DNA of 64,000 nucleotides from a phage. This document shows positions 1-64,000 of this stretch, one piece after another. The stretch is from the sequence record PZ452608.1. One strand, written 5' to 3'. A program made the translations under genes and the position numbers. Every line of letters starts with the position of its first letter. The first letter of the stretch is position 1. The notes under the pieces are model-generated. The model was not told the origin of the DNA. It ran no database searches and worked only from the letters and a program-made list of their open reading frames with translations.

Positions 1-139
1 GGAAACCAGTTCGCATATCAAAACGAAACTTAGGTGGAGCAAATGCAGAGATAACATCTCCAGTTCGTGTAGTACGCAGTTCACCAACTGATAAAACGTG
101 GTTCAGTATATTTTTATAACTTGAATCTGCTTGTGACAT
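1..139 (-). CDS. thymidylate synthase, N-terminal fragment (gene runs off window start)
   Basis: Reverse-complement ATG at 139; translated N-terminus MSQADSSYKNILNHVLSVGELRTTRTGDVISAFAPPKFRFDMRTGF fits the ThyA N-terminal pattern (RTG..G....FG...RFDL); absent from ORF track because truncated. Confidence 0.55.
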   Translation of the reverse strand, partial: MSQADSSYKNILNHVLSVGELRTTRTGDVISAFAPPKFRFDMRTGF

Positions 140-140
140 A

Positions 141-686
141 TCAAAAGTGTCCTTTTACTTGTGGAACATAAATCTCAAAGGTTGCTTTACCATCATCTGA
201 TGGTCTTGACTGCACCTTTGCAAACACACGGCTATCATACAGTTTATCGAAGAAGTTTTCAAAAGGTAAATACACAGTGGCCTCTTCAGTAACTTTATGG
301 AAAACTGTATGGAAAACTACACCAGCATACGGCAAAGCATCGACAAGAACACCTGCACCACCAATTACAAAGACATCTTCATCAATAGAGCTATCAAGAT
401 ACTTCAAAAATGCTCCAAAGGATTCTTTACTAGCCTTAGCATACATTACATCATCTTTGTCAAAGTCTATACCCAAATATGGAACAGAGTTCGTTAAGAC
501 GAGGTTTGTACGTTCTGGTAAAGGCTTACTACCCAGAGTCTTAAAAGTCTCATTACCCATGACTACTAAGTTGTTTTTAGTGAGTCTCTTAAACTCTTGC
601 ATATCCTGTTTATGTCGAGGCCACGGCATACCAGTTGGAGTACCGAACTCCCCATGTTCACCACTTGCAAAGATTAATTTAATCAT
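141..686 (-). CDS. dihydrofolate reductase
   Basis: 181-aa ORF with DHFR-like motifs (MIKLIFA..FG.PTGMPW, LVVMGNETF, VIGGAGV); stop abuts thyA start. Confidence 0.75.
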   Translation of the reverse strand: MIKLIFASGEHGEFGTPTGMPWPRHKQDMQEFKRLTKNNLVVMGNETFKTLGSKPLPERTNLVLTNSVPYLGIDFDKDDVMYAKASKESFGAFLKYLDSSIDEDVFVIGGAGVLVDALPYAGVVFHTVFHKVTEEATVYLPFENFFDKLYDSRVFAKVQSRPSDDGKATFEIYVPQVKGHF

Positions 687-943
687 TTTGTAAATCCTTT
701 CTTAATGAACCAGTTGATAACATTCTTCACAGCTTTATTGCTATGGTAGATTAAGTGTGGTGTAGGTTGGTATGAACCATAAGCCCAGAAAGCAATGATT
801 TCATTACACTCTGTACACCTTGTACTCTCTTCAGCGATATGACCGTTGACTATTTCACTTACCTCGCCTTGCAAGTCTGTACACCCACAATGTGGACATC
901 GGATAGGTGTTCCATCAGACTCATAGCAGTGTTCAATTTTCAT
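683..943 (-). CDS. small zinc-ribbon protein
   Basis: 86-aa ORF with CPHCGC and CTEC cysteine pairs; 4-nt overlap with DHFR start. Confidence 0.4.
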   Translation of the reverse strand: MKIEHCYESDGTPIRCPHCGCTDLQGEVSEIVNGHIAEESTRCTECNEIIAFWAYGSYQPTPHLIYHSNKAVKNVINWFIKKGFTK

Positions 944-1459
944 CTATTTAACCTCAAAAACTGGTTCAAGAACCAATATAAAGTCTACACAGTCATCTTC
1001 TTCATCCAGAATACCATCAAAGTTCTTAGGAACGAAGTCGAAGAGGCTCATCACAAAACAGTCAGAAGTAACCTTTATAGTTCCTCCCATGTTCTCTACA
1101 GTTAACACTGTACGACTTTCTTTTACCTCCCTCAGAAGATTACCCACAAAGTCATCTAAGAAGTACTTCATCAATGACTTAAAACCTTTAGGATAATCTG
1201 TACCAGAGTATGTTTCAATCTGAGGTACAAGCTTAACATTTATACTAGTCTTTGTTAAGAATGTGTTAGAGAACATACTATCAGGTAGCTTACAAACAGT
1301 CTTTCCAGTACCTTCATGTTCAATCTCAACAAAACCAGCTTCGTCGCCACATGTAACTATTTTAAAAGATGCTTCATTCTCATACTGTGAAGCCATAAAC
1401 TTTTTAAGCATTTCTTTAAGGAAATCTGCATGAGCATCTTGTAAGTAGACATCAATCAT
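944..1459 (-). CDS. hypothetical protein
   Basis: 171-aa ORF, tightly packed in minus-strand operon. Confidence 0.4.
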   Translation of the reverse strand: MIDVYLQDAHADFLKEMLKKFMASQYENEASFKIVTCGDEAGFVEIEHEGTGKTVCKLPDSMFSNTFLTKTSINVKLVPQIETYSGTDYPKGFKSLMKYFLDDFVGNLLREVKESRTVLTVENMGGTIKVTSDCFVMSLFDFVPKNFDGILDEEDDCVDFILVLEPVFEVK

Positions 1460-1472
1460 AGTTAATCACCTA

Positions 1473-1832
1473 TTATGGGAACAAGCACTTAATGTCATCG
1501 TTTTTGAAAACAAAACTCGTGTAGTTGTGACCATCAACATCCAGCCAAACAGCCTGAACATCTACACCATCAAGATTGTGGTAAAGTTCTTTGATGAAGT
1601 GGTCTTTCACAATCTGGCTGCTAGTTGTTTCCAGCTTAATATTTGAGATTGCTGAACCTACAGCCATATAACCCATGACACGTTTCTTCTCAGTATGCTT
1701 AATCTTACCATCTTTGTAAGCCATAATGAGATTGGAAAGAATTTTTACACCGTAGTACTTTTCAAGGTGAGTAGGTGCACCATAAAAGCCTAATGCGAAG
1801 TTTTCAGAGTGGATAATGTTTTCACGTTTCAT
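1473..1832 (-). CDS. hypothetical protein
   Basis: 119-aa ORF in operon context. Confidence 0.4.
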   Translation of the reverse strand: MKRENIIHSENFALGFYGAPTHLEKYYGVKILSNLIMAYKDGKIKHTEKKRVMGYMAVGSAISNIKLETTSSQIVKDHFIKELYHNLDGVDVQAVWLDVDGHNYTSFVFKNDDIKCLFP

Positions 1833-1833
1833 A

Positions 1834-2133
1834 TTAATCTGCCAACCTTAAATTGAAATTAACACCAAATTTTTCACACACTTCCAACATATACTCAAGA
1901 GAGACATTCCCAGTGAGGTGGATTATGTTGGATACACGAGCTTGAGAGATACCACAAATTTTAGCGACTTGCTCTTGAGAAAGACCTCTGGATTTAATCT
2001 CTCTCTTAAAACGATGTGCAACGAAGTCTCTCATTTCGTCTACATCCATTGGACAAATATAACTCTCCATTTCAGCCTCTCTATCAGCCTCCCAATCATC
2101 TTGTGGGGCATAAGGGTCAAAAACCTCATTCAT
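1834..2133 (-). CDS. helix-turn-helix (XRE-like) DNA-binding protein
   Basis: HTH-like segment GLSQEQVAKICGISQARVSNII; start moved to internal ATG (MNEVF) preceded by GGAAGAAG RBS. Confidence 0.45.
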   Translation of the reverse strand: MNEVFDPYAPQDDWEADREAEMESYICPMDVDEMRDFVAHRFKREIKSRGLSQEQVAKICGISQARVSNIIHLTGNVSLEYMLEVCEKFGVNFNLRLAD

Positions 2134-2338
2134 CTTTCTTCTTCCGTTTACGTGAAGTATCAATTAATGAGTCTATGTTTGTAGCTCTGACCTTTTCACG
2201 TTCATCATTAAGATAATCATCAAGAGCCTTTTCAATCTGTGAATCATCTTGACAGATGACTGTAAAGACTGTAAAGCCGTCTGTATCATCAATTATCTTA
2301 CCATAACCGCTTCTGGGGTGTAACTTTTTAAGAGCCAT
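2126..2338 (-). CDS. hypothetical protein
   Basis: 70-aa ORF, lysine-rich C-terminus. Confidence 0.3.
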   Translation of the reverse strand: MALKKLHPRSGYGKIIDDTDGFTVFTVICQDDSQIEKALDDYLNDEREKVRATNIDSLIDTSRKRKKKDE

Positions 2339-2339
2339 A

Positions 2340-2723
2340 TCAGATACCTGTGCAGCTTCTGTTTTCTAAGAAATACTCAACACCGTACATAGCTTTTTGC
2401 ATCAAATCTTCTTTAAACTGGATACGATGGTTGAGCATAGCCTGTACATCAATATCATCATGGTGCTTCTCTTTAATATTTGCAGATTGCAGGAAATACT
2501 CTGCAAGAACACGATATTGATAGTCAGTCACCTTATCAGTCATCTCTGTCAAAGACTCTTCAGAGATTGGTTTCAGTAGCTCACCATTAGCCAGAACAAC
2601 ACCTTTTACAATCTGGCAAGTATCTTCTGGAACACCTGATAAGTCCACATTGGGAAGTTCTGTTGCATTGACTGGTAAATTTATTGCCATAACCATTGCA
2701 GCAGTTAATAAAATCTTTTTCAT
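2340..2723 (-). CDS. secreted/periplasmic protein
   Basis: N-terminal signal-peptide-like MKKILLTAAMVMAINLPVNA. Confidence 0.45.
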   Translation of the reverse strand: MKKILLTAAMVMAINLPVNATELPNVDLSGVPEDTCQIVKGVVLANGELLKPISEESLTEMTDKVTDYQYRVLAEYFLQSANIKEKHHDDIDVQAMLNHRIQFKEDLMQKAMYGVEYFLENRSCTGI

Positions 2724-2829
2724 AATGACCTCAAAGTTATATTAAATTTTGTATTATATTGAGTATAAAAATAAGCTATAACACCTGACTTGTCAACAGA
2801 TTTTATAGCTTATTTGGCAGATTTTTTAT

Positions 2830-3085
2830 AAGGCTACTGCCATCCTTCCATACCAAACCAAACCTTACAAGACCCAACCACACATCACTGTACTCAACAG
2901 AACTCTACCCTACCTCATTAAAAGACCCTCTTAAAGACCTTTTAAAAAGGTAAGTCTCATTTTAATGTAGCTGAGACTAACTACCCATACCAGACCCTAC
3001 CTTACCAAACCAGACCTCACCCTACCCCACCATACCGTATACTACCTCATTAAAAGACCTTGTTTAAAGACCTTTTAATGAGGAG
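2830..3085. repeat. intergenic repeat copy 1: G-poor pyrimidine/A tract plus about 65-nt conserved core with hairpin
   Basis: Core AAAAGACCCTCT.AAAGACCTTTTAAAAAGGTAAGTCTCATTTTAATGTAGCTGAGACTAACTACCCATAC at 2921-2990 is near-identical to 4309-4384; flanking CCATACC-type tracts almost lack G. Confidence 0.55.
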
Positions 3086-3110
3086 CCTCCGAAGAGGCTA
3101 CCTAGTCAAC

Positions 3111-3551
3111 TTAGAAAGGTTTTCTGCGTTGCTTGTTAATGTTAGCTTTCATAGCAGCTAAATGGTTTTGCTGTTCAATTAGTCGTGAACGTTCTTGGTG
3201 GCTAAGTGCCATAGTATTCACATTCTCAATTGCTTGAGTGGCTTGCTTTAAAGCTCGACCAATCTTACCAGACATTTTGCGTTTTGCAATAGTTGCTTGA
3301 TGCTTAGGTTCAACCACACGATAACCAACACCCATTGAAGCAACCAGATAAATCTTCTCTTCTTTAAGAAGCTTCTCAATAAACTTCTCAAGTCGGTTTA
3401 GACGTGTAAGTGCATAAGCCTTCATTTCATCTTCGTACTTAACAATGTCACCTTGATAAGTTGGCTTCACAATACCTAAGAAGGTGTCCATCTCAGAATG
3501 TGATACAGTGTCACCGTAACTAAACTTTGCTGCTAATGCTTTTGTATTCAT
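3111..3551 (-). CDS. hypothetical protein
   Basis: 146-aa ORF flanked by the repeat copies. Confidence 0.4.
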   Translation of the reverse strand: MNTKALAAKFSYGDTVSHSEMDTFLGIVKPTYQGDIVKYEDEMKAYALTRLNRLEKFIEKLLKEEKIYLVASMGVGYRVVEPKHQATIAKRKMSGKIGRALKQATQAIENVNTMALSHQERSRLIEQQNHLAAMKANINKQRRKPF

Positions 3552-3553
3552 AA

Positions 3554-4159
<606 letters not shown>

Positions 4160-4239
4160 TTAGTTGATTGTTAAGTTGTTTGTAAAGAACCCTCAACAGA
4201 AGACTCTTTAGAAACTTGGTAGATTTTTAACGTGGCTAC

Positions 4240-4480
4240 TACCATCCACCCATACCGTGCCACACCACACCGGACCGTACCATGCCCAACCCTACTACAC
4301 CAGACCTTATTAAAAGACCCTCTCCAAAGACCTTTTAAAAAGGTAAGTCTCATTTTAATGTAGCTGAGACTAACTACCCATACATTACCGCACCATATTA
4401 TACCCTACCCCACCATACTTCACTGCACCGAGCCACGCATTACATCACTTAAAAACCCTTTTCAAAGACTCTTAAGTGAT
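4240..4480. repeat. intergenic repeat copy 2 (same core as 2921-2990)
   Basis: Direct repeat of copy 1 including the AGTCTCA...TGAGACT hairpin; G-poor flanks. Confidence 0.55.
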
Positions 4481-4695
4481 GCTGGTGAGTACCCGTTGGT
4501 TTATGATGCTCAGTATACTCACCAAATTTTCTATGTCAACAACTTTTATAAAAAAGTTCTGATAGCTATATGCGTCACGAAACAAAAGATTGTAAACAAG
4601 ACACCCATTGCAAAAGATGTGTCCAAAAGCTTACTTGCAACGTATGACAATACAAAGACAACCAGTATAAACAAAATGACTGTACTGAACATAGT

Positions 4696-5796
4696 TTACT
4701 CATAATCCCTAATAACGAGACCAACAGGGAACTGTAAAGACCCCTTACGAGTCATCTTCTGGAACTGAACCGTTAAAGGTTTCCCGATAAACTCATCAGG
4801 ATGCTCAGCAAGGTACTGTTTCTTCTCATGAGTAGTCTTCCATGAGACATCTACAAAGACGTTAGGAAGAGTCTCTACAACGAACTTACCATGACCACGT
4901 TTATCAGTCTTTACACCAGTCACTTTAAACTCTTCAGTGTGCATCTTCTTGTGCTTAATCAAGAAGTATGAACGGTGACAACACTCATAGAAGGAGTCTT
5001 CAGAGATTGAACGGTACATTGCACCTTCAAACTTAACTTCAACCCACTTATCATGAGCTTCATCAAATTCTTCCCAAGAGTTTACACGACGAGACTTAAC
5101 AGGGACAACTTTACAGCCATCTCTCAAGTCATTCAATGGTGAAGTCTCAATAATATCCCTACGTTCAGGCCACGTCTTAGTGCTATCACAGATGTCATAC
5201 CAGTAAAACTTAAGAAGATGTCTGTCTGGGTTGTCTTCATTTTTAATCATGGAGACAATATCTTCTAAGTCCCACCCATGAGCATAAACCTCCCCGTCAA
5301 ACTCATCAACGTCTGCATGGAGTCTTAACATAGTCATAATGTCAGGTGTTAGCTCAGTAGGTATTTTATAAACAGTATTCTCACGAGAATAAGCCGTGAA
5401 ACTAACTGAATCATCACCTCTTGAAATTCTACAACGGACACCATCAAGTTTTGGTTGAGCATCAGCAGGGAACTTCAGATACTTTGCATGGCTAACCTTT
5501 GCAGCATCATGAGCAAGCTGTACACCTACCTTCTCAGTATTCTGTGCAGACTCTTTTGTGTAAGCGTAACCTTTACGGTCTACTTGTTTCTTATACTTAG
5601 CAGAAACTTCAAAGAGAGCTTGCTGTTCAGCGTTACGCTCATTCTTTTTACCGATGTTTTTAGGTTCTGCTGTATACTCTTCAAACATCATCTTGCCATT
5701 TTCTTTACCGTAGGTTGTAATAACTTTGTCACCTACAGCAACACATGACCAGATGTTAAAAGAGCCATCTTTATTTTGTTTGTACAGTATTGTCAT
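4696..5796 (-). CDS. ATP-dependent DNA ligase
   Basis: Adenylation motif KLDGVRC (KxDGxR), FDGEV, EGAMYR and LIKHKK motifs; start placed at ATG preceded by GAGGAATAAA. Confidence 0.65.
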   Translation of the reverse strand: MTILYKQNKDGSFNIWSCVAVGDKVITTYGKENGKMMFEEYTAEPKNIGKKNERNAEQQALFEVSAKYKKQVDRKGYAYTKESAQNTEKVGVQLAHDAAKVSHAKYLKFPADAQPKLDGVRCRISRGDDSVSFTAYSRENTVYKIPTELTPDIMTMLRLHADVDEFDGEVYAHGWDLEDIVSMIKNEDNPDRHLLKFYWYDICDSTKTWPERRDIIETSPLNDLRDGCKVVPVKSRRVNSWEEFDEAHDKWVEVKFEGAMYRSISEDSFYECCHRSYFLIKHKKMHTEEFKVTGVKTDKRGHGKFVVETLPNVFVDVSWKTTHEKKQYLAEHPDEFIGKPLTVQFQKMTRKGSLQFPVGLVIRDYE

Positions 5797-5797
5797 T

Positions 5798-5989
5798 TTA
5801 TTCCTCTGAGTGATACCAAGTATTGCAAGCATTACATGCGTAAAGCTCTAAGTCGTTTTTATCTGGTTTATGAAAACAGTTCGCTCCGCAGTGGCAACGA
5901 AACGGCTTTCCACCAACTGTCAGGATGAAGGATTGAACCTTTCCATCAGGAGTTCGTACAGCATTTTTATGCTTATCTTCTTTGTTCAT
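5798..5989 (-). CDS. small zinc-ribbon protein
   Basis: 63 aa with CHCGANC and CNACN cysteine clusters. Confidence 0.35.
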   Translation of the reverse strand: MNKEDKHKNAVRTPDGKVQSFILTVGGKPFRCHCGANCFHKPDKNDLELYACNACNTWYHSEE

Positions 5990-6144
5990 TTATCTCTTGC
6001 CTTTGTCAGATTTCATATATGACATGTTACTACGCCTTTTAATGAAATGCACAACGCATTTTGGTGTATCTTTTGCATCTTTGATGTGCAACCTTTCGAA
6101 ACTGCGCACTGTGAAGGTTGCATCTGTCATTGTTTGCTTAGGTT

Positions 6145-6351
6145 TCATTTTCTCTTACCACCAATCTCTACGTCGATAACTTGAACATCACCAGCAACAT
6201 CAAACTTATGAATGATACTTTCCACAGTGTAAGTCCAACCCTCAATGCGAACCAATTCACCTTCTCGTGGGACGATTGGGTTACGTTGAGCTACGGTTGT
6301 AGTGGAGTGAACAACATCATAACAATAGATATAGTTTACTAGGACTTCCAT
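6145..6351 (-). CDS. hypothetical protein
   Basis: Start trimmed to internal ATG with GAGG RBS to avoid about 90-nt overlap with upstream lipoprotein gene. Confidence 0.3.
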   Translation of the reverse strand: MEVLVNYIYCYDVVHSTTTVAQRNPIVPREGELVRIEGWTYTVESIIHKFDVAGDVQVIDVEIGGKRK

Positions 6352-6361
6352 CGTGAAAACC

Positions 6362-6598
6362 TCACTCAATAACCGTAGTGTGTGATTGACCATTTTTTCC
6401 ATAACTATAAGATGTTGTCGTTTGAGAGTTTGGACATCTGACAACAACAATGTCTCTACTTATGGCATCACCATGCAACTTATAGACTTTGCAATCTTGC
6501 ATCTCTGGTGGGAGGCTATAAGAAGCATTTTTATCTTCATAAGAAGGGTTGCAGCCAGCTAGAAAAATAACACCAAGCACAATTACTGATTTCCACAT
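6362..6598 (-). CDS. putative lipoprotein
   Basis: Signal peptide with lipobox MWKSVIVLGVIFLAGC. Confidence 0.45.
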   Translation of the reverse strand: MWKSVIVLGVIFLAGCNPSYEDKNASYSLPPEMQDCKVYKLHGDAISRDIVVVRCPNSQTTTSYSYGKNGQSHTTVIE

Positions 6599-6755
6599 AA
6601 TACTTCTCCTGTCTGTTGTTCACGATACTCAAGCTCTCTGAAAGTTTTGTAGTAATGAATTTTGTAGTACGCTATCTCATTACTTTTTACGTTTGTTTTT
6701 AGTAGGCTCCAATCAGAGTCTTTACCCATCCTTCCCCAGAGACTATATAACCTAT

Positions 6756-6974
6756 TCATAACAATTCCAAGATATCAATGCGTTCACCCTTAAGAACACC
6801 TGTACGGTCTCTTGCAATCTTACCGTCAACAATAAGGATATGTGCAGACCTTAAAGATTCACTATTAAAACCTTTTACGAACTTACTAGGCATCACCACA
6901 ATAAGCATCTCCTGAATCAACTCTGGAGTATAGCAGTTGTCGTGAAGTTGCTGAATAACGTCTGAAAGTGTCAT
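6756..6974 (-). CDS. hypothetical protein
   Basis: 72-aa ORF. Confidence 0.3.
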   Translation of the reverse strand: MTLSDVIQQLHDNCYTPELIQEMLIVVMPSKFVKGFNSESLRSAHILIVDGKIARDRTGVLKGERIDILELL

Positions 6975-7035
6975 GAGACCTCCTATACAAGATACAGTAT
7001 AAGGTACTCTTCCATGAGCACCTTGTCAATACTAA

Positions 7036-9735
7036 TTAGTGTACTTCAAGCCAGCTTTTACCAACCTTACCAGTACCTGTTACAAGTGTTTCTTTCTTAA
7101 GACCTAAGTTCTTAGAAGCTTGTCCATAATACCAGTCAGTAACTGCTTTCACTTCTGCCGTCATACTTTCTGGACATTCCCAGCTTGTTTCATCGTGATA
7201 TGCGCAGAGTAAACGAGCACCAATAGCTGGTTGACGACCATTTAACTTCATCAAACCTTCGTCAATCATACGACGACAAGCAAGGTTAATTGCCTCATTT
7301 TGAATCTGAGCCTCTGAACCCATCAAAAGGTAGTTCAACAGTTTGTGTGGAGATTTACACCACAACCAAGCTCCAGCAACCTTTACAAAACCCCCTTTAG
7401 AGATTGCAGCAGTCTTACCAAACACCTCTTCAAGTGCCTTTTTAGTCGCTTTGTAGTCAGCTTCCAAGTCATCTAGCAGCTTCTTAATTTTAGGCAAACG
7501 GATAAAGTAAGTCTGTTTAGTCAGTGCACCTTCCTGAGTAGTTGCAGCTTTAATTGTCTTAGCAAACTTCTCATCACCTGCACCGAACAGCAGTGCATAG
7601 ATACCATTCTTAGCTTTCTTACGACCCTTGCTAATCTCATGAAGAAGATTCTCATCCTGAGTAGCTCGACAAGTCAAGATATCCTGCTCATCATTCAAGC
7701 TAAAGTAAATACTGTTCAGTGTGTGTGCATCAGTCCCTGAATAGACAACGTAAAGGTCATTCTCAGAGTCATAGCGAAGGTACTTATCAATCTCTGGGTT
7801 GAGGTACTCATCAAAATGTTTGCAGTAATAGCGTCCATCTTCTTGACGAATAAACTCAATCTCTTCTTTACCTTGCGTTACCGCTTTGGTGAAGTCTTTG
7901 TCACCCATAAAGTTACAAAGGAGAACTAGCTGGGCTGAGTTCATGTCTACAGAGACAACATTAGTACCTTCTTCACAAATCCACACTGCCCTCATTGGCT
8001 CCCCATAGACAGCAGCACCAGACGGTACGTTTACAATACCATATTGTGTCATACGTCCAGTTGAAGTACCAAATACCATTGCACCAGCACTAAGGCGACC
8101 ATCTGGACGAATCTGGTTCAGCCAACCTTTCTCGTCATCCTTTGAGTTCTCAATAGTTCTGCGTCGGTGCATCAAAGTATAGTACTTCGCAATCTTCTGT
8201 CCAAGCTCACCTTCAATCGTATCATAAGATGATTCAGTAAGTTTTGGTGAAGTACGGATTAAGCAAGGCTCAAGCAAATCTGTGTATTTCTTCACAGACC
8301 AGTTATGCTCGATGTACTGTACACCTTCATGTTCAACATAACTCAAACCACACCGCTCAACCATTTCCTGCCACTTAGGATGCTTTGTAATCATCTTTTT
8401 ATTGTCTTTGAAACGACAAACTTTGACAGGGCGACCATCTGAGTCTTTCTTGTAATTCCAGTCATCTGGAATCCAACCAACTGATTTCAAGTAGTCTTTA
8501 ACAACTGCTACCTGAGTCATACGAGAAACTTCAAACTCAATTGGTGTATATGGTGCATCAATCAAACCTGTGTAGCGACTTGACTCAAGTTCAAAGTGGT
8601 TAACAACATGACTGTTATAGTACTTCACAGTTTTGACTGTCTTTACTGGCTTCCAGTCTTTGCATTTCTTACCAATCTTTGCGTTCAACTCATTGCAAAT
8701 TGCACGAGCATCCTTCATTGCTACAAAGCCTTCCTTGTACTCTTCACCAGTTACAGAGTTGGTTGGTGTATAGCAATTTCTCTTTTCAATGTTAAAAATC
8801 TTTGTAGTTGGCTTACCAAATGGCTTGATTTCGTATGTCTGCATCTCACCGTTACGTACCTGCTGACGGTACTTTGTCTTAGGGTACTTGGTAATCCTCT
8901 TCAGACCATCTGCATGACCGAATGTTTCAACATATTCATTCCAAGCTTTTGCAAACTCTTCTCCAGTAACTTTACCTTTGGTCTTAATAGTTGGAGGTAG
9001 ATGCGGTTCAACCTCTGAAGCAAGCTCATTAGTCAACTTGTCAAGCTCCTTTACATGAAACTCCATAAGCTCTTTATCAGCTTTCCAACCATTGATAGCC
9101 TGTTGACTCATCCAGAAAGATGTCTCTTTAGCTCGCATGTAAGTTTCATAAGTGTCTATACCACACTTCTTAAGCTTGAGATATTCATTATCCAGTGCAC
9201 GTTTAGTTTTGGCGTTAATACGGATATCTTCTACAACACGAGTGAAGATTTCTGCATTCCAAACACCCCAATGCTCAATCTCTGGCTTACGAACACCAAC
9301 ACGAGCACCCCATGCAGCCAAGCCATGAGCACCTTTATAACCCTTTGGAGTTGGTCTATCCATCCACTGAACACGAGACTGGATAAGAGAATCCTGAAAG
9401 AAATTACTCCACGGCTTACACTTTGGATTATCAAAGTTCCATAAATCAGGGGCAATGTGATTGAAAACCCACCAGTCATAACCGAGACCATTATGGATGC
9501 AAAGACGTTTTGCCTTTAACGCAAACTCAATACCTTCACGTAAGCCACCCTTAATGTACTTGGTATACTTGTGACCGAGGATAGGCTCGTCTGTAAAGAC
9601 CCATACAGGCGGCTCTTCATCGTCAGATTTATAGTCTGCGAAAGCCATTACGTGAACTTTAGTGAACTCAAGGAGTAAACCATCAGTTTCTGTATCACCA
9701 ACTAAATGTAAGTTTTTAAAATCTACGTTTTCCAT
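7036..9735 (-). CDS. DNA polymerase, family A, with 3'-5' exonuclease domain
   Basis: About 900 aa; Exo I motif DTETDGL, motif-B-like KKAKNGIYALLFGAG, motif-C-like YHDE; start set at ATG (MENVDF) preceded by GAGGGAG. Confidence 0.8.
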   Translation of the reverse strand: MENVDFKNLHLVGDTETDGLLLEFTKVHVMAFADYKSDDEEPPVWVFTDEPILGHKYTKYIKGGLREGIEFALKAKRLCIHNGLGYDWWVFNHIAPDLWNFDNPKCKPWSNFFQDSLIQSRVQWMDRPTPKGYKGAHGLAAWGARVGVRKPEIEHWGVWNAEIFTRVVEDIRINAKTKRALDNEYLKLKKCGIDTYETYMRAKETSFWMSQQAINGWKADKELMEFHVKELDKLTNELASEVEPHLPPTIKTKGKVTGEEFAKAWNEYVETFGHADGLKRITKYPKTKYRQQVRNGEMQTYEIKPFGKPTTKIFNIEKRNCYTPTNSVTGEEYKEGFVAMKDARAICNELNAKIGKKCKDWKPVKTVKTVKYYNSHVVNHFELESSRYTGLIDAPYTPIEFEVSRMTQVAVVKDYLKSVGWIPDDWNYKKDSDGRPVKVCRFKDNKKMITKHPKWQEMVERCGLSYVEHEGVQYIEHNWSVKKYTDLLEPCLIRTSPKLTESSYDTIEGELGQKIAKYYTLMHRRRTIENSKDDEKGWLNQIRPDGRLSAGAMVFGTSTGRMTQYGIVNVPSGAAVYGEPMRAVWICEEGTNVVSVDMNSAQLVLLCNFMGDKDFTKAVTQGKEEIEFIRQEDGRYYCKHFDEYLNPEIDKYLRYDSENDLYVVYSGTDAHTLNSIYFSLNDEQDILTCRATQDENLLHEISKGRKKAKNGIYALLFGAGDEKFAKTIKAATTQEGALTKQTYFIRLPKIKKLLDDLEADYKATKKALEEVFGKTAAISKGGFVKVAGAWLWCKSPHKLLNYLLMGSEAQIQNEAINLACRRMIDEGLMKLNGRQPAIGARLLCAYHDETSWECPESMTAEVKAVTDWYYGQASKNLGLKKETLVTGTGKVGKSWLEVH

Positions 9736-9795
9736 TTTTACTCCCTCTAAAATCATTAACCTCATACATTACTGCAAAAAATTATAAAAAGCAAG

Positions 9796-9830
9796 TTGAC
9801 AATGTACTTGACAAGGTGTTAATCTTTGCG
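9796..9830 (+). promoter_or_regulatory. tandem TTGACA promoter module at divergent junction
   Basis: GTTGACAATGTACTTGACAAGGTGT; near-identical module at 55802-55840. Confidence 0.45.
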
Positions 9831-9992
9831 AAGTGGGTTTTTACTTAAAAGGTTACTTAACAGTTTAACTATACAGATACTTTAAAACTCTTAAAAGATT
9901 ATTTAATAGCTTTTAAAAAGCTTTAAAGTATAACGTATAGAATACGTTAAGATAAAAGATTAAAACTTAATAGTTACTTAAAAGAGGCTTAC

Positions 9993-10415
9993 ATGCAGAA
10001 AATGTTTGTTCACCCAGACATAGCTGACTTTGTTAGAGCTTTGCAGAAGTTGGAAGAACTTGACATTGCTGCTCAACGGGAATATGCTCACCATCACAGG
10101 AGAATGGTTGATATACAACATGAAATAGAGTTATCAGAAGACTATGAAGATGACTTAAAATGCTCTGTGTTCGAGCATATGAAAGACGTTGCTATAGCTA
10201 GACGTAAAGCTAAAGATACAGTTGCTTTACTAGATTCTCTTAAAAAGAGGTTGCAAAGTGGTACAGACCTGTGTAATCTAGCATCACTGATTAACGATGT
10301 TGAAACTTCTTGGGACAGGCATTACTATCCACGTTCTGAAAAGACACTTGACTTTTCTTCATCTGAAAACTTAAAATGCTCTAGAAAGAAACTTAACCAA
10401 CTGAGAGAGAAATAA
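9993..10415 (+). CDS. hypothetical protein
   Basis: 140-aa ORF, first gene of plus-strand block. Confidence 0.45.
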   Translation: MQKMFVHPDIADFVRALQKLEELDIAAQREYAHHHRRMVDIQHEIELSEDYEDDLKCSVFEHMKDVAIARRKAKDTVALLDSLKKRLQSGTDLCNLASLINDVETSWDRHYYPRSEKTLDFSSSENLKCSRKKLNQLREK

Positions 10416-10416
10416 T

Positions 10417-11217
10417 ATGAATACTACTGTAGACCAAATGCTTAAAGAAAAAGGTATTGATGAAGCATTTTTAATCAATGCTGTAGAAAGCATGGCTATG
10501 ATTCTTCGTGGAAATAACTATACAGAACAGTTTATGCCAAAAAGCTATAACTTGCCTGAAGATAAAACTGATAACGGTGCTTTTGCAGAGCAGGTTAATA
10601 TGATGTTGTCAGATACTACACTTGCCCTTGCATCTATTGCAGTCGGTGTTGATGCGCTTGCAGAGTTCATTTTTTATGAAATGCAAAAGAATGACTATAT
10701 CAGGATGTCAGATGAAGAAAAGGAACTATTGCTGACTAAGGATACTGATTTCCTTATTGACACACTAATCTCATCAACAAGTGCTGTTATGGCAGTTCTT
10801 GAGAAGCGCATGGAAGAGAAGTTGTCACGGTATGAAAAACTTGATTGGGGCGTAGAAGAGTTAAGCCCACGAATCAAAGAAATTATCCAGCAAACTAAAG
10901 AGTCTTTGGAAGAAGCTGTTGAAAATGACTCTGTAGCTGATATAGAACCTCTTCAGGTGAAAGTTGCACTGATGATTCCAGCTATCTCTACGATGATGAA
11001 TATCGTTGCACTAATCCAACTTTCACAGATGATGGGTGTAAGTATTGAGTTCATTGAAGAGATGACTGGTGGCGTTAGTATGCAAGCAATCAATGATGTT
11101 TTGGTGAACATCGGTGCTTCAATCATTGAAGAGAAACTACGCATTAACTTCGGTGATGATTTTGTGAAGCAAATCTCAGCTATGGCTGAAAAAGAGTCTG
11201 CTGAGCAACTGCACTAA
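10417..11217 (+). CDS. hypothetical protein
   Basis: 266-aa ORF. Confidence 0.45.
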   Translation: MNTTVDQMLKEKGIDEAFLINAVESMAMILRGNNYTEQFMPKSYNLPEDKTDNGAFAEQVNMMLSDTTLALASIAVGVDALAEFIFYEMQKNDYIRMSDEEKELLLTKDTDFLIDTLISSTSAVMAVLEKRMEEKLSRYEKLDWGVEELSPRIKEIIQQTKESLEEAVENDSVADIEPLQVKVALMIPAISTMMNIVALIQLSQMMGVSIEFIEEMTGGVSMQAINDVLVNIGASIIEEKLRINFGDDFVKQISAMAEKESAEQLH

Positions 11218-11235
11218 GTCTTTATAAATCTTACA

Positions 11236-11259
11236 AGCCTCCTTAGTTGGGGGCTTTTT
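11236..11259 (+). terminator. intrinsic terminator
   Basis: AGCCTCC-TTAGTT-GGGGGCT hairpin followed by TTTTT. Confidence 0.5.
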
Positions 11260-11278
11260 AGTAATTAAAGGAGATAAA

Positions 11279-12022
11279 ATGAGTAATATTATCGCATTTA
11301 CTGGAAAGGCACGTTCTGGAAAAGACACCTCATGTTCTATTGTGAAGAACATCTTAGAGGATGAGTACGGCTACAATGTTGCTGTAATGGCCTTTGCAGA
11401 CAACCTTAAACTGTCTGCATCAAAGATATTTGACCTGACTTGGAATGACCTGTATGGTGAAACTAAAGAGACTCCACAAGTATTTGACTTATCATATCCT
11501 GAACTGATGTTTAAAGTTACGGAAGCTATGGAGTTCACCTTCAGAGATGAACGTTACCATATGGACTTCAAGCTTATGTCAGAGTTAACCGGACGATTAA
11601 TCATGGAGCTTAAGAAGGTTGCTAAACCTACCCTATTAACACGTCTGGGATTTAGTAAAAAGTATAAATTCTCATCAAGACAAATTCAACAGATTTGGGG
11701 TACTGAAGTTGTCCGTAAAGTAATGGGCGACAAGTTCTGGTCTAAAGACCTTGAAAAAAGAATGGTTAGATTCCATGAAATGTGCTCACTTAGAAATCAA
11801 TATGGTTTTGTCTTAATCAGTGATTTAAGATTTGACTCTGAAGCTGAATGGCTGAGTAGATTTGCACACCAAACTATTGAAGTAAAAAGAGACAATGTGG
11901 ACAAGGTTTCATCACATGTTTCAGAAAATGGGATTTCTACAAAATATGAGCGTGACATTATTCATAATAATGGTACTCTTGCAGACCTTGAGAACAAGCT
12001 AAGAGCCATCATTAAAGTTTAA
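11279..12022 (+). CDS. deoxynucleoside monophosphate kinase-like protein
   Basis: N-terminal P-loop FTGKARSGKDT resembling T4 gp1 dNMP kinase (SGVKRSGKDT); AGGAG RBS. Confidence 0.55.
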   Translation: MSNIIAFTGKARSGKDTSCSIVKNILEDEYGYNVAVMAFADNLKLSASKIFDLTWNDLYGETKETPQVFDLSYPELMFKVTEAMEFTFRDERYHMDFKLMSELTGRLIMELKKVAKPTLLTRLGFSKKYKFSSRQIQQIWGTEVVRKVMGDKFWSKDLEKRMVRFHEMCSLRNQYGFVLISDLRFDSEAEWLSRFAHQTIEVKRDNVDKVSSHVSENGISTKYERDIIHNNGTLADLENKLRAIIKV

Positions 12023-12030
12023 AAGAGATA

Positions 12031-12231
12031 ATGAAGATGAGAGTAAAAGACAATTTTAAAGTTATTGACCACCGTTTAGTGGAACTCTCATCTCTTTCCA
12101 ATGAGGTAATGATTGAACGTCTTAAGAGAGTTGAATCACGAAGGAAAGAGATTGCAGATGAAATTCATGAACTGGACAAGATTGAAAATGGATTGAAGGC
12201 AGAACTACAACGAAGAGGTGCTAATGTCTAA
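12031..12231 (+). CDS. hypothetical protein
   Basis: 66-aa coiled-coil-like ORF. Confidence 0.35.
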   Translation: MKMRVKDNFKVIDHRLVELSSLSNEVMIERLKRVESRRKEIADEIHELDKIENGLKAELQRRGANV

Positions 12232-14209
12232 AGGTCGTAAATTGAAAGAGGCTGGTCAGTTTGTTGGTCATTGTGCATGTCCACGTTGTGGTTCATCAGA
12301 TGCTGGTTCAATCTACCACCATGACGATGATTCTTATTCGATGACTTGCTTTAGCTGTAACAAAGGTTTCCCAGAGTGGGATTTTGATAAAGGACAAATC
12401 GTGAGCACTTATTCTACTGGTTCAGATAATAAAAACCGTACTTTCCGTGGAATGGATTTAGACGATGTAAAAGAAAACCTAGAAGCAATGGACTTGAAAG
12501 ATAGGAAGATTCCTGCAAAAGTCCTTGAACGCTTAGGTATCAAGGTTGACATTGACAGTGACGGTGAAATTGATGCGCACTTCTATCCAACTTACAAACG
12601 TAATGAAGATGGTAAGCTAGAACATGTTGGCTACCGTGTTCGTCACCGTTACCCAGAAGACCATCCAAAAGAGCACCTACGTGGTAAGCTAAAAGACTTT
12701 TCTGGTGGTGTTGGAGACATTAAAGGTGAACTGGCAATGTTCGGCTCATGGATTGCTCCAGAAGGTGGTAACCGTCTATTCATCTGGGAAGGTGAGATGG
12801 AATGTGCGACAGCAATCTACATGACTTCTTTGGCGATTAAAGATAAGTCTCGTCGTAAGAATTACTGTCACGTATCTGTTCCGTCAGGTGCAAACATTAA
12901 GTCTATCAAAGATAACTATCAGTACATTACATCATTTGATGAAATTTACTTGTGCTTTGATAACGATGAAGCAGGTGCTAAAGCTACCAAAGAGGCTGCT
13001 GGTATCCTACCTATTGAGAAGGTTCGTTTATTCCAGTATCCAGAGGGTGTAAAAGACCTTAACGAATGGTGGACAAAGTTCTATAAAGAGAAAGACACAG
13101 TTCTTGAAGGGTTTAAGCAGCGTATCTACAATGCACCCCGTTACTGCCCTGCTGGAATCAAGAACTTCGCAGATGGTTTTGAGGCAATGAAGAATCGTGG
13201 TCAGATTCCATTGATTCCTTTCCCAGAATCTTTCGGAGATTTGAACAGGCTGACTTATGGTGGTTACGGTTTAGGCGAGATTACAACTCTGGCAGCACCA
13301 TCTTCAGTAGGTAAATCAGCATACACTCGTGAAATGATTTACACTGCTTGGAAAGATACTGATTACAATATTGGTGTAATTCCGGTTGAAGATACCTATG
13401 AAGAGTTGATGGAGATGCTCTGTGCAATCCACCTGAGCAAGCAGATTTCTGAGATTCCTTATGACGAACGTGATTGGGATGAATTGAAGGAAGCACACGC
13501 AGAACTATCTAAAGGTCGTCGTATCCACATCGTAGACCATCAAGGGGCAATTGACCAAGATAACTTGCTGGAGTTTGTTGACTATCTTGTTAACAGCCTT
13601 GATTGTAAGATTATTATTCTTGACCCTATTACGTTGGCTCTGTCACGTTCAGATACGGATGAAGAGGAAGTTTTATCTGAGCTATTGCGTCGTTGCAAAC
13701 GCTACCAGTATGCACAAGTGAACGTCTGTCACGTTCGTAAGAGTGCAGGTGGTCAGAAGGCTAACTCTGAAGGTGGGGATATCTCTGAAGAGGATATTAA
13801 AGGCTCTGGTGCGTATTTCCAGATTTCTATGAACAACATTCTGTTAATGCGTAACAAGGTTGACCCAGACCCTGTTAAGAAAAACTTGACAAAAATCAAA
13901 CTAACTAAATGTCGTCGTCATGGTAAGTCAACGGGTATTGCTGGTCATACTTGGTACAATCCAGATACAGGACGCCTCATCAAAGCATCTGGTTGCGGAG
14001 TTGACATTGATGGTGCAGCAGAAAATATTCGCCAACAGTTTGGTATTGGTGAAGCTGAAGACCATTACGATGACTCTTTGCCACATTATGAGGATGAAGT
14101 GTTTGACCGTGAGACTGGTGAAGTCTATACTGAAGAGCAGCGTCAAAGCTCAACGATTCCACCTGTATTAAGTGAGGATGCAGATGACTGCCCATTCGAA
14201 ACTGAGTGA
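12224..14209 (+). CDS. DNA primase/helicase (zinc-ribbon plus DnaB-like helicase)
   Basis: N-terminal Cys4 zinc ribbon (CPRCGSS...CFSCNKG), Walker A APSSVGKSAY; start at ATG with GAGG RBS rather than track GTG. Confidence 0.7.
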   Translation: MSKGRKLKEAGQFVGHCACPRCGSSDAGSIYHHDDDSYSMTCFSCNKGFPEWDFDKGQIVSTYSTGSDNKNRTFRGMDLDDVKENLEAMDLKDRKIPAKVLERLGIKVDIDSDGEIDAHFYPTYKRNEDGKLEHVGYRVRHRYPEDHPKEHLRGKLKDFSGGVGDIKGELAMFGSWIAPEGGNRLFIWEGEMECATAIYMTSLAIKDKSRRKNYCHVSVPSGANIKSIKDNYQYITSFDEIYLCFDNDEAGAKATKEAAGILPIEKVRLFQYPEGVKDLNEWWTKFYKEKDTVLEGFKQRIYNAPRYCPAGIKNFADGFEAMKNRGQIPLIPFPESFGDLNRLTYGGYGLGEITTLAAPSSVGKSAYTREMIYTAWKDTDYNIGVIPVEDTYEELMEMLCAIHLSKQISEIPYDERDWDELKEAHAELSKGRRIHIVDHQGAIDQDNLLEFVDYLVNSLDCKIIILDPITLALSRSDTDEEEVLSELLRRCKRYQYAQVNVCHVRKSAGGQKANSEGGDISEEDIKGSGAYFQISMNNILLMRNKVDPDPVKKNLTKIKLTKCRRHGKSTGIAGHTWYNPDTGRLIKASGCGVDIDGAAENIRQQFGIGEAEDHYDDSLPHYEDEVFDRETGEVYTEEQRQSSTIPPVLSEDADDCPFETE

Positions 14210-14461
14210 TAGTTATAAAAGAGAGGGGTTCACACCCTTCTTTGAAGAAAAAAGTTTAAATAAATTTCAGGAAGAGTGTTTGACAAAGATTGATAGGTTC
14301 TATAGAATGCTCTACATGAAATGTGATGGAGGTGTTGAGGTAGAAGAAAAGTTCCATCACAGCATAATCACAGTCACTATTACTATACCTGAACATAATA
14401 TTGGTTGGCTGTTTGTAATAAAAGAAAATGTGTTTGAATATCAAGTATATCGGAGAATATC

Positions 14462-14611
14462 ATGAAACACTCTAAAGCATTTGAAAAAGTTTTTGGGGAT
14501 TCCTTAAAAGCCACTGCTGGAAAACCAGCAAAATACTATGAAGAAAAACGTGTAAGAACTGGAAAAACTGCACGTAAAGCAGCTTCTAAAGATAAGCACA
14601 ACTTCCAGTAA
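14462..14611 (+). CDS. small basic protein (49 aa)
   Basis: Not in ORF track (<60 aa); GGAGA RBS; ATG overlaps stop of the 14172-14465 frame (ATGA). Confidence 0.25.
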   Translation: MKHSKAFEKVFGDSLKATAGKPAKYYEEKRVRTGKTARKAASKDKHNFQ

Positions 14612-14683
14612 TTAGTATTTGACAAGAGAGTATCAACAAACTAGAATTGGTACTCTTCATAAATTGAGATAGAGGTTTAAATA

Positions 14684-15541
14684 ATGTCTAAAGTTGTTAA
14701 AATGAAAGCTCCGGTAGAGAAGTACAACGGTACTGAACGTCAAACTCTGCGTTACCTGCTGAAAGATGTCTGGTTTTATTACCTGAACACTTCACCACGT
14801 CCGGGAAAAGGTAAGTCTATTGATAAGAAATTCCCAGGCAAAGACTGTAACTACAGCGTATCAATTCTGGCAGAAGACGGTAACAAACTGTTTAAAGAGT
14901 TTACTAAGTCTAAGAAAAATCCAGAAGGCTGGGATAAAGTCACTACTGAAGCAGTTGATGCAGATGACTTCGAAGAGAAGTTTGGTTGTAAACCACCTTT
15001 TGAAGCAGACACTTACTACATCTTGAAAGTAAGTCGTGCAGCAGCTTATAAAGATGGTGCTGTATGGACAGCTAAACAGTCATTCCCTGTAATGCTGATT
15101 GAAGAAGTAAATGGTAAGCGTGTAGCTGTTAAGCAGCCGATGAAGAAAATCAAAGCTCAAGCATCTGATAAACATGAAGATGACAAGAACTATGATGTAA
15201 TTCATCCAGATATTGCAGTTGGTAACGGTTCTTTTGGTAGTGTGATTCTTTCTACTCACTTCTACACTTTTGAGAACAATGTTCTGACAAAACCTATTCA
15301 GGAACAGTTTATCATTGATACTCTTGTACCTTACACTGGTGGTAACGGTGCTAACGGTGAACCTGAACTGGATGAAGATGAATTGGCTATGCTTGGTCTT
15401 GATGGTGTTGAAGATAACGGTGAAATCACTGAAGAAGACGCAACAGACCACAAACCTTCGAACGATTCTGATGATGGCGATGATGAAGACTTGCCGGACC
15501 CAGATGACGAAGAAGATGAAGACTTCGATACAGAAGACTAA
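14684..15541 (+). CDS. single-stranded DNA-binding protein (putative)
   Basis: Highly acidic C-terminal tail (DDGDDEDLPDPDDEEDEDFDTED) typical of phage SSBs; sits in replication cluster. Confidence 0.45.
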   Translation: MSKVVKMKAPVEKYNGTERQTLRYLLKDVWFYYLNTSPRPGKGKSIDKKFPGKDCNYSVSILAEDGNKLFKEFTKSKKNPEGWDKVTTEAVDADDFEEKFGCKPPFEADTYYILKVSRAAAYKDGAVWTAKQSFPVMLIEEVNGKRVAVKQPMKKIKAQASDKHEDDKNYDVIHPDIAVGNGSFGSVILSTHFYTFENNVLTKPIQEQFIIDTLVPYTGGNGANGEPELDEDELAMLGLDGVEDNGEITEEDATDHKPSNDSDDGDDEDLPDPDDEEDEDFDTED

Positions 15542-15560
15542 TCTCTAAAAGTTACTTTAA

Positions 15561-15587
15561 AGCCCTGTACTTAGTATGGGGCTTTTT
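15561..15587 (+). terminator. intrinsic terminator
   Basis: AGCCC...GGGGCT hairpin followed by TTTTT. Confidence 0.5.
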
Positions 15588-15603
15588 CATATGGAGAGTC
15601 ATA

Positions 15604-16650
15604 ATGGAGAAGTACACATTAACAAAGCTTCCCGATTCAGTTACACATGTCTTTATTGACTCTGACAGCATTGCCTATAAAGGTGCTTGTGTAGTTGAGA
15701 AAGCAAAGTATAAATACGTTAATAAACTCACAGCAGAAGAATCTGAACCATTTGATAATGCGAAAGATGCTGCAAGATGGTTAGCAGACCAGAGAATCCT
15801 TGTGGAAGAGCTTGGCCTGACATTTGAGGAAGATGAATGGGAAAGACAAACTTGGAAAGAAGCTAAGAGTGAAAAAGAAGCTATCATGGCTACTCAACAG
15901 GTGCTTCAGGAATGGCTTAAGATTGTTGGTAAAGAAAGAACTTGGGTAGGTTATTTAACAGAGAAGGGTGTGCATAAACATAAAGACATTAAAGGTCTTG
16001 AGCACCAATATCAAGGTAATCGTAAAGATGCTGTCACACCAACACACTTAGTCGCTTGTCGTGAATACCTTTTATCCAGACCAGAGTTCAAGCTCTTAAA
16101 GGGGGGCTTCGAAGCCGATTCCATCGTAATTGCTAAAGCTGAAAAGATGGGTAAGAAGGCTGCTCTTATGAGTATTGACAAAGACCTTCGACAAGCTGAA
16201 GGGACTTATTGTATTGATATGACTTATGAAAAGTCACCACTAATTTTTATTGCTGATAATAATGTTGGTGATATCTGGGATTGCCCTATCAAATCAAAAC
16301 CAAAAGCTGCAAAAACAGTTGGTGTAGGTTTTAAATTTTTGTGTTATCAGGCTGTTGCTGGAGATAATGCAGACAACTACTTCGGCCTTAAAGGTGCTGG
16401 TAAAGTAGCTGTGATGAATGCTTTAGATGGTAAAGAGACCTATAAAGAGTGTCTTGATGCTATCTATGAACTCTATGCTAAAAAAGAGTCTTACACCTAT
16501 GTGTCATGGGATGGACAGACTGTTACCAAAACACCATTAGAGTTAATGGAACAGCATTTCTTCCTAGCTTATCAAGAGCGAAATAAATCAGATATTTTTT
16601 CATTTGAAAAGTATGGTTGGACTCCAAATGTTGACTCAGCAGATACTTAA
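15604..16650 (+). CDS. 5'-3' exonuclease / flap endonuclease (FEN-like)
   Basis: H3TH-like motif AVAGDNADNYFGLKGAGKVA (compare GDxxDNIPGVxGIGxK); acidic N-terminal FIDSDS. Confidence 0.5.
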   Translation: MEKYTLTKLPDSVTHVFIDSDSIAYKGACVVEKAKYKYVNKLTAEESEPFDNAKDAARWLADQRILVEELGLTFEEDEWERQTWKEAKSEKEAIMATQQVLQEWLKIVGKERTWVGYLTEKGVHKHKDIKGLEHQYQGNRKDAVTPTHLVACREYLLSRPEFKLLKGGFEADSIVIAKAEKMGKKAALMSIDKDLRQAEGTYCIDMTYEKSPLIFIADNNVGDIWDCPIKSKPKAAKTVGVGFKFLCYQAVAGDNADNYFGLKGAGKVAVMNALDGKETYKECLDAIYELYAKKESYTYVSWDGQTVTKTPLELMEQHFFLAYQERNKSDIFSFEKYGWTPNVDSADT

Positions 16651-17128
16651 AGAATATCTACACTATGACCCCGAAACAGGGGTCTTTACGTGGATAAAGA
16701 AAGCAGCTAACAGAACAGTTATAGGTTCCATTGCGGGTACACCACATAAGCGGGGCTATATTAGGATAAAAATTAAAAGAAAATCCTATATGGCTCATGA
16801 TTTAGCAATCCTGTACACAGATGGTTTCCTGCCTAACAGGGTAGACCACCGCAACGGTATTACTAATGATAATCGGAGATTAAATCTAAGGGTTTGCACA
16901 CAAGCTGAAAACTCTTGGAACAGAAGAACGCACTCCAACAACACATCTGGAGTTAAGGGTGTATCTTTCTATAAGGCTAACCAAAAATGGAAGGCCAGAA
17001 TTATGACACACGGGGTATCTCATTTTCTGGGGTATTTTGACAGTATTGAAGATGCCAAAGATGCAGTCACAAAGAAAAGAGAAGAACTACATAAAGAGTT
17101 TTCAAATCACGGAGAAGCTTATGAATGA
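16613..17128 (+). CDS. HNH homing endonuclease (HNH plus AP2-like domain)
   Basis: YDPETGVFTW start, VDHRNGITNDNRRLNLRVCTQAEN HNH motif, GVKGVSFY...WKARI AP2-like; start ambiguous (track uses TTG at 16604). Confidence 0.6.
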   Translation: MVGLQMLTQQILKEYLHYDPETGVFTWIKKAANRTVIGSIAGTPHKRGYIRIKIKRKSYMAHDLAILYTDGFLPNRVDHRNGITNDNRRLNLRVCTQAENSWNRRTHSNNTSGVKGVSFYKANQKWKARIMTHGVSHFLGYFDSIEDAKDAVTKKREELHKEFSNHGEAYE

Positions 17129-17622
17129 AGATTAAAGGATTTGGCAATTGTCCCACCTACGGCCATTGGGTATCTTTGTGTGGGGAAGTTGACCCCACTA
17201 AACATTTTGGTTTTGTCTATTTAGTACACTGTAAGAAAACCGGACAATATTATATCGGAAAGAAACAGCTTAATAGTGTGACTAAAAGAAAAGTTGCTGG
17301 CAAGACTCGGAAGAAGGTAGTCACTAAGGAGAGTGATTGGATGACTTATGAAACTTCTTCTGAGTATATTAAAAAAGATATTGAGAGCTTTGGAAAAGAA
17401 TTTTTTGACTTTTACATTATTCAGACCTACTACACAAAAGGTGGCCTAGTCTATGGTGAAGCAAACCTTCAACATAAATTCGATGTAATGACAAAAAGGA
17501 TTGACTCTAAGCTCAGACTCTTCTACAATGCCAATATTGCAGCAATTAAGTTTATTACTAAAGAAACTTATGAAGATGCTGAAAAAAGAATCCATAAGGT
17601 AATGAAAGCAAACTGTGCTTGA
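17125..17622 (+). CDS. GIY-YIG-like endonuclease domain protein
   Basis: FGFVYLVHCKKTGQYYIGKK resembles GIY-(10-11)-YIG motif; GGAGAAG RBS. Confidence 0.4.
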   Translation: MKIKGFGNCPTYGHWVSLCGEVDPTKHFGFVYLVHCKKTGQYYIGKKQLNSVTKRKVAGKTRKKVVTKESDWMTYETSSEYIKKDIESFGKEFFDFYIIQTYYTKGGLVYGEANLQHKFDVMTKRIDSKLRLFYNANIAAIKFITKETYEDAEKRIHKVMKANCA

Positions 17623-17643
17623 TAACTATTGAGAGAGAATAAA

Positions 17644-17892
17644 ATGTTTAATAAAAGCAAAGCTGTGAGTCATGTAGCAAAAGTTGACAGTAAGATTGAA
17701 GAACTTGAGCGCATTCTTGCAAATGCTAGAGAGTCGATAATTAAAGAGGTTGAAGCTGTTGAATCTCAAATGCAGCACCTAATGCTTAAACGCCAAGAGC
17801 TACGTGAACATCTGGAATATATTGAAACACGAGAGCTAAAGGTTAACAGATATTTTAAGGAGTCCGAATGTTTAACTCAAGAGAATCAGTAA
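17644..17892 (+). CDS. hypothetical protein
   Basis: Coiled-coil-like ORF; ATG start with GAGAGAGA RBS (track start is TTG). Confidence 0.35.
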   Translation: MFNKSKAVSHVAKVDSKIEELERILANARESIIKEVEAVESQMQHLMLKRQELREHLEYIETRELKVNRYFKESECLTQENQ

Positions 17893-18623
17893 AAAACTGG
17901 AATCTTCGTTGCGGAAAAACTCAAAAACAACCATACAGTAATGAGTATTGGGAGTCTTTGAAATCTCAATCTCTGTGTATGCTTGAAGAAGCAAAAGAGC
18001 TTGTAAAAGCAATTGAAGAGAAAGACCCCATTGAGACACTGGATGCTCAGGCAGATTTGCAATATGTTCTTGACGGTTTGATTTACCTGTCACAACATGA
18101 CCATAACGGTGCTATGAAAGCTGTTTGCCACAATAATGACCTGAAGTACACAGACGACTATGAAGAAGCTTTAAAGCGTCTTGCAGATATTGAGAAGCGT
18201 ACTGGTCAAGAGTGTATCATCAGAATGTCAGTAGTTGATGGTAAAGAGTGGTATGCGATTGTTCGTGCAGCCGATGGGAAGATTATGAAGCAATCAAATC
18301 TCCCTAAAGTTCAGCTTGGTGAATACATTGTAGAACTTGAAAGCCAAGAACTTTTTGTGGTAGTATCTGACACATGCGTTATCTGCAAAGGTATTGTATG
18401 TAGCTTAAAGGATTTGGGTGTAGATGGTTTTGTAGAAGTTAATCCAATTACCTCTAAAGCAGATAAAGATTTCTGTAAAGAGAATGGACTATGGATTGCA
18501 GATATTGTCTACTATGATGGTGAGCAGTTCCATGTAACCTCATACCCGAAACTGAATTATGATGCTAATAACCTGAAGTGCTGGTTAAAAGGGGTTGGTT
18601 ATAATGGATTCACAGAACATTAA
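17868..18623 (+). CDS. hypothetical protein
   Basis: 251-aa ORF, AAGGAG RBS. Confidence 0.4.
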   Translation: MFNSRESVKNWNLRCGKTQKQPYSNEYWESLKSQSLCMLEEAKELVKAIEEKDPIETLDAQADLQYVLDGLIYLSQHDHNGAMKAVCHNNDLKYTDDYEEALKRLADIEKRTGQECIIRMSVVDGKEWYAIVRAADGKIMKQSNLPKVQLGEYIVELESQELFVVVSDTCVICKGIVCSLKDLGVDGFVEVNPITSKADKDFCKENGLWIADIVYYDGEQFHVTSYPKLNYDANNLKCWLKGVGYNGFTEH

Positions 18624-18927
18624 TAAAGAAGGTGTGGCTCAGAAGAGCCACTTCTCAAACTACAATATCTCTATGACGGTGTTTATGAATGACCCGTTAC
18701 TTGAGAAGTATGGTGAGACTCCAGATACACTTCTGGATAATGAACAAGTTTTAAAAGCAGTCCTGTACAAATACGGGATTGATATTGAGAAAGAGTATTC
18801 TTTTGAAATCTGTCAACACAGGAATACTTTTGGTAAAGTTGTAATGGCTCCACTCTTCATGGGTGTAGAAAGAACTGACTATGGTTGGTTATATCTAAAA
18901 AGAAACTTGGAGAAATACCGTGTCTAA
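18604..18927 (+). CDS. hypothetical protein
   Basis: ATG start with AAGGGG RBS (track start is TTG). Confidence 0.35.
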   Translation: MDSQNINKEGVAQKSHFSNYNISMTVFMNDPLLEKYGETPDTLLDNEQVLKAVLYKYGIDIEKEYSFEICQHRNTFGKVVMAPLFMGVERTDYGWLYLKRNLEKYRV

Positions 18928-19252
18928 AGCAAAAAAGTTATCTTATGATGACATTATCTCAGGTGCTAAATTAGGTGTTGATAGTATCGGACAAGATGTT
19001 AAGCACGGAGACACAGTTATGTACTGTGATGACCGAAGAGGCAGAAGTGCAATCTTGTTTGGAAGAGTTGTTTGCAAGACGCGAGGCAATTACGTTGTTG
19101 AAGACATGAATGTGGATGTCACAAAACAGCTTGAAATAATTATGAATAGTAATATATCATGGTTCGTCAATTGTATGCACACTTCGTCAGTCACAAAGGT
19201 AAGTGATAAGTTTTACGATATGTGGCAGAATGAGCAAATTTTCAAGATTTAA
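18920..19252 (+). CDS. hypothetical protein
   Basis: 110-aa ORF, apparent GTG start with GGAG RBS. Confidence 0.35.
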   Translation: MSKAKKLSYDDIISGAKLGVDSIGQDVKHGDTVMYCDDRRGRSAILFGRVVCKTRGNYVVEDMNVDVTKQLEIIMNSNISWFVNCMHTSSVTKVSDKFYDMWQNEQIFKI

Positions 19253-19298
19253 ACTAGGGAGCCTCTTCGGAGGCTCTTCTCATCTGTAGGATTCAAAA

Positions 19299-21533
19299 AT
19301 GATTAAGACAATTAAAAAATCAAACGGTACAGTGGTAAGTTTTGACCCAGAAAGACTGAATAAGTGGGCATCATGGGCAGATAAGCGTGGAATCATCTGG
19401 TCAGAAGTCACTATGGAAGCCATGAAACGTGTCTATGAAGGTTGCACCACAAAAGAGATGCACCAAGCCATGATTGATGTTTGTGTTGATAAACAAACTC
19501 AAGAGTACTCAGACATGGCTGGACGGCTACTTCTGGGGATTATCTACAAAGAAGCCTTTGGAGGCTTTACTAAGGTTCCTACGCTGGTTACCTTCGTTAA
19601 AAATATGGAGAGAGCAGGACTTTGGGAGAAGATGGACTATTCTCAGGAAGAGCTTGAATATCTGCAAGGGTACATTGTGCACTCAAAAGATATCTCTTAC
19701 GGCTATGCAGTGTTGAAACAGTTCAGAGATAAATATGGTATCCGTGATATTAAAACGGGAAGACTTTTTGAATCACCACAATTTATGTTTATGGGTATGG
19801 CTATGAAAGCCTTTGAGAAGCAACCAAAGCACCGTAGACTGCAAGATGTGATTAAACTGTACACTTACCTATCTGACCTGAAGATTAATGCTCCTACGCC
19901 TTATCTGAATGGTTTACGTGCTACTAAGTCAGGTTATGCGTCATGCTGTTTGATTAAGGCAAATGATACTGCTGAGTCACTTGGTATTGCTGCAAAGGTT
20001 GCTTATGACATGACTACAAAGCAAGCTGGTATTGGTATGCTGATGGAGACTCGCACTATTGGTGATGGTATCCGTCAAAATACTATTGAGCACATGGGTA
20101 AGCTACCTTATTACAAGCTTGTACGTTCATCTGTAGAGGCAAACAAACAGAAGAGTCGTGGTGGTTCAGCTAATAACTTCTACACTGCTCTAGACCCGCA
20201 GATTGAAGATTTACTGCGTTTGAAGCACCCTACAACGGTTCCTTCTAAACGTATTAATGAGATGGACTACTCATTCGGTACAAACGATTATTTCTGGCAG
20301 TGTGTTCAGTATGATACAGATTGGTTGCTATTCTCTTACAAAGATGCACCAAAACTCTATGACATGTTCTACACAGCATCTGCTGATGAGTTTGCTATGG
20401 CAGTTGGTCATGCAGTACATTCAGGTGTTAAACACAGACGAGTCAAGGCTCGTGAAATTGCTAAGCTGTTTATTCAACAGCGTTATGCTACAGGTCGTGT
20501 GTATCCATTCTTCACTAACAATGCAAACACACATACACCATTTAAAGAACCATTGAAGATGTCAAATCTTTGTATGGAAATTGTATTGCCAGTGTATGGT
20601 TTTGAGAAAGAGACAGACCTTTACAGAGACGATGCTGTGAAAGAGGATGGTGAGGTAGCTCTTTGCTTCCTAGCTAGTTTGGTTGCAGGGAGAATTTCAG
20701 AAGATGAATACGCTGACGTTGCTTATTATGCTCTTGCAATGGTTGACTCCGTTATTGACCTTATGGATTATCCGTATCCGTCGATGCGTAACCATGTTCA
20801 GAAGCGTCGTTCTGTTGGGATTGGCCTTACAAATGTGGCTCATTACCTTGCGAAGAACTACGTGAACTATTCTTCAAGAGCAGGTAAGACGAAGCTTCAT
20901 GAGCTTGCTGAAATGCACTCTTACTACTTACACGAAGCTTCTTTGAGACTTGCTAAAGAACGTGGTGTACCTGAGTATATGAAGTTCACTAAGTATCCTG
21001 AAGGGTGGGTTCCTCCAAAGACAGCTAACAAGAAGATTGATGAAAAGCATGATGCGAAACTACGATATGATTGGGATGACTTAGCACAACGTATCAAAGA
21101 GAATGGTGGAATCCGAAACTCTGTATTAGAAGCTTACATGCCTAATGAGAGTTCTTCACTAGCAACTAATACGACAAATGGCTTGTACCCAATTCGTGAC
21201 TTTATTTTAACTAAAAAGTCTGCAACTGGTAACGTACTGTTTATTGTTCCAGATTATGAAGAGTTGAAGTATGTCTATGAAATTGCTTGGGATATTGACA
21301 CCTTTGATATGATTGATTGTTATGCAATTGCTCAAAAGTTCACTGGTCAAGCTATCTCTTCAGACTTCTATGTTGACTATGCAAAGTCTAAGAAGGTATC
21401 ATTGGCTCAAGCTCTGAAGTACATGATTTATGCCAACTCGGTAGGTATGAAAACCATGTACTACCTTAACAGTCGCATTGGTGTAGGTAAATCTGCACTG
21501 CAAGATGCTTATTGCGAGGGCTGCGGTGTTTAG
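19299..21533 (+). CDS. nrdA: ribonucleotide reductase class I large subunit
   Basis: 744-aa ORF assigned by size and operon context with nrdB and glutaredoxin-like gene; no active-site motif was checked. Confidence 0.75.
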   Translation: MIKTIKKSNGTVVSFDPERLNKWASWADKRGIIWSEVTMEAMKRVYEGCTTKEMHQAMIDVCVDKQTQEYSDMAGRLLLGIIYKEAFGGFTKVPTLVTFVKNMERAGLWEKMDYSQEELEYLQGYIVHSKDISYGYAVLKQFRDKYGIRDIKTGRLFESPQFMFMGMAMKAFEKQPKHRRLQDVIKLYTYLSDLKINAPTPYLNGLRATKSGYASCCLIKANDTAESLGIAAKVAYDMTTKQAGIGMLMETRTIGDGIRQNTIEHMGKLPYYKLVRSSVEANKQKSRGGSANNFYTALDPQIEDLLRLKHPTTVPSKRINEMDYSFGTNDYFWQCVQYDTDWLLFSYKDAPKLYDMFYTASADEFAMAVGHAVHSGVKHRRVKAREIAKLFIQQRYATGRVYPFFTNNANTHTPFKEPLKMSNLCMEIVLPVYGFEKETDLYRDDAVKEDGEVALCFLASLVAGRISEDEYADVAYYALAMVDSVIDLMDYPYPSMRNHVQKRRSVGIGLTNVAHYLAKNYVNYSSRAGKTKLHELAEMHSYYLHEASLRLAKERGVPEYMKFTKYPEGWVPPKTANKKIDEKHDAKLRYDWDDLAQRIKENGGIRNSVLEAYMPNESSSLATNTTNGLYPIRDFILTKKSATGNVLFIVPDYEELKYVYEIAWDIDTFDMIDCYAIAQKFTGQAISSDFYVDYAKSKKVSLAQALKYMIYANSVGMKTMYYLNSRIGVGKSALQDAYCEGCGV

Positions 21534-21588
21534 TTTTAACAACTATGAGGGTCGTAAAAGACCCTCTAAAAATAACTTTGGAGAGAGT

Positions 21589-21846
21589 ATGAAGGACTTA
21601 ATAGCAAATCATGAGTGGCCAATTTATCTGCTCTACAAACCTCGGAAAACGTTGTACTATGTAAGTAGCACAGATATGATGATAAAACAAAATGATGACT
21701 CATGGGTTGATGGTGTGTCATACATCTCTACAGCAGATGGTAAAATCTATGCAAGACCATATGAAATGTTCAATGAAGAAAATTGGGAAGTTCTAGACCG
21801 AAAACAAGCCTTAGAAATGATAAAGAAAGGAGAAATCACACTATGA
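21589..21846 (+). CDS. hypothetical protein
   Basis: ATG with GGAGAGAG RBS after a hairpin (GAGGGTC..GACCCTC) downstream of nrdA. Confidence 0.35.
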   Translation: MKDLIANHEWPIYLLYKPRKTLYYVSSTDMMIKQNDDSWVDGVSYISTADGKIYARPYEMFNEENWEVLDRKQALEMIKKGEITL

Positions 21847-22916
21847 TTAACCAACACCCAATCTTTTTAGGTGGTGAGAGAAAGACATTTGACTCACTTA
21901 ATAAGCACTACCCAAAAATCTTTGAGCTATATAAACAACAAAAAGCGCAAGACTGGTCAGAAGATGAGTTTCCTTTTGAACAATCACGTCTTGATTTTGA
22001 GAGTGTGCCAGCATCAATGTCAGGTGTAATGCTTGAGATTCTTAAGTGGCAGTGGGAAGCAGATACCCAAGTTGCTAAGAGCTTGGCATTCGCCTTTGCA
22101 CCATTCATCTCTGATGACATCTATGCAACTGCAATTATGAAGCAGTCTGAGATTGAAAACCTACATGCTCTTACTTACTCAGAGATTGTAAGGCAATGTA
22201 TTAAAAACCCTGAAACAATCTTAGATGAGATTAACCAGAATGTTGCTGTACAAGACCGATTAAAAACTGTGAATCGTGTTCTTGAAGAATTACTGGATGA
22301 AGGTATAAACTATCGCCTGAGTTATGTCCGTGATTCACTTCTTGACAAAGACCCTTTACACTTCCATAAAGTGATTCTGAAAGGGCTGTTTGCAGTGACT
22401 GCACTTGAAGGTATATCTTTTATGGCATCCTTTGCATGTACTTTTGCACTTGATGCTCAAGATAAATTTCAGGGTATTGCTCAAGCTGTCCAGAAAATTA
22501 TGCTTGACGAAATCCTTCACACTAAAATTGATATTGAAGTTTTAAAAGAAACTTTAAGAGATGATGAGTGGCAGAAAGCTTTTCAACAAATTCTTCCAGA
22601 GATTAAAGTAATCTTAGATGAAGTAGTTGAAAGTGAAGAGAAATGGTCGTATTATATCTTCTCTGAAGGACGTGCTGTAGTTGGGTTAAATACAAAACTT
22701 CTTCATGAGTGGGTTTACTATAATGCTGCCCCACTGTATGATATGTTTGGTATTCCCAGAGATTTTGTAGCTCCTAAAGAACCACCTTTGAAGTATATGA
22801 TTAAGAAGATGGAAATTGATAAAGAGCAGAATGCTAATCAGGAGCAACAGAACGGTGCGTACCTGTTGAATACTGTTGTAGATGATTTGAATAGTGGATT
22901 TTTAGAGGTTCCTTAA
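21843..22916 (+). CDS. nrdB: ribonucleotide reductase class I small subunit
   Basis: Assigned by size and position after nrdA; start at ATG (MINQHPIF) with AAAGGAG RBS; no di-iron motif was checked. Confidence 0.7.
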   Translation: MINQHPIFLGGERKTFDSLNKHYPKIFELYKQQKAQDWSEDEFPFEQSRLDFESVPASMSGVMLEILKWQWEADTQVAKSLAFAFAPFISDDIYATAIMKQSEIENLHALTYSEIVRQCIKNPETILDEINQNVAVQDRLKTVNRVLEELLDEGINYRLSYVRDSLLDKDPLHFHKVILKGLFAVTALEGISFMASFACTFALDAQDKFQGIAQAVQKIMLDEILHTKIDIEVLKETLRDDEWQKAFQQILPEIKVILDEVVESEEKWSYYIFSEGRAVVGLNTKLLHEWVYYNAAPLYDMFGIPRDFVAPKEPPLKYMIKKMEIDKEQNANQEQQNGAYLLNTVVDDLNSGFLEVP

Positions 22917-23158
22917 TGACTTATGTGATTTACTCCAAAACTGGATGCCCTCAGTGTGAGACTGCAAAGAATTTTGCAAAAACTCGTGGTATTGACCATG
23001 TTGTGAGAATGTTAGGGCAGGATTATGAACTGTCAGACCTGATGGATATTGCACAGATGCCAGTTCGTCAGATGCCATTCATCATGAAAACTGATGGACA
23101 AAACCTAAAGCCTGTTGGGACGCTACAGAATTTTATGGCAGAGGTGAATAATGCTTAA
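22916..23158 (+). CDS. glutaredoxin-like protein (NrdH-type)
   Basis: 80 aa with CPQC redox motif, directly after nrdB. Confidence 0.6.
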   Translation: MTYVIYSKTGCPQCETAKNFAKTRGIDHVVRMLGQDYELSDLMDIAQMPVRQMPFIMKTDGQNLKPVGTLQNFMAEVNNA

Positions 23159-23357
23159 ACGCATTTGGGAAGGTTTGGTTGTTGATGCACCAGCTATTGT
23201 GATTGGTATGCTGATTGTTAACCTATTTACTGATTTTGAACAAGGTTCATTGTTTGGGGCCATGTTACTATGGGTTATCTTTGAAATATTAGAGATACAG
23301 TTAGGCATCACTGAAAAACTTAGAAAACTCGTTTCTAAGTTTTCTAAAAAGATTTAA
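23151..23357 (+). CDS. small hydrophobic protein
   Basis: 68-aa hydrophobic ORF. Confidence 0.25.
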   Translation: MLKRIWEGLVVDAPAIVIGMLIVNLFTDFEQGSLFGAMLLWVIFEILEIQLGITEKLRKLVSKFSKKI

Positions 23358-23363
23358 AATGAA

Positions 23364-23386
23364 AGGGTCTCTTCGGAGACCTTTTT
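23364..23386 (+). terminator. intrinsic terminator (UUCG tetraloop)
   Basis: GGGTCTC-TTCG-GAGACC followed by TTTTT. Confidence 0.55.
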
Positions 23387-23405
23387 AGCATGTAAAGGGG
23401 CAATA

Positions 23406-25550
23406 ATGAACAAAGTACAGATTATTAAAAAGAACGGCTCACTTGAAGAACCCGATATCAAAAAAGTTTTAGCAGCAGTAGCTAAGTCAGCTAACAGGGT
23501 TGGATATAAAGAACTTCCACCAGATGTTACCCAAGCTCTTGAGTCAGCATTTATGAGGATTTTGGTAAAGTCCACTAAGCAGAATAATTTGCTTATCTCG
23601 GTAAATGATATTCACAGTATTGTTGAAGGTGCTTTGGCAGAGGTCAATCACGAGATTTATGAGTCTTACTCAACATACAGAAATTACCGTAAAGAGGTTG
23701 CTCAAAATTGGGACGAACTCTACCAGAAGACTAAAGATACACTCTTCTTAGGTGACCGTGAAAATGCTAACTTTGACAGCAGTTTAATTTCTACGAAAGG
23801 TTCAATTATCCGTGGTTACCTGACTAAAGAAATCTTTAAACAGTATCATCTAACACCAGAGGAACTTGAAGCCATTGAGAAAGGCTTTATCTATATCCAC
23901 GATTTGAGAGACCTGATTTTTGGTGGTATTAACTGTTGCCTGTTTGACATTGGTAAAGTACTAAAAGGTGGCTTTGAAATGTCCGGCATTGAGTACTGTG
24001 AACCTAAATCTGTACTGTCAGCGTTGCAGGTTATTGGTGACGTAGTACTTTCAGCAACTGCACAGCAATTTGGTGGTTTTACTTTAGCAGAGATTGATAA
24101 GGTACTTGTACCGTATGCTAAGAAGTCTCTACGCTATCATGCTGAGAAAGCATCATCTTATGGTATTCCTAAAGAGCATTACCACAATTATGTAATGGAG
24201 CAGTTACAAATTGAACTGACTCAAGGTTTTCAGTCACTTGAGATGAAACTAAATACCGTACCTTGTAGCCGTGGTGATTTTGCATTCACAACTTTAACAT
24301 TTGGTTTACTTGACTCAGATATGTCTAATGAGGATAATCGACTACAATACATGATTGCAAGTACTCTCCTAGATGTTCGTATGAATGGACAAGGCAAGAG
24401 TAAAAAACCTGTTGTATTCCCTAAACTGGTCTATATTTATGACCAGAAGAGACATGATGAGAATATCTGTCAAGGTCACCTGTACAGTAAAGCTATTGAG
24501 TGTTGCTCTAAAGCAATGTACCCAGATTTCTTAAGTGTGTCTGGTCATGGTGCTGTAGCAGAGGCTTTTGAGCGTTCTGGTAAGGTAATTTCACCGATGG
24601 GTTGCAGAGCCTTCTTATCTCCATATTTTAATGAGGATGGGGAAGAGTTTTACGTTGGTCGTGCTAACATTGGTGCTGTATCTTTGAACTTGCCAATGAT
24701 TTACCAGTACTCTAAAGAGAATGGTTTAGATTTCTGGAAAGAGCTTGATAAGTACCTAGAGATGATTCGCAACTTCCACAAGAAACGCTACGAAATGATT
24801 GCTAATATGCCAGCAAGTTCTAACCCTCTTGCGTTCACACAAGGTGGTCTGTACAAAGGAACTAAGAAACCTACTGACAAGGTTGGTTGGGATATTGTGA
24901 AGTCCTTCACAGCTTCTTTTGGTGTTACTGCGCTTGATGAGTTGTCTGTTCTTGCTGAAGGTAAACGACTTCATGAAGTTGGAAGCTATAGTTTTACATA
25001 TGATGTTCTGGCATACATTAACATGAAAACCGAAGAGTTTAAAAATGAAGATGGCTTCTTATATGCCGTCTATGGTACTCCAGCAGAATCACTATGTGGG
25101 ACTCAGCTAAAACAGTTCAGAGATATGTTTGGGGTTATCAAAGGTGTTTCCGATAAGGAATACTTTACAAACAGTTTCCATATGAATGTTGCAGCAGACA
25201 TCTCACCATTTGAGAAGCAGGACTTAGAAGAGCCATTCTTCCATATCTGTAGAGGCGGTAGAATCCAGTATGTAAGAGTAGCTAACCCAGAAAACTTATC
25301 AGCACTTAAGAGCTGTATTACAAGAGGGATGTTGAAAGGTTTCTATCAGGGACTTAACTTTGACTTAGCAATCTGTGAACATTGTGGTAACAGGCCAAAG
25401 GCTGATGTTGAAGAATGTGAAGTTTGTCACTCACATGATATCTCTGTGATTAACAGGGTGTGTGGGTATCTTGGATGGACTAAGATTAAAGGTGAATCCC
25501 GAATGAACGATGCAAAAATCGCTGAGATTCGTGACAGAGTTTCTATGTAA
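23406..25550 (+). CDS. nrdD: anaerobic ribonucleoside-triphosphate reductase
   Basis: 714 aa; C-terminal cysteine cluster and glycyl-radical-like RVCGYLG motif. Confidence 0.8.
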   Translation: MNKVQIIKKNGSLEEPDIKKVLAAVAKSANRVGYKELPPDVTQALESAFMRILVKSTKQNNLLISVNDIHSIVEGALAEVNHEIYESYSTYRNYRKEVAQNWDELYQKTKDTLFLGDRENANFDSSLISTKGSIIRGYLTKEIFKQYHLTPEELEAIEKGFIYIHDLRDLIFGGINCCLFDIGKVLKGGFEMSGIEYCEPKSVLSALQVIGDVVLSATAQQFGGFTLAEIDKVLVPYAKKSLRYHAEKASSYGIPKEHYHNYVMEQLQIELTQGFQSLEMKLNTVPCSRGDFAFTTLTFGLLDSDMSNEDNRLQYMIASTLLDVRMNGQGKSKKPVVFPKLVYIYDQKRHDENICQGHLYSKAIECCSKAMYPDFLSVSGHGAVAEAFERSGKVISPMGCRAFLSPYFNEDGEEFYVGRANIGAVSLNLPMIYQYSKENGLDFWKELDKYLEMIRNFHKKRYEMIANMPASSNPLAFTQGGLYKGTKKPTDKVGWDIVKSFTASFGVTALDELSVLAEGKRLHEVGSYSFTYDVLAYINMKTEEFKNEDGFLYAVYGTPAESLCGTQLKQFRDMFGVIKGVSDKEYFTNSFHMNVAADISPFEKQDLEEPFFHICRGGRIQYVRVANPENLSALKSCITRGMLKGFYQGLNFDLAICEHCGNRPKADVEECEVCHSHDISVINRVCGYLGWTKIKGESRMNDAKIAEIRDRVSM

Positions 25551-25704
25551 AACTTGACATGGTGGTGTGAGTCTTGATAGGCTTACATCACCTTTTTTAT
25601 TGGATGTTAGATATGGCAGAGAGTATTATTGGGTTGTTCATAGGTTCTGTCTTACTAGGGTTCTTTTTAGAACTCTCTTATTGTGAATTAAGAGGCAAGT
25701 TAAA

Positions 25705-25905
25705 ATGTTTAAAATATCAAAAGCGTTGATATACATTCTCCACATTCTAATCTTCTTCTTTGGGGTTAGTGTTATGGTATGGGGTTTTTCAGACCCACAA
25801 TGGAGTTTCGCATATCAGGGTCAGATGGATTTATGGTCATGCTTCAAACCATTTTTAGGGTTAGTCATAGCATTCAGTGCATTGCCAACTAAGGTGAAAT
25901 TATGA
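25705..25905 (+). CDS. small membrane protein
   Basis: Two hydrophobic segments. Confidence 0.3.
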   Translation: MFKISKALIYILHILIFFFGVSVMVWGFSDPQWSFAYQGQMDLWSCFKPFLGLVIAFSALPTKVKL

Positions 25906-26297
25906 TTAAGTTGAACAAAAAACAGTTAGAGTGGATTAAAGATTATGCCTCAGAGTGTGGCTCTTGCGAAAAGAATCACGTAAGATATTCAACATTCCAT
26001 ACGACCTTCACATTGTACATCAGCGACAACGTTCTAAGTGATTCCGTAGAAGATGGCGTAGCGTTACCTAATGAATTGCTTGACAAATTAGCTGTAGTCT
26101 CTGGAACTTGGTCTGAAGAAGACGGTCATGAATTATCTAACGATGTTGTCTTCTACACTCTTGAAAACATTATGAATCCAGAGTACATTATACTAATGAC
26201 TTGTGCACAAGATTGTGTGCCATTACAAAACTTCATTAAAGAACACTGCGAAGAATTTATTACTAAACAGGTTCCTTGTCAGGTGGTGTTTGAATGA
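25902..26297 (+). CDS. hypothetical protein
   Basis: 131-aa ORF. Confidence 0.4.
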   Translation: MIKLNKKQLEWIKDYASECGSCEKNHVRYSTFHTTFTLYISDNVLSDSVEDGVALPNELLDKLAVVSGTWSEEDGHELSNDVVFYTLENIMNPEYIILMTCAQDCVPLQNFIKEHCEEFITKQVPCQVVFE

Positions 26298-26593
26298 GTA
26301 AAACAATTCGAAGAAAAGGTTTAAAGAACGTTCATGGACTCTATGAGTGGAGAAATGAGGTACGTAACAGAGAAAATGCTTCAGATGTCTACTTCCATTC
26401 TGATATGATGTCCAGAAAAGGTGGCTCTTACGACTTCACAAGCCAGCCTTGTAGAGAGATTAAGAAGGCCACTAAACGTCTTACAAGAACACAAATAAGG
26501 CAGCTTTCTAAGACATCCTTCTTAGATGAAGATTTTGATATTGATAGCAAGTCTCCAAAGAAAGCCGCTAAGAACACTTATATGTATTGGTGA
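26294..26593 (+). CDS. hypothetical protein
   Basis: 99-aa ORF. Confidence 0.4.
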   Translation: MSKTIRRKGLKNVHGLYEWRNEVRNRENASDVYFHSDMMSRKGGSYDFTSQPCREIKKATKRLTRTQIRQLSKTSFLDEDFDIDSKSPKKAAKNTYMYW

Positions 26594-26602
26594 GGTAACT
26601 AG

Positions 26603-27088
26603 ATGAATTACATGGAGATTCGACCATTTGACACAGCTAATGGTGAAGGGGTTCGTGTAAGCCTCTTCGTAGCTGGTTGTAAGCATCACTGTGAAGGTTG
26701 CTTTAATAAGGAATCTTGGAAGTTTAATGCTGGTAAAGAGTTCACTTATGCAAACCTTTATGGCATCATTAAGTTAATGGATGATAATGCCATCAGTGGG
26801 CTGTCAATACTTGGTGGAGAACCTCTAGATGATAGAAATATTCAAGAGGTTACCAACATATGCAAACGTATTAAAACCGTTTACCCAGAAAAATCTATCT
26901 GGCTCTGGACAGGTTTTCAGTTACATGAAAAAATTCACCTTGATGTGATGAAATATGTTGACGTGGTGATTGATGGTAAGTATGATTCATCTAAACCAAC
27001 AGTTAAACCGTATCGTGGTTCAGATAACCAAAACCTCTGGAGAAAAGAGTACGGATGGCAAGGTGATTGTCAGTGGAGAGCAGAGTAA
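26603..27088 (+). CDS. nrdG: anaerobic RNR activating protein (radical SAM)
   Basis: CKHHCEGC (CxxxCxxC) radical-SAM cluster motif; near nrdD. Confidence 0.7.
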   Translation: MNYMEIRPFDTANGEGVRVSLFVAGCKHHCEGCFNKESWKFNAGKEFTYANLYGIIKLMDDNAISGLSILGGEPLDDRNIQEVTNICKRIKTVYPEKSIWLWTGFQLHEKIHLDVMKYVDVVIDGKYDSSKPTVKPYRGSDNQNLWRKEYGWQGDCQWRAE

Positions 27089-27212
27089 ATCTCGTTATAA
27101 AGTAGGTTATCGGTAAAAGCCACTTTACAATGTTCTACAGAACAAACTTAACCGTTGGTATCACTGAAGAAGAACTTAAAACATTTTGTGAAAAGATTGA
27201 GAGAGATATGAA

Positions 27213-27470
27213 ATGGGACTCTGGAATAGTTTTAAATCAAAAGTGAAAGCAGCACTAGCTTCATTAGGTATGCTCACTGGTGTTGATGTGACTCATCTTA
27301 TGCAGAACTTCAAGATGGATGAGAAACTGGCTAATGAGATTATGAAAAGCATCTATGTAGGCCGTGGCAAAGGTGGTAAGAAGCAAGCCCATCGTCCGAC
27401 TGGTGCAGCAGCAATTAAACGCGCAGCTAAGAAAGCTCGTAACCGTAAACGTAATAAGAAGGCTAAATAA
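27213..27470 (+). CDS. small basic protein
   Basis: Lys/Arg-rich C-terminus. Confidence 0.35.
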   Translation: MGLWNSFKSKVKAALASLGMLTGVDVTHLMQNFKMDEKLANEIMKSIYVGRGKGGKKQAHRPTGAAAIKRAAKKARNRKRNKKAK

Positions 27471-27472
27471 TC

Positions 27473-27793
27473 ATGAGCAAAGTTTATAACACTCGTAAAT
27501 TACAGATTTTCTTACTGTGCCAGTTTATGGCTAGAGAACATAACTCCTACTATTGTGGTACAGGATTCATTAGTGATAATGATGGCTCATATCTCCCATT
27601 CAAAGAGGCTGTAAAACTCTTCAATGAAGAGAAAAGCTCTGAGAAAGGTATTGAAAAGGTTAAATTAACCTATAGTAAGAAAGATAAGAAGATTATCTGC
27701 CTAGATAACTTTGTGAAAGTTACCAAAGAAACTAAAGAGTTAATGGAAGAAAGTGAAATTCCATTCACAAGAATCTTGAAAGTAGCTCAGTAA
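27473..27793 (+). CDS. hypothetical protein
   Basis: 106-aa ORF. Confidence 0.35.
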   Translation: MSKVYNTRKLQIFLLCQFMAREHNSYYCGTGFISDNDGSYLPFKEAVKLFNEEKSSEKGIEKVKLTYSKKDKKIICLDNFVKVTKETKELMEESEIPFTRILKVAQ

Positions 27794-27844
27794 ACAGATA
27801 CTATAAGGGGACTGTAAAGGTTCCCTTTTTATTTTGGAGGTAAA

Positions 27845-28360
27845 ATGTATCTGTCAAACCTGAAACGTTCGGTTGCAATGTCAGTTCTAAGACTCAGCTT
27901 TGATGAGCGTCAAGAGTTTATAGACTCCCACAAATATGACCCTTCAAATTCTAATCACATGGTTCTTTGGAATCGTGGTAACTTACGTGAAAGAGCACTT
28001 GTCCGTTATTACCCACACTACACAATAGATAACCTGTATGAATGGTGTGTTGTGAAGAACACCATTGCAACACTGAACAATCTTTGCAGGTATACGGGTA
28101 AGCAAATATTTACATTAGGTCATCACAAACCTGTTACAAAAGGTGGTGAACATCACTGTGCAAACTGGTTTATCCAAACTAAAGCTGATAACCAGAAGCA
28201 AGGAGATAGCCTCCTAAGTATCCCTAAGATGACCTATGAAGAGCAAGAGAAATATATCAAAAATAATATGCCAGATGTGCTTGACAACAACTATACAGAT
28301 TTGGCAATATCTCTCCTGTTGAAGTTCGAGACAGTTTATAGGGCAACTTATAATGACTAA
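27845..28360 (+). CDS. hypothetical protein, possible HNH-like nuclease
   Basis: GHHKPVTKGGEHHCANW...N..K segment is HNH-like; weak. Confidence 0.3.
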   Translation: MYLSNLKRSVAMSVLRLSFDERQEFIDSHKYDPSNSNHMVLWNRGNLRERALVRYYPHYTIDNLYEWCVVKNTIATLNNLCRYTGKQIFTLGHHKPVTKGGEHHCANWFIQTKADNQKQGDSLLSIPKMTYEEQEKYIKNNMPDVLDNNYTDLAISLLLKFETVYRATYND

Positions 28361-28631
28361 AGAAAAGTGGGAGATTTTACCATTAGTCAGTGAAGGAGGT
28401 AATGGTTGTGAAATGTACATGATACGTGGTCATGTTCCAGAGCCAATTGCACTTGAGATGGTAAACAACTTTACAGATGGTTCTTACAAAGACTTAGGCG
28501 AACCAACTGTCAAGCAACAATGGGTTAAACCTGTACCAGACAGCACAGGTAACTGTAGTGTACTTTATCACGTTGTAGACCCTGCAAAATGCAAATCTGC
28601 AATGGCAGTAACAAACGTAACTTTTGATTGA
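28353..28631 (+). CDS. hypothetical protein
   Basis: 92-aa ORF. Confidence 0.35.
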   Translation: MTKEKWEILPLVSEGGNGCEMYMIRGHVPEPIALEMVNNFTDGSYKDLGEPTVKQQWVKPVPDSTGNCSVLYHVVDPAKCKSAMAVTNVTFD

Positions 28632-28642
28632 GAGAGAAAACT

Positions 28643-29524
28643 ATGAAAACATCTATCCGTGTTACAGTTCATTCACCAACTAAAGGGACTCATGAAGAAG
28701 AGTTTAACATCGTCCAATTCCCTTCTGGTGAGATTGGTGGACACTTTTCGCCAGAGTTTGTTGATTTTACTGCTTATGCAGCATCATCCATCAACAATGT
28801 GATTATGATTGTAAAAGGTTATGACAAGGACACATTGTTTGCTGTGGCACTTGCTAAAGAAGCAATTGATGATTTAATTCCTCATGATTATGCTTTAAAG
28901 ACTGTCATCTTTTACTACTTACCAAATGCACGATATGACCGTCACATGTTTAAAGGTGACGCAGCAGCTTTAAAGGTTTTTGCTAAACAGATTAATGCAA
29001 TGGGATTTGGCGCAGTCTGTGCAGTTGACCCTCACAGCTATGTACCAGATAACCTGTTTAACTGCTTCCAGAGTATTCCTCAAAAGGAGATTGCAGTCCA
29101 CTATGCAAATGACCCACTGGTTGATTACTTAGTAGCCCCAGATGCAGGTGCTGCTAAGAAGGTTGCAGAGACCGCTAAAGAGGTGGATAAACCATATATC
29201 ACAATGTCTAAGGTGCGTAACCTTAAGACTGGTGAAATTACTGGTATGCGAATCCTTGATGATGTTGATTTGACAGATAAAACCGTCATGATTCTGGATG
29301 ATATCTGTGATGGTGGTCGAACCTTCATAGAAGCAGCTAAGCATCTCCGTGAAGCAGGTGCAAAACGTGTGGAACTCTATGTAACACATGGTATCTTCTC
29401 TAAAGATGTTGAAAACCTTCTTGACAATGGTATTGACCATATCTACACTACAAACTCTTTAGGGGAAGCTAAAGACCGTGGCTTAACACATTATGGTCAA
29501 GTTACTGTAGCAAACCTTGATTGA
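28643..29524 (+). CDS. ribose-phosphate pyrophosphokinase family protein (Prs-like; possible ADP-ribose pyrophosphokinase)
   Basis: PRTase motif VMILDDICDGGRTF, C-terminal VTHGIFS...TTNS and N-terminal NARYDRH resembling Prs; ATG start with GAGAGAGA RBS. Confidence 0.65.
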   Translation: MKTSIRVTVHSPTKGTHEEEFNIVQFPSGEIGGHFSPEFVDFTAYAASSINNVIMIVKGYDKDTLFAVALAKEAIDDLIPHDYALKTVIFYYLPNARYDRHMFKGDAAALKVFAKQINAMGFGAVCAVDPHSYVPDNLFNCFQSIPQKEIAVHYANDPLVDYLVAPDAGAAKKVAETAKEVDKPYITMSKVRNLKTGEITGMRILDDVDLTDKTVMILDDICDGGRTFIEAAKHLREAGAKRVELYVTHGIFSKDVENLLDNGIDHIYTTNSLGEAKDRGLTHYGQVTVANLD

Positions 29525-29533
29525 AACTTTATA

Positions 29534-29554
29534 GGGGCTTAAAAGCCCCATTTT
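29534..29554 (+). terminator. intrinsic terminator
   Basis: GGGGCTTAAAAGCCCC then ATTTT. Confidence 0.5.
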
Positions 29555-29569
29555 GAGAGAGATTAAAAG

Positions 29570-31351
29570 ATGACTAAATCACTTTATGCAGTACCAGCAG
29601 GTTTAAATGCAGATGCTTACAAATCTGGTCATGTTTACCAGTATCCTAGTGCAACAGAATACTTGATGTTCAACCTGACACCACGTAGTGATAAATGGTT
29701 TAACAGCCCTTTAGCAATTGACGGTGTAGTGGCTTTTGGTATTCAACGTTTTGTTAAAGATTACTTGATAGACCACTGGAACGCCACTTTCTTTGAACGT
29801 GATAAAAAAGAAGCCATTGATGAAATCTTAGAAGTCATGAATGGTGTTCTGGGTAAAGATGCTATCGGTCGAGAGCATTGGGAAGCACTTCACGACTTAG
29901 GTTATCTACCAGTTGAAGTATACGCTGTAGAAGAAGGTACAGTTGTCCCTATGCGTGTCCCAATGATTGTCTTCCAGAACACTGTTTCAGGTTTCCATTG
30001 GGTAGCGGGATATCTGGAAGATGCTTTCTCTGCTGAGATTTGGAAGGCTTGTACCATTGCAACTATTGCATTGCATTATAAACGCATCTGTAAGAAGTGG
30101 GCTGACCTTACTTGCGACAATGACTTACATTTACCTTATCAGTGCCATGACTTTGCTATGCGTGGTATGTCCGGCTTTACTGATGACGCATTTAACGCTG
30201 TAGGCCACTTAACCAGCTTTAAAGGGACTGATAGCTTCCCTGCTGTATATACAGCTAAACGCATCTACGGACAGTCTTACCCAGTCTCTGATATTGGTGG
30301 TTCTGTACCAGCCACTGAACACTCTGTAATGTGTGCAAACATTGCTTGGGAAGGTGGTAATGAGTTGGTTGAAGAAGAAAGACGCTTTAAAGGTGAGTTG
30401 CAAACCTTCCGTCGCTTCTTAACAGAAACTTATCCAACTGGTATTGCAAGTATTGTTTCAGATACTTATAACTTCTGGAGAACTGTGTCAGAAATCTTAC
30501 CAGCACTCCGTAAAGAAATTATGGAACGTGACGGTAAACTGGTGATTCGTCCTGATTCTGGAGACCCTGTACATATTGTCACAGGTTATAAAGCAATCCA
30601 CTTAGAATGTGCTAAGAAGGCTTATTACGAGCACCTAAGCAAGCTGGAAGCCAGTGACACAATGCTGAATGCTGTTCTGAACATGAAGCTTGAAAATATC
30701 AGCTATGGTATTGCTGGATGGCTACTGTCAGAAGGCTACGAAATGGTTGTTGACAGAGAAGACTTTGAAGTTGCTGACACAGTGATGTTGAAAAATGCTT
30801 ATATGGTTGGTTCTGCAAACGTTGTAACACGTCCTGTAGCTGAGATTGATGGAGCTATTAAGACTCTGTATAACATCTTTGGAGGAACTATTAACTCTAA
30901 AGGTTTTAAGGTACTGGATGAGCACATTGGACTTATCTATGGCGACTCTATCACGTTGGAACGTGCAAACGAAATCCTGAAGCGTCTGTATGAAATGGGG
31001 TTTGCAAGCTCTAACGTGGTGTTTGGTGTAGGCTCTTACACTTACCAGTACATGACTCGTGACACCTTTGCATTTGCTGTCAAAGCAACTCTTGCAAGCA
31101 TTGGTGGCAAAGAGATTATGCTTGCAAAAGACCCTAAAACAGATAGTGGTGTTAAGAAATCTGCCTTTGGTGGTGTAGCACCTATGTGGGATGGTGAGAA
31201 TTTGAAAGCTGTAGATGGCTATGGATTCCAGAGCTTTGCAGATGCACTTGAACATCCAGCTTGTGCTTTACGTTTAGTCTTTAGCGACTCTGAGCAGTAC
31301 GGTTACACAACTCTTGGTGATATTCGAAATAATATTGACAAGCAGCTTTAA
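29570..31351 (+). CDS. nicotinamide phosphoribosyltransferase family protein (NadV/NAMPT-like)
   Basis: ADAYKSGHVYQYP, HDFAMRGMSG (DFGxRG), FKGTDSF motifs of the NAMPT family; 593 aa. Confidence 0.7.
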   Translation: MTKSLYAVPAGLNADAYKSGHVYQYPSATEYLMFNLTPRSDKWFNSPLAIDGVVAFGIQRFVKDYLIDHWNATFFERDKKEAIDEILEVMNGVLGKDAIGREHWEALHDLGYLPVEVYAVEEGTVVPMRVPMIVFQNTVSGFHWVAGYLEDAFSAEIWKACTIATIALHYKRICKKWADLTCDNDLHLPYQCHDFAMRGMSGFTDDAFNAVGHLTSFKGTDSFPAVYTAKRIYGQSYPVSDIGGSVPATEHSVMCANIAWEGGNELVEEERRFKGELQTFRRFLTETYPTGIASIVSDTYNFWRTVSEILPALRKEIMERDGKLVIRPDSGDPVHIVTGYKAIHLECAKKAYYEHLSKLEASDTMLNAVLNMKLENISYGIAGWLLSEGYEMVVDREDFEVADTVMLKNAYMVGSANVVTRPVAEIDGAIKTLYNIFGGTINSKGFKVLDEHIGLIYGDSITLERANEILKRLYEMGFASSNVVFGVGSYTYQYMTRDTFAFAVKATLASIGGKEIMLAKDPKTDSGVKKSAFGGVAPMWDGENLKAVDGYGFQSFADALEHPACALRLVFSDSEQYGYTTLGDIRNNIDKQL

Positions 31352-31365
31352 AAGTATATGATAAG

Positions 31366-31387
31366 AGGCTCCTACGGGAGCCTTTTT
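31366..31387 (+). terminator. intrinsic terminator
   Basis: GGCTCC-TACG-GGAGCC then TTTTT. Confidence 0.55.
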
Positions 31388-31404
31388 AATTTCTGGAGAA
31401 GATT

Positions 31405-31740
31405 ATGAAAATCAAAGAGATGAACATCAACATTGTCTTAGAAGAACGTTGGGAGAATATTAAGAAACCTGAAGATGGTAAAAAGTTCCTTAACAAAATT
31501 TTAGTAGCAGCTAAAGAAGAACTGAATGGCAAGATTGCAGCAGCAGTCACAATAAAAGTTTGTGTAAAAGGTCTTCCAGACAACCACCAATTTGCGCTTG
31601 ACGAGTTTAAAAAAAGCTTCTACAATCCAAACAAACAGATGCTTGAAAGTAACTTTGCAGTATCTACAAGTATCGTCCATGACAGAAGCTTTATCCTTTA
31701 CAAAAATATGAGAGGTGAGTCATGCAAGCATATTGGATAG
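31405..31740 (+). CDS. hypothetical protein
   Basis: 111-aa ORF. Confidence 0.4.
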   Translation: MKIKEMNINIVLEERWENIKKPEDGKKFLNKILVAAKEELNGKIAAAVTIKVCVKGLPDNHQFALDEFKKSFYNPNKQMLESNFAVSTSIVHDRSFILYKNMRGESCKHIG

Positions 31741-31898
31741 AAATTTTACTGTCACTTGGTAGCGTAGCAGTATTTGTTTACCTTCTTTGCAAGTACTATG
31801 CAGAGTACAAGAAGTGTGATTACTGCAATGGGGAAGGGTATACAAGAGCAGGTTGTTGCCCTATGTGTGGTGGTTCTGGTAAAATGTTTAATAAGTAA
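31722..31898 (+). CDS. small membrane-anchored zinc-finger protein (57 aa)
   Basis: Not in ORF track; N-terminal hydrophobic segment then CDYCNGEG...CPMCGGSG (two CxxCxGxG repeats); AGAGGTGAG RBS. Confidence 0.3.
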   Translation: MQAYWIEILLSLGSVAVFVYLLCKYYAEYKKCDYCNGEGYTRAGCCPMCGGSGKMFNK

Positions 31899-31926
31899 TT
31901 TAACAGTAAACTAAGAGGAAAGTATT

Positions 31927-34293
31927 ATGCGCATGGTAAATGACCACGCAGAAGTGATTAAGAGTTCAACTTCTTTAGAGACGTCTCAAGCACAGATTAC
32001 AATGACACCTGAGATGTTCAGCCTTTTGAGTTCTGGTGTATATACCTTTAAAGAAAGGGCAGTGATTCGTGAACTGTCATGTAACGCAGTAGATGCTCAG
32101 AAAGAAGCTGGAAAAGAGAACATTCCGTTCCATGTGCATTTACCTACTCGTTTTGAGCCTTACTTTGAAGTTCGTGATTTTGGAACTGGATTGACTCATG
32201 ATAAAGTTATGAGTTTGTACCTAAACTACGGGGCTTCTACGAAGAATGACTCTAATGACTACATTGGTGCAATGGGTATCGGCTCAAAATCCCCATTTGC
32301 AATTGCTCAGTCATTCACAGTATCTAGCTATGTTGATGGTGTTGTTAATAAGTACTCTGTTTATCTTGAGAATGGTATCCCTCAAGTAACTAAGCTGACC
32401 ACTAACCCAACAAAAGAACCTAATGGTTTAGCTGTACGTGTGGCAGTTGCTGACCACCGTATCTCAAAGTTCTTTGAAGAAGCTGGAAATGTGTACTCAT
32501 ACTTCACTGTAAAACCAGAAAGTAATATTGAGTACGACGATGTATTAGCAGATATGAACGTCATTGCCCGTGAAGAAGGTGTTTATGATGCCATGATTCA
32601 TAAGCAAAGCTGGCGTTCTAGTGGTAACAGGACAGAGTTTAATGTGGTGATGGGTAATATTGCCTATCCAGTGAACATGGAAGCATTACTTGGTGATGAT
32701 TTCTTCAAAGTCTTGCCAGAGTTTTTCCGTAGGAGCGTAGACCTTGTAAACATCTACATGCCTATTGGTTCAGTTGCTATAGCAGCTTCTCGTGAAGCAT
32801 TGCAGATGAATGATACGACAAAAAATGTTATCATCGAGGCTACCAAAAAGATAACTGAAGCAATTACAAAGGATGTTATCAAGAAAGTTAATAGCCAACC
32901 TACACTCATGGATGCTGCACAGGCTTATGCAGAGCTACGTTTGAACTCACGAGAGATGTTTAATGCTGTGTGTCCAAAGCTAGAGTGGGGAGGCATTAAG
33001 CTTGATTCTCTGGAAGAAGAATTGTTAAACATTCGTCGTGGAATTATCTACGCAGAAGACGGCTCAGTCATTTATGAACGTGACGGTAAAGGCAATATTA
33101 AGGTTGATAGGAACGGGAACAATATCCCTAAAGTAGATTATCTTTATGACCCAGTTGCTTATGTCAAGTTCAACTCTTTAGAGAGTAAGATTCGTGCAAC
33201 AGCACTTTCCTACACTCAAGAGGCAAGCATGTTCAATATCTTTGGTGCAATGCGTAAAAGCCAAATTGAACAGTTTTTGTTCGTGATTAATGACCGTCGC
33301 AATAAAAACGGTACTGAGAAGACTGTAGGACGCAATCAAATTTTGCGTGGTGCATGTCGAGACTACGCCAGTGAGTCAAATCTGTTTCACAGATACAATG
33401 GTATTGTCTTTGTATTCTCGACTGAAAAAGAGTTAGATGATTTAATCAATCTACACAAACTTGATAAAAGCTTGTTAAAGATTGTGAAGATGTCTGATAA
33501 GGAACACCACTATCAGCGTAAAGAAGCTGTAAGGGGTGTTGTAAAACTCTGGAAAGCTGTTCCAGCAGAAACTAAAGCTTCATACAAAGAGGTGTCAGAA
33601 GACTTAGACACAATTGAAGAGCCTCAGCTTTATATTAAGGCAGTAGGTGACACAGTTGATGGTAGATGTTTTTGCTCATCTCCAGAGGATGTAGCTAAGT
33701 CAGTTGCTAATGTTACAGGCAAGACAGTCTATGTTTTCCGAAAAGCAAATTGGAAAAAGATACCAGAAGACTGGATTGAAGTAGATGAGAAGCTCTTGAA
33801 CGACAGCTTAACTGATGTTCATTGGATTAACCATAACAGGTATATGACACGCATCTACATGGATGGTGTCCTCGACCTTACAAGCAGTTGGATTATTGCC
33901 AGAAACTTTACGTTCAATAACAGGAAGATTTCTCGCGGGTATTGTTATTCAAGGGATACTATTAAGACAATCTTCTTAGAAGGGAATGAAGATGCTGTTG
34001 AGGCAATGTTCGGTAAGATTCAGTATGTGGCTGCACCGTTTGCATACACTTACACTATCAGTGTTCTTCAGGATTTGAAGTCATGCCTTGATAATGACAC
34101 AAAACTGTACAAAAAGATTAAAAAAGCAGGTGACCGCATGGTTATCAAGCTGACAAACTATCTTTCAAAAAGAAAACAAGAAAACTTCTTGCTTTCACAC
34201 TTAGATTGGAATAAAGTATCACCTATCGAAGTGAGTAAGTTTTTAGGCTTTAATGTGAAATGTGTTCCAGAAGGTACAACAATTTACGATTAA
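31927..34293 (+). CDS. GHKL-ATPase domain protein, rIIA-like
   Basis: Bergerat-fold motifs: N-box ELSCNAVDA, G1 DFGTGL, G2 GIGSKS; 788 aa followed by a 369-aa partner. Confidence 0.45.
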   Translation: MRMVNDHAEVIKSSTSLETSQAQITMTPEMFSLLSSGVYTFKERAVIRELSCNAVDAQKEAGKENIPFHVHLPTRFEPYFEVRDFGTGLTHDKVMSLYLNYGASTKNDSNDYIGAMGIGSKSPFAIAQSFTVSSYVDGVVNKYSVYLENGIPQVTKLTTNPTKEPNGLAVRVAVADHRISKFFEEAGNVYSYFTVKPESNIEYDDVLADMNVIAREEGVYDAMIHKQSWRSSGNRTEFNVVMGNIAYPVNMEALLGDDFFKVLPEFFRRSVDLVNIYMPIGSVAIAASREALQMNDTTKNVIIEATKKITEAITKDVIKKVNSQPTLMDAAQAYAELRLNSREMFNAVCPKLEWGGIKLDSLEEELLNIRRGIIYAEDGSVIYERDGKGNIKVDRNGNNIPKVDYLYDPVAYVKFNSLESKIRATALSYTQEASMFNIFGAMRKSQIEQFLFVINDRRNKNGTEKTVGRNQILRGACRDYASESNLFHRYNGIVFVFSTEKELDDLINLHKLDKSLLKIVKMSDKEHHYQRKEAVRGVVKLWKAVPAETKASYKEVSEDLDTIEEPQLYIKAVGDTVDGRCFCSSPEDVAKSVANVTGKTVYVFRKANWKKIPEDWIEVDEKLLNDSLTDVHWINHNRYMTRIYMDGVLDLTSSWIIARNFTFNNRKISRGYCYSRDTIKTIFLEGNEDAVEAMFGKIQYVAAPFAYTYTISVLQDLKSCLDNDTKLYKKIKKAGDRMVIKLTNYLSKRKQENFLLSHLDWNKVSPIEVSKFLGFNVKCVPEGTTIYD

Positions 34294-34372
34294 AGTGTTT
34301 GACAAGGGGCTTTGAAGCCCCTTAGAATAGCCTCACAAATTGATTGATTAACTAACAAGAGAGAGTAATAAG

Positions 34373-35482
34373 ATGACTACTAAAACTAAAGCACAGATTG
34401 ACGCAGAAATTTACAAACTGGTTAAAGAAGGTAAGCTGACTAAAACAGCTATTGCACAGAAGTTCAATACTTCAACCCGTTCAGTTGGTCGTGCTGTAGA
34501 GCGTCATGAAGCAACCTTAAAAGGCAAGAAGAAGGCAACTTCTACACCAGCTACGAAGACTTTGAAACAAGTTGCTAAGACTTTTAAAAAGAAAGCTGGC
34601 AAACCAGTTGAAAAGGTCGTTAAAGACACTGTACAGAAAGCTCCAGTAAATAAACTGCACGAAGCTATGCAGAAAGATGACAAGATTGAGTACATGATTA
34701 CTGGTGATTCTGTAATTATGACTTATGGTTCAGAATCTGAAATTGTTGAGTCTACTCATCCGAACTATCAAGAGATTGTAGTTCATGTTGTGAAAGGTGA
34801 GTTCAAGAAAGCATTTGAACTGATGAACATTCGTAAGTCTATCGAAAACTTCACTCAGGGTGCTATCACAATCAAAGGCGACAAGCTATTCTACGGTGCT
34901 GTTGAGATGCGTTCTACTCTGGTTGACCGTATTCTTCACATGATGAAAACTGGCGATAAAGGTTTTGAACGACTTGTAATGTTCTTCGAAAAACTGATGG
35001 AAAACCCATCTAAAGATTCTGTAGAACAACTTTGGGGATTTGTATCTCACCTTGATGTTGAAATTGATGAAGAAGGCTACATCATTGGTTGGAAGAAAGT
35101 CTCTACTCGTGAAGGCAAGCTGGTTGACTCTCACACCTACAAAGTGCCTAATGATTTGGGTAACATTGTAGAAATGCCACGTTGGATGGTTGATAATAAC
35201 CGTAACGTAACTTGCTCTCAAGGTCTTCATGTTGGTGCTTGGGATTATGTTCGTTGCTTCTCAGGTGATACAATCCTGAAGGTTCGCGTACATCCACGAG
35301 ATGTTGTATCTGTTCCAACTGATTACAATGATATGAAGATGCGTTCCTCTCGTTATGAAGTTGCAGCAATCGTTGATAATCAACGTAAAGTGCTGGAAGC
35401 ATGGGACGGTAAGACTGAAGCTTTGCATGTCATCGTTGGCACTGCTGGTGAACTCATCTCTCAACGTAAACGTGAAATCTAA
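34373..35482 (+). CDS. hypothetical protein (possible rIIB-like partner)
   Basis: 369-aa ORF immediately downstream of rIIA-like gene; assignment by position only. Confidence 0.3.
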   Translation: MTTKTKAQIDAEIYKLVKEGKLTKTAIAQKFNTSTRSVGRAVERHEATLKGKKKATSTPATKTLKQVAKTFKKKAGKPVEKVVKDTVQKAPVNKLHEAMQKDDKIEYMITGDSVIMTYGSESEIVESTHPNYQEIVVHVVKGEFKKAFELMNIRKSIENFTQGAITIKGDKLFYGAVEMRSTLVDRILHMMKTGDKGFERLVMFFEKLMENPSKDSVEQLWGFVSHLDVEIDEEGYIIGWKKVSTREGKLVDSHTYKVPNDLGNIVEMPRWMVDNNRNVTCSQGLHVGAWDYVRCFSGDTILKVRVHPRDVVSVPTDYNDMKMRSSRYEVAAIVDNQRKVLEAWDGKTEALHVIVGTAGELISQRKREI

Positions 35483-35498
35483 TAAGTAATTTCTTAAA

Positions 35499-35522
35499 AG
35501 GCTGCTTCGGCGGCCTTTTTTA
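35499..35522 (+). terminator. intrinsic terminator (UUCG tetraloop)
   Basis: GGCTGC-TTCG-GCGGCC then TTTTTT. Confidence 0.55.
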
Positions 35523-35582
35523 TTTGTATTTTGTGCAGAGTGCTGTATAATTGATGTCACGATAAACTAAACAGGAGAACCA

Positions 35583-36131
35583 ATGAAGAAATTGATTCTA
35601 GGTTTGTGCTTAATGTTTACAGCACACTTATCTTATGCAGTTGACTGCCCAGAACTATCAATTAGCCAAAAAGTGAACATGTTAAAAGCTTACCAGTATG
35701 GTGAGAATAACATGGGTAAAGGTTGGGGTATCACTCTAGCAGCTATAGCCTTACAAGAGTCAGAGTTAGGTCTGAAGGTAGAAAATAAAAAGACCCATGA
35801 CTATGGTATCTTCCAGAATCACTTGAAGACTGTTGTAAAGCGTAACAAAATTAGTCCTAATGTTGCTAAAAAGAAACTCTTAAAAGATTTTGACTATGCC
35901 GCAAAAGAAACACATAAAGAGCTTGAGTTTTGGACGAAGGTGCATGGTCACCCAAAGTCAAAGAAGACTTTACAAAAAGTTTTAGCATCATATAATGCTG
36001 GGTATTCGTACAGAATCCCTAAAGCTAAGAAATATTCTCAAGATGTCTATAACAACATGAAAGTTATTGCTCAATGTGAATTTGCAACAAACATTTCTAA
36101 GGTAAACCATGAAAAAATTAAAAAAGTCTGA
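35583..36131 (+). CDS. secreted lytic transglycosylase-like protein
   Basis: Signal peptide MKKLILGLCLMFTAHLSYA; ALQESELG...YGIFQ resembles SLT-domain catalytic region. Confidence 0.4.
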   Translation: MKKLILGLCLMFTAHLSYAVDCPELSISQKVNMLKAYQYGENNMGKGWGITLAAIALQESELGLKVENKKTHDYGIFQNHLKTVVKRNKISPNVAKKKLLKDFDYAAKETHKELEFWTKVHGHPKSKKTLQKVLASYNAGYSYRIPKAKKYSQDVYNNMKVIAQCEFATNISKVNHEKIKKV

Positions 36132-36804
36132 TGAAGTCCTGTGCCACGCTTATGACTTACATCCTCATGAGTTAGGTCTTGATTCCTGTGTATGGACTCC
36201 AGAACAGTGTAGGGATTTTGAAGACACTGCAAGAGAAGTTGTATGTTCACTGGAAGAGTTCCACACATCAGAACCAATTGTGAACGTTGTGGACAAAGAG
36301 ACTGGACAAACTATAGGTGTAAGGCGCGATAGTTTAGTCATAGTCAATAAAGACCTTGTAGAAAAAGGTAACCTCATCTTAGCAGATATTGATGGTGTTC
36401 TTACAAATTTTAATCACGAAGATTGCTCAACGGAATTGACTGATGGGTCATTCTCACAGTACACTAATCTTCTTGATTCTGTAAGAGCAAAGCCAACATA
36501 TGTTTTCAACATTATTGATGCAATTGCAAATCATGCAGCAGTTGGACTCTTGACAGCAAGAGGTGAATCTCAGAGAATACCTACTGAGATGTTTTTAAGG
36601 CACAATATAGAGCATGATTACTTGCTTTTTATGCGTGGTTTTGGAACTAACTCTATAAGTGCAGAAAGTTTGAAAGTGAGGATGATTCAGTCTTGCATTC
36701 TTCCTTACTTTAATATAGTATGCTTTATAGAAGATACAGAGAATAATGTTCAGAAGGTAAACAGAATCCTTCCACACATTAAAACTATGTTAGTTAAACA
36801 TTGA
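36109..36804 (+). CDS. HAD-family phosphatase-like protein (possible 5'-nucleotidase)
   Basis: HAD motif I ADIDGVLT. Confidence 0.4.
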   Translation: MKKLKKSDEVLCHAYDLHPHELGLDSCVWTPEQCRDFEDTAREVVCSLEEFHTSEPIVNVVDKETGQTIGVRRDSLVIVNKDLVEKGNLILADIDGVLTNFNHEDCSTELTDGSFSQYTNLLDSVRAKPTYVFNIIDAIANHAAVGLLTARGESQRIPTEMFLRHNIEHDYLLFMRGFGTNSISAESLKVRMIQSCILPYFNIVCFIEDTENNVQKVNRILPHIKTMLVKH

Positions 36805-36815
36805 GAGAAGAACTT

Positions 36816-37280
36816 ATGAACAATATCATTACGGTAGCACTGGACGATACGGCAAACAAATCTGAAGTAGTTCGTAAAATGATTCAAGGTAACTTTGAAG
36901 GTAAAATTTTCCGTGCTGTTAATGTAAAAGCTGATGGTAGCATTCGCGAATATCGTGCATTGTTGAACGTTAAGAAGCACGTAAAAGGTGTTGGTTCAAC
37001 GACTGCACACAAAGAAAACCTGATGACTATCTATGATATGGGTAAGGCTTCAGAGTTAGGTGCTGAGGGTATCGTTAAAGAAGGTGCTCCGTATCGCTCT
37101 TTCAATCTGGAAACTACTCTTATGCTTTCCTTTACAAGTGGTTCCAAAACAATCACTTATCTCTTTACTGATGCTGCAACGGTATCTGCTATTAAGGATA
37201 GCACTGTCAAAGCTGGCGTAGTTGCTGCTGCAAAAGCTTCTTCGATGGCTGCGAATATCCTTGCTAAAGTCCTCGGTTAA
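36816..37280 (+). CDS. hypothetical protein
   Basis: ATG start (track start is TTG); followed by terminator. Confidence 0.4.
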   Translation: MNNIITVALDDTANKSEVVRKMIQGNFEGKIFRAVNVKADGSIREYRALLNVKKHVKGVGSTTAHKENLMTIYDMGKASELGAEGIVKEGAPYRSFNLETTLMLSFTSGSKTITYLFTDAATVSAIKDSTVKAGVVAAAKASSMAANILAKVLG

Positions 37281-37292
37281 GGTTAAGATACA

Positions 37293-37313
37293 GGCTCCTT
37301 CGGGAGCCTTTTT
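37293..37313 (+). terminator. intrinsic terminator (UUCG tetraloop)
   Basis: GGCTCC-TTCG-GGAGCC then TTTTT. Confidence 0.55.
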
Positions 37314-37332
37314 CATTTCAGGAGATTGTTAA

Positions 37333-37680
37333 ATGACATTTAAAGAGTTCTGTCAAGCTACTTTCATAGTTGTTTTCTTAGTTGGGGCAGGTGTCTGGGG
37401 AGGATACTCTTACAGAGACTACCAAGTTGCTGAAACTGAGCTAAACAATGAGAAGCTGATAAGTGTTGCTAAAGATGCTTATCAGGAAGGATTAGCTACA
37501 CTGAGCACCAATTACAAAAATGATTTGAAAGATGTGCTTGCTAAGAATAAGCACACAAAAGAGGTACTAACGTATGAAAAAACTAAGCCAGAGTTTTATA
37601 ATGTTTGTGTTACTGATAATTATGTCAGGGTGTTCAACGAACAAAGTGAACAGTACATTCAAAAACTCCCAAGTAAGTGA
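37333..37680 (+). CDS. membrane-anchored protein, candidate i-spanin
   Basis: N-terminal TM (FIVVFLVGAGVWGG) plus helical periplasmic-type region; overlapped out of frame by a lipoprotein gene. Confidence 0.35.
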   Translation: MTFKEFCQATFIVVFLVGAGVWGGYSYRDYQVAETELNNEKLISVAKDAYQEGLATLSTNYKNDLKDVLAKNKHTKEVLTYEKTKPEFYNVCVTDNYVRVFNEQSEQYIQKLPSK

Positions 37681-37843
37681 GGGTGACAAGTACACTCAAG
37701 AAGAATCACGGTATATCATCAAAGGTAACACAGGCAGTGATGTAGCAGCAGCACTTGAGTTCTACCGTGACGGCTTTTACCAGTGTACAATTAAAGCTAA
37801 TAACCTTATTGACATGATTTTATTAGGGAATAAGCAGCAATGA
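37574..37843 (+). CDS. lipoprotein, candidate o-spanin
   Basis: Signal peptide with lipobox LLIIMSGC; starts inside the 3' end of 37333-37680 in another frame. Confidence 0.35.
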   Translation: MKKLSQSFIMFVLLIIMSGCSTNKVNSTFKNSQVSEGDKYTQEESRYIIKGNTGSDVAAALEFYRDGFYQCTIKANNLIDMILLGNKQQ

Positions 37844-38109
37844 CAGAGAATCAAGACACTTTCTATGTAGAAGGTTACTTACTGTTGCCACGACCAAAAG
37901 AAACTTATATGCGAATTGATTTCTTACCAACCATTATGGATAATGTGATGTGTCATATCTTTATGCAAGGTGTCACAGCACAGCTTAAGCATGTTGGTAA
38001 AGATTGCAAAATAAAGGTTGACACTCATCCAGAAATCAAAGAGAATCACTACACATGGTTCTTACCAGATTCTAAAGAAATCTTAGCAGTTCTTAAAACG
38101 AGGAAGTAA
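37840..38109 (+). CDS. hypothetical protein
   Basis: 89-aa ORF. Confidence 0.35.
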   Translation: MTENQDTFYVEGYLLLPRPKETYMRIDFLPTIMDNVMCHIFMQGVTAQLKHVGKDCKIKVDTHPEIKENHYTWFLPDSKEILAVLKTRK

Positions 38110-38111
38110 CT

Positions 38112-38435
38112 ATGCAGATTAATGGAAGAGACTTTGTAGCCGTTTACTACGAGAAAGATAAAGAAGTTGGCGTAGCGCAAGTATCTTATGGCAATGGTGG
38201 GTGGCTATATGGAACAATCGCAGTAGTTGGAACGAGAAGTGATACAAAAACTTTTAAAGATTGTGTTGACCTTCTTGAAGAATCCATTCAGAATCATTGG
38301 TGTCTGATATGGATGACTGACAACGAAGTGATAGAACGCTTCAAAAAGGTTGATATCAACATTGATAGTATTGAGCATGTTGATTTATATGAGCTAACTG
38401 AGAAGGTAAATTATGAAAGCTCTAGAGGTAATTGA
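38112..38435 (+). CDS. hypothetical protein
   Basis: 107-aa ORF. Confidence 0.35.
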   Translation: MQINGRDFVAVYYEKDKEVGVAQVSYGNGGWLYGTIAVVGTRSDTKTFKDCVDLLEESIQNHWCLIWMTDNEVIERFKKVDINIDSIEHVDLYELTEKVNYESSRGN

Positions 38436-38640
38436 TAAAGATACTGGAGAAGTCGTATCTGCATGTGTTTTCATGAGCGATGACACAGTAATACCGTTTT
38501 ACAATCTTGATGGTTTTAGTTTTACAGGGATAACTCCAGAAGAATACTTTGAAGACCTTACCTTTGCCAGAATTTCTATAGATACATTCTATAAATGCTT
38601 CTATGATGAAGGTAAAGAATTACGAGAAACTGAACTATAA
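38413..38640 (+). CDS. hypothetical protein
   Basis: 75-aa ORF. Confidence 0.3.
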   Translation: MKALEVIDKDTGEVVSACVFMSDDTVIPFYNLDGFSFTGITPEEYFEDLTFARISIDTFYKCFYDEGKELRETEL

Positions 38641-38652
38641 GGTGTATGTTAT

Positions 38653-38853
38653 ATGGCTGACTTCTGCAAAGACTGTTCTATAGAAATGTTTGGACGTGAT
38701 ACAGGTGACTTAAAAGGTCTTATCACTGAAGATGACTTTAAAGCTGGCTATGCAATGCCAGTAATCTGTGAAGGTTGTGGATGTATCTGGGTAGACCATG
38801 AGGGGCAACGTGTAAAACCTTCAGAAGATAAAGAATCTTGGGAGAGATGTTAA
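38653..38853 (+). CDS. small zinc-ribbon protein
   Basis: CKDC...CEGCGC cysteine pairs. Confidence 0.3.
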   Translation: MADFCKDCSIEMFGRDTGDLKGLITEDDFKAGYAMPVICEGCGCIWVDHEGQRVKPSEDKESWERC

Positions 38854-39639
38854 ATGGGTATTGTAAAAATAATCAATGGTGATATCTTTGCCGCATTTGA
38901 TAAAGGTAAGTTTGACATCATCGGTCACGGTTGCAACTGTATGAATTTAATGGGTGCAGGTATCGCTGACAAGATTTCTAAACTTTACCCAAAAGCATAT
39001 GAGACCGATACAGAAGTTTATCTATATGCAGGTGGTATAGGACACAAACCCTGTGAAAATTTACTGGGTAATTTCTCTGTAGCACGTTTAAAACAAGGTC
39101 GTATAGCTAACCTTTACACTCAGCTTAAGACTGGTAAAGATGCCCGATACAGTGCTTTAGAGTCATCTTTGAAACAGCTTAACAGATACTGTGAAGTTAA
39201 TCAGTTGAGGAAAGTTGGTTTACCTATGATTGGTGCAGGTATCGGTGGGTTGGACCCTCAAGCCGTCACAGTTATCATCAATCAGGTGATGAAGAGTGTA
39301 GATGTTTATCTATATGTCTATGAAGGAGAGATGTACCACAAGTTACGCTCAGGTTGGAATAACTACTGTGAACCAGAATACTTTGCAGGTGTAGTAACGT
39401 TCAAAGATGATACAGTTACCCTCTTCAGACGAAGAAAAGGTAAGATACATCAAAGTAACCCTCCGGTTGAGAAGATGTCTCTAAGTAACGCTCTAGTTAC
39501 CCACCTGTCGAAGAGCAATCACAGGATAGCCGTAACATTTGGCAGTGATGCAGATACATATATTTATGCAAGAACTGATGAGGATATCGAGACGGTCTTC
39601 TCTTCACCGGAAGTTACCTTCTTAGACGCAAAGAACTAA
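38854..39639 (+). CDS. macro-domain protein (ADP-ribose binding/processing) with C-terminal extension
   Basis: IINGDIFAAFDKGKFDIIGHGCNCMNLMGAGIA and VGLPMIGAGIGGLDP resemble macro-domain motifs. Confidence 0.5.
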   Translation: MGIVKIINGDIFAAFDKGKFDIIGHGCNCMNLMGAGIADKISKLYPKAYETDTEVYLYAGGIGHKPCENLLGNFSVARLKQGRIANLYTQLKTGKDARYSALESSLKQLNRYCEVNQLRKVGLPMIGAGIGGLDPQAVTVIINQVMKSVDVYLYVYEGEMYHKLRSGWNNYCEPEYFAGVVTFKDDTVTLFRRRKGKIHQSNPPVEKMSLSNALVTHLSKSNHRIAVTFGSDADTYIYARTDEDIETVFSSPEVTFLDAKN

Positions 39640-39670
39640 GAAACTCTGTATAATATTCACAATAGACTAA

Positions 39671-39715
39671 GCCTTCCTTATCTGGTAAATTTTTCAGGTA
39701 AGGAGGGCTTTTTCA
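39671..39715 (+). terminator. intrinsic terminator (long imperfect stem)
   Basis: GCCTTCCTTA...TAAGGAGGGC then TTTTT. Confidence 0.4.
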
Positions 39716-39900
39716 TTTCAGGATTGTGCAGGTAGAGTTCTGTAGAGAAATCTGTAGAGAGAATTTTGAACTCCAAAGAGAAAATTCATTTTCAAACTGT
39801 GCAGGTAATCTCCAAAGAGCTTTTTCATTTTCAAAAAGTGCACCCCGCTCAGGTCGGGCAAGAAAAATCATTTTAGAATTGTGCAGGTAGGTTTTTATGG
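39716..39900. repeat. repeat-rich non-coding region
   Basis: TGTGCAGGTA x3 at about 80-bp spacing, TCTGTAGAGA x2, CTCCAAAGAG x2, CCCTCTCCCC x2. Confidence 0.5.
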
Positions 39901-40065
39901 AGAGCCATACCAACCCCTCTCCCCCTATTACCCCCTCTCTCCCCAAAAGTCAAGAGAAAAATTTGTAGCGGATTGAAAAATAATTCTTGATTTGTGTTCT
40001 GTTTTGTGGTAGTCGTGTGCGCACGTTTCATTACAGTTTTTCCAAAAATATTTTTAAAATTTTTC

Positions 40066-40157
40066 TTGACTCTTTGAACGGGGTTATCTAGTATTTGCAT
40101 CAACGGGGAGGGAATGACCTTCCCCACTAAATAAAGTCCTAAACTGGAGATTCAAAA
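40066..40157 (+). promoter_or_regulatory. type A leader module: sigma70-like promoter, 5' stem-loop, conserved leader and SD
   Basis: TTGACT-17-TAGTAT, then CAACGGGGAGGGAATGACCTTCCCC hairpin, then ACTAAATAAAGTCCTAAACTGGAGATTCAAAAATG; repeated before ORFs at 41718, 42582, 43809, 44706, 45304, 45636. Confidence 0.5.
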
Positions 40158-40538
40158 ATGGCATACCGTGCACCTAAATTCATCAACAAAGACAACTTTC
40201 GCAACGCACTGGAGAAGTCACTTGATGAGAATTTTAAAGGTAACGTTATTGTTGTTCACTCGTTCAATTTCAAGTATGATATTAACGGGAATAAAATCAA
40301 CCATTACACGGCGACAATGCTAGATGGTACTCTTTCAAGTGAAAAAGCCATTTTACATGCACTTGCTGGACGTGGTAAAAACCTGATAAGATGCGATAAG
40401 AGACGTTATCAGGGTGGCGCATATGGTTACGATGATGCTGTTTATCATCTTGAAAATATGGGCTATCAAGTAGAAAAAGCTGGAGTGTCTCAAATAATCG
40501 GTAGTGATGGTTATGTAACAATCTTCAAAATTAACTGA
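40158..40538 (+). CDS. hypothetical protein (array gene 1)
   Basis: 126 aa; type A leader with GGAG SD. Confidence 0.5.
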   Translation: MAYRAPKFINKDNFRNALEKSLDENFKGNVIVVHSFNFKYDINGNKINHYTATMLDGTLSSEKAILHALAGRGKNLIRCDKRRYQGGAYGYDDAVYHLENMGYQVEKAGVSQIIGSDGYVTIFKIN

Positions 40539-40626
40539 TAAAGTACTTTACAAGGGGCTTATAGTTCGATAAAGTAAGCCCCAGATAAAGAGCTTTACCA
40601 CTAAATCCTAAATTGGAGATTCAAAA
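40539..40626 (+). promoter_or_regulatory. type B leader module: GC hairpin plus conserved leader and SD
   Basis: TAAAGTACTTTACA-AGGGGCTTA..TAAGCCCC-AGATAAAGAGCTTTACCACTAAATCCTAAATTGGAGATTCAAAAATG; repeated before ORFs at 41006, 42076, 42873, 44143. Confidence 0.45.
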
Positions 40627-40917
40627 ATGGCTACTATCAAAAACGTTGTAATTCCTGTAAAAACTCGTGATGACGCTCGCATCATGGCGAAAAAGTTAGG
40701 CGGGAAAGTGGTTGACAACGGAAAACAATCTGCTGTAAGATGGGGTGTGAAGGCTGATAAACAGTTGAAGTTAAAAAATTCACCAATAAATCTTTTTACA
40801 TGTGTAAACACTATCGGAAAGACAAATGTATACACGAAAAAGGCATATATTAGACGCGTAGCCTTAACATCTCCAATTCGTACAATGAGAGGTTATGCAA
40901 AGCTGAAAATTAGCTGA
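40627..40917 (+). CDS. hypothetical protein (array gene 2)
   Basis: 96 aa basic protein; type B leader. Confidence 0.5.
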   Translation: MATIKNVVIPVKTRDDARIMAKKLGGKVVDNGKQSAVRWGVKADKQLKLKNSPINLFTCVNTIGKTNVYTKKAYIRRVALTSPIRTMRGYAKLKIS

Positions 40918-41005
40918 TAAAGTACTTTACAAGGGGCTTAAAAGTTGGTATCTTAAGCCCCAGATAAAGAGCTTTACCACTCAATCCTAAACTGGAGATT
41001 CAAAA

Positions 41006-41302
41006 ATGAAATTATCAAATAAAGTTCGTGAAAATCTAAGCAAATTACTCAACAAAATTGATTTCATTGAAACATCAAGAAATAGCCATGATGTTATGGA
41101 ATGGTTACACGGCAAAATAAAAGGTCGTCGTGTAGTGATTTGCTTATGGAATAGTTGCAGGGAGTATAAAAAACCTGTATTGCAAGTTAATATCTATGAT
41201 GATACTCTTAAAAGTCCTGTCAAATCTAAAAGTGATTTATTAGAATCTTATGAGATAACTGTAAGTGGCAAAGTATCACGTAAAGAGGAAGCACCATGTT
41301 AA
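41006..41302 (+). CDS. hypothetical protein (array gene 3)
   Basis: 98 aa; type B leader. Confidence 0.5.
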   Translation: MKLSNKVRENLSKLLNKIDFIETSRNSHDVMEWLHGKIKGRRVVICLWNSCREYKKPVLQVNIYDDTLKSPVKSKSDLLESYEITVSGKVSRKEEAPC

Positions 41303-41628
41303 TGACTGGTATCACTGCAATCATTGCCATTTTCGCGCTCTATAAGGCATATAAAGCCTATAATCTAGCAAATAAGGCAATCACACAACAGGTTAGCAAT
41401 AGCCTTGTAATGAGCTTTCTAGAGCGGTTGAGCGATGAACAATTAAAGCGGTTAGAAATGAGCTTCAGATTCAGGGCGAGAACTTATCAAATCAGCGACA
41501 TTTTCAAAGATGATTTTCAATTAGTCGATGATTATAATTCTCTGATAAATGCTTTAAATATTAGTGACTTAAAAGACTATCATACTGTAATTGTTCAAGA
41601 GTTGAGCAAACGAAAACAAAACTGTTGA
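41296..41628 (+). CDS. hypothetical protein (array gene 4)
   Basis: 110 aa; overlaps upstream gene, no leader module. Confidence 0.35.
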   Translation: MLMTGITAIIAIFALYKAYKAYNLANKAITQQVSNSLVMSFLERLSDEQLKRLEMSFRFRARTYQISDIFKDDFQLVDDYNSLINALNISDLKDYHTVIVQELSKRKQNC

Positions 41629-41717
41629 CACTGATTTTTAGATAGATTAAATTACACATCAACGGGGAGGCAATAAACACCCCACTAAATAAAGCCCTTA
41701 AACTAGGAGATTCTAAA

Positions 41718-41990
41718 ATGTATACTACTAACAACGGTCGCACTTTAAATGTCACTCTACGTCACTATGTAGACGGTGTGATGCACTTTGAGGATTTACA
41801 GGCTGAGCAACATATCTTAGATTGGCAAGTCGCAGGACTCCAAAAAACTGCTACCGGATACGGCAAAAAGATTCCAACTAGCTGGAAAGTATACTATGAA
41901 GGACGTTTGCGCAGAATTTATCAGGATGTATGTAGCAATAGCACATCAAGTTACATCATAGTAAAAGGTAAAAAACTGCATTTAGTATAA
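41718..41990 (+). CDS. hypothetical protein (array gene 5)
   Basis: 90 aa; type A leader (TTGACA-17-TAAATT). Confidence 0.5.
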   Translation: MYTTNNGRTLNVTLRHYVDGVMHFEDLQAEQHILDWQVAGLQKTATGYGKKIPTSWKVYYEGRLRRIYQDVCSNSTSSYIIVKGKKLHLV

Positions 41991-42075
41991 AGTACTTTAC
42001 AGGGGGCTTATTAGTCTGTACAGTAAGCCCCAGATAAAGAGCTTTACCACTCAATCCTAAATTGGAGATTCTAAA

Positions 42076-42480
42076 ATGGCTATTAATAATCGTGAGTTGT
42101 CAATCTTAAAAGCACGTTTAACCGTTAATCGAATCAATGTTATTACATCATCAGCACCGGATGAAACATTGCACAACATTATCGGAAAGATTCAAAGCGT
42201 TATCTTAGACGTTGAAAACGTAAAAAACTCATTGGCTGACGTTGCAGCAGGTATCACGCTAGACGGTGCACAATATGAAATGGTCGACATGTTAGGCAAA
42301 TCTAAGGTAATGAATAAAGAGTTAGACTTGAAAATGTTTAGATTTGCCGTGAAAGTGTGGCTATCTGTTGAGTATGATGCTAATTTTGCAATCGCTGATT
42401 TCTTTGCCACTTGGTTACAACGTAATTTGGCAAATCATGACTTTCGTGACATCTGCGACGCAATTTATGCAGAACTCTAA
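42076..42480 (+). CDS. hypothetical protein (array gene 6)
   Basis: 134 aa; type B leader. Confidence 0.5.
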   Translation: MAINNRELSILKARLTVNRINVITSSAPDETLHNIIGKIQSVILDVENVKNSLADVAAGITLDGAQYEMVDMLGKSKVMNKELDLKMFRFAVKVWLSVEYDANFAIADFFATWLQRNLANHDFRDICDAIYAEL

Positions 42481-42581
42481 AAATTTTATTGACACTGATT
42501 TTTAGATAGATTAAATTACACATCAACGGGGAGGGAATGACCTTCCCCACTAAGTAAAGTCCTTAAACTAGGAGATTCAAA

Positions 42582-42779
42582 ATGGCTATTATCAACGGTT
42601 TAACCATTGAAACCACGCACATCAAAGACATTAAAGTTGGTGATGTAGTTCTTTCCCACGGCGTAGAAAAAACAGTCACTGCAAAGGATATCAAAGATGA
42701 TTCTTTCATGGGTAGAACTCTCTTCGGTGATTCTTATTGCTTAGGTTATCTTGCAGTTTTAAAAGTTGTCAAAAATTAA
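42582..42779 (+). CDS. hypothetical protein (array gene 7)
   Basis: 65 aa; type A leader. Confidence 0.45.
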   Translation: MAIINGLTIETTHIKDIKVGDVVLSHGVEKTVTAKDIKDDSFMGRTLFGDSYCLGYLAVLKVVKN

Positions 42780-42872
42780 CTGATAAAGTACTTTACAAGG
42801 GGCTTATAGTTCGATAAAGTAAGCCCCAGATAAAGAGCTTTACCACTAAATCCTTAAACTAGGAGATTCAAA

Positions 42873-43415
42873 ATGAAATGCTTTCACGGTACTACTCAAG
42901 AAAACTTTATCAACCTGATTAATAACGGTGATAAACCATCAGGTGTATGGAATTGTTCGGATATGGACGGCAATTTTTACGTGTACCCAGAAAATAAACT
43001 CTATGGTGATGATGAGGAAGAGATAGCATCGGAAGGTATCCAGCAAGCTCTAGGAAATGCCACTATCACGGCAGCTTTTCAGATGAAAACTCAAAATATT
43101 GTTATCTTAGAACTTGACATTCCAGAGGATGAGCTAAATGATGATTATTCTTGTGATAACATGTCAAATATAGCAAGCTTTACAGAGTACTTTGATGTAA
43201 ATTGGATTAAAAAGGTCTATACAACAGAGTTCAACGCTATGTATTCACCTTTTTGTCTCCCTTCACTGGATAACCCAAATTTAAATTATCTTGATGAAAC
43301 ATTGGAGCTACTTGCTAAAAGTATCCAACAATCCGACAGTATTCAGGTTTTTTGTGACATCATGGATACACTGACAGAAAACATTGTAGAGAGTGATTTA
43401 AAGGTCTTTTTCTAA
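42873..43415 (+). CDS. hypothetical protein (array gene 8)
   Basis: 180 aa acidic protein; type B leader. Confidence 0.5.
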   Translation: MKCFHGTTQENFINLINNGDKPSGVWNCSDMDGNFYVYPENKLYGDDEEEIASEGIQQALGNATITAAFQMKTQNIVILELDIPEDELNDDYSCDNMSNIASFTEYFDVNWIKKVYTTEFNAMYSPFCLPSLDNPNLNYLDETLELLAKSIQQSDSIQVFCDIMDTLTENIVESDLKVFF

Positions 43416-43481
43416 AAACCTATACATTCACCTTATAAACACTGATTAACCCCTTACAGGGGCTTTTAGAGGGCTTAAATC

Positions 43482-43715
43482 ATGCTTACAACCATTTATC
43501 TCATCCTTTCCATTTGTAACGGCCATTCATGTGACTTTAAAGGGCTTGAAGAGTTTACAGGAAGTAAAGAAAATGCTATTCAAGTTTGCCAGATAGCAAG
43601 ACAAGACTACCCCGCCAGTGATGATATACAATGTTACTTTAAGACAGAAGATGACGAAGGAATCTATTTCGACAGTGTCGATGGTCAATATGAAATTATC
43701 ATTGAAAAAGACTAG
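43482..43715 (+). CDS. hypothetical protein with N-terminal hydrophobic segment (array gene 9)
   Basis: 77 aa; preceded by a different hairpin (CCCCTTACAGGGG). Confidence 0.4.
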   Translation: MLTTIYLILSICNGHSCDFKGLEEFTGSKENAIQVCQIARQDYPASDDIQCYFKTEDDEGIYFDSVDGQYEIIIEKD

Positions 43716-43808
43716 ACAAGCCTGATAAAAGTCTGTAAATTATCAATCAACGGGGAGGGAATGACCTTCCCCACTAAGTAAAGTCCTTAAACTAGGAGAT
43801 TCCAAAAA

Positions 43809-44057
43809 ATGTATACTAAAACTCAACTAAAAAACATGGTTAGCAATGGCTTAATGGATGAAGTCTATAAAGAGTGTAGACGCTACGGGGAAATTAAGGA
43901 TAAGACTAGTTATGAGTATACCCACACAATAGACTTTAAAACCAATGAGAAGAGGACTGACCTTGTTACTGTAGTAGTGATTGAGTATAAACGAATTATT
44001 TGGACCTTTGAGCTAGTAAAAGGTGAGTGCACAGAGATAGAATATAAAGACGCTTAA
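43809..44057 (+). CDS. hypothetical protein (array gene 10)
   Basis: 82 aa; type A leader. Confidence 0.5.
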   Translation: MYTKTQLKNMVSNGLMDEVYKECRRYGEIKDKTSYEYTHTIDFKTNEKRTDLVTVVVIEYKRIIWTFELVKGECTEIEYKDA

Positions 44058-44142
44058 AGTACTTTACATGGGGCTTATTAGTCTGTATAGTAAGCCCCAG
44101 ATAAAGAGCTTTACCACTCAATCCTAAACTGGAGATTCTAAA

Positions 44143-44484
44143 ATGGCTTATGTAACCGTAATTACCGATAAAGCTGGCTCATCTTGGTCAACTCAAGTAA
44201 GTGATAAGATGTCACCTATGCAGTGCCTAAAATACTTTGAACAGTGGAACAAAGGCGAGGGTGTAAGCCCCTTTCAAGTGATGCAAATCATCCATACAGA
44301 TAACGAAGGGAATAAAACGACCTTGAACAGTGAATACTACGCAAGCCGTTTTGAAACGAGAAGTAAAACAATGAAGCTTTTACGTGAATCCGGTTATGCA
44401 CATATTGCCGCTTTAATCTGGGATGACCTGCTAAAAAGTCAGCGTATCAGCTATGTAAAGCCTGAAAAAATCTTCATAAGTTAA
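44143..44484 (+). CDS. hypothetical protein (array gene 11)
   Basis: 113 aa; type B leader. Confidence 0.5.
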   Translation: MAYVTVITDKAGSSWSTQVSDKMSPMQCLKYFEQWNKGEGVSPFQVMQIIHTDNEGNKTTLNSEYYASRFETRSKTMKLLRESGYAHIAALIWDDLLKSQRISYVKPEKIFIS

Positions 44485-44705
44485 TCAATAACTTACAAAA
44501 AACTTTTAAAAAAGTGTTGACAATACCCATTGACATTGGTAACTTTGTTCGAGGGGGTTATCTAAAAGGGATTCACTTAATAGATTCTTTATAGATAAAC
44601 TTAAAAAATTGCTTGCAAAGGCAAATCAAAACAAGTATAGTACTAATCAACGGGGAGGGAATGACCTTCCCCACTAAGTAAAGTCCTTAAACTAGGAGAT
44701 TCAAA

Positions 44706-45236
44706 ATGAACAAGTTTCAAGCTATCAACTACATTCGCTCATCTAACGTTATGACTAAACCCGTTAAAGATACCTTCGAATTTCGTTGCAACGGTGTACA
44801 CTTTGCAACTATCACTAAATCAGAAAACGGGGCTTATTATATACATCGTCGTAATGTTTCTACTGTTGTAGTATCTCACTTTATGCAAGCTGTAGCAGAA
44901 CTGTTACCGCTATTCTTAGGTATTTACTTAGATGAGTGTAAAAACGTTCGCAACCACGTTAAAGACCTTTTAAATGGTTATAAAATGGCTTATGAACGTT
45001 CTATCAAGAATCTTAACAAGTTCTATAAAGCCCCTGAAAACACCGTATCAATAGCTTATGATGTAAGTGGTGAAATGGTCAACCTCTCCAATGTAGAACA
45101 AATTGGCCTTTATGATTTACGTCCTAGCGGTTATTCTAAGACTCTCGGTGAAGGCTTATCCTTCAATATCAAGAACTTAGAAAAAACTTTAAAAGATATT
45201 GAAAAAGATATTGACGAGACAATCAAAAGTCTGTAA
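44706..45236 (+). CDS. hypothetical protein (array gene 12)
   Basis: 176 aa; type A leader with TTGCAA-17-TATAGT. Confidence 0.5.
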   Translation: MNKFQAINYIRSSNVMTKPVKDTFEFRCNGVHFATITKSENGAYYIHRRNVSTVVVSHFMQAVAELLPLFLGIYLDECKNVRNHVKDLLNGYKMAYERSIKNLNKFYKAPENTVSIAYDVSGEMVNLSNVEQIGLYDLRPSGYSKTLGEGLSFNIKNLEKTLKDIEKDIDETIKSL

Positions 45237-45303
45237 ATTGTCAATCAACGGGGAGGGATTAACCTTCCCACTAAGTAAAGTCCTTAAACTAGGAGATTCA
45301 AAA

Positions 45304-45567
45304 ATGGAACACGTAGAATTAACCACACTATTGCAGATTGCAACTGACAAAGAAGACGTAGCGTTGTTTCACCGTATCGAAAGTGATTTGTTCAATGGTG
45401 AAATCATTAAAGAATCTTACGAAGTTGTCGGATTCAAAGATGGTAAAGCATTTGGCTTTTTTGACCTCGACAAAAGCAAAGCGGTTACAATGTACGATGT
45501 TCTATCTTGTGAAATTCTGACAAAATACAACGAAAAAAGGCTTGCAACCTACGCCAATATGCAGTAA
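45304..45567 (+). CDS. hypothetical protein (array gene 13)
   Basis: Start at ATG (MEHVELT) right after type A leader rather than the upstream in-frame ATG of the track ORF. Confidence 0.45.
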   Translation: MEHVELTTLLQIATDKEDVALFHRIESDLFNGEIIKESYEVVGFKDGKAFGFFDLDKSKAVTMYDVLSCEILTKYNEKRLATYANMQ

Positions 45568-45635
45568 ATTACTAAACAACGGGGAGGGAATGACCTTCCC
45601 CACTAAATAAAGTCCTAAACTGGAGATTCTAAATT

Positions 45636-45884
45636 ATGTCAACTATCCGCGTAACTGTTAATGCTTATGGCTGCCACCAACTTGATGCAAAATTCGATAT
45701 CGGTGGAACAGATAACACCTTTGACCTTATCAAAATGCTGATTCAGCAGGTGATACCAGATTATAACCCTACTGATGACTTCTGGAAAGATGCCGTAAAA
45801 GAAGCCATAAACGAGGAATCTCACTACCATTATTGGGGTGACTTGATTGTCTCTCTGTACTACAGCAAACAAGGTTACAACTAA
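45636..45884 (+). CDS. hypothetical protein (array gene 14)
   Basis: 82 aa; type A leader. Confidence 0.5.
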   Translation: MSTIRVTVNAYGCHQLDAKFDIGGTDNTFDLIKMLIQQVIPDYNPTDDFWKDAVKEAINEESHYHYWGDLIVSLYYSKQGYN

Positions 45885-45891
45885 TCGACGC

Positions 45892-45948
45892 AGCGGGGCT
45901 AAATAGCCCCAGATACCTGAAAAGCTCCTTCTCATAGGGGCTTTTTTA
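45892..45948 (+). terminator. tandem terminator hairpins ending plus-strand block
   Basis: GGGGCTAAATAGCCCC then AGCTCC..GGGGCTTTTTT. Confidence 0.45.
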
Positions 45949-45959
45949 CGTCTATAAAG

Positions 45960-47450
45960 AGACTCTATACAATCCCTTTCCTTTCCTTCCTAGAATCTAT
46001 CCCGTACCTTAAAAGCAATAACTCTATAGCTTACTCTATAGCCCCTTATCAAATCAACTTAAATATAAGCCCATAACCCGAAAGGGAAGGGCAACCATTT
46101 AAACGCTCTATAAAGCCCTATAACAGCCTTATCAACCTAACTTAAGCAATCATATTAACCCACTCTAAAAAGCCCTTTATAGAGCTTTCTAGAGCCTTAA
46201 AAGAATCTTATAAGGGTACAAGCTTATAAGCTGGCTAGTATCTTGTGAATATCTAAACAACCCCTTGATAGTCACTAAAAAGTATGTTATAGGGGCTATA
46301 GAGTTACTTCAAAGTTACGTAAAAAGAGCTATAAAGTTACGTAAATGCTAGCCCCCTTAACATTTTCTTAACAATTTCTTAACAATCCCTACATAGTTAT
46401 GCTTGTTAGAGACTTGTTAGCCCCTTGTTAAATCTCTGTTAAGACCATGTAAAAGCCTTGTAAAAGTCTTTGGCATAGCCTTAAAAGCTTCTGTAAAGCC
46501 CTATAAAGAGCTATCCATACAGTTGAGGGGTAGATACTAGTAAGAGGCTTAAAAGAACTTATAAGGGGCTATAGAGAGCTTTTAAGAGGTATGTTTAAGG
46601 AATCACTAAGAGGGAAAGGGAAACGATAAGAAAAGAGATAGTGACCATGTTAATAGCTTGTTAAAAAGATTAAACACTTGTTAGGAACTTGTTAATTATC
46701 TTAATTGGTATTGTTACCAATCCCTACAAAATAACTCTTTAAAATTAACTTGTTAGCTCTTGTTAGTCATCTGTTAAGATTCTGTAAAGCCTATTCAGCA
46801 CTTGTTAAGAATCTATTAAGCTCTTGTTAGTTCTGTTAAGAAACTGTTAAGACCTTTGAAGAGTTGTTAAGAAGATGTGAGAGTTGTTAAGGAATTGTTA
46901 AGGATATTTTAAAATTCTGCAAAGGGGGTGTTACAGGGCTGTTAAGGGCTACCAAGCAGATATACATCCTAATCAGATATTTTTCAGTTCCTTCAAAGAC
47001 CCTAAAAAAATGACTTGATAGTCCTATTTTATAAAAATTTTAAGATTCTGAATAATTACCCAGACAGTCTTTTAAAAATACAGGTAGAAACAGGCTTATA
47101 AGATACCTTGTTAGTACCGTGTTAGACCTTGTGAGATAAGGTCTGTAAAGGTATTCCTGTTAAGTTTGTTAAAACAGTCTATATAGAGGCTTAGTAGTGT
47201 CTAGTGAACACCTATAGAGAGTGTCATAGCTTACATAGAGATTAAGAGGTGTATAGAGGCTTCTAAGAGGGTGTAGAGGGATGGTTAAGGCGATTGTATA
47301 GGTTGTTAAGAAGGCTTGTTAGAAGAGTGTTTAGAGGGCTATTTAGAAGGGTTATACAGAGGGGCTATTAAGACCACTAGATAGTTACTAAGACACTATA
47401 TAGTACTATATAACTATATATATATAGAGAGTAAGATTAAGAAGGTTGTT
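45960..47450. repeat. ORF-free repeat-dense region (iteron-like arrays)
   Basis: No ORF of 60 aa or more on either strand; dozens of YTGTTAAG/CTGTTAAG/TTGTTAG units at roughly 10-12 bp spacing (46380-46450, 46640-46900), CTATARAG-type units (45960-46330, 47160-47300), AT-rich ACTATATAGTACTATATAACTATATATATATAGAGAG near 47390-47440. Confidence 0.55.
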
Positions 47451-47523
47451 AAGAAGGATAGATATTTTATTCACATATGATGGTGACCCAGAGGTTGGGA
47501 CAACCGATAAAATTTTATAAAAA

Positions 47524-47550
47524 TTAAAAAGCCCCCGATTAAGGAGGCTC
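47524..47550 (-). terminator. intrinsic terminator for minus-strand block
   Basis: On minus strand GAGCCTCC..GGGGGCT hairpin then TTTTT. Confidence 0.45.
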
Positions 47551-47560
47551 TTAAGATATT

Positions 47561-48109
47561 TTAAATCAGTGTTTCCAGAACTGTTTTTAGTGATGACTTG
47601 GTTGTCTGATAAAAATGAGTAAAGCCATTGTTGTTATCAAATACCTGCATCATGATATCATCCCCCTTGATTGGGTACACTCGGATATCATAGTGAAAAC
47701 CATTAAAGACACAAGAGCCATTACAGAATGCACTAAAGTCATCCACTGAGATATACTCTTCATGTCCTGTGATTTTTATACAAACACCTTTACTCGGTCT
47801 CTTAGGGTTGATATCTTCCATCACAGACATACTCTGTCCACCAAGAGACACCATAGTGACCACTTTACGGTTCTTCTGTCTAAAGTACATCTTAACTTTC
47901 TGCAAAGTGTCTTCATAGAACGGATAAGACCTTTCTACAAAGATTCCTTCAAGTGGCTCTTTACCATTTTCAACTTCTCGGTTATGCCGTACTGCAAAGA
48001 TAATTTGTTCGAACCAGTCAAGATTTTCTTCGGAGAGTGCTTCCCGAACATCCTTCCAGTCAAGGACTAGATAGTTACCTTCAACATCTTTTAAGTTATC
48101 TTTTTCCAT
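47561..48109 (-). CDS. hypothetical protein
   Basis: Track ORF 47561-48184; start trimmed to internal ATG to avoid 62-nt overlap (uncertain). Confidence 0.35.
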   Translation of the reverse strand: MEKDNLKDVEGNYLVLDWKDVREALSEENLDWFEQIIFAVRHNREVENGKEPLEGIFVERSYPFYEDTLQKVKMYFRQKNRKVVTMVSLGGQSMSVMEDINPKRPSKGVCIKITGHEEYISVDDFSAFCNGSCVFNGFHYDIRVYPIKGDDIMMQVFDNNNGFTHFYQTTKSSLKTVLETLI

Positions 48110-48122
48110 ATCTATCACACCA

Positions 48123-48587
48123 TTATCGTAAAACTTGATATTCTGGTACTGCGAATTTATTACTATTGTTCTTGATGAGGTCATCCTCTGAAACTAAAAA
48201 TGTAATACCACATAAGTGTCTGTAACGACTATCATACTCGAATATCTTAAACAGATATTTACCATCATGATAAACCTGTTGCACTTCACCTTCTGCAACA
48301 ATCTCGCCTGTAATAAAATTTTTTAGTTTATACACATTACCGACCTTAGGTACTGTTTTCATCTCAGGCTCTTTTAGTGCTACACCTATTTTTACATCAC
48401 CGAGTAAATGAGAACTCTCAAAAGCTACGTGTTTCATATAGGCTTCTGAGCATTCCCAAATAAAACAATGTACAAGAACCTTAGCAGCATGTCTTGAGCA
48501 GTTCAACTTATCACAAATTTCTGTGTACATCTCATCTTTAGTAGAATTGTCAAGCATTGCTCTTTGCACTACTTCTTTAATTTTCAT
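48123..48587 (-). CDS. hypothetical protein
   Basis: 154-aa ORF. Confidence 0.4.
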   Translation of the reverse strand: MKIKEVVQRAMLDNSTKDEMYTEICDKLNCSRHAAKVLVHCFIWECSEAYMKHVAFESSHLLGDVKIGVALKEPEMKTVPKVGNVYKLKNFITGEIVAEGEVQQVYHDGKYLFKIFEYDSRYRHLCGITFLVSEDDLIKNNSNKFAVPEYQVLR

Positions 48588-48999
48588 AAGCTCTCCGAAT
48601 AACCCTATTAAGCATCTCTAAAGTCAGCTTTCCAGATTCTAAATGCGGCATAACAAGCTTTAAAGCTTTTTCAACATCATGCACAATATCAATTATACCT
48701 TCTTCATAGGCTTCTACGAGGATATCTTTTACACCGATATAGCCTTCATTGATAATGATTTGCATATCAAAATCTTCTGATTGCTTGTTTAACTTACCTC
48801 TCCAATACCCATCAGCATTAAAAGATATCACTTCACACTCTTTAAAATCCATATCATCTGCATGGAATGGAGTAATTATTGTGCATTGGATTGGGTACTC
48901 TACACCAGTGGTGTCAACATCAAAGACCTTCACAGAAGTAAGTGGTTTCTTTGTTTTAGAGCAGTAAACTGTCAATCTTTTACCAATAAGCTCTTTCAT
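48577..48999 (-). CDS. hypothetical protein
   Basis: 140-aa ORF. Confidence 0.4.
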   Translation of the reverse strand: MKELIGKRLTVYCSKTKKPLTSVKVFDVDTTGVEYPIQCTIITPFHADDMDFKECEVISFNADGYWRGKLNKQSEDFDMQIIINEGYIGVKDILVEAYEEGIIDIVHDVEKALKLVMPHLESGKLTLEMLNRVIRRAYEN

Positions 49000-49051
49000 T
49001 TCGCTACCTTCTAAGTTCTACAAAGGGGCTATCAAGTAACCCCTCAAGCTA

Positions 49052-49276
49052 CTACTCAGACTTTTCAGTCTTCTTATCGGATTTCTTACTAGTCTTCTTC
49101 TCAGCTTTCTGTTCAGGTTCCTTCTCAGAAGTTACCTTGATAACCATGTCAAGAAGCTCTGATAGGTCACTCTTCAGAAGCGTTACAGGCTGCTCATTAT
49201 AGAAGTTTTTGTCAAGATAGACTTTGAACTCTTCAATAGAAGGAAATCCAAAAATTGGTACAGGCGTCTTAATCAT
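49052..49276 (-). CDS. hypothetical protein
   Basis: 74 aa with Lys/Glu-rich C-terminus. Confidence 0.35.
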   Translation of the reverse strand: MIKTPVPIFGFPSIEEFKVYLDKNFYNEQPVTLLKSDLSELLDMVIKVTSEKEPEQKAEKKTSKKSDKKTEKSE

Positions 49277-49352
49277 TACTTAGTCTCTCCATAGGCATCT
49301 TTTAAGATTGCCTTGTTAATCATTTCAGCGATTGCAAAACGAACACATACAG

Positions 49353-49856
49353 CTATAATTGTAGGTTGCATTCTTTACTTACCTCTTCAAGTTTAACCTC
49401 AGAGTCCTTAAGTCGTTTCTTATGAACTCTGAATCTTATTAGTGAGATGATAATACCAGCTAAAGGAACAGTATACAAGTACCAGATATCATGTAGCTTT
49501 GCAGTAATCTGTGCAATGGTCAAATCTTGAGCTATGGAACTGATTGCTGATACTGCCAGTAACATTGCTAAGAAGAAAGCCAGTATCATAACAATATTCA
49601 GACAACCTCTGGCATGGTATTCATGCTTAATGCACTTATTCTTTTCGTCAACAACCCTGTTGTAGTCGTTTGTAAAGTCTCTGTAGAAAGCTTTCAAGTA
49701 TTCTTTATTGTAGCCTTCAAAGCAACCTGTACCGTACCAATAATCACCACCAAAATGTGCTATGATACCGGTATCTCCATTTGGTTTGGTTACTCTTAGA
49801 GAGACATGATGACCAGTCTTCTGGTAATCTATCTTATATCTTTCTTCGTAAATCAT
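49353..49856 (-). CDS. membrane protein
   Basis: Hydrophobic stretches (LNIVMILAFFLAMLLAV, LAGIIISLI); start trimmed to internal ATG. Confidence 0.4.
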   Translation of the reverse strand: MIYEERYKIDYQKTGHHVSLRVTKPNGDTGIIAHFGGDYWYGTGCFEGYNKEYLKAFYRDFTNDYNRVVDEKNKCIKHEYHARGCLNIVMILAFFLAMLLAVSAISSIAQDLTIAQITAKLHDIWYLYTVPLAGIIISLIRFRVHKKRLKDSEVKLEEVSKECNLQL

Positions 49857-50071
49857 TTTCCAACCCCTCTCAATCTCTTGTTCCATTCAAGGTCAACAAA
49901 TCTTTGTAGTGCTTTGCCTCTAGGTGTTACACCTTTTAAATCTGCATCGTAACAATGGTAAAAGTCACCTTCAGCGTGTTTACCATAGCATTTTCTGATA
50001 TTCTGGCTTCTGCGATACTGTTCTAACAAGGACAGTTTGTAGTAATCTTCAACTGTAGTTAGTTTTTTCAT
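49853..50071 (-). CDS. hypothetical protein
   Basis: 72-aa ORF. Confidence 0.35.
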   Translation of the reverse strand: MKKLTTVEDYYKLSLLEQYRRSQNIRKCYGKHAEGDFYHCYDADLKGVTPRGKALQRFVDLEWNKRLRGVGK

Positions 50072-50613
50072 TCTTTCACCATAGCATTTCTGAACTGGCG
50101 TTGTGTTTCTCTTGTAATTTCGTTTGGAGTAAACCCTGCTTTTAGCATATCTCTGAAAAGAACTTCTAAGTGGTCCCTCTCAATGATGTAAATGGCATTC
50201 TGAATAGCTGTTTTACGCTCCTTCAGGTCGCTGCTAATCTCTTCGCACTTGCTTGTAAGTTCTGTGTCAACTTTCTTATAGACTGGCATAACATGTGCAT
50301 AACAACCTTTATTGGTCTCCATGAAGAATTTAAAAGATTCCTCAGAGTCCTTTAGAGCAATCCCTATAAAGTCCTTGTAAGCACCTGTGAAAGATAAGGA
50401 ATCAATCTCAGCAGTTGAGTATACAGTCCCTGCACACAGTCTTGCAGAAGTACTGAATGTGTGGTTTGGTGTTGTGTCAAAGTCTAAGTTCTTCAGTGGT
50501 CGGAAATAAACTATACCATTGTGTGAGATGTGTGTTACAACAGCCTCAACGCTCTTTGAAGGATTCTGTTTAACATACAAAATAATTTTATCGTGTTCTT
50601 TCACTTTAGCCAT
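50068..50613 (-). CDS. hypothetical protein
   Basis: 181-aa ORF. Confidence 0.4.
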   Translation of the reverse strand: MAKVKEHDKIILYVKQNPSKSVEAVVTHISHNGIVYFRPLKNLDFDTTPNHTFSTSARLCAGTVYSTAEIDSLSFTGAYKDFIGIALKDSEESFKFFMETNKGCYAHVMPVYKKVDTELTSKCEEISSDLKERKTAIQNAIYIIERDHLEVLFRDMLKAGFTPNEITRETQRQFRNAMVKE

Positions 50614-50685
50614 ATCTATTCTCCAAAAACTAAAAAGGGAACTACCTCTCGATAGCTCCCATCATAATCAATATTGTATACTCGG

Positions 50686-51267
50686 TCAAGAGTATTTTTT
50701 AGGCAGTAATGCACTGCGCTTGTTGCTCTCTTCACTCAGCAGTGCAATAAATTCATCACCTTTACCCTTCCACGGACTAAATGTAGGGATATGTTCTCTG
50801 ATAGCATCAATCACTGTTTTCAGGGCGTTATTTTTTAACCACCAATCAGACACTGCTGAGGCTACAATATAATAAGCACCATCATCTGTGAAGATTGGCT
50901 CAGAGATACATGGTGAAATCATAGTGGTGATGATAGAGCCGTTATTCATGTAATATGTTCTTTTTTCAACCTTATCAAGAAGTTTATGAAGGTCTGCAAA
51001 GAGACTCACAACCTCTTTATGGTCAATATCTTTTTCAAGATTTGCTCTATATTTCAGCAGTGCAGCATCAACCTCTTTATCATTGAATTTGAAGTATTGG
51101 ACTTCTTCATTCACACATACACTGATATTGTTGGTGTTTATCGTCAATTTGCACAGTTTGACTGGAGAATTGATGTTGGTCTGAAAAAGTGCTACACAGC
51201 CTTCTACATTTCCGAAATGTTTTACTAATGTAACTTCTGGTTGGATATGCTCATGTTCTTCTGACAT
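50686..51267 (-). CDS. hypothetical protein
   Basis: 193-aa ORF. Confidence 0.4.
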   Translation of the reverse strand: MSEEHEHIQPEVTLVKHFGNVEGCVALFQTNINSPVKLCKLTINTNNISVCVNEEVQYFKFNDKEVDAALLKYRANLEKDIDHKEVVSLFADLHKLLDKVEKRTYYMNNGSIITTMISPCISEPIFTDDGAYYIVASAVSDWWLKNNALKTVIDAIREHIPTFSPWKGKGDEFIALLSEESNKRSALLPKKYS

Positions 51268-51611
51268 TACAGTTTCCTCATTAAATACTTTTTAAGTTGT
51301 GTGTTAGGTTTCTCAAAAACTTCTATAGAAGATATCTTAACAGATTCACCACGCATACCAGTATGTTTGAATATGTAGTACTCTAACATCCCTATGTACT
51401 TTGCTGGTAAGTCATGCTTGACATATACCGTCACAGAATCTTCAAATTCAACGACCTTTGTACCATCTTTGTAGTTGAACTCTTTAGGATGGTTGTAGTT
51501 GTCAATGTCATACATTAAAAAGAGTCTTTTACGTTGTAAGTCAAGCTTATTTGTTAAAGACTCTTTAATATCTGAGAAGTTTTTGTACACTGTGACATGG
51601 AGCTTACTCAT
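51267..51611 (-). CDS. hypothetical protein
   Basis: 114-aa ORF. Confidence 0.4.
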   Translation of the reverse strand: MSKLHVTVYKNFSDIKESLTNKLDLQRKRLFLMYDIDNYNHPKEFNYKDGTKVVEFEDSVTVYVKHDLPAKYIGMLEYYIFKHTGMRGESVKISSIEVFEKPNTQLKKYLMRKL

Positions 51612-51897
51612 CGTTAAACTCTCTGACGAAGAAATAGTTGACTTTGTTATTACCTACCATAAGGTCAAAGCAGGTATTTTCAAAAGGTTTGTTGTAGGCA
51701 TCGTATGAAATATATGGGTCAGCTACTTGCTTAGTGCTTAACTTCTTACTTGATGGATTTAAGAGGCCACCATACAGCTTCTTGATAGCCTCTTCTACAA
51801 CAGACCAGATAATTTCGTCAGTAATTTCTTCGTACAGGTCAAGTTCACGCTCTAGTGAGAAGTCACAAATAGGGAAAACAACCTGTACTTTACTCAT
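51604..51897 (-). CDS. hypothetical protein
   Basis: 97-aa ORF. Confidence 0.4.
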   Translation of the reverse strand: MSKVQVVFPICDFSLERELDLYEEITDEIIWSVVEEAIKKLYGGLLNPSSKKLSTKQVADPYISYDAYNKPFENTCFDLMVGNNKVNYFFVREFNDE

Positions 51898-52286
51898 TAA
51901 CGAATAACCTGTGAGACTTGAATTGCTTCAGTTACTGACAAGTCACCTACTTTCTCTTCTTTGATAAAAGTGAAGGTGAGTTCAACAGGTTCTTGCTCTT
52001 CTTGCTCAACTGGAATGCCATTAAGCTCATCGCGGATTGATTGGGTTGTCCAATCCTCCCCACCATCTGGATAATGGATGGCGTAAAGAGGGAACTCCAT
52101 ATCATACCAGCCAAATACAGGGCAACCATCTGCATCATCTCGCATTCTGCGAAGGGTGCTACCTGAGCCTGTAAAGCGAAGACTAATATTTCCATTACAC
52201 TCAAAAATCACTGCGTCAGCAAGTCCAGCATCTTCTCGACCATCATGGCCAAAGGTGTCAACTTTTACTTGAATCTCTTTATTCAT
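51897..52286 (-). CDS. hypothetical protein
   Basis: 129-aa ORF. Confidence 0.4.
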   Translation of the reverse strand: MNKEIQVKVDTFGHDGREDAGLADAVIFECNGNISLRFTGSGSTLRRMRDDADGCPVFGWYDMEFPLYAIHYPDGGEDWTTQSIRDELNGIPVEQEEQEPVELTFTFIKEEKVGDLSVTEAIQVSQVIR

Positions 52287-52677
52287 AAAAACCTCTCTCT
52301 GCTTGTTCTATTTTTGCTCTTAAAGTTTCGCAATGCTGTAGATGGTAGTTAGCTTCTTGTTCATGTGTTGCTAACTGCCTTTCCAGAACAGATTTATAGT
52401 AACCTGCAAGTTGCTCTTTTGTCAATGGGTGCTCTGAAATAATATCAAGTCCACTTTCACCGAGAGGGTTGAATTGTCCATGTTCGTTGACATTGTAAGT
52501 CTCAAACTTGAACAGGCCATTGTTCACAGACTCAATAGGTGACAGTTCAACAAGCTCTACAGTAAACCGTGTATATACCTTGTCACCTCTTGAAACCACA
52601 TTGTTCCCGACAATGCGTACAAGCGAGCCATTACGAGTGTACTTAAAAGTCCCAAAGTCACTAGCCCAAAGTTTCAT
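52279..52677 (-). CDS. hypothetical protein
   Basis: 132-aa ORF. Confidence 0.4.
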   Translation of the reverse strand: MKLWASDFGTFKYTRNGSLVRIVGNNVVSRGDKVYTRFTVELVELSPIESVNNGLFKFETYNVNEHGQFNPLGESGLDIISEHPLTKEQLAGYYKSVLERQLATHEQEANYHLQHCETLRAKIEQAERGFYE

Positions 52678-52692
52678 AGTTTTCTCCTTAGA

Positions 52693-52718
52693 AAATAAAA
52701 AAGGCTCCCGAAGGAGCC
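52693..52718 (-). terminator. intrinsic terminator (UUCG tetraloop) after endolysin gene
   Basis: Minus strand GGCTCC-TTCG-GGAGCC then TTTTTT. Confidence 0.55.
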
Positions 52719-52728
52719 TATGAAGATA

Positions 52729-53193
52729 TTACTTTGGGTATACACTGTCAAGATAAATGTCAGCTTCCATTCTACGTCTGTTTTTCAGTCCGTTTGAAGT
52801 GACCTTCTTACCTTTGACTGTAACCTTGTTCCACCACTGCATAGCTTCTGCACAACCCACCTTATTACCAGCATTGTGGCGCTTGATAAATGTGGAATCC
52901 TGCATAGCTGTGATACCAATGTTGTATGTTTCACTTACAAGTGCGTCAAACTCATTCTGAGAAGTTGGAACATTGACGGCTTTGTTCACTGCTGCAACAA
53001 ACTTTTCAACATCTGCGAGAAGATACTGTTCAGCTTGTTCAGCGGTAATCTTCATACCCATCTTAACAGGTTTTCCGTCAATACGGATTGTCCCATACCC
53101 GATTGTTGGGATTCCGGCAGAATCTTCGTAAGCCTCTAACTCCAGACCTTCGAAGAACTTAATAGCATCTAAACCTTTTCTTGAGAGTTGCAT
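52729..53193 (-). CDS. endolysin, phage lysozyme (GH24-like)
   Basis: FEGLELEAYEDSAGIPTIGYGT catalytic-region pattern of T4/lambda-type lysozymes. Confidence 0.75.
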   Translation of the reverse strand: MQLSRKGLDAIKFFEGLELEAYEDSAGIPTIGYGTIRIDGKPVKMGMKITAEQAEQYLLADVEKFVAAVNKAVNVPTSQNEFDALVSETYNIGITAMQDSTFIKRHNAGNKVGCAEAMQWWNKVTVKGKKVTSNGLKNRRRMEADIYLDSVYPK

Positions 53194-54326
53194 TACGCCT
53201 CCCCTGCTGGGTTAACTGTAACTGTTGCTGCATTAGATGTTACAGAGCCACCTGCACCAGTAACTACACAGGTGTAGCTTCCTGCATCAGCAGCGGTCGC
53301 ACCTTCTTTGGTGTAAGTTGCAGTAGTTGCATCGAGGATGTCTTCCTCACCTTTCTTCCACTGGTAACCTGTCGCACCTGTTGCCACAACATTCAGCGTT
53401 AAGGTCTCACCTTCATTGATTTCTTGATTGGTTGGCTGTTGAGTAATTACTGGAAGTGCGTTCACAGTTACTACAGCAGCATTAGATGTCACTGCACCAC
53501 CCGCACCTGTTACAACGCAAGTATATGAGCCTGCATCTGCTGGCAGAGCACCAGACTTGCTATAGGTAGCATTTGTAGCTGAAGGAATGTCAGAGCCATC
53601 TTTCTTCCACTGGTAACCTGTCGCACCTGTTGCAGTCACTTCCAAGTTAATGCTTCCACCCTCATTGACAGTCTGACCAGAAGGCTGCTGTGTAATCACA
53701 GGCAGTGCATTAACAGCAACTGTTGCCGCATCTGAGGTAACACTTGTTCCAGCCTCTCCAGATACAACACAAGTGTATGAGCCAGCATCAGAAGGTACTA
53801 CAGACTGTTTTGTATAAGTTGCAGAGGTGGCACTAGGAATATCCTCTCCATCCTTTTTCCATTGATATCCAGTGGCATTCGTTGCAATAACACTTAGGGT
53901 AAGCGTACCACCTTCATTTACTGTTTGATTGGTTGGTTGCTGAGTGATTGCTGGTGGCTTGATAGCATCCTTCAACTTAGCATTCAACATTGAGAATGGT
54001 TTAACTCTTGCCAGCCATTCACAATAAATTGTGTCAACGTCTTTACCATTGATAATTGCATATTGTAAGTCCATGAAGAAGTCAGAAGTTCTCATTTGAG
54101 CACCAATGCTGTAAAGCAACTCATCACTAAATGGAACTTTGTAGTCTGGTTTGTAGTCAAACTCATCGACTTCTGCAATATCAGCTTCAGGCCAATACGA
54201 ACTGTAGGTAAGCGGTAAAATAGCCTCTTGATATGTTCTAAAATCATATCTCTTACCAGCCTTTACGTTTGCAATGAAGCCCTTCACAAACTCTTTGAAG
54301 TCTGGGTAAGTCTTTGCTTTAATCAT
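53193..54326 (-). CDS. Ig-like domain repeat protein
   Basis: Three tandem repeats of about 85 aa (ITQQP.NQTVNEGG.L.L.V.AT.ATGYQWKK.G.DI...ATY.K...AGSYTCVV.G); N-terminal 125 aa paralogous to the upstream gene product. Confidence 0.55.
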   Translation of the reverse strand: MIKAKTYPDFKEFVKGFIANVKAGKRYDFRTYQEAILPLTYSSYWPEADIAEVDEFDYKPDYKVPFSDELLYSIGAQMRTSDFFMDLQYAIINGKDVDTIYCEWLARVKPFSMLNAKLKDAIKPPAITQQPTNQTVNEGGTLTLSVIATNATGYQWKKDGEDIPSATSATYTKQSVVPSDAGSYTCVVSGEAGTSVTSDAATVAVNALPVITQQPSGQTVNEGGSINLEVTATGATGYQWKKDGSDIPSATNATYSKSGALPADAGSYTCVVTGAGGAVTSNAAVVTVNALPVITQQPTNQEINEGETLTLNVVATGATGYQWKKGEEDILDATTATYTKEGATAADAGSYTCVVTGAGGSVTSNAATVTVNPAGEA

Positions 54327-54694
54327 TTCTTTTCAGCCTCTAAATGTGCGTTTAGTCTAAAATAACCTTTGTGATTCGGAGATACATCACCAACGACAAT
54401 ACCTTTAACCTTATAGCCTTTACCAATTACATACTGGATATCCATAAGGAATCTTCCAAGACCAACAATATGGAACATTGGGTATAATAGATTCTCAGAG
54501 TCTGGAATATTGATTTCAGGTTTGTAGGTACGCTGTTCGCTTGTTGGTGTAATATCTTCTTCAGGCCATTTACTGAGTCTCCATGTCAAAGGTGTTGGGA
54601 TAACATCATTAAGGTTGTACCTTTCACCATTTTGCACGGAATTGATATAGGATTGTAGGAAGCAATAAAAGTCTTTTGCACTCTTAGCTTTCAT
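54323..54694 (-). CDS. hypothetical protein, paralog of N-terminal domain of Ig-like protein
   Basis: Shares M.KAK..F..F....V..G.RY....PLT....WPE.DI...YKP....P.S..LLY..FMD.QY.I..G pattern with 53193-54326 N-terminus. Confidence 0.45.
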   Translation of the reverse strand: MKAKSAKDFYCFLQSYINSVQNGERYNLNDVIPTPLTWRLSKWPEEDITPTSEQRTYKPEINIPDSENLLYPMFHIVGLGRFLMDIQYVIGKGYKVKGIVVGDVSPNHKGYFRLNAHLEAEKK

Positions 54695-54741
54695 TAAATA
54701 TCCTTATAAATAGTTAAAGGGGCATAAGCCCCTATTCACAC

Positions 54742-55332
54742 TTAAGCTTTGGTCTTAAGTAGGTTCTTAAGTTTTTTAAGATTCATACTCTCATCAAACT
54801 TAAAACCAAATCCATTGACATAATCAATGAACTCGGATTTCTTACTGAGTGACAATGCGTAACTCATATCAAAGTTCTTACTTGTTTCTGCGTCTGGACT
54901 AGAGTTCACATCAAATGAAATTTCCGTAGGCTCTTGCTTACTTTTTCTCATATTATCAACCAACAAACATGTATAGTTTGCTGGATAGAAATTTACACTA
55001 CCATCAACGTAGCTGTACTTATTATTATGGATAAGGTTGGAAAATACCTTAAGGAATGTTTCTGAGTCGTGGCAAACAAGTTTGAATTGGCTGCTCTCTC
55101 CAAGCGCAACTAATGAATACGGACTTTCACTATCAAAGTCATAATTTGGATTCGATGCCGTTACTGTTACACGCATCAAGTTATTAGCAATAGTCTTCTG
55201 TTTAAAAGAATTTTGAACATAGTGAAGACCTCTATCACACTGATTGACTAGCTCTTTAAGTAGGTCATTTGCATATGGTGAATTAATTGATACAGAGCCA
55301 TCACTATTGTAATTAAAACTTACTGTTAACAT
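54742..55332 (-). CDS. hypothetical protein
   Basis: 196-aa ORF. Confidence 0.4.
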   Translation of the reverse strand: MLTVSFNYNSDGSVSINSPYANDLLKELVNQCDRGLHYVQNSFKQKTIANNLMRVTVTASNPNYDFDSESPYSLVALGESSQFKLVCHDSETFLKVFSNLIHNNKYSYVDGSVNFYPANYTCLLVDNMRKSKQEPTEISFDVNSSPDAETSKNFDMSYALSLSKKSEFIDYVNGFGFKFDESMNLKKLKNLLKTKA

Positions 55333-55559
55333 TTTTCAGTTCTCCTGCGATTTATAATTTTGCTGCAATAGAGAAACGAAGTAAACTCACTGGAAGAAAC
55401 CATTAAGTGTTGTTCACTAGATTGAGCCATTGCCCTGAAATACATTCCAGTCAAAGCATCATAGTGACTATTCTTTCCAATTGAGGTTATATAGCCATGA
55501 CTCTTTGCAGTTTGATATAAATCTATAATATCTGCGATTTCTAATTGGGAACTACACAT
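55326..55559 (-). CDS. hypothetical protein
   Basis: 77-aa ORF. Confidence 0.3.
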   Translation of the reverse strand: MCSSQLEIADIIDLYQTAKSHGYITSIGKNSHYDALTGMYFRAMAQSSEQHLMVSSSEFTSFLYCSKIINRRRTEKC

Positions 55560-55723
55560 AGATAATCCTCTTGTCTTCTGTAATTTTGAAAGAACAGGTA
55601 CAGACCAATTTCAGAGGATGAATAGTAGATTAACTCTACCCTTTTTGATTCCTTACAGTGATTGGTATTCTTACCTTTCTTCGGTTTATTTGATTTTCTC
55701 ATTAAGTCTCCTTTGTAGAACAA
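55541..55723 (-). CDS. hypothetical small basic protein
   Basis: 60-aa ORF, first of minus block; weak. Confidence 0.25.
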   Translation of the reverse strand: MFYKGDLMRKSNKPKKGKNTNHCKESKRVELIYYSSSEIGLYLFFQNYRRQEDYLCVVPN

Positions 55724-55801
55724 GGCAGACCTACAGCTTTAACTAAGATGGTACAGTAATCCATACAACAAGTCAAGAACTATTGCAAGTTAAAAAAGTT
55801 G

Positions 55802-55840
55802 TTGACAAAGTACTTGACAAGGTGTAGGCTTATAAATACT
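55802..55840 (+). promoter_or_regulatory. tandem TTGACA promoter module (paralog of 9796-9830)
   Basis: GTTGACAAAGTACTTGACAAGGTGTAGGCTTATAAAT. Confidence 0.45.
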
Positions 55841-55951
55841 TAGAAGATAACTTAAAAGGTTCCTCTAAAAAGGCTATTTAAACAGATATCTTTCTGGATA
55901 TCTATCTTTTATCTTAAAAGCCTTTTAAGAGGTCTTATAAGAGGCATACCA

Positions 55952-56323
55952 ATGAAAAACAGAACAAACAAAGGCCAGTTTAAAAAAGGCCAATCTGGAA
56001 ACCCATCTGGAAGACCAAAAGGCTCTCGCAACAAAAGCTCACTTGTAAAAGCTCAACTGACCATTGATAATTCTGCTGAGTTTGCTGCAAAGTTGTTTGA
56101 AGCGATTGTTACAAGGGATGCTGCTAAGCTTGCAGAGTTCGGGTTAAACACAGACGATGTAACCATCAAGAGCATGATTGAAGTCGGTAAAACTATCATG
56201 ACCCACTCAGCAGGTGAGATGAAAGCAATTGCAGCAGACACTAAGAAGACTCCTGATAACGGCGGTCAGTCTCAGACAGATAACAAACCAACGTTCTCTG
56301 CTGTTGCAACCCTTAAAAAATAA
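55952..56323 (+). CDS. hypothetical protein with GNPSGRPKG motif
   Basis: 123 aa; N-terminal KGQSGNPSGRPKGSRN. Confidence 0.4.
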   Translation: MKNRTNKGQFKKGQSGNPSGRPKGSRNKSSLVKAQLTIDNSAEFAAKLFEAIVTRDAAKLAEFGLNTDDVTIKSMIEVGKTIMTHSAGEMKAIAADTKKTPDNGGQSQTDNKPTFSAVATLKK

Positions 56324-56404
56324 TTTTAAAAGATGTTGACAGACTCTATAAAGTTGCTCTAAAGTCTGTCACATCAAACAACAAATGAGAGAAGAGAGTA
56401 AAAT

Positions 56405-57820
56405 ATGAGCGAATTATTTAAACATGCGCACCTTCATGCAGGTCGAACTGAAAATGGTGCTGTAAACCATACTTCATCAATGTCTGCTCTTGTAGACTTT
56501 TACAAAGCTGCTGGTTCAAGCCGTAGCAATGTAGAAATCTTACCAGACCTGTTCTACAAAGCTTTGCGTGAGGATGTTGATGTTGCAGTTCGTATTTTAC
56601 TGCATATGCGAGATGTACGAGAAGGTATGGGTGAGCGTAAAGCCTTCAGAACTGTTTTACTTCAAGCGATTGAAGACAAAGTTTTAGAGTCTACGCAGGT
56701 TCTTCGCATTATGGATAAGATTGCAGAACTTGGTCGTTTTGATGACTTCAAAATCTTCGTAGGTACTCGTTTCGAGACAGATGCCTTCAAACACTTAGAA
56801 GCAGCATTACTAGACCCTGCAACAGCAGGTTTGGCGGCTAAGTGGTTACCACGAGTCAAACCACGTCATAAGCAGTTTGTAAAACGTTTCTGCAAGTTTG
56901 CCAACTTGAGTGAGAAAGAGTACCGCACACTGTTGTCTGCACTATCTGATACAGTTGAGCAAAAAATCTCTGCTAATGAGTTTGGTAAGATTGACTACAG
57001 TAAGATTCCTTCACTTGCTGCTGCACGTTACCAAAAACTGTTTAACCGTAAAGATGGAGAGCGTTACAAAGCTTACATCGAGTCCTTATCAAAAGGTGAG
57101 ACTAAGATTAACGCTGGTGCTGTTTACCCATACGATGTGATTAAATCTGTCAAGTATGGTAATGCAGATGTTGCTAATGAGCAGTGGAAAGCACTACCAA
57201 ACTGGATGGCAGAAGGTGAAAACATCTTGTGTATGTCTGATGTATCAAGTTCAATGTCTTGGGTGAATTTTGGCTCCATTACTGCTCTGGATATTGGTGT
57301 ATCACTTGCCTTGTATGTAGCAGAACGCAATACAGGTTGCTTTAAGAATGAGTTGATGGTTTATTCGACAAACCCTCACTTCATCGAACTGAGTGGTGAT
57401 TTACGAAACCGTCATCGTCAGGTGATGCGACACGTTGAATATGGCTCAACTAACTTACAAGCAGCTTTTGACCGCATTCTTGAAACAGGTAAAAGAAACA
57501 ACTTGACTCAGAAAGATATGCCAAGTAAGCTTATCATCTTCTCCGATATGGAGTTTAATCAGGTTGATGGAGCTAACGGTCGTACAAACTTTGAAGCAAT
57601 TCAGAGTAAGTACAAAAAAGCTGGATATGAGATGCCACAACTGGTATTCTGGTACTTAGCAAACCGTAATGGTACTTGCGAAGTATCTGTTAAGGATAAC
57701 GGTGTAGCAATGGTATCAGGGTTCTCTCCAGCCACTTTAAAAGCTCTGCTTGGTGGTGAGAAGTTTGACCCAATCAGTGTAATGCTCAAAGCAGTAATGA
57801 TTGACCGTTATATCTGGTAA
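56405..57820 (+). CDS. vWA (MIDAS) domain protein with N-terminal helical domain; possible Ro60/TROVE-like
   Basis: 471 aa; MIDAS-like DxSxS (CMSDVSSSMSW) and downstream IIFSDMEFN; long helical N-terminal region; TROVE assignment is inference only. Confidence 0.4.
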   Translation: MSELFKHAHLHAGRTENGAVNHTSSMSALVDFYKAAGSSRSNVEILPDLFYKALREDVDVAVRILLHMRDVREGMGERKAFRTVLLQAIEDKVLESTQVLRIMDKIAELGRFDDFKIFVGTRFETDAFKHLEAALLDPATAGLAAKWLPRVKPRHKQFVKRFCKFANLSEKEYRTLLSALSDTVEQKISANEFGKIDYSKIPSLAAARYQKLFNRKDGERYKAYIESLSKGETKINAGAVYPYDVIKSVKYGNADVANEQWKALPNWMAEGENILCMSDVSSSMSWVNFGSITALDIGVSLALYVAERNTGCFKNELMVYSTNPHFIELSGDLRNRHRQVMRHVEYGSTNLQAAFDRILETGKRNNLTQKDMPSKLIIFSDMEFNQVDGANGRTNFEAIQSKYKKAGYEMPQLVFWYLANRNGTCEVSVKDNGVAMVSGFSPATLKALLGGEKFDPISVMLKAVMIDRYIW

Positions 57821-57838
57821 AAAGTTTTAAAAAGGGTA

Positions 57839-57867
57839 TTGACAATGTGTTTAATACCCTTTAATAT
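57839..57867 (+). promoter_or_regulatory. sigma70-like promoter upstream of tRNA array
   Basis: TTGACA-17-TAATAT, overlapping AAGGGTA/TACCCTT inverted repeat. Confidence 0.5.
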
Positions 57868-57985
57868 GTTCTACATAGAAACGAAATGAGAGCTTTTCTA
57901 AGATGCTGAAAAATATTTTAAAAAAGTTCTTGACAACCACTAAAAAATAATGTTAAAGTGGTTACATAGAGTTTGAAAAGTTTAT

Positions 57986-58062
57986 CTCTGTTTAGCTCAG
58001 CTTGGTAGAGCGTTCCGTTTGGGGCGGTAAGGCCGGAGGTTCAAGTCCTCCAACAGAGACCA
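57986..58062 (+). tRNA. tRNA-Pro (anticodon TGG)
   Basis: Manual fold: 7-bp acceptor CTCTGTT/AACAGAG, GCTC/GAGC D-stem, loop TTTGGGG, T-arm GGAGG-TTCAAGT-CCTCC, CCA encoded. Confidence 0.75.
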
Positions 58063-58069
58063 AATTAAT

Positions 58070-58147
58070 GTTCCAGTAGACAAAATGGTAAAGTCACCAC
58101 TCTTTCAAAGTGGATATCTGAGGGTTCAAATCCCTTCTGGAACGCCA
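58070..58147 (+). tRNA. tRNA-Glu (anticodon TTC)
   Basis: Acceptor GTTCCAG/CTGGAAC, anticodon stem CCACT/AGTGG, loop CTTTCAA, CCA encoded. Confidence 0.7.
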
Positions 58148-58238
58148 GTTTTGACAGAAGACCAATTACAGCAAACTTAATCTACTCATCTGAAAGTTAA
58201 TCGGACAAAGAAGATATTTGGTCTGGTCATTAAGAATT

Positions 58239-58314
58239 GCGGGTATAGAGAAAGGGCGTCTCACATGTCTCATTAGCATGGTATCGGCAGGTTCGACTCC
58301 TGCACCCGCCTCCA
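58239..58314 (+). tRNA. tRNA with anticodon CAT (Met or Ile-lysidine type), atypical
   Basis: Acceptor GCGGGTA with one mismatch, D-stem GAGA/TCTC, anticodon stem CATGT/GCATG, loop CTCATTA (T at position 37), T-arm GCAGG-TTCGACT-CCTGC. Confidence 0.5.
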
Positions 58315-58398
58315 AATTTACAGAAGACCGTTTACAGCAATATTTATTAAATTTTTAGCGGAAAAAATTGAAAGATACGGTCTGGTAATACTAAACAT

Positions 58399-58475
58399 GG
58401 TTAGGAAGCACATAAGGTATGTGCGGTCGCCTGTTAAGCGAATGGCACAGGGTTCGAATCCCTGACTAACCGCCA
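58399..58475 (+). tRNA. tRNA-Asn (anticodon GTT)
   Basis: Acceptor GGTTAGG/ACTAACC (one mismatch), D-stem GCAC/GTGC, loop CTGTTAA, T-arm CAGGG-TTCGAAT-CCCTG. Confidence 0.65.
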
Positions 58476-58484
58476 AATTTAAAT

Positions 58485-58572
58485 GTGTCGTTATCCCGTA
58501 GATGGTAGCGGTGGGGACTGTAAATCCCTTGTCATTGAGACTCGGTAGGTTCGACTCCTACACGGCACACCA
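58485..58572 (+). tRNA. tRNA-Tyr (anticodon GTA), long variable arm
   Basis: 88 nt; acceptor GTGTCGT/ACGGCAC, loop CTGTAAA, T-arm GTAGG-TTCGACT-CCTAC. Confidence 0.7.
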
Positions 58573-58577
58573 ATAAA

Positions 58578-58655
58578 GGTTATGTAGTTTAATCTGGTTA
58601 AAATACTCCCCTGTCACGGGAGATGATGAGGGTTCGAATCCCTTCGTAACCGCCA
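58578..58655 (+). tRNA. tRNA-Asp (anticodon GTC)
   Basis: Acceptor GGTTATG/CGTAACC, anticodon stem CTCCC/GGGAG, loop CTGTCAC. Confidence 0.75.
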
Positions 58656-58838
58656 ATTTTGATAGGGCTATTTAGCCCCTCCCTTAAAGGGTTCTTACGA
58701 GTATTCTTTAAAGGAGCAGAAGACCAAATTCAGCAAGTTACTTAAAATTTCAAGCCAATTTAATTTTGAAAAATTTAAAACTTGGTCTGGCTCAACAAAT
58801 TTACAGAAGACCGTTTACAGCAAAACTTAAACAATCTA

Positions 58839-58912
58839 TTTCTCCGGTAAAGAAAAGGCGAAGGTTCGATTCCTTCACTCGGCAGATGTCGAGTTGGTGT
58901 AATGGTAGCACT
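58839..58912 (+). other. circularly permuted or rearranged tRNA-like gene (Thr-type anticodon GGT)
   Basis: 58839-58884 encodes anticodon arm (TTTCT-CCGGTAA-AGAAA), T-arm (GAAGG-TTCGATT-CCTTC), acceptor 3' strand ACTCGGC and discriminator; after a 3-nt linker, 58888-58912 encodes complementary acceptor 5' strand GTCGAGT plus D-arm (GTGT-AATGGTA-GCAC). Confidence 0.4.
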
Positions 58913-58943
58913 TAAGATGATAAACAACGGTCTGGTAATTACC

Positions 58944-59073
58944 TTTGTAGATAAGTTATTAAGCTTACTTGTGAGTATGCGACCACAAAGGGTGAATGGG
59001 TAAATTCTAGATTTAAACCCAAAAAGGCACATCGCTACAGACCTTAAGCAAGTCTGGGTAGCTTATCTACAAA
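58944..59073 (+). other. structured element: 12-bp perfect inverted repeat enclosing about 106 nt
   Basis: TTTGTAGATAAG (58944-58955) and CTTATCTACAAA (59062-59073); internal hairpin GGGTAAAT..ATTTAAACCC. Confidence 0.4.
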
Positions 59074-59084
59074 GATAATTTAAT

Positions 59085-59160
59085 GGAAGTGTAGCAGAAT
59101 GGTGATGCGGCAGACTTTTAATCTGACAGGCGATGGGTTCGAATCCCTCCACTTCTACCA
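59085..59160 (+). tRNA. tRNA-Lys (anticodon TTT)
   Basis: Acceptor GGAAGTG/CACTTCT (G-U at 1:72), loop CTTTTAA, T-loop TTCGAAT with weak T-stem, CCA encoded. Confidence 0.65.
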
Positions 59161-59164
59161 ATAT

Positions 59165-59241
59165 GGTTCAGTCGCAGATAAGGTAATGCAAGGGTCTCAT
59201 AAGCCCTATGAATGTGGGTTCGATTCCCATCTGAACCTCCA
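59165..59241 (+). tRNA. tRNA-Met (anticodon CAT)
   Basis: Acceptor GGTTCAG/CTGAACC, anticodon stem AGGGT/GCCCT, loop CTCATAA, T-arm TGGGTTCGATTCCCA. Confidence 0.7.
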
Positions 59242-59242
59242 A

Positions 59243-59318
59243 GCTGGTATAGTTAAGAAGGTTATAACACTCCCCTGATAAGGGAACATCGGTGGTTCGA
59301 TTCCACCTACCAGTACCA
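59243..59318 (+). tRNA. tRNA-Ile (anticodon GAT)
   Basis: Acceptor GCTGGTA/TACCAGT, D-stem GTTA/TAAC, loop CTGATAA, T-arm GGTGG-TTCGATT-CCACC. Confidence 0.75.
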
Positions 59319-59333
59319 ATTTCAATAAAGTTG

Positions 59334-59362
59334 TTGACATTGAGATGTGACTACTTTATAGT
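59334..59362 (+). promoter_or_regulatory. sigma70-like promoter inside tRNA array
   Basis: TTGACA-17-TATAGT. Confidence 0.5.
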
Positions 59363-59566
59363 AACCTTAGTTTTCGTTGCGTAGCGTCTATTTTGCAAAT
59401 TTAAAATAAATGCAAACGACAATGTTTTTCTGGCAGTAGCTTGATAGGCTAAACACCAGTGAGGTCTTCCAATCCCTCATCAAAGAATTTGGCGTACTAG
59501 CCCACGGTATGATTAATAAGGTGGGCATCTTTAAGGGCTTTCTAAGAGAGTCTTTAAAGATAATTA

Positions 59567-59648
59567 CGGGGCGTATCTCAGCGGTCTTCTAAACCGCCGT
59601 TAACCGAGTAAGTGGAGTATGCGGGTTCGAGTCCTGCCGCCTCGACCA
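59567..59648 (+). tRNA. atypical tRNA-like gene (possible anticodon TCT, Arg-type); no canonical D-arm
   Basis: Acceptor CGGGGCG/CGCCTCG, T-arm GCGGG-TTCGAGT-CCTGC, CCA; perfect stem-loop GCGGT-CTTCTAA-ACCGC only 7 nt after acceptor, plus 23-nt extra segment. Confidence 0.4.
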
Positions 59649-59797
59649 ATTTAGTTAGCAGATTACTTAGACGACCTAAACGGGTCTTCCTGTAGGGAGG
59701 TGGTCTGTATCTCATGTTTTCCAGAACATGTAAATAATCTGAGAAGGGGCTTTACAGTGTTGAGATAATACGGTAAGCTTTGAATTATAGTTTTAAT

Positions 59798-59868
59798 AGG
59801 GGTGAGCTATGGCAGCAATAGAGTCTCCAAAATTCTTGATTAGAGTTCGAATCTCTACACCCCTGCCA
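59798..59868 (+). tRNA. short tRNA, probable tRNA-Trp (anticodon CCA), reduced D-arm
   Basis: 71 nt; acceptor AGGGGTG/CACCCCT, anticodon arm AGAGT-CTCCAAA-ATTCT, T-arm TAGAG-TTCGAAT-CTCTA. Confidence 0.45.
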
Positions 59869-59882
59869 GAACAGGTGCTTGT

Positions 59883-60287
59883 ATGAAACTTTGTAGAAAA
59901 TGTTCTCAAGAAAAGCCTTTAAGCTGCTTTCATAAAAGAGGTAATGGCTATCAGTCTGCTTGTAAAGATTGTAAAGCTAAGTACTCAGCAAAGAGATACA
60001 AAGAAGACCCTACTTATAAAGCAAAAAGAAAAGTTAGGGCAAAATATGACAAAAAGAGGAACAGAGAGTTCCTTAGTAGATATAAAAAGTTTTGCAAATG
60101 CAGAATATGTGGCGAATCTGAGCCAGTAGCTTTGGATTTTCATCACTTAGACCCTAAAGAGAAAGATTTTGCTCCAAGCAATCTTAAAACTTACTCTAGA
60201 GGCACTATTAAGCGTGAAGTCCGTAAGTGTGTTGTGCTTTGTTCAAACTGTCATAGGAAAGTTCATGCAGGACTGTTAAGTATTTAA
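59883..60287 (+). CDS. HNH homing endonuclease
   Basis: 134 aa with CRKC, CKDC, CRIC cysteine pairs, HH motif (LDFHHLDP) and CSNCHRKVH; embedded in tRNA array. Confidence 0.6.
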   Translation: MKLCRKCSQEKPLSCFHKRGNGYQSACKDCKAKYSAKRYKEDPTYKAKRKVRAKYDKKRNREFLSRYKKFCKCRICGESEPVALDFHHLDPKEKDFAPSNLKTYSRGTIKREVRKCVVLCSNCHRKVHAGLLSI

Positions 60288-60300
60288 CAGTCTTATTAGG

Positions 60301-60388
60301 GGTAGGTAGCGGCTAATGGCAGCCAAACAGTCTTGAAAACTGTTGCCACTGTAGAGATACGGTGAGGGTTCGACTCCTTTACTTACCG
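60301..60388 (+). tRNA. tRNA-Ser (anticodon TGA), long variable arm; CCA not encoded
   Basis: Acceptor GGTAGGT/ACTTACC, anticodon arm ACAGT-CTTGAAA-ACTGT, 20-nt variable arm. Confidence 0.7.
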
Positions 60389-60544
60389 CCTAATAAGATT
60401 TACTCCGTCCATGCTTGTTCGCATTGTCGGTTTATCCCTCGTGTATTGTCGTACACTGTCAAAGCACCTAGTAGGTGTCACGGAGAAGAGATAATATCAA
60501 GCTCTCCAAAGGTTCTAGTCACCGGATTAAACAAGACTATGCAA

Positions 60545-60565
60545 AGACCTATTTAGGTCTTTTTA
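60545..60565 (+). terminator. intrinsic terminator inside tRNA array
   Basis: AGACC-TATTT-AGGTCT then TTTTT. Confidence 0.5.
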
Positions 60566-60644
60566 GAGGGCTTCTAAGGTTATTAGTCGCTTGTTGTGGA
60601 ACCTTGTTGCTCAGGTTCTTAGAAGTTCTCTAAAAAGATTTAAT

Positions 60645-60721
60645 GCACCTATAGCCCAACTGGTAGAGGCAGCAGACTTAGAATCTGCTCAGTGTGAGTT
60701 CGAATCTCTCTAGGTGTACCA
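60645..60721 (+). tRNA. tRNA with Leu-type anticodon TAG but short (type I) variable loop
   Basis: Acceptor GCACCTA/TAGGTGT, anticodon arm GCAGA-CTTAGAA-TCTGC, 5-nt variable loop, T-arm GTGAG-TTCGAAT-CTCTC. Confidence 0.55.
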
Positions 60722-60728
60722 AATTAAT

Positions 60729-60804
60729 GCAGGTGTAGCAAAATGGTTATGCGGCTGACTCTTAATCAGTAAGACGATGGGTTCAATTCCCTCCACCTGT
60801 ACCA
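60729..60804 (+). tRNA. tRNA-Lys (anticodon CTT)
   Basis: Acceptor GCAGGTG/CACCTGT, anticodon arm GCTGA-CTCTTAA-TCAGT, T-loop TTCAATT. Confidence 0.6.
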
Positions 60805-60810
60805 AACAAT

Positions 60811-60886
60811 GGGGTCATAGTTTATATGGTTAAAATTCGAGTTTTGCAAACTTGGGAACTGAGTTCAATTCTCAGTGACTCCACCA
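60811..60886 (+). tRNA. tRNA-Ala (anticodon TGC)
   Basis: Acceptor GGGGTCA/TGACTCC, anticodon arm CGAGT-TTTGCAA-ACTTG, T-arm CTGAG-TTCAATT-CTCAG. Confidence 0.7.
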
Positions 60887-60892
60887 ATTAGT

Positions 60893-60967
60893 GCATCCAT
60901 AGTTTAAACGGGAAAATTACAGTCTTCCAAACTGAGGTTGAGGGTTCGATTCCCTCTGGATGCTCCA
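60893..60967 (+). tRNA. tRNA-Gly (anticodon TCC)
   Basis: Acceptor GCATCCA/TGGATGC, loop CTTCCAA, T-arm GAGGG-TTCGATT-CCCTC. Confidence 0.7.
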
Positions 60968-60974
60968 AATTAAT

Positions 60975-61050
60975 GCTCCTATCGTATAATTGGTTATTAC
61001 GGTTGCCTTGTAAGCAACTTATCAGGGTTCGAGTCCTTGTGGGAGCACCA
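60975..61050 (+). tRNA. tRNA-Thr (anticodon TGT)
   Basis: Acceptor GCTCCTA/TGGGAGC, anticodon arm GTTGC-CTTGTAA-GCAAC, T-arm CAGGG-TTCGAGT-CCTTG. Confidence 0.75.
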
Positions 61051-61146
61051 ATTCGGAGGTCAAGTGAAAGACCGCTTTGAGTCAACTGAAGACCGTAACA
61101 AATTCCACGAAGTTGAGTTAGCGGCACAACTTCAGACCTCTTTCAT

Positions 61147-61221
61147 ACTCGCTTAGTTTATATGGTAAAACATCACCCTTACAAGATGAAGAAAAAGGTT
61201 CAAGTCCTTTAGTGAGTACCA
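61147..61221 (+). tRNA. tRNA-Val (anticodon TAC)
   Basis: Acceptor ACTCGCT/AGTGAGT, loop CTTACAA, T-arm AAAGG-TTCAAGT-CCTTT. Confidence 0.65.
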
Positions 61222-61222
61222 T

Positions 61223-61300
61223 GTTCCAGTATCCCAATTGGCAGAGGATGCAAGCTCAAACCTTGTATTAGTGACGGTTCGAATCCGTCTTGGAACACCA
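61223..61300 (+). tRNA. tRNA with Leu-type anticodon CAA but short (type I) variable loop
   Basis: Acceptor GTTCCAG/TTGGAAC, anticodon arm (AT)GCAAG-CTCAAAC-CTTGT(AT), T-arm GACGG-TTCGAAT-CCGTC. Confidence 0.55.
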
Positions 61301-61305
61301 ATTTT

Positions 61306-61381
61306 GCAGGATTAGTTCAAATGGAAAGAGCAACAGTCTACGAAGCTGTTAATAGGGGTTCGAATCCCTTATCCTGCGCCA
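61306..61381 (+). tRNA. tRNA-Arg (anticodon ACG)
   Basis: Acceptor GCAGGAT/ATCCTGC, anticodon arm ACAGT-CTACGAA-GCTGT, T-arm AGGGG-TTCGAAT-CCCTT. Confidence 0.7.
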
Positions 61382-61398
61382 GATAAAAAGGTGATACT

Positions 61399-61641
61399 AT
61401 GCAAACATTAACAGTAGTTGAACATGAAAACTGTGAGAGTATTGAGTTTGTCAGGGTCATTGGTGTTGAACACCACATTTTCTTAAAAGTGGGATACTTA
61501 TGTGACCCCACTAGAGTAGAAAGATTTATACGTGATTGTTTTGGTGGTAGACATCTGAAGAGTGTTATTTTTGAGACAGTTTTACCAGAAGGTTTAGAAA
61601 CGAATAATAACATTTACCTCCTTACGAGGATTAGACAATGA
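61399..61641 (+). CDS. hypothetical protein
   Basis: 80-aa ORF inside tRNA array, AAAGGTGA RBS. Confidence 0.4.
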   Translation: MQTLTVVEHENCESIEFVRVIGVEHHIFLKVGYLCDPTRVERFIRDCFGGRHLKSVIFETVLPEGLETNNNIYLLTRIRQ

Positions 61642-62195
61642 GATACTTAAAGTATGCTTCATGGATTTTCTTAGCTTTGTTAGAGCCATTTGCAGCAATC
61701 TTAGCAGTTATCTTAGCACCTTTTGTAGTTCCATTCTACAGTGAGAAGAAAGGACACTTGCCTTTCGGGTTCAGATGGATGGAGACTTATGACAACCCAA
61801 TTGATGGTGATGCAGGTCATATCAAACGATGGGCTAAGATTAGAAAGATTGGTAAGCTTGGTGTCTACATGCAGAGAGTTGGATGGCTCTGGAGAAACAA
61901 AGCTTATAACTTCTCTTACCATGTATTAGGAAGAGATGTAAAAGATGTTACTAAGTGGAAAGGTAATATCAACGTAAGTTCTAACCCTGAAGATAATCAG
62001 ACTGGTTATCTCCTAATGTGGAACAGTAATGCTTGGGGGTTATTCGCTTTTGTGCCGTCAATCAAAATCTTTGGTAAACAATTTTACTGGAGAATTTATA
62101 TTGGGTGGAAACTTAAAAGCGTTGTCCCAGAAGAAAGAGCATTTTCAAGGGAAAGAGTTATGTTGGCATTCTTTATTCATCCACTAAGAAAGTAA
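61638..62195 (+). CDS. membrane protein
   Basis: N-terminal TM (WIFLALLEPFAAILAVILAPFVVPF); 185 aa. Confidence 0.4.
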   Translation: MRYLKYASWIFLALLEPFAAILAVILAPFVVPFYSEKKGHLPFGFRWMETYDNPIDGDAGHIKRWAKIRKIGKLGVYMQRVGWLWRNKAYNFSYHVLGRDVKDVTKWKGNINVSSNPEDNQTGYLLMWNSNAWGLFAFVPSIKIFGKQFYWRIYIGWKLKSVVPEERAFSRERVMLAFFIHPLRK

Positions 62196-62203
62196 AGATT
62201 TAA

Positions 62204-62279
62204 AGGGGATTAGTTTACAAGGTTAAAACCTCGGTCTTTGAAATCGAAGAAGTTGGTTCAATTCCAACATCCCCCGCCA
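62204..62279 (+). tRNA. tRNA-Gln (anticodon TTG)
   Basis: Acceptor AGGGGAT/ATCCCCC (1:72 mismatch), anticodon arm TCGGT-CTTTGAA-ATCGA, T-arm GTTGG-TTCAATT-CCAAC. Confidence 0.65.
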
Positions 62280-62281
62280 AT

Positions 62282-62360
62282 GCTCCATTACTCCAATTGG
62301 CAGAGAGGCCAGACTTAAAATCTGTGTTATGTATCGGTTCGAATCCGATATGGAGTACCA
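62282..62360 (+). tRNA. tRNA with Leu-type anticodon TAA but short variable loop
   Basis: Acceptor GCTCCAT/ATGGAGT, anticodon arm CCAGA-CTTAAAA-TCTGT, T-arm ATCGG-TTCGAAT-CCGAT; D-arm paralogous to 61223-61300. Confidence 0.55.
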
Positions 62361-62365
62361 AATTT

Positions 62366-62441
62366 AGCGGTATAGCATAACTGGCAATGCAGCAGTCTCT
62401 GAAGCTGTCCTATTAAGGTTCAAATCCTTATGCCGCTGCCA
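62366..62441 (+). tRNA. tRNA-Gln (anticodon CTG)
   Basis: Acceptor AGCGGTA/TGCCGCT, D-stem GCAT/ATGC, loop CTCTGAA, T-arm TAAGG-TTCAAAT-CCTTA. Confidence 0.7.
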
Positions 62442-62472
62442 CTTCTAAGGATTCTTACGAGAGTCCTTAAAT

Positions 62473-62548
62473 GTGGCCTTATCATAAATGGTAATGACCC
62501 ATGCTGTGAACATGGTCTATACGGGTTCAAATCCCGTAGGTCACCCCA
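62473..62548 (+). tRNA. tRNA-His (anticodon GTG)
   Basis: Acceptor GTGGCCT/AGGTCAC, anticodon arm CCATG-CTGTGAA-CATGG, T-arm ACGGG-TTCAAAT-CCCGT. Confidence 0.75.
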
Positions 62549-62553
62549 ATTTA

Positions 62554-62630
62554 TAGTCCAAGTAGCTTATATGGTTAAAGCGCGTGTCTGAAAAACATGA
62601 GAAGAGGGTTCAAATCCCACTGGACTACCA
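62554..62630 (+). tRNA. tRNA-Phe (anticodon GAA)
   Basis: Acceptor TAGTCCA/TGGACTA, anticodon arm CGTGT-CTGAAAA-ACATG, T-loop TTCAAAT; exact 5' boundary uncertain by 1 nt. Confidence 0.65.
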
Positions 62631-62646
62631 ATTTCAAAGGTGCTTA

Positions 62647-63381
62647 ATGAAAGAGATGACAGAACAAGGTAAGGAGATTTTCAATCTCTTAAAAACCGGT
62701 AAAGGGTTTTCTAACCCCCTTATTACTGGTGCAGCAGTTCTCGGTGGAACCGTAGCTGCCTCTACATCACTTGTAAGCTCTATTAGCTCTGTATCAGACC
62801 CTACAGTAAAGGATAAGCTTGTTGCTGCTGGACTTACAACAGTTCTGCTTAACAGCTTTACCACGAGTCTGACAAGCACTACATCAACTACCAAAACACT
62901 AACAGATTACGGTCAAAAGTCCATTGATGAGTTTTCATCACGTATGCAGGTAGCAAAAGGTTACTCAAATGTTATGGGTGCAGCAGGTGAACAAGTTGGC
63001 TGTACACCATTTAGTGGTATTATGGGTGTTGCTACAGAGTATGGTCAAAAAGCTATTGATACGATTAACAGTGCACTAGATAGTGTTAATGGTGTGTTAA
63101 GTGACTTACAAGATGCTATTGACAAAGGTCTTGATACTATTTCTGATTTAGCTGAGCAAGCTGTTAGTAAGATTAATGAAGGTATTTCAAAAATTACAGC
63201 TTATGCAGATGAAGTTGTGCAGATGATTGAAGAAGAAGCTGCTCTTATTGCAGAGTACCTTAAAACGAATATCAATGGGTTCTTAGCAGGTATCTTACCA
63301 GACTGGTTTGATGATGCTTGTAAAACTGGTGTAATTGACACTATTGCAACACCAGAAATGAAGAACGCATTACAGAAATAA
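62647..63381 (+). CDS. hypothetical Ser/Thr-rich protein
   Basis: Track ORF starts inside tRNA-Phe; start moved to first ATG after the tRNA (MKEMTEQGK). Confidence 0.4.
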   Translation: MKEMTEQGKEIFNLLKTGKGFSNPLITGAAVLGGTVAASTSLVSSISSVSDPTVKDKLVAAGLTTVLLNSFTTSLTSTTSTTKTLTDYGQKSIDEFSSRMQVAKGYSNVMGAAGEQVGCTPFSGIMGVATEYGQKAIDTINSALDSVNGVLSDLQDAIDKGLDTISDLAEQAVSKINEGISKITAYADEVVQMIEEEAALIAEYLKTNINGFLAGILPDWFDDACKTGVIDTIATPEMKNALQK

Positions 63382-63383
63382 AT

Positions 63384-63476
63384 GGAAGATTAACCCTAAA
63401 AGGTAAGGGAGCAGTTTGCTAAACTGCCAGTAGCTGAGAAATCGGTGTACCAGTTCAAGTCTGGTATCTTCCTCCA
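63384..63476 (+). tRNA. tRNA-Ser (anticodon GCT), long variable arm
   Basis: 93 nt; acceptor GGAAGAT/ATCTTCC, anticodon arm GCAGT-TTGCTAA-ACTGC. Confidence 0.75.
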
Positions 63477-63480
63477 ATTT

Positions 63481-63556
63481 GAATCCGTGACAGAAACGGC
63501 TATGTGCCTGTCTGCAAAACAGGTTTATAAGGGTTCGAGTCCCTTCGGATTCTCCA
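63481..63556 (+). tRNA. tRNA-Cys (anticodon GCA)
   Basis: Acceptor GAATCCG/CGGATTC, anticodon arm CCTGT-CTGCAAA-ACAGG, T-arm AAGGG-TTCGAGT-CCCTT. Confidence 0.75.
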
Positions 63557-63593
63557 AGTTATTTTACTCTCTCTCAATTAAAATAATAATAAT

Positions 63594-63663
63594 GCCCTGC
63601 TATAAGTATTCTTCCTTTCGCTACCGAAGAGTATTTTTAGACAGGGCTTTTTTACAGAGTTAT
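63594..63663 (+). terminator. compound terminator after tRNA array
   Basis: GCCCTGC...ACAGGGC enclosing inner hairpin, then TTTTTT. Confidence 0.45.
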
Positions 63664-63728
63664 ACTTTATAGGAAGACTTATACAGTATGTCTCTGACGT
63701 ACATTGTGGTTTCTCCTTGACGGTCTCT

Positions 63729-63752
63729 GTGCCGTCTTTTTTAAGGGGAAAC
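63729..63752 (+). terminator. intrinsic terminator
   Basis: GACGG-TCTCTGTG-CCGTC then TTTTTT. Confidence 0.55.
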
Positions 63753-63778
63753 ATGGTTAACTATTTGGAGAAAACATA

Positions 63779-63979
63779 ATGAGCGAGACCGTTTATAAAG
63801 AACTTTATGAAGCTAATAAAAAGCTAGAATTTATGCAGAATACTATCATGGCAATTGCAGACAGATTGTCTGTAGCAACAGGTATTGATATTAAAGAAGC
63901 ATCTATGGATGCACTTCTTGATGCTGTTGATGCAAAGTTCGAAGTTAAGAAAGAAGAGACTGCTACAGACTCTGAATAA
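63779..63979 (+). CDS. hypothetical acidic protein
   Basis: 66 aa, GGAG RBS. Confidence 0.4.
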   Translation: MSETVYKELYEANKKLEFMQNTIMAIADRLSVATGIDIKEASMDALLDAVDAKFEVKKEETATDSE

Positions 63980-64000
63980 TTCTATTTGCGGAGGTGCTTA

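What the first reader, a model, noticed from the sequence alone, without database searches (positions are those of the whole stretch)
53193..54694. Ig-like triple-repeat protein and an adjacent duplicate of its N-terminal domain
Seen in sequence: the 377-aa protein has three tandem repeats of about 85 aa that are highly similar to each other (ITQQPxNQTVNEGGxLxLxVxATxATGYQWKKxGxDIxxATxATYxKxxxxxxDAGSYTCVVxG), an Ig-like pattern with the conserved YxC. Its N-terminal 125 aa is paralogous to the whole upstream 123-aa gene product. The pair sits next to the endolysin gene. The recent internal duplications and the free-standing N-domain copy suggest a rapidly evolving surface, decoration or adhesion protein.
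Basis: seen in the sequence. Interest (0 to 1): 0.5.

Follow-up and report, generated by a model that had tools for sequence, protein, structure and literature searches.

The report
Hoc-like capsid decoration protein, plus paralog
The 377-aa protein is the already solved "Hex-Dec" head-decoration protein of Felix O1-like phages (a capsid anchor carrying three Ig-like domains), so it is ordinary; the only loose end is the small upstream gene, an undescribed anchor-only copy whose role is unknown.

Summary
The window is Escherichia phage wV8 (Felixounavirus). ORF 53193-54326(-) encodes wV8 gp41, with a 124-aa N-terminal domain and three 83-84-aa Ig (I-set/Ig_3) repeats. ORF 54323-54694(-) encodes gp42, a true paralog of that N-domain. 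Endolysin lies immediately downstream.

The protein is already known. It is about 96% identical to Bas63 Hex-Dec (PDB 9NCF chain S) and is a clear homolog of Sf14 gp20 (9C2D chain S). Both are cryo-EM-located Hoc-like decoration proteins. Their N-terminal capsid-binding domain plugs as a monomer into the 60 edge hexamers of a T=9 capsid. The published variation of 1-4 Ig domains is reproduced here.

The "recent duplication, rapidly evolving" reading is wrong. Synonymous sites between repeats are saturated and omega is about 0.06-0.13. Only copy number is labile, through in-register unequal recombination at a 34-nt block shared by repeats 2 and 3.

The residual novelty is gp42:
- It has the anchor fold only and is conserved in 233 of 253 related phage records, with omega about 0.18.
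- It lacks both capsid-clamping arginines.
- It is absent from two virion proteomes and from the cryo-EM density.
- One natural lineage has lost it.

Its function is unknown. Most likely it is a diverged, non-virion accessory protein.

The parts
54323..54694 (-). wV8 gp42, 123 aa. A free-standing paralog of the Hex-Dec capsid-binding domain (anchor fold only, no Ig domains).
   Evidence: The ORF is listed. phmmer against the PDB hits only the CapBD of 9ncf_S (E 1.2e-11) and 9c2d_S (E 5e-11). The AF2 model has pLDDT 65, and Foldseek hits only 9ncf_S and 9c2d_S with TM 0.61-0.66. It belongs to phrog_4463, 'unknown function'. Omega is 0.17-0.19. It is full length in 233 of 253 phage records.
53955..54326 (-). 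[quoted passage not shown] It includes Arg79 and Arg107.
   Evidence: These residues align over 1-364 with 9ncf_S and 1-371 with 9c2d_S. R79 and R107 are invariant in the Hex-Dec alignment. In Sf14 these arginines form salt bridges to MCP Asp221 (PMC11821841). The wV8 MCP keeps D221.
53703..53954 (-). Ig-like repeat R1 (gp41 aa 125-208).
   Evidence: Pfam Ig_3/I-set, tblastn of a repeat unit, AF2 pLDDT above 90.
53454..53702 (-). Ig-like repeat R2 (gp41 aa 209-291).
53205..53453 (-). Ig-like repeat R3 (gp41 aa 292-374). A 3-aa tail and the stop codon follow at 53193-53204.
53600..53633 (-). 34-nt block in R2 that is identical to a block in R3 (it encodes ATGATGYQWKK). It is the inferred crossover site for in-register loss of one repeat.
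   Evidence: There are two exact copies in the window and none expected by chance. The second Ig unit of Felix O1 is 100% wV8-R2 up to this block and about 97% (nearly identical) wV8-R3 after it.
53351..53384 (-). The second copy of the same 34-nt block, in R3.
52729..53193 (-). Endolysin (wV8 gp40). It is the last gene of the gp42-gp41-gp40 unit, and its start overlaps the gp41 stop (TAATG).
   Evidence: Pfam Phage_lysozyme E 9e-41, record annotation, junction sequence.
54719..54732 (-). Small GC hairpin (GGGGC-TTAT-GCCCC followed by a T-rich tract) between gp43 and gp42, annotated as a rho-independent terminator. It marks the upstream edge of the three-gene unit.
   Evidence: Sequence. The wV8 record annotates it at 22719-22732.
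52702..52719 (-). Intrinsic terminator after the endolysin gene, marking the downstream edge of the unit.

Best explanation
gp41 is the wV8 ortholog of the Felixounavirus/Mooglevirus 'Hex-Dec' capsid decoration protein (Bas63 Hex-Dec, Sf14 gp20). This protein is analogous to T4 Hoc.

What is shown in homologs and transferable by sequence:
- Its N-terminal domain of about 120 aa binds as a monomer in the central depression of the 60 pentamer-proximal (facet-edge, quasi-3-fold) hexamers of the T=9 head.
- Arg79 and Arg107 clamp it there through salt bridges to Asp221 of three MCP subunits.
- It does not bind the 20 hexamers on the true 3-fold axes.

What is inferred:
- The three acidic I-set Ig domains (pI about 4.1) project as a flexible fibre.
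- By analogy with Hoc, they mediate weak adherence to glycans, mucus or cell surfaces, or control particle aggregation.
- The protein is made late, from a three-gene unit gp42-gp41-endolysin bounded by two terminators.

The three repeats are old and under purifying selection. Repeat number changes in whole units (210, 294, 377 or 461 aa, giving 1-4 Ig domains) by unequal homologous recombination between repeats.

gp42 is an old, derived duplicate of the anchor domain alone. It is translationally coupled to gp41. It keeps the hydrophobic core of the fold and the WPExDI and F.MD.QY motifs, but has replaced both clamp arginines (Gly, and Asn/Gln/His). My best guess is that it no longer occupies the mature quasi-3-fold hexamer site. 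I think it acts as a dispensable accessory that is either absent from the virion or present only below detection, possibly touching capsomers only transiently during assembly. I put about 0.45 on this. It is an inference, not a result.
For: Identity of the window: it is 100% identical to phage wV8.

Identity of gp41:
- gp41 matches 9ncf_S at E 7e-288 and 9c2d_S at E 8e-169, both over the full length.
- The papers that deposited these entries place the protein at hexamer centres on facet edges. They also describe the N-terminal CapBD, the R79/R107-D221 salt bridges, the variation of 1-4 Ig domains and the 'tail protein' mis-annotation (PMC12609058; PMC11821841).
- R79 and R107 are invariant in Hex-Dec.
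- The wV8 MCP is about 99% identical to the Bas63 MCP and keeps D221.
- The Felix O1 ortholog gp36 was detected in virions by MS (PMC3185647).

Ig fold: Pfam, AF2 and Foldseek.

Age of the repeats: pS between repeats is 0.70-0.83 and omega is about 0.11-0.13.

Copy number: 31 loci have lengths quantised at 210, 294, 377 and 461 aa. Chimeric units occur, and the Felix O1 junction maps to a 34-nt identical block.

gp42:
- Paralogy is supported, and the fold.
- Omega is 0.17-0.19.
- The gp42/Hex-Dec/lysozyme synteny persists in a metagenomic phage whose gp42 is only 45% identical.
- More distant relatives carry a single CapBD gene, and four of the five distant single-copy members score higher to the Hex-Dec profile, so gp42 is the derived copy.
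- The arginines are replaced in all 18 aligned gp42 sequences (wV8 plus 17 orthologs).
- gp42 orthologs are not among the virion proteins of Felix O1 or VpaE1.
- The cryo-EM papers report no density on the other hexamers.
- One lineage (Z31, REP11, L022) shares a single 228-bp internal deletion of gp42, and two of the three (REP11, L022) keep Hex-Dec intact while Z31's Hex-Dec ORF is interrupted.
Against: - No experiment on wV8 itself places gp41 on the capsid. The wV8 proteome paper identified only the tail fibre.
- The function of the Ig fibre is only an analogy with Hoc. Both structural papers say that its role and its essentiality are unknown.
- For gp42, absence from two older virion proteomes and from icosahedrally averaged maps is weak negative evidence. 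A 14-kDa monomer on a 3-fold axis at 20 copies would be smeared by averaging and could be missed by MS.
- The gp42 model has only moderate confidence (pLDDT 65).
- I could not inspect the deposited coordinates to see which other CapBD residues touch the capsid. The invariant WPExDI motif shared by both paralogs could be a retained capsid contact.
Confidence: 0.9

Rival explanations
1. gp42 is a second, anchor-only capsid decoration protein. It would sit on the 20 true-3-fold hexamers that Hex-Dec avoids, or on procapsid hexamers before expansion. The two paralogs would then partition the two hexamer classes of the T=9 shell.
For: gp42 has the same fold as the capsid-binding domain. It is co-transcribed and translationally coupled with Hex-Dec. 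It is under purifying selection and is retained across deep divergence. Its own conserved surface segment (YPMFHIVGLGxFLMDIQYV...GDVSPxHKGYF) differs from that of Hex-Dec, as expected for a different binding site. The Sf14 paper shows that the D221 geometry differs in the 3-fold hexamers. A monomer on a 3-fold axis would be blurred by icosahedral averaging.
Against: Both cryo-EM studies report no density at the other hexamers. The ortholog is not among the MS-identified virion proteins of Felix O1, where proteins as small as 9.7 kDa were detected, or of VpaE1. It has lost both arginines that clamp to the acidic hexamer centre. A natural lineage has lost it.
Confidence: 0.12
2. gp42 is a functionless, decaying remnant of a tandem duplication of the 5' end of the decoration gene.
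For: It has been internally deleted in one viable sub-lineage, about 19 of 253 records. It evolves faster than the CapBD: 45% versus 58% identity to the divergent L033 pair, and omega of about 0.18 versus about 0.06. It has no detected virion role.
Against: Omega is 0.17-0.19 at dS of about 1. Length is constant at 122-124 aa, with an intact ORF in 233 of 253 phage records and in 50 protein clusters. Long family-specific invariant segments exist. The gene is retained with the same synteny in a phage only 45% identical. A neutral remnant would not survive that divergence.
Confidence: 0.08
3. gp41 is a tail protein or major tail subunit, as annotated in RefSeq, PHROGs and the original Felix O1 record.
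For: The database labels read 'tail protein', 'HK97 major tail subunit' and phrog_3995 'tail protein'. PHROG major-tail-protein families are hit at E 1e-39.
Against: The tail-family hits cover only the Ig repeats (residues 96-208 and onward). These domains are promiscuous and also decorate tail tube proteins. The N-domain matches only the capsid-bound chains of 9NCF and 9C2D. The Bas63 paper states explicitly that the tail annotation is an error.
Confidence: 0.02
4. One reading: the three repeats arose by recent duplication, and the protein is under rapid, diversifying evolution.
For: The repeats are 71-72% identical in protein. Repeat number differs even among phages that are more than 95% identical elsewhere.
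Against: DNA identity (66-69%) is lower than protein identity, and synonymous sites are saturated. GC3 of the repeat region (0.30) is in the range of neighbouring genes (0.32-0.39) and not elevated, so there is no sign of recent import. R1, R2 and R3 each have positional orthologs at 82-100% identity in other phages. Omega is well below 1.
Confidence: 0.04

Closest known systems
Bas63 (Escherichia phage JohannRWettstein) Hex-Dec, PDB 9NCF chain S (PMC12609058)
   Same: It is the same protein family and genus. Sequence identity is about 96% over residues 1-364. It has the same N-terminal CapBD with R79 and R107, the same I-set repeats, a nearly identical MCP partner, and the same locus next to the endolysin gene, outside the structural module.
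   Different: Bas63 has four Ig domains. An extra unit, about 76% identical to R1 and R2, is inserted between the wV8-type R2 and R3. wV8 has three.
Shigella phage Sf14 gp20, PDB 9C2D/9C3A chain S (PMC11821841)
   Same: It has the same architecture: a CapBD followed by three Ig domains, 372 aa. It was MS-detected in virions. It binds as a monomer to the quasi-3-fold hexamers through R79 and R107 contacting MCP D221.
   Different: It belongs to a different genus (Mooglevirus). Its CapBD is about 85% identical to wV8's by eye, and its Ig units are more diverged.
[quoted passage not shown]
   Same: It works alike. It is a monomer at hexamer centres with a string of Ig-like domains projecting from the head, it is acidic, and it is non-essential. 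PHROG 'Hoc-like head decoration' families hit the Ig region at E 1e-41.
   Different: The capsid-binding domain is C-terminal in Hoc and N-terminal here. According to PMC12609058 the anchor is larger, topologically distinct and pseudo-C2 symmetric. Only the Ig parts are homologous. The relation is therefore analogy, not orthology.
T5 pb10 decoration protein (PDB 5LXK, 8ZVI)
   Same: [quoted passage not shown] Its Ig domain is detectably homologous to the wV8 repeats (E 4e-12).
   Different: It has a single Ig domain, and its anchor domain gives no detectable sequence match to CapBD (the PDB hit covers only Ig residues 133-210).
Distant CapBD-family proteins from metagenomes (P0101-P0105)
   Same: They have the same N-terminal anchor family (profile E 1e-10 to 9e-5). 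In one case (P0105, L036/L037) the gene sits in the same position next to a phage lysozyme gene.
   Different: There is a single copy per locus with no free-standing paralog. The C-terminal display module is swapped: Big_2, a single I-set domain, or a Lys/Ser-rich tail.

Membership tests
Ounavirinae Hex-Dec / Sf14 gp20 capsid decoration protein | [quoted passage not shown] | tested here: met
   phmmer gives E 7e-288 and 8e-169, with alignment starting at residue 1.
Ounavirinae Hex-Dec / Sf14 gp20 capsid decoration protein | The clamp residues Arg79 and Arg107, together with the partner Asp221 in the major capsid protein. | tested here: met
   R79 and R107 are present in gp41 and invariant in alignment A2. 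The wV8 MCP has D221 and is about 99% identical to 9ncf_A. The role of these residues is taken from PMC11821841.
Ounavirinae Hex-Dec / Sf14 gp20 capsid decoration protein | A C-terminal string of 1-4 Ig-like (I-set/Ig_3) domains. | tested here: met
   Three Pfam Ig_3/I-set stretches, AF2 pLDDT 92-97, and Foldseek matches to Ig arrays.
Ounavirinae Hex-Dec / Sf14 gp20 capsid decoration protein | The gene lies outside the structural module, immediately upstream of the endolysin gene. | tested here: met
   The MCP gene is about 15 kb away in the wV8 record.
Ounavirinae Hex-Dec / Sf14 gp20 capsid decoration protein | Physical presence on the 60 edge hexamers of the wV8 virion. | not testable with these tools
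   This has been shown only for the Bas63 and Sf14 homologs, by cryo-EM. The Felix O1 ortholog gp36 was detected by virion MS.
T4 Hoc family | A capsid-binding domain homologous to that of Hoc (C-terminal). | tested here: not met
   The anchor is N-terminal. It has no PDB sequence or fold match other than 9NCF_S and 9C2D_S. PMC12609058 calls it topologically distinct. Only the Ig region hits the Hoc-like PHROGs.
Phage tail tube / major tail protein (the current database label) | Homology to a tail tube or tail protein outside the accessory Ig domain. | tested here: not met
   The tail-family PHROG hits are confined to residues 96-208 and onward, which is the Ig region. The N-domain matches only capsid-bound chains.
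CapBD fold family (applied to gp42) | Sequence and fold homology to the Hex-Dec capsid-binding domain. | tested here: met
   E 1.2e-11 to 9ncf_S. Foldseek TM is 0.61-0.66 over 117-118 columns with no other PDB fold below E 0.7. The model has only moderate confidence (pLDDT 65).
CapBD fold family (applied to gp42) | Conservation of the capsid-clamping arginines. | tested here: not met
   The R79 position is Gly and the R107 position is Asn, Gln or His in all 18 gp42 sequences in alignment A1.
CapBD fold family (applied to gp42) | Presence in the virion. | not testable with these tools
   The literature is negative. The ortholog is not in the Felix O1 list or the VpaE1 list, and no extra hexamer density is reported.

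The most novel reading that the evidence does not exclude
gp42 is not a by-product. It is the second half of a two-paralog system that partitions the two hexamer classes of a T=9 capsid. As an anchor-only protein, it would cap the 20 true-3-fold hexamers, or all hexamers of the procapsid transiently. That would restrict the Ig-bearing Hex-Dec to the 60 edge hexamers. It would have escaped notice because icosahedral averaging smears a monomer sitting on a 3-fold axis, and because it is small and low in copy number. A prediction follows: the natural gp42-deletion phages (REP11/Z31 lineage) would show an altered Hex-Dec occupancy pattern.
Probability: 0.12. Interest if true: 0.5.

Novelty: already known. 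Interest (0 to 1): 0.2.

Why it matters
For the main object it matters little. The family was solved and described in 2025, so wV8 gp41 can simply be re-annotated from 'tail protein' to 'Hoc-like hexamer decoration protein'.

Two small additions come out of this check.

First, there is direct sequence evidence that Ig copy number changes by in-register unequal recombination. The Felix O1 unit 2 is wV8 R2 fused to R3 at a 34-nt identical block. This answers a question the Sf14 authors left open, namely gain from host genes versus loss.

Second, the two structural papers read here and the full-text searches run here do not mention the conserved anchor-only paralog gp42, and PHROGs lists its family as of unknown function. 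If it proved to interact with capsomers, it would be relevant to three topics: how decoration proteins discriminate between quasi-equivalent hexamers, phage display on Felix O1-like heads, and engineering of these therapeutic and biocontrol phages.

Tried and rejected
- The word-indexed protein search with the CapBD returned almost only 210-aa (one-Ig) clusters and missed the query's own 377-aa form. I did not use it for the length distribution. I used 31 fetched loci instead.
- AF2 did not fold the CapBD inside full-length gp41 (pLDDT 31-55). The Sf14 authors report the same problem. No conclusions were drawn from that part of the model.
- I considered a -1 frameshift fusion of gp42 to gp41 across the ATGA overlap. 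I rejected it because there is no X_XXY_YYZ slippery heptamer in GCT GAA AAG AAA TGA, and because the frame relation between the two genes differs in SUSP-type phages.
- I considered recent horizontal import of the Ig block, because the region has a GC of 0.474 against 0.387 for the window. I rejected it because GC3 is only 0.296, so the excess GC reflects the Ala/Gly/Thr-rich protein composition.
- I looked for the major capsid protein in the window to check D221. It is not in the window, so I fetched it from the wV8 record instead.
- I looked for virion MS evidence on gp42. The wV8 proteome paper covers only the tail fibre. The Sf14 paper and its supplement do not list or mention the ortholog. 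Further literature searches found no other structural study.
- I searched the whole 64-kb window for further CapBD or Ig copies and found none.
Full report
**What the window is.** The 2.7-kb region around the finding is 100% identical to Escherichia phage wV8 (Felixounavirus, Ounavirinae). It is 95-99% identical to dozens of Felix O1-like phages. In the wV8 record the 377-aa ORF is gp41 ('tail protein'), the 123-aa ORF is gp42 ('hypothetical protein') and the downstream gene is the endolysin gp40.

**Check of the observation.** gp42 and gp41 overlap in ATGA, and gp41 and the endolysin gene overlap in TAATG. An annotated terminator hairpin precedes gp42, and a strong intrinsic terminator follows the endolysin gene. 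The three genes therefore form one compact unit.

The three repeats are aa 125-208, 209-291 and 292-374. They are 71-72% identical in protein and 66-69% identical in DNA, and unit-to-unit blastn gives E 6e-32. Pfam finds three Ig_3/I-set domains (E 1.7e-33 and 2.5e-26). An AlphaFold2 model gives pLDDT 92-97 across residues 125-375, and Foldseek matches titin I67-I69, Robo1 and LRIG1 Ig arrays at E about 1e-20.

The N-terminal 124 residues are truly paralogous to gp42:
- The alignment score is 143, against 27 +/- 5 for shuffles.
- tblastn gives E 1.5e-14.
- The PHROG cross-hits are reciprocal.
- There are 26 invariant columns across 32 sequences of both families.

No other copy of either module exists in the 64-kb window.

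**What gp41 is.** A sequence search of the PDB gives near-identity to chain S of 9NCF (E 7e-288) and a full-length match to chain S of 9C2D and 9C3A (E 8e-169). These are the icosahedral capsid reconstructions of phage Bas63 (PMC12609058) and Shigella phage Sf14 (PMC11821841).

Both papers describe the protein as a Hoc-like decoration protein, named Hex-Dec in Bas63 and gp20 in Sf14. They report the following:
- The N-terminal domain of about 118-122 aa (CapBD) binds as a monomer in the centre of the 60 facet-edge, pentamer-proximal hexamers of a T=9 capsid.
- No density is seen on the other hexamers.
- In Sf14 the contact is made by Arg79 and Arg107, which form salt bridges to Asp221 of three MCP subunits.
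- The Ig domains are flexible and were not resolved.
- The number of Ig domains varies from 1 to 4 across the genus.
- The gene lies more than 10 kb outside the structural module.
- The 'tail protein' annotation is an error.

I verified the transferable parts for wV8. R79 and R107 are present and invariant. The wV8 major capsid protein, which is encoded outside the window, is about 99% identical to the Bas63 MCP and keeps D221. The Felix O1 ortholog gp36 was found in virions by mass spectrometry.

The 'tail' PHROG hits touch only the Ig region. The object is therefore an already characterised family.

**Recent and rapidly evolving?** No. Between the three repeats the proportion of synonymous differences is 0.70-0.83, which is saturated, while pN is about 0.21. 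The duplications are old, and the similarity between repeats is maintained by selection.

Each wV8 repeat has a positional ortholog at 82-100% identity in other phages. Omega between orthologs is 0.06-0.12 for Ig1 and about 0.06 for the CapBD. The raised GC content of the region (0.474) comes from amino-acid composition, because GC3 is only 0.296, so there is no sign of recent import.

What is labile is copy number. In 31 related loci the protein is 210, 294, 377 or 461 aa long, corresponding to 1, 2, 3 or 4 Ig units. Several shorter forms are chimeras. The second unit of Felix O1 is 100% identical in DNA to wV8 R2 up to a 34-nt block (GCAACAGGTGCGACAGGTTACCAGTGGAAGAAAG). That block occurs identically in R2 and R3. 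After it, the Felix O1 unit is about 97% identical to wV8 R3. One-Ig forms such as L023 are fusions of the R1 N-half with the R3 C-half. This is the signature of in-register unequal homologous recombination. It is a small addition to the published picture.

**The free-standing N-domain copy, gp42.** This is the only part the two structural papers do not mention. PHROGs lists its family as of unknown function.

Evidence that it is a real gene:
- It is full length in 233 of 253 related phage records.
- It is 122-124 aa in nearly all of the 50 protein clusters.
- Omega is 0.17-0.19 at dS of about 1.
- The order gp42, Hex-Dec, lysozyme is preserved in an 87-kb metagenomic phage whose gp42 is only 45% identical.

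Its AF2 model has moderate confidence (pLDDT 65). It matches only 9ncf_S and 9c2d_S in the PDB, with TM 0.61-0.66.

A profile search of 1.84 billion representative proteins finds only 12 clusters, so the family is tiny. More distant members are single-copy. They carry other display modules: Big_2, one I-set domain, or a Lys/Ser-rich tail. Four of the five distant single-copy members (all but P0105) score about twice as high to the Hex-Dec CapBD profile as to the gp42 profile. gp42 is therefore the derived copy.

gp42 retains the core residues and the WPExDI and F.MD.QY motifs. It has replaced both clamp arginines, with Gly and with Asn/Gln/His, in all 18 aligned gp42 sequences (wV8 plus 17 orthologs).

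Several observations argue against a major virion role:
- Its orthologs are not among the virion proteins of Felix O1 or VpaE1.
- No extra hexamer density is reported.
- One sub-lineage (Z31, REP11, L022, about 19 of 253 records) shares a single 228-bp internal deletion of the gene. REP11 and L022 still encode an intact Hex-Dec, whereas Z31's Hex-Dec ORF is interrupted. gp42 is therefore dispensable and is not an obligatory chaperone for Hex-Dec.

**Most likely mechanism.** The shown part is that gp41 anchors through its CapBD to the edge hexamers. The inferred part is that it displays an acidic three-Ig fibre which, like Hoc, mediates weak adhesion or aggregation control.

For gp42 the best-supported reading is a diverged, dispensable anchor-fold protein that no longer occupies the mature Hex-Dec site and is not a major virion component. 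Any transient role at capsomers during assembly is speculation.

The more interesting alternative is that gp42 caps the 20 true-3-fold hexamers, or procapsid hexamers, and so helps set the 60-site pattern. This is not excluded, because icosahedral averaging and older proteomics are insensitive to such a component. I give it about 0.12.

**Verdict.** The feature is already known: it is Hex-Dec, the Hoc-like decoration protein solved in 2025. The remaining open point, the anchor-only paralog gp42, is modest but real and is directly testable with existing public data and maps.

Noticed in passing
window 56405-57820 (+), with 55952-56323 (+) upstream: A 471-aa protein annotated as 'RNA-binding protein' (wV8 gp47). 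A homolog in a distant relative carries DUF2828/DUF7788. It sits with a DUF5681 gene directly upstream of the phage tRNA cluster. This gene pair is conserved next to the decoration/lysin unit even in distant relatives. A Ro/TROVE-like tRNA- or RNA-handling role is possible.
   Followed up: no
window 52700-52719 and 37292-37311: The terminator hairpin after the endolysin gene (AGGCTCCTTCGGGAGCCT followed by a T-run) has a 20-nt exact copy on the opposite strand about 15 kb away. A terminator sequence appears to be reused.
   Followed up: no
gp41 residues 131-372 (window 53211-53936): The Ig repeats match the Aureispira grappling-hook protein GhpA (PDB 9FLP) at E 2e-63 over 11 stretches. This Ig subfamily (ITxQP...YQWxK...DAGxYxCxV) is shared between phage decoration proteins and a bacterial predatory surface filament.
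   Followed up: no
L002 (Shigella phage Z31) 2498-3070: In Z31 the Hex-Dec gene itself is split into 134-aa and 55-aa ORFs. The break may be a real interruption or a sequencing error. It comes in addition to the inherited gp42 deletion. If real, this would show that the decoration protein is also dispensable in that isolate.
   Followed up: partly
L036/L037 4001-4462 (metagenomic Ounavirinae-like contigs): In the same position next to the lysozyme gene, a distant relative has a single 153-aa CapBD protein with a Lys/Ser/Glu-rich tail instead of Ig domains. Other relatives fuse the anchor to Big_2 domains. The anchor appears to be a module that swaps display domains.
   Followed up: partly
L040 1288-1664 (wV8 record 37287-37663, outside the window): The wV8 genes annotated as 'tail protease' just upstream of the MCP gene are split into two ORFs (gp62/gp63). 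According to the Bas63 paper, 'tail protease' is a mis-annotation of the beta-tulip decoration protein Dec. The split may be a frameshift or a sequencing error in the wV8 record.
   Followed up: no

What the first reader, a model, noticed from the sequence alone, without database searches (positions are those of the whole stretch)
56405..59870. vWA (MIDAS) protein directly upstream of a tRNA array that contains tRNA-like RNAs with non-canonical cores
Seen in sequence: a 471-aa protein has a long helical N-terminal region followed by a vWA-type MIDAS motif (DVSSSMS). The array that follows contains elements with perfect acceptor and T-arms but abnormal cores (59567-59648 lacks a D-arm and has a 23-nt extra segment; 59798-59868 has a reduced D-arm; 58839-58912 is permuted) and a 12-bp stem enclosing about 106 nt (58944-59073). 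Established knowledge: Ro60/Rsr proteins combine a helical TROVE ring with a vWA MIDAS domain and bind Y RNAs, which in bacteria and some phages are encoded next to the protein and include tRNA-mimicking modules. Inference: this could be a phage Ro60-like RNP module with tRNA-like partner RNAs. The TROVE assignment is not demonstrated; the protein could be another vWA family.
Basis: inference. Interest (0 to 1): 0.55.

Follow-up and report, generated by a model that had tools for sequence, protein, structure and literature searches.

The report
Phage Ro60-like protein with Y-like RNAs
A Felix-O1-type phage encodes a distant relative of the RNA-binding Ro60 ring protein, and hidden between the tRNA genes just downstream are four copies of a previously undescribed small RNA that travels with this protein family in well over a hundred phages and closely resembles the orphan 'Class I' RNAs of social amoebae.

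Summary

The new result is the RNA partner. It is not an annotated tRNA. It is four unannotated inter-tRNA modules: 58156-58230, 58322-58389, 58718-58794 and 58805-58939. Each has AAG, a 7-bp terminal stem, a UUACAGCAA motif, a variable insert, the stem complement and CUG.

- A covariance model finds 106 such RNAs in 61 of 77 DUF2828 loci, all on the gene strand and mostly abutting the gene.
- It finds 41 more in an independent genome set.
- In 846 kb of control DNA it finds two, both beside the only DUF2828 gene there.
- The stem is 98.5% paired, and all seven pairs show compensatory changes.

The best Rfam match, below threshold, is the Dictyostelium Class I RNA. The other flagged elements are odd tRNAs or lineage-specific structures. 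Protein-RNA binding is inferred, not shown.

The parts
56336..56365 (+). sigma-70-like promoter (TTGACA-18-TAAAGT) upstream of the Ro60-like gene
   Evidence: Consensus scan, 10 of 12 positions match. This is a consensus match only; function is not shown.
56405..57820 (+). Ro60-like protein (wV8 gp47; orthologue of Bas63 gp130). It has an N-terminal helical TROVE-like ring region (about residues 1-265) and a vWA/MIDAS domain (about residues 270-455).
58156..58230 (+). Y-like / Class-I-like RNA module M1, short form, between tRNA-Glu and tRNA-Met. Stem 58159-58165 / 58218-58224; motif UUACAGCAA 58166-58174.
   Evidence: Model R1 27.2 bits with filters off. Model R2 30.4 bits, E 0.0025. Repeat families D14 and D15.
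58322..58389 (+). Module M2, short form, between tRNA-Met and tRNA-Asn. Stem 58325-58331 / 58377-58383; motif 58332-58340.
   Evidence: R1 32.4 bits. R2 36.8 bits, E 9e-5.
58718..58794 (+). Module M3, short form. Stem 58721-58727 / 58782-58788; motif AUUCAGCAA 58728-58736.
   Evidence: R1 27.3 bits. R2 31.6 bits. Weak Rfam Dicty_Class_I_RNA match of 14.9 bits.
58805..58939 (+). Module M4, long form, with a YrlA-type tRNA-like insert. Stem 58808-58814 / 58927-58933; motif 58815-58823; connecting helix CUUAA/UUAAG 58826-58830 / 58912-58916.
   Evidence: R1 87.9 bits. R2 40.3 bits. The minimum-energy fold reproduces the five-helix layout.
58839..58855 (+). M4 V hairpin (UUUCU / CCGGUAA / AGAAA). 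It sits in the variable-arm position of the tRNA-like domain.
   Evidence: Folds. The Rfam tRNA model aligns it as an anticodon-type arm at 22 bits, below threshold.
58860..58876 (+). M4 T arm (GAAGG UUCGAUU CCUUC)
   Evidence: Read from the sequence. T-arm scan outside the ARAGORN tRNAs. T-arm pairs are compensatory across loci.
58877..58894 (+). M4 closed acceptor-like hairpin (ACUCGGC AGAU GUCGAGU)
   Evidence: Parse of 12 diverse family members. Each has a 6-8 bp hairpin of different sequence directly after the T arm.
58895..58911 (+). M4 U8-G9 linker and D arm (GUGU AAUGGUA GCAC, with a GG in the loop)
   Evidence: The order T - closed acceptor - D equals the YrlA layout described in PMC4201824.

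Best explanation
gp47 is a highly divergent member of the Ro60 structural class: a TROVE-like helical ring closed by a vWA/MIDAS domain. The four modules M1-M4 are its cognate Y-RNA-like non-coding RNAs.

The modules are transcribed with the tRNA array from the promoters at 57839 and 57930, and are probably released by the tRNA-processing nucleases. Each RNA offers the same protein-binding handle: AAG, a 7-bp terminal stem, a single-stranded U-W-C-A-G-C-A-A and, 3' of the stem, an invariant G. Each also carries a different insert, as Y RNAs do. M4's insert is a tRNA mimic with T arm, closed acceptor and D arm, like bacterial YrlA. It would recruit a tRNA-recognising host or phage factor.

By analogy with Ro60/Rsr-Y RNA particles, the RNP would bind, gate or tether enzymes acting on structured or damaged RNAs during infection. 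In the 98%-identical Bas63 orthologue, the protein is needed to overcome the host Ppl defence system.

**Shown:** the fold of the model; the existence, conservation and covariation of the RNA family; its genomic linkage to the gene.

**Inferred:** direct binding, RNA processing, and the cellular target.
For: **Protein**

- Foldseek: TM-score 0.59-0.66 to Ro60, against 0.21-0.26 for vWA-only hits.
- The MIDAS residues are invariant.

**RNA family**

- Model R1 was built from 15 copies. It finds 130 hits in 77 sources that encode a gp47 homologue, all on the gene strand.
- Core model R2 finds 106 hits at E<=0.01 in 61 of 77 sources. The nearest copy lies within 60 nt of the gene in 34 sources and within 500 nt in 52. 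There are 1-4 copies per locus.
- In 846 kb of control viral DNA, R2 finds 2 hits. Both lie in the only control contig that encodes a DUF2828 homologue, on its strand.
- An independent set of 80 loci from GTDB genomes gives 41 hits, all on the gene strand and mostly abutting the gene.
- The terminal stem is 98.5% paired in 99 distinct sequences. All 7 pairs show compensatory changes. Slid controls give 26-45% pairing.
- C14, G16, C17 and the G after the stem are invariant in 99 of 99 sequences.
- All four window modules are detected, and nothing else in the 64 kb.
- The T arm - closed hairpin - D arm order recurs in 12 diverse members and matches YrlA.

**Precedent and genetics**

- Bacterial and phage Ro60 genes have Y RNAs within 4 kb on the same strand (PMC4201824; PMC12135203).
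- Bas63 gp130 counters Ppl (bioRxiv 10.1101/2024.10.10.617714). Bas63 carries the same four modules.
- In a few lineages the gene sits between an Rnl1-type RNA ligase and a metallophosphoesterase, with the RNA directly after it.
Against: - No binding, expression or processing data exist for these RNAs.
- Sequence methods alone do not place the protein in Ro60/TROVE. Pfam gives two DUFs. A profile of the family against PDB sequences reaches Ro60 only at E 0.76-1.3.
- The canonical Ro-binding motif (GNCGAA / GGUCCGA in a bulged helix) is absent, and no Rfam Y RNA or YrlA family appears at E<=10.
- 16 of 77 loci show no RNA at E<=0.01, including Vibrio phage phi-pp2.
- Folding energies of M1-M4 are not better than those of shuffled sequence, with z from -0.6 to -1.9.
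- Same-strand bias is partly expected in co-directional phage gene blocks.
- RNA-repair neighbours are rare, in 2-4 of 80 loci.
Confidence: 0.65

Rival explanations
1. The modules are cis-acting elements of the transcript rather than free partner RNAs. They could be processing or stability signals for the tRNA operon, or leader/trailer operators through which the protein (or something else) regulates its own mRNA.
For: In most loci the nearest copy lies within 60 nt of the coding sequence, upstream or downstream. That position also fits a 5' or 3' UTR element. In the window the modules sit exactly in the inter-tRNA spacers. No expression data show separate RNA species.
Against: Copies also lie 0.5-3 kb from the gene and occur in tandem sets of 2-4 with different inserts. 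They are found next to the gene in loci with no tRNA at all, such as L009, L012, L017, L018, L020 and L025, so they are not tRNA-processing spacers. The inserts include complete tRNA-like bodies, which are hard to explain for an operator. The closest known look-alikes, the Dictyostelium Class I RNAs, are abundant free 42-65 nt RNAs whose ends are exactly the conserved AAG and CUG.
Confidence: 0.15
2. The RNAs are functional but work without gp47. For example, they could be tRNA-mimic or hairpin decoys for host nucleases or other host proteins, with the linkage reflecting only co-regulation in an 'RNA toolkit' region of the genome.
For: The family often lies near tRNA arrays, which occur in about 45% of loci, and sometimes near tmRNA genes. 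Dictyostelium Class I RNA DdR-21 binds an RRM protein, Rnp1A/CIBP, directly.
Against: The linkage is to the gene, not to tRNAs. It holds across homologues only 33-47% identical to gp47, in two independent collections. The only control hits sit beside the only control DUF2828 gene. The fold class of the protein is one whose known members all bind exactly this kind of stem-plus-loop RNA.
Confidence: 0.1
3. The Y RNAs of this protein are among the annotated or atypical tRNA genes (59567-59648 and 59798-59868), as the first reader and the Bas63 preprint suggested, rather than the spacer modules.
For: Both elements have abnormal cores. The anticodon stem of 59567-59648 shows a compensatory change in sister phages, so it is under selection.
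Against: Neither carries the conserved frame. 59567-59648 sits where L002, L005 and Bas63 have a canonical tRNA-Arg(UCU), and it keeps the same anticodon and a CCA end, so it looks like a variant tRNA. Many DUF2828 loci have no tRNA-like gene nearby but do have the frame RNA.
Confidence: 0.05
4. The modules are decayed tRNA fragments or repeats left by recombination or homing-endonuclease activity in the tRNA array, and have no function.
For: The tRNA array is mosaic between sister phages and holds an HNH endonuclease gene at 59883-60287. The modules are AT-rich, and their folding energy is unremarkable.
Against: The frame is conserved across loci whose proteins are only 33-47% identical to gp47, with compensatory changes in all seven stem pairs and invariant motif positions. 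It occurs in loci without tRNAs.
Confidence: 0.03

Closest known systems
Ro60/Rsr with Y RNAs, in particular bacterial YrlA (Chen et al. 2014, PMC4201824)
   Same: - Ring-plus-vWA fold of the protein model.
- RNA genes within 4 kb on the same strand, often several per locus.
- RNA built as a 5'/3' terminal stem carrying a conserved motif next to the 5' strand, plus a variable loop.
- One RNA per locus often carries a tRNA-like domain in the order V - T arm - closed acceptor stem-loop - D arm.
   Different: - The protein is not detected by Pfam TROVE, and sequence similarity to Ro60 is below threshold.
- The motif is U-W-C-A-G-C-A-A with AAG and CUG flanks, not GNCGAA(N)G. There is no bulged helix.
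- No Rfam Y RNA or YrlA family appears at E<=10.
- Some members carry a non-permuted D - anticodon - T body instead.
Bas63 gp130 (PhageMaP preprint, bioRxiv 10.1101/2024.10.10.617714)
   Different: The preprint guessed that some annotated tRNA genes are the Y RNAs. Here the candidate partners are four unannotated spacer RNAs, overlapped in the record by hypothetical minus-strand ORFs. They belong to a family found across the whole protein family.
Thermus phage phiLo Ro60 with Yrl1/Yrl2 (PMC12135203; PDB 9KOP, 9L5Y)
   Different: The phiLo protein is annotated as a TROVE-domain protein, and its RNAs carry the canonical CGAA motif in a stem-bulge-stem. The RNA family described here has a different motif.
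Class I RNAs of dictyostelid social amoebae (Rfam RF01414; Kjellin et al. 2021, PMC7919456)
   Same: - About 55-75 nt in the short forms.
- A short terminal stem conserved in structure but not in sequence.
- A conserved motif directly 3' of the 5' stem strand: CCUUACAGCAA in Dictyostelium, N-U-W-C-A-G-C-A-A here, with an exact UUACAGCAA in three of the four window copies (M1, M2 and M4; M3 has AUUCAGCAA).
- Conserved AAG start and CUG(U) end.
- RF01414 is the best-scoring Rfam family on the short phage RNAs at four places, and it hits exactly the elements beside the gene.
   Different: - Scores are 14.9-25.4 bits against a gathering score of 41.5.
- The helix-to-motif spacing differs by one nucleotide.
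- Class I RNAs are reported as unique to Dictyostelia and are transcribed from DUSE promoters.
- Their known direct binder is an RRM protein.
- Whether Dictyostelium has a DUF2828 protein could not be tested here.

Membership tests
Ro60 / TROVE protein family | Significant match to the Pfam TROVE domain or sequence homology to Ro60 | tested here: not met
   Pfam at E<=0.1 reports only DUF2828 and DUF7788. phmmer against PDB sequences finds no Ro60. A family profile against PDB sequences reaches Ro60 at E 0.76 and 1.3 only, in the vWA region.
Ro60 / TROVE protein family | Helical-repeat ring plus C-terminal vWA domain (overall Ro60 fold) | tested here: met
Ro60 / TROVE protein family | MIDAS motif (DxSxS ... 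T ... D) in the vWA domain | tested here: met
   D279, S281, S283, T349 and D381 are invariant in a 44-sequence alignment whose members share 40-89% identity with gp47.
Ro60 / TROVE protein family | Binds Y RNA on the outer ring surface and misfolded RNA in the central hole | not testable with these tools
   Needs biochemistry or an experimental structure.
YrlA-type bacterial Y RNA | Encoded within about 4 kb of the Ro60-type gene on the same strand | tested here: met
   M1-M4 lie 336-985 nt downstream of the stop codon on the + strand. Family-wide, the nearest copy is within 500 nt in 52 of 61 loci.
YrlA-type bacterial Y RNA | tRNA-like domain in the order V - T arm - closed acceptor stem-loop - D arm, held by a 5'/3' stem | tested here: met
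   Met for M4 (58839-58911) and for 11 other diverse members. Not met for M1-M3, which have no tRNA-like part.
YrlA-type bacterial Y RNA | GNCGAA(N0-1)G motif near the 5' end | tested here: not met
   The 5' conserved sequence is AAG, then the stem, then U-W-C-A-G-C-A-A. No GNCGAA is present in M1-M4.
YrlA-type bacterial Y RNA | Match to a curated Rfam Y RNA or YrlA model | tested here: not met
   No such family is listed at E<=10 over 58650-59100, at E<=1 over 55500-64000, or at gathering score in 14 related loci.
Dictyostelium Class I RNA (RF01414) | Rfam gathering score of 41.5 bits | tested here: not met
   14.9 bits for window M3. 23.4, 24.4 and 25.4 bits for L062, L074 and L025. RF01414 is the best family on these elements, but all scores are below threshold.
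Dictyostelium Class I RNA (RF01414) | Short terminal stem conserved in structure only, a conserved motif next to the 5' stem strand, and conserved AAG start and CUG(U) end | tested here: met
   7-bp stem, 98.5% paired, all pairs compensatory. CAGCAA in 72 of 99 sequences, UUACAGCAA in 21 of 99, AAG in 59 of 99, CUG in 78 of 99, and the G after the stem in 99 of 99. Features of the amoeba RNAs are taken from PMC7919456. The true RNA ends in the phage are unknown.
Dictyostelium Class I RNA (RF01414) | Expressed as an abundant free RNA of 42-65 nt | not testable with these tools
   No transcriptome data are available here. Short forms are 55-77 nt by model boundaries.
tRNA (for the flagged element 59567-59648) | Cloverleaf recognised by tRNA models | tested here: inconclusive
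   Rfam tRNA scores 31.7 bits against a gathering score of 29. ARAGORN does not call it, even at a relaxed threshold. It has no D arm. The same slot holds a canonical tRNA-Arg(UCU) in L002, L005 and Bas63.

The most novel reading that the evidence does not exclude
The phage RNAs and the Class I RNAs of dictyostelid amoebae are one RNA family. That family is the cognate ligand of the DUF2828/DUF7788 branch of Ro60-like proteins, which Pfam also records in eukaryotes.

On this reading, Class I RNAs are not an amoeba-specific invention for multicellularity. They are the 'Y RNAs' of a second, so far unrecognised Ro-type RNP that is spread across thousands of phages and into eukaryotes.

The reading predicts that a Dictyostelium DUF2828 protein binds them. 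One candidate is DDB_G0281243, the protein of unknown function that was pulled down with DdR-21.
Probability: 0.3. Interest if true: 0.9.

Novelty: new variant of a known kind. Interest (0 to 1): 0.75.

Why it matters
Ro60-Y RNA particles are a classic RNA-surveillance system, and their phage versions are only starting to be studied.

- **Scale.** The DUF2828/DUF7788 family is very large: 8,989 clusters at 50% identity.
- **A concrete partner.** The protein family now has a defined, testable RNA partner and a covariance model to find it.
- **A testable phage result.** The observation that Bas63 gp130 defeats the Ppl defence system can now be examined at the RNA level. The RNAs can be deleted, their tRNA-like module swapped, and their interactors pulled down.
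- **Annotation.** Phage genome records currently place hypothetical minus-strand ORFs over these RNAs, so annotation can be corrected.
- **The amoeba link.** If the resemblance to Dictyostelium Class I RNAs reflects shared binding to DUF2828 proteins, an orphan eukaryotic RNA class gains a candidate protein partner and a function that can be tested directly.

Tried and rejected
1. **Rfam Y RNA and YrlA families.** Nothing was found at E<=10 in the window or at gathering score in 14 loci.
2. **tmRNA.** Weak hits at 59260-59444 (29.2 bits) and 59376-59565 (15.4 bits) are below the gathering score of 47. One overlaps tRNA-Ile, and ARAGORN finds no tmRNA. Rejected.
3. **Reverse test.** I scanned IMG/VR for TAAAG-N6-TTACAGCAA. 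Only one lay near a DUF2828 gene, so the test says nothing about the reverse association. I reused those contigs as a negative control for the models.
4. **Foldseek against AFDB.** I wanted it to find eukaryotic (Dictyostelium) DUF2828 proteins, but the library was not available. Literature and supplement searches for DDB_G0281243, DUF2828 and UCP015417 gave no domain information.
5. **The 58935-59084 stem element.** It occurs only in E. coli and Salmonella Felixounaviruses at 92% identity or more, so covariation cannot be tested. It lacks the frame.
6. **Folding energy as evidence for M1-M4.** The z-scores are not significant. The case rests on comparative data.
7. **RNA-repair neighbourhood.** An Rnl1 ligase and a metallophosphoesterase flank the gene in L204/L009 and L028, but in only 2-4 of 80 loci. 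I treat this as a hint, not a rule.
8. **Automatic stem finding by script.** It failed for several loci, so I set the boundaries by inspection and then verified them with the covariance models.

Full report
**Identity of the window.** The stretch 56405-59870 is 100% identical to E. coli O157 typing phages 8 and 11 and 99.9% identical to phage wV8. The window is therefore a Felixounavirus of the Felix O1 group. In the wV8 RefSeq record the ORF is gp47, named 'RNA-binding protein', and the tRNA array follows it.

**Check of the observation.**

- ORF 56405-57820 (+) encodes 471 aa, with DVSSSMS at residues 279-285.
- ARAGORN finds 26 tRNAs between 57986 and 63556, all on the + strand.
- 59567-59648 has an acceptor stem, an anticodon arm (UCU), a 23-nt extra segment, a T arm and CCA, but no D arm. 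Rfam's tRNA model scores it 31.7 bits against a gathering score of 29, while ARAGORN does not call it.
- 59798-59868 is called tRNA-Trp(CCA) with a reduced D arm.
- 58839-58912 is a T arm, then a closed acceptor-like hairpin, then a D arm.
- The long stem is really 22-nt arms at 58937-58958 and 59059-59080, 91% complementary. The element folds far better than shuffled sequence (z = -4.77).

**The protein.**

- Pfam gives DUF2828 (E 3.9e-29) and DUF7788 (E 1.7e-43), and no TROVE hit.
- PHROGs places it in phrog_850, 'RNA-binding protein'. NCBIfam and PDB sequence searches give nothing useful.
- The family is very large. A word-indexed search found 2,542 homologues. A full HMMER search found 8,989 cluster representatives at E<=1e-3.
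- In 44 homologues that share 40-89% identity with gp47, the MIDAS residues D279, S281, S283, T349 and D381 are invariant.
- An AlphaFold2 model built from that alignment is confident, with pLDDT 88.7 and pTM 0.88.
- In Foldseek against the PDB, the 12 best hits are all Ro60-type structures: Xenopus, human, Deinococcus Rsr and Thermus phage phiLo. Their TM-scores are 0.5-0.66. vWA-only hits have TM-scores of 0.21-0.26.
- Because 396 of 471 residues align, the N-terminal helical region is Ro-like as well as the vWA domain.
- By sequence alone the relationship is below threshold. A family profile against PDB sequences reaches Ro60 only at E 0.76-1.3.

**Prior art.** A 2024 preprint, PhageMaP (bioRxiv 10.1101/2024.10.10.617714), reports three things about Bas63 gp130. 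It is structurally similar to Ro60. It lies directly upstream of the tRNA genes. It is needed to counter the Ppl defence system. [quoted passage not shown] Bas63 is phage JohannRWettstein. Its bas63_0130 product is 98% identical to the window protein and sits in the same context. The protein-level reading is therefore already in the literature.

**The RNA frame in the window.** Four spacers in the tRNA array share a repeat, CAGAAGACCnnUUnCAGCAA, with a matching nnGGUCUGG downstream (families D14 and D15). The 'nn' positions co-vary between copies: AA/UU, GU/AC, AA/UU and GUU/AAC. In the predicted folds, each pair of motifs closes a hairpin. Its order is V hairpin, T arm, closed acceptor stem-loop, D arm. 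That is exactly the layout Chen et al. described for bacterial YrlA Y RNAs (PMC4201824).

**The same RNA in distant phages.** I fetched 80 viral contigs that encode homologues of gp47, most of them only 39-47% identical to it. I then looked for T arms outside ARAGORN-called tRNAs. Many loci had, on the gene strand, an RNA with the same layout:

- (A)AG;
- a 6-8 nt stem strand of arbitrary sequence;
- U-U/A-N-C-A/C-G-C-A-A;
- a V region, T arm, closed hairpin and D arm;
- an A-rich stretch;
- the exact complement of the stem strand;
- U-G-A-U-A or similar.

On 15 hand-delimited examples the terminal stem is 98% paired, and all seven pairs change on both sides. Slid controls give 34-46% pairing.

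**Covariance models and controls.**

- Model R1 was built from those 15 sequences. It found 130 matches in 77 sources, every one on the gene strand. About a third carry a T arm. The rest are 55-75 nt hairpins without a tRNA-like part.
- In the window, with filters off, R1 finds M4 (87.9 bits), M2 (32.4), M3 (27.3) and M1 (27.2). Everything below those is a partial match to a real tRNA.
- Core model R2 was built from 60 hits. It finds 106 matches at E<=0.01 in 61 of 77 sources, all on the gene strand.
- The nearest copy is within 60 nt of the gene in 34 sources, within 150 nt in 41 and within 500 nt in 52. There are 1-4 copies per locus.
- On that alignment, which holds 99 distinct sequences, the stem is 98.5% paired and all seven pairs are compensatory. 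Slid controls give 26-45% pairing.
- C14, G16, C17 and the G just after the stem are invariant. U12 is present in 96 sequences, A18 in 98 and G5 in 94.
- Negative control: in 846 kb of unrelated viral contigs, R2 finds two matches. Both are in L120, the only control contig with a DUF2828 homologue, and both are on its strand. R1 behaves the same way.
- Independent replication: 80 loci from GTDB genome assemblies, with homologues 33-42% identical to gp47, give 41 matches. All are on the gene strand, and most abut the gene.
- Bas63 has the same four modules. They are unannotated and overlapped by hypothetical minus-strand ORFs.

Many loci with the RNA have no tRNA at all. The linkage is therefore to the gene, not to tRNA arrays.

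**The inserts.** In 12 diverse members the T arm is followed at once by a 6-8 bp hairpin of unrelated sequence. Then come a UA or UG linker and a D arm with GG in its loop. In L030 and L067 the hairpin loop begins with NCCA. Two RNAs (L057:4731-4839 and L067:4755-4859) carry a non-permuted D - anticodon - T body inside the same frame. Others carry unrelated hairpins. The design, a constant handle with a variable insert, is the design of Y RNAs.

**Comparison with known RNA families.** No Rfam Y RNA or YrlA family appears, and the YrlA motif GNCGAA is absent. The best Rfam family on the short forms is Dicty_Class_I_RNA (RF01414):

- 14.9 bits on window M3;
- 23.4 bits on L062:3960-4017;
- 25.4 bits on L025:1535-1592 and 24.4 bits on L074:6438-6514.

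In the 61-kb multi-locus scan those three were the only RF01414 hits. Each fell exactly on the element beside the gene. All are below the gathering score of 41.5.

Kjellin et al. (PMC7919456) define Class I RNAs by these features: 42-65 nt long; a 6-bp terminal stem conserved in structure but not sequence; an 11-nt motif next to the 5' stem strand; a conserved AAG start and CUGU end. They state that the class is unique to Dictyostelia. Their sequences, for example DdR-21 GUUGACCUUACAGCAA...GUCAACUG and asu_can_4 GGUCGUCUUACAGCAA...GAAGACCUG, show the same layout as the phage RNAs, for example M2 AGAAGACCGUUUACAGCAA...ACGGUCUGG.

DdR-21 pulled down four proteins. One of them, DDB_G0281243, has no known function. 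I could not test whether it, or any Dictyostelium protein, belongs to DUF2828. The AFDB library was unavailable and the literature gave nothing. Papers on plants do mention DUF2828 proteins, so the family is not confined to phages.

**The other flagged elements.**

- 59567-59648 sits 324 nt after tRNA-Ile. That is exactly where L002, L005 and Bas63 have a canonical tRNA-Arg(UCU). It keeps the UCU anticodon and a CCA end. Its anticodon stem shows a compensatory change in L004 and L006. It is best read as an aberrant tRNA-Arg variant, not a member of the frame family.
- 59798-59868 is a tRNA-Trp-like gene next to an HNH endonuclease ORF.
- The 58935-59084 element is found only in E. coli and Salmonella Felixounaviruses at 92% identity or more. 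It remains unexplained.

**Mechanism.**

- Shown: a Ro60-type fold (as a model), an RNA family with strong covariation, and tight, specific, replicated genomic linkage between the two.
- From established knowledge: Ro60/Rsr proteins bind Y RNAs encoded beside them. The Y RNA stem binds the ring, and the loop tethers or gates effectors such as PNPase. A phage Ro60 with phage Y-like RNAs forms such a complex with host PNPase.
- Inferred: gp47 binds M1-M4 through the stem and the UNCAGCAA handle. The RNAs are cut out of the tRNA transcript. M4's tRNA mimic recruits a tRNA-recognising factor. The particle acts on host or phage RNA during infection, which would explain how gp130 defeats Ppl.

In a few lineages an Rnl1-type RNA ligase and a metallophosphoesterase flank the gene. 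That fits an RNA-repair or surveillance role, but it is rare.

**Verdict.** The protein part is already known. The RNA partner family, its extent and its resemblance to Dictyostelium Class I RNAs appear to be new: searches of the literature library available here found no description of it. The finding is a new variant of the Ro60-Y RNA kind.

Noticed in passing
window 59567-59648; L002:8070-8146; L082:3720-3796: A D-arm-less tRNA-Arg(UCU)-like element with a 23-nt extra segment occupies the slot where sister Felixounaviruses (L002, L005, Bas63) have a canonical tRNA-Arg(UCU) of unrelated acceptor sequence. Its anticodon stem shows a compensatory G-C to U-A change in L004 and L006.
   Followed up: partly
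window 58935-59084: A 150-nt element closed by a 22-nt stem folds much better than shuffled sequence (z -4.77). It is present only in E. coli and Salmonella Felixounaviruses at 92% identity or more. It contains a mini-hairpin, CAGAC-CUUAAGCAA-GUCUG, that echoes the frame motif. Its function is unknown. wV8 and Bas63 annotate minus-strand hypothetical ORFs over it.
   Followed up: partly
window 59334-59566: The strongest promoter-like site in the region (TTGACA-17-TATAGT, 11 of 12 positions) lies inside the tRNA array. It is followed by a structured stretch at 59430-59566 (z -3.26), which includes a 17-bp hairpin at 59527-59561. Only sub-threshold tmRNA-like Rfam hits fall here.
   Followed up: partly
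L064:8364-8687, L066:8696-9187, L074:7619-8092 (also L033:10822): Phage-encoded tmRNA genes, with Rfam scores of 71-108 bits, lie 1-2.5 kb downstream of the DUF2828 gene on the same strand in several unrelated contigs.
   Followed up: no
L204:4279-5391 and 7842-8555 (same as L009); L028: An Rnl1-type RNA ligase (PF09511) and a metallophosphoesterase flank the DUF2828 gene, with the frame RNA directly after the gene (L204:7445-7512). This arrangement is reminiscent of the Salmonella rsr-yrlBA-rtcBA RNA-repair operon. It is seen in only 2-4 of 80 loci.
   Followed up: partly
L057:4731-4839; L067:4755-4859: The same terminal-stem frame encloses a normally ordered tRNA body (D arm, anticodon arm, T arm) that lacks an acceptor stem. 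The frame stem takes the acceptor's place. This is a second kind of tRNA mimic in the family.
   Followed up: partly
L008:4273-4376, L010:3130-3238, L035:4731-4834, L042:4675-4779: A second RNA of the family in these loci carries a conserved insert, CCUUUCUGGAGGGGAAAGCAAAAACUCGCC, which is shared between otherwise different contigs.
   Followed up: no
window 59883-60287: An ORF with weak, sub-threshold Pfam HNH matches (E 0.006-0.013), annotated as an HNH endonuclease in wV8, sits inside the tRNA array next to the tRNA-Trp-like gene. It is absent from sister phage L002, so it is probably a homing endonuclease that contributes to the mosaic state of the array.
   Followed up: no
window 58775-59032 (-), 59099-59278 (+), 59388-59528 (-), 60888-61127 (-), 61338-61613 (-): Short ORFs annotated as hypothetical proteins in wV8 and Bas63 overlap tRNA genes or the new RNAs, mostly on the opposite strand. 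They are probably annotation artefacts.
   Followed up: no
window 53193-54326 (-): The upstream protein, annotated as a tail protein in wV8, contains three tandem repeats of about 85 aa (TQQPxxQxVNEG...ATGYQWKK...AGSYTCVV) that look like Ig-type domains.
   Followed up: no
L053:2982-3017: A near-threshold match to the Rfam DUF805b RNA motif (30.1 bits, gathering score 35.6) lies about 90 nt downstream of a frame RNA in the same intergenic region.
   Followed up: no
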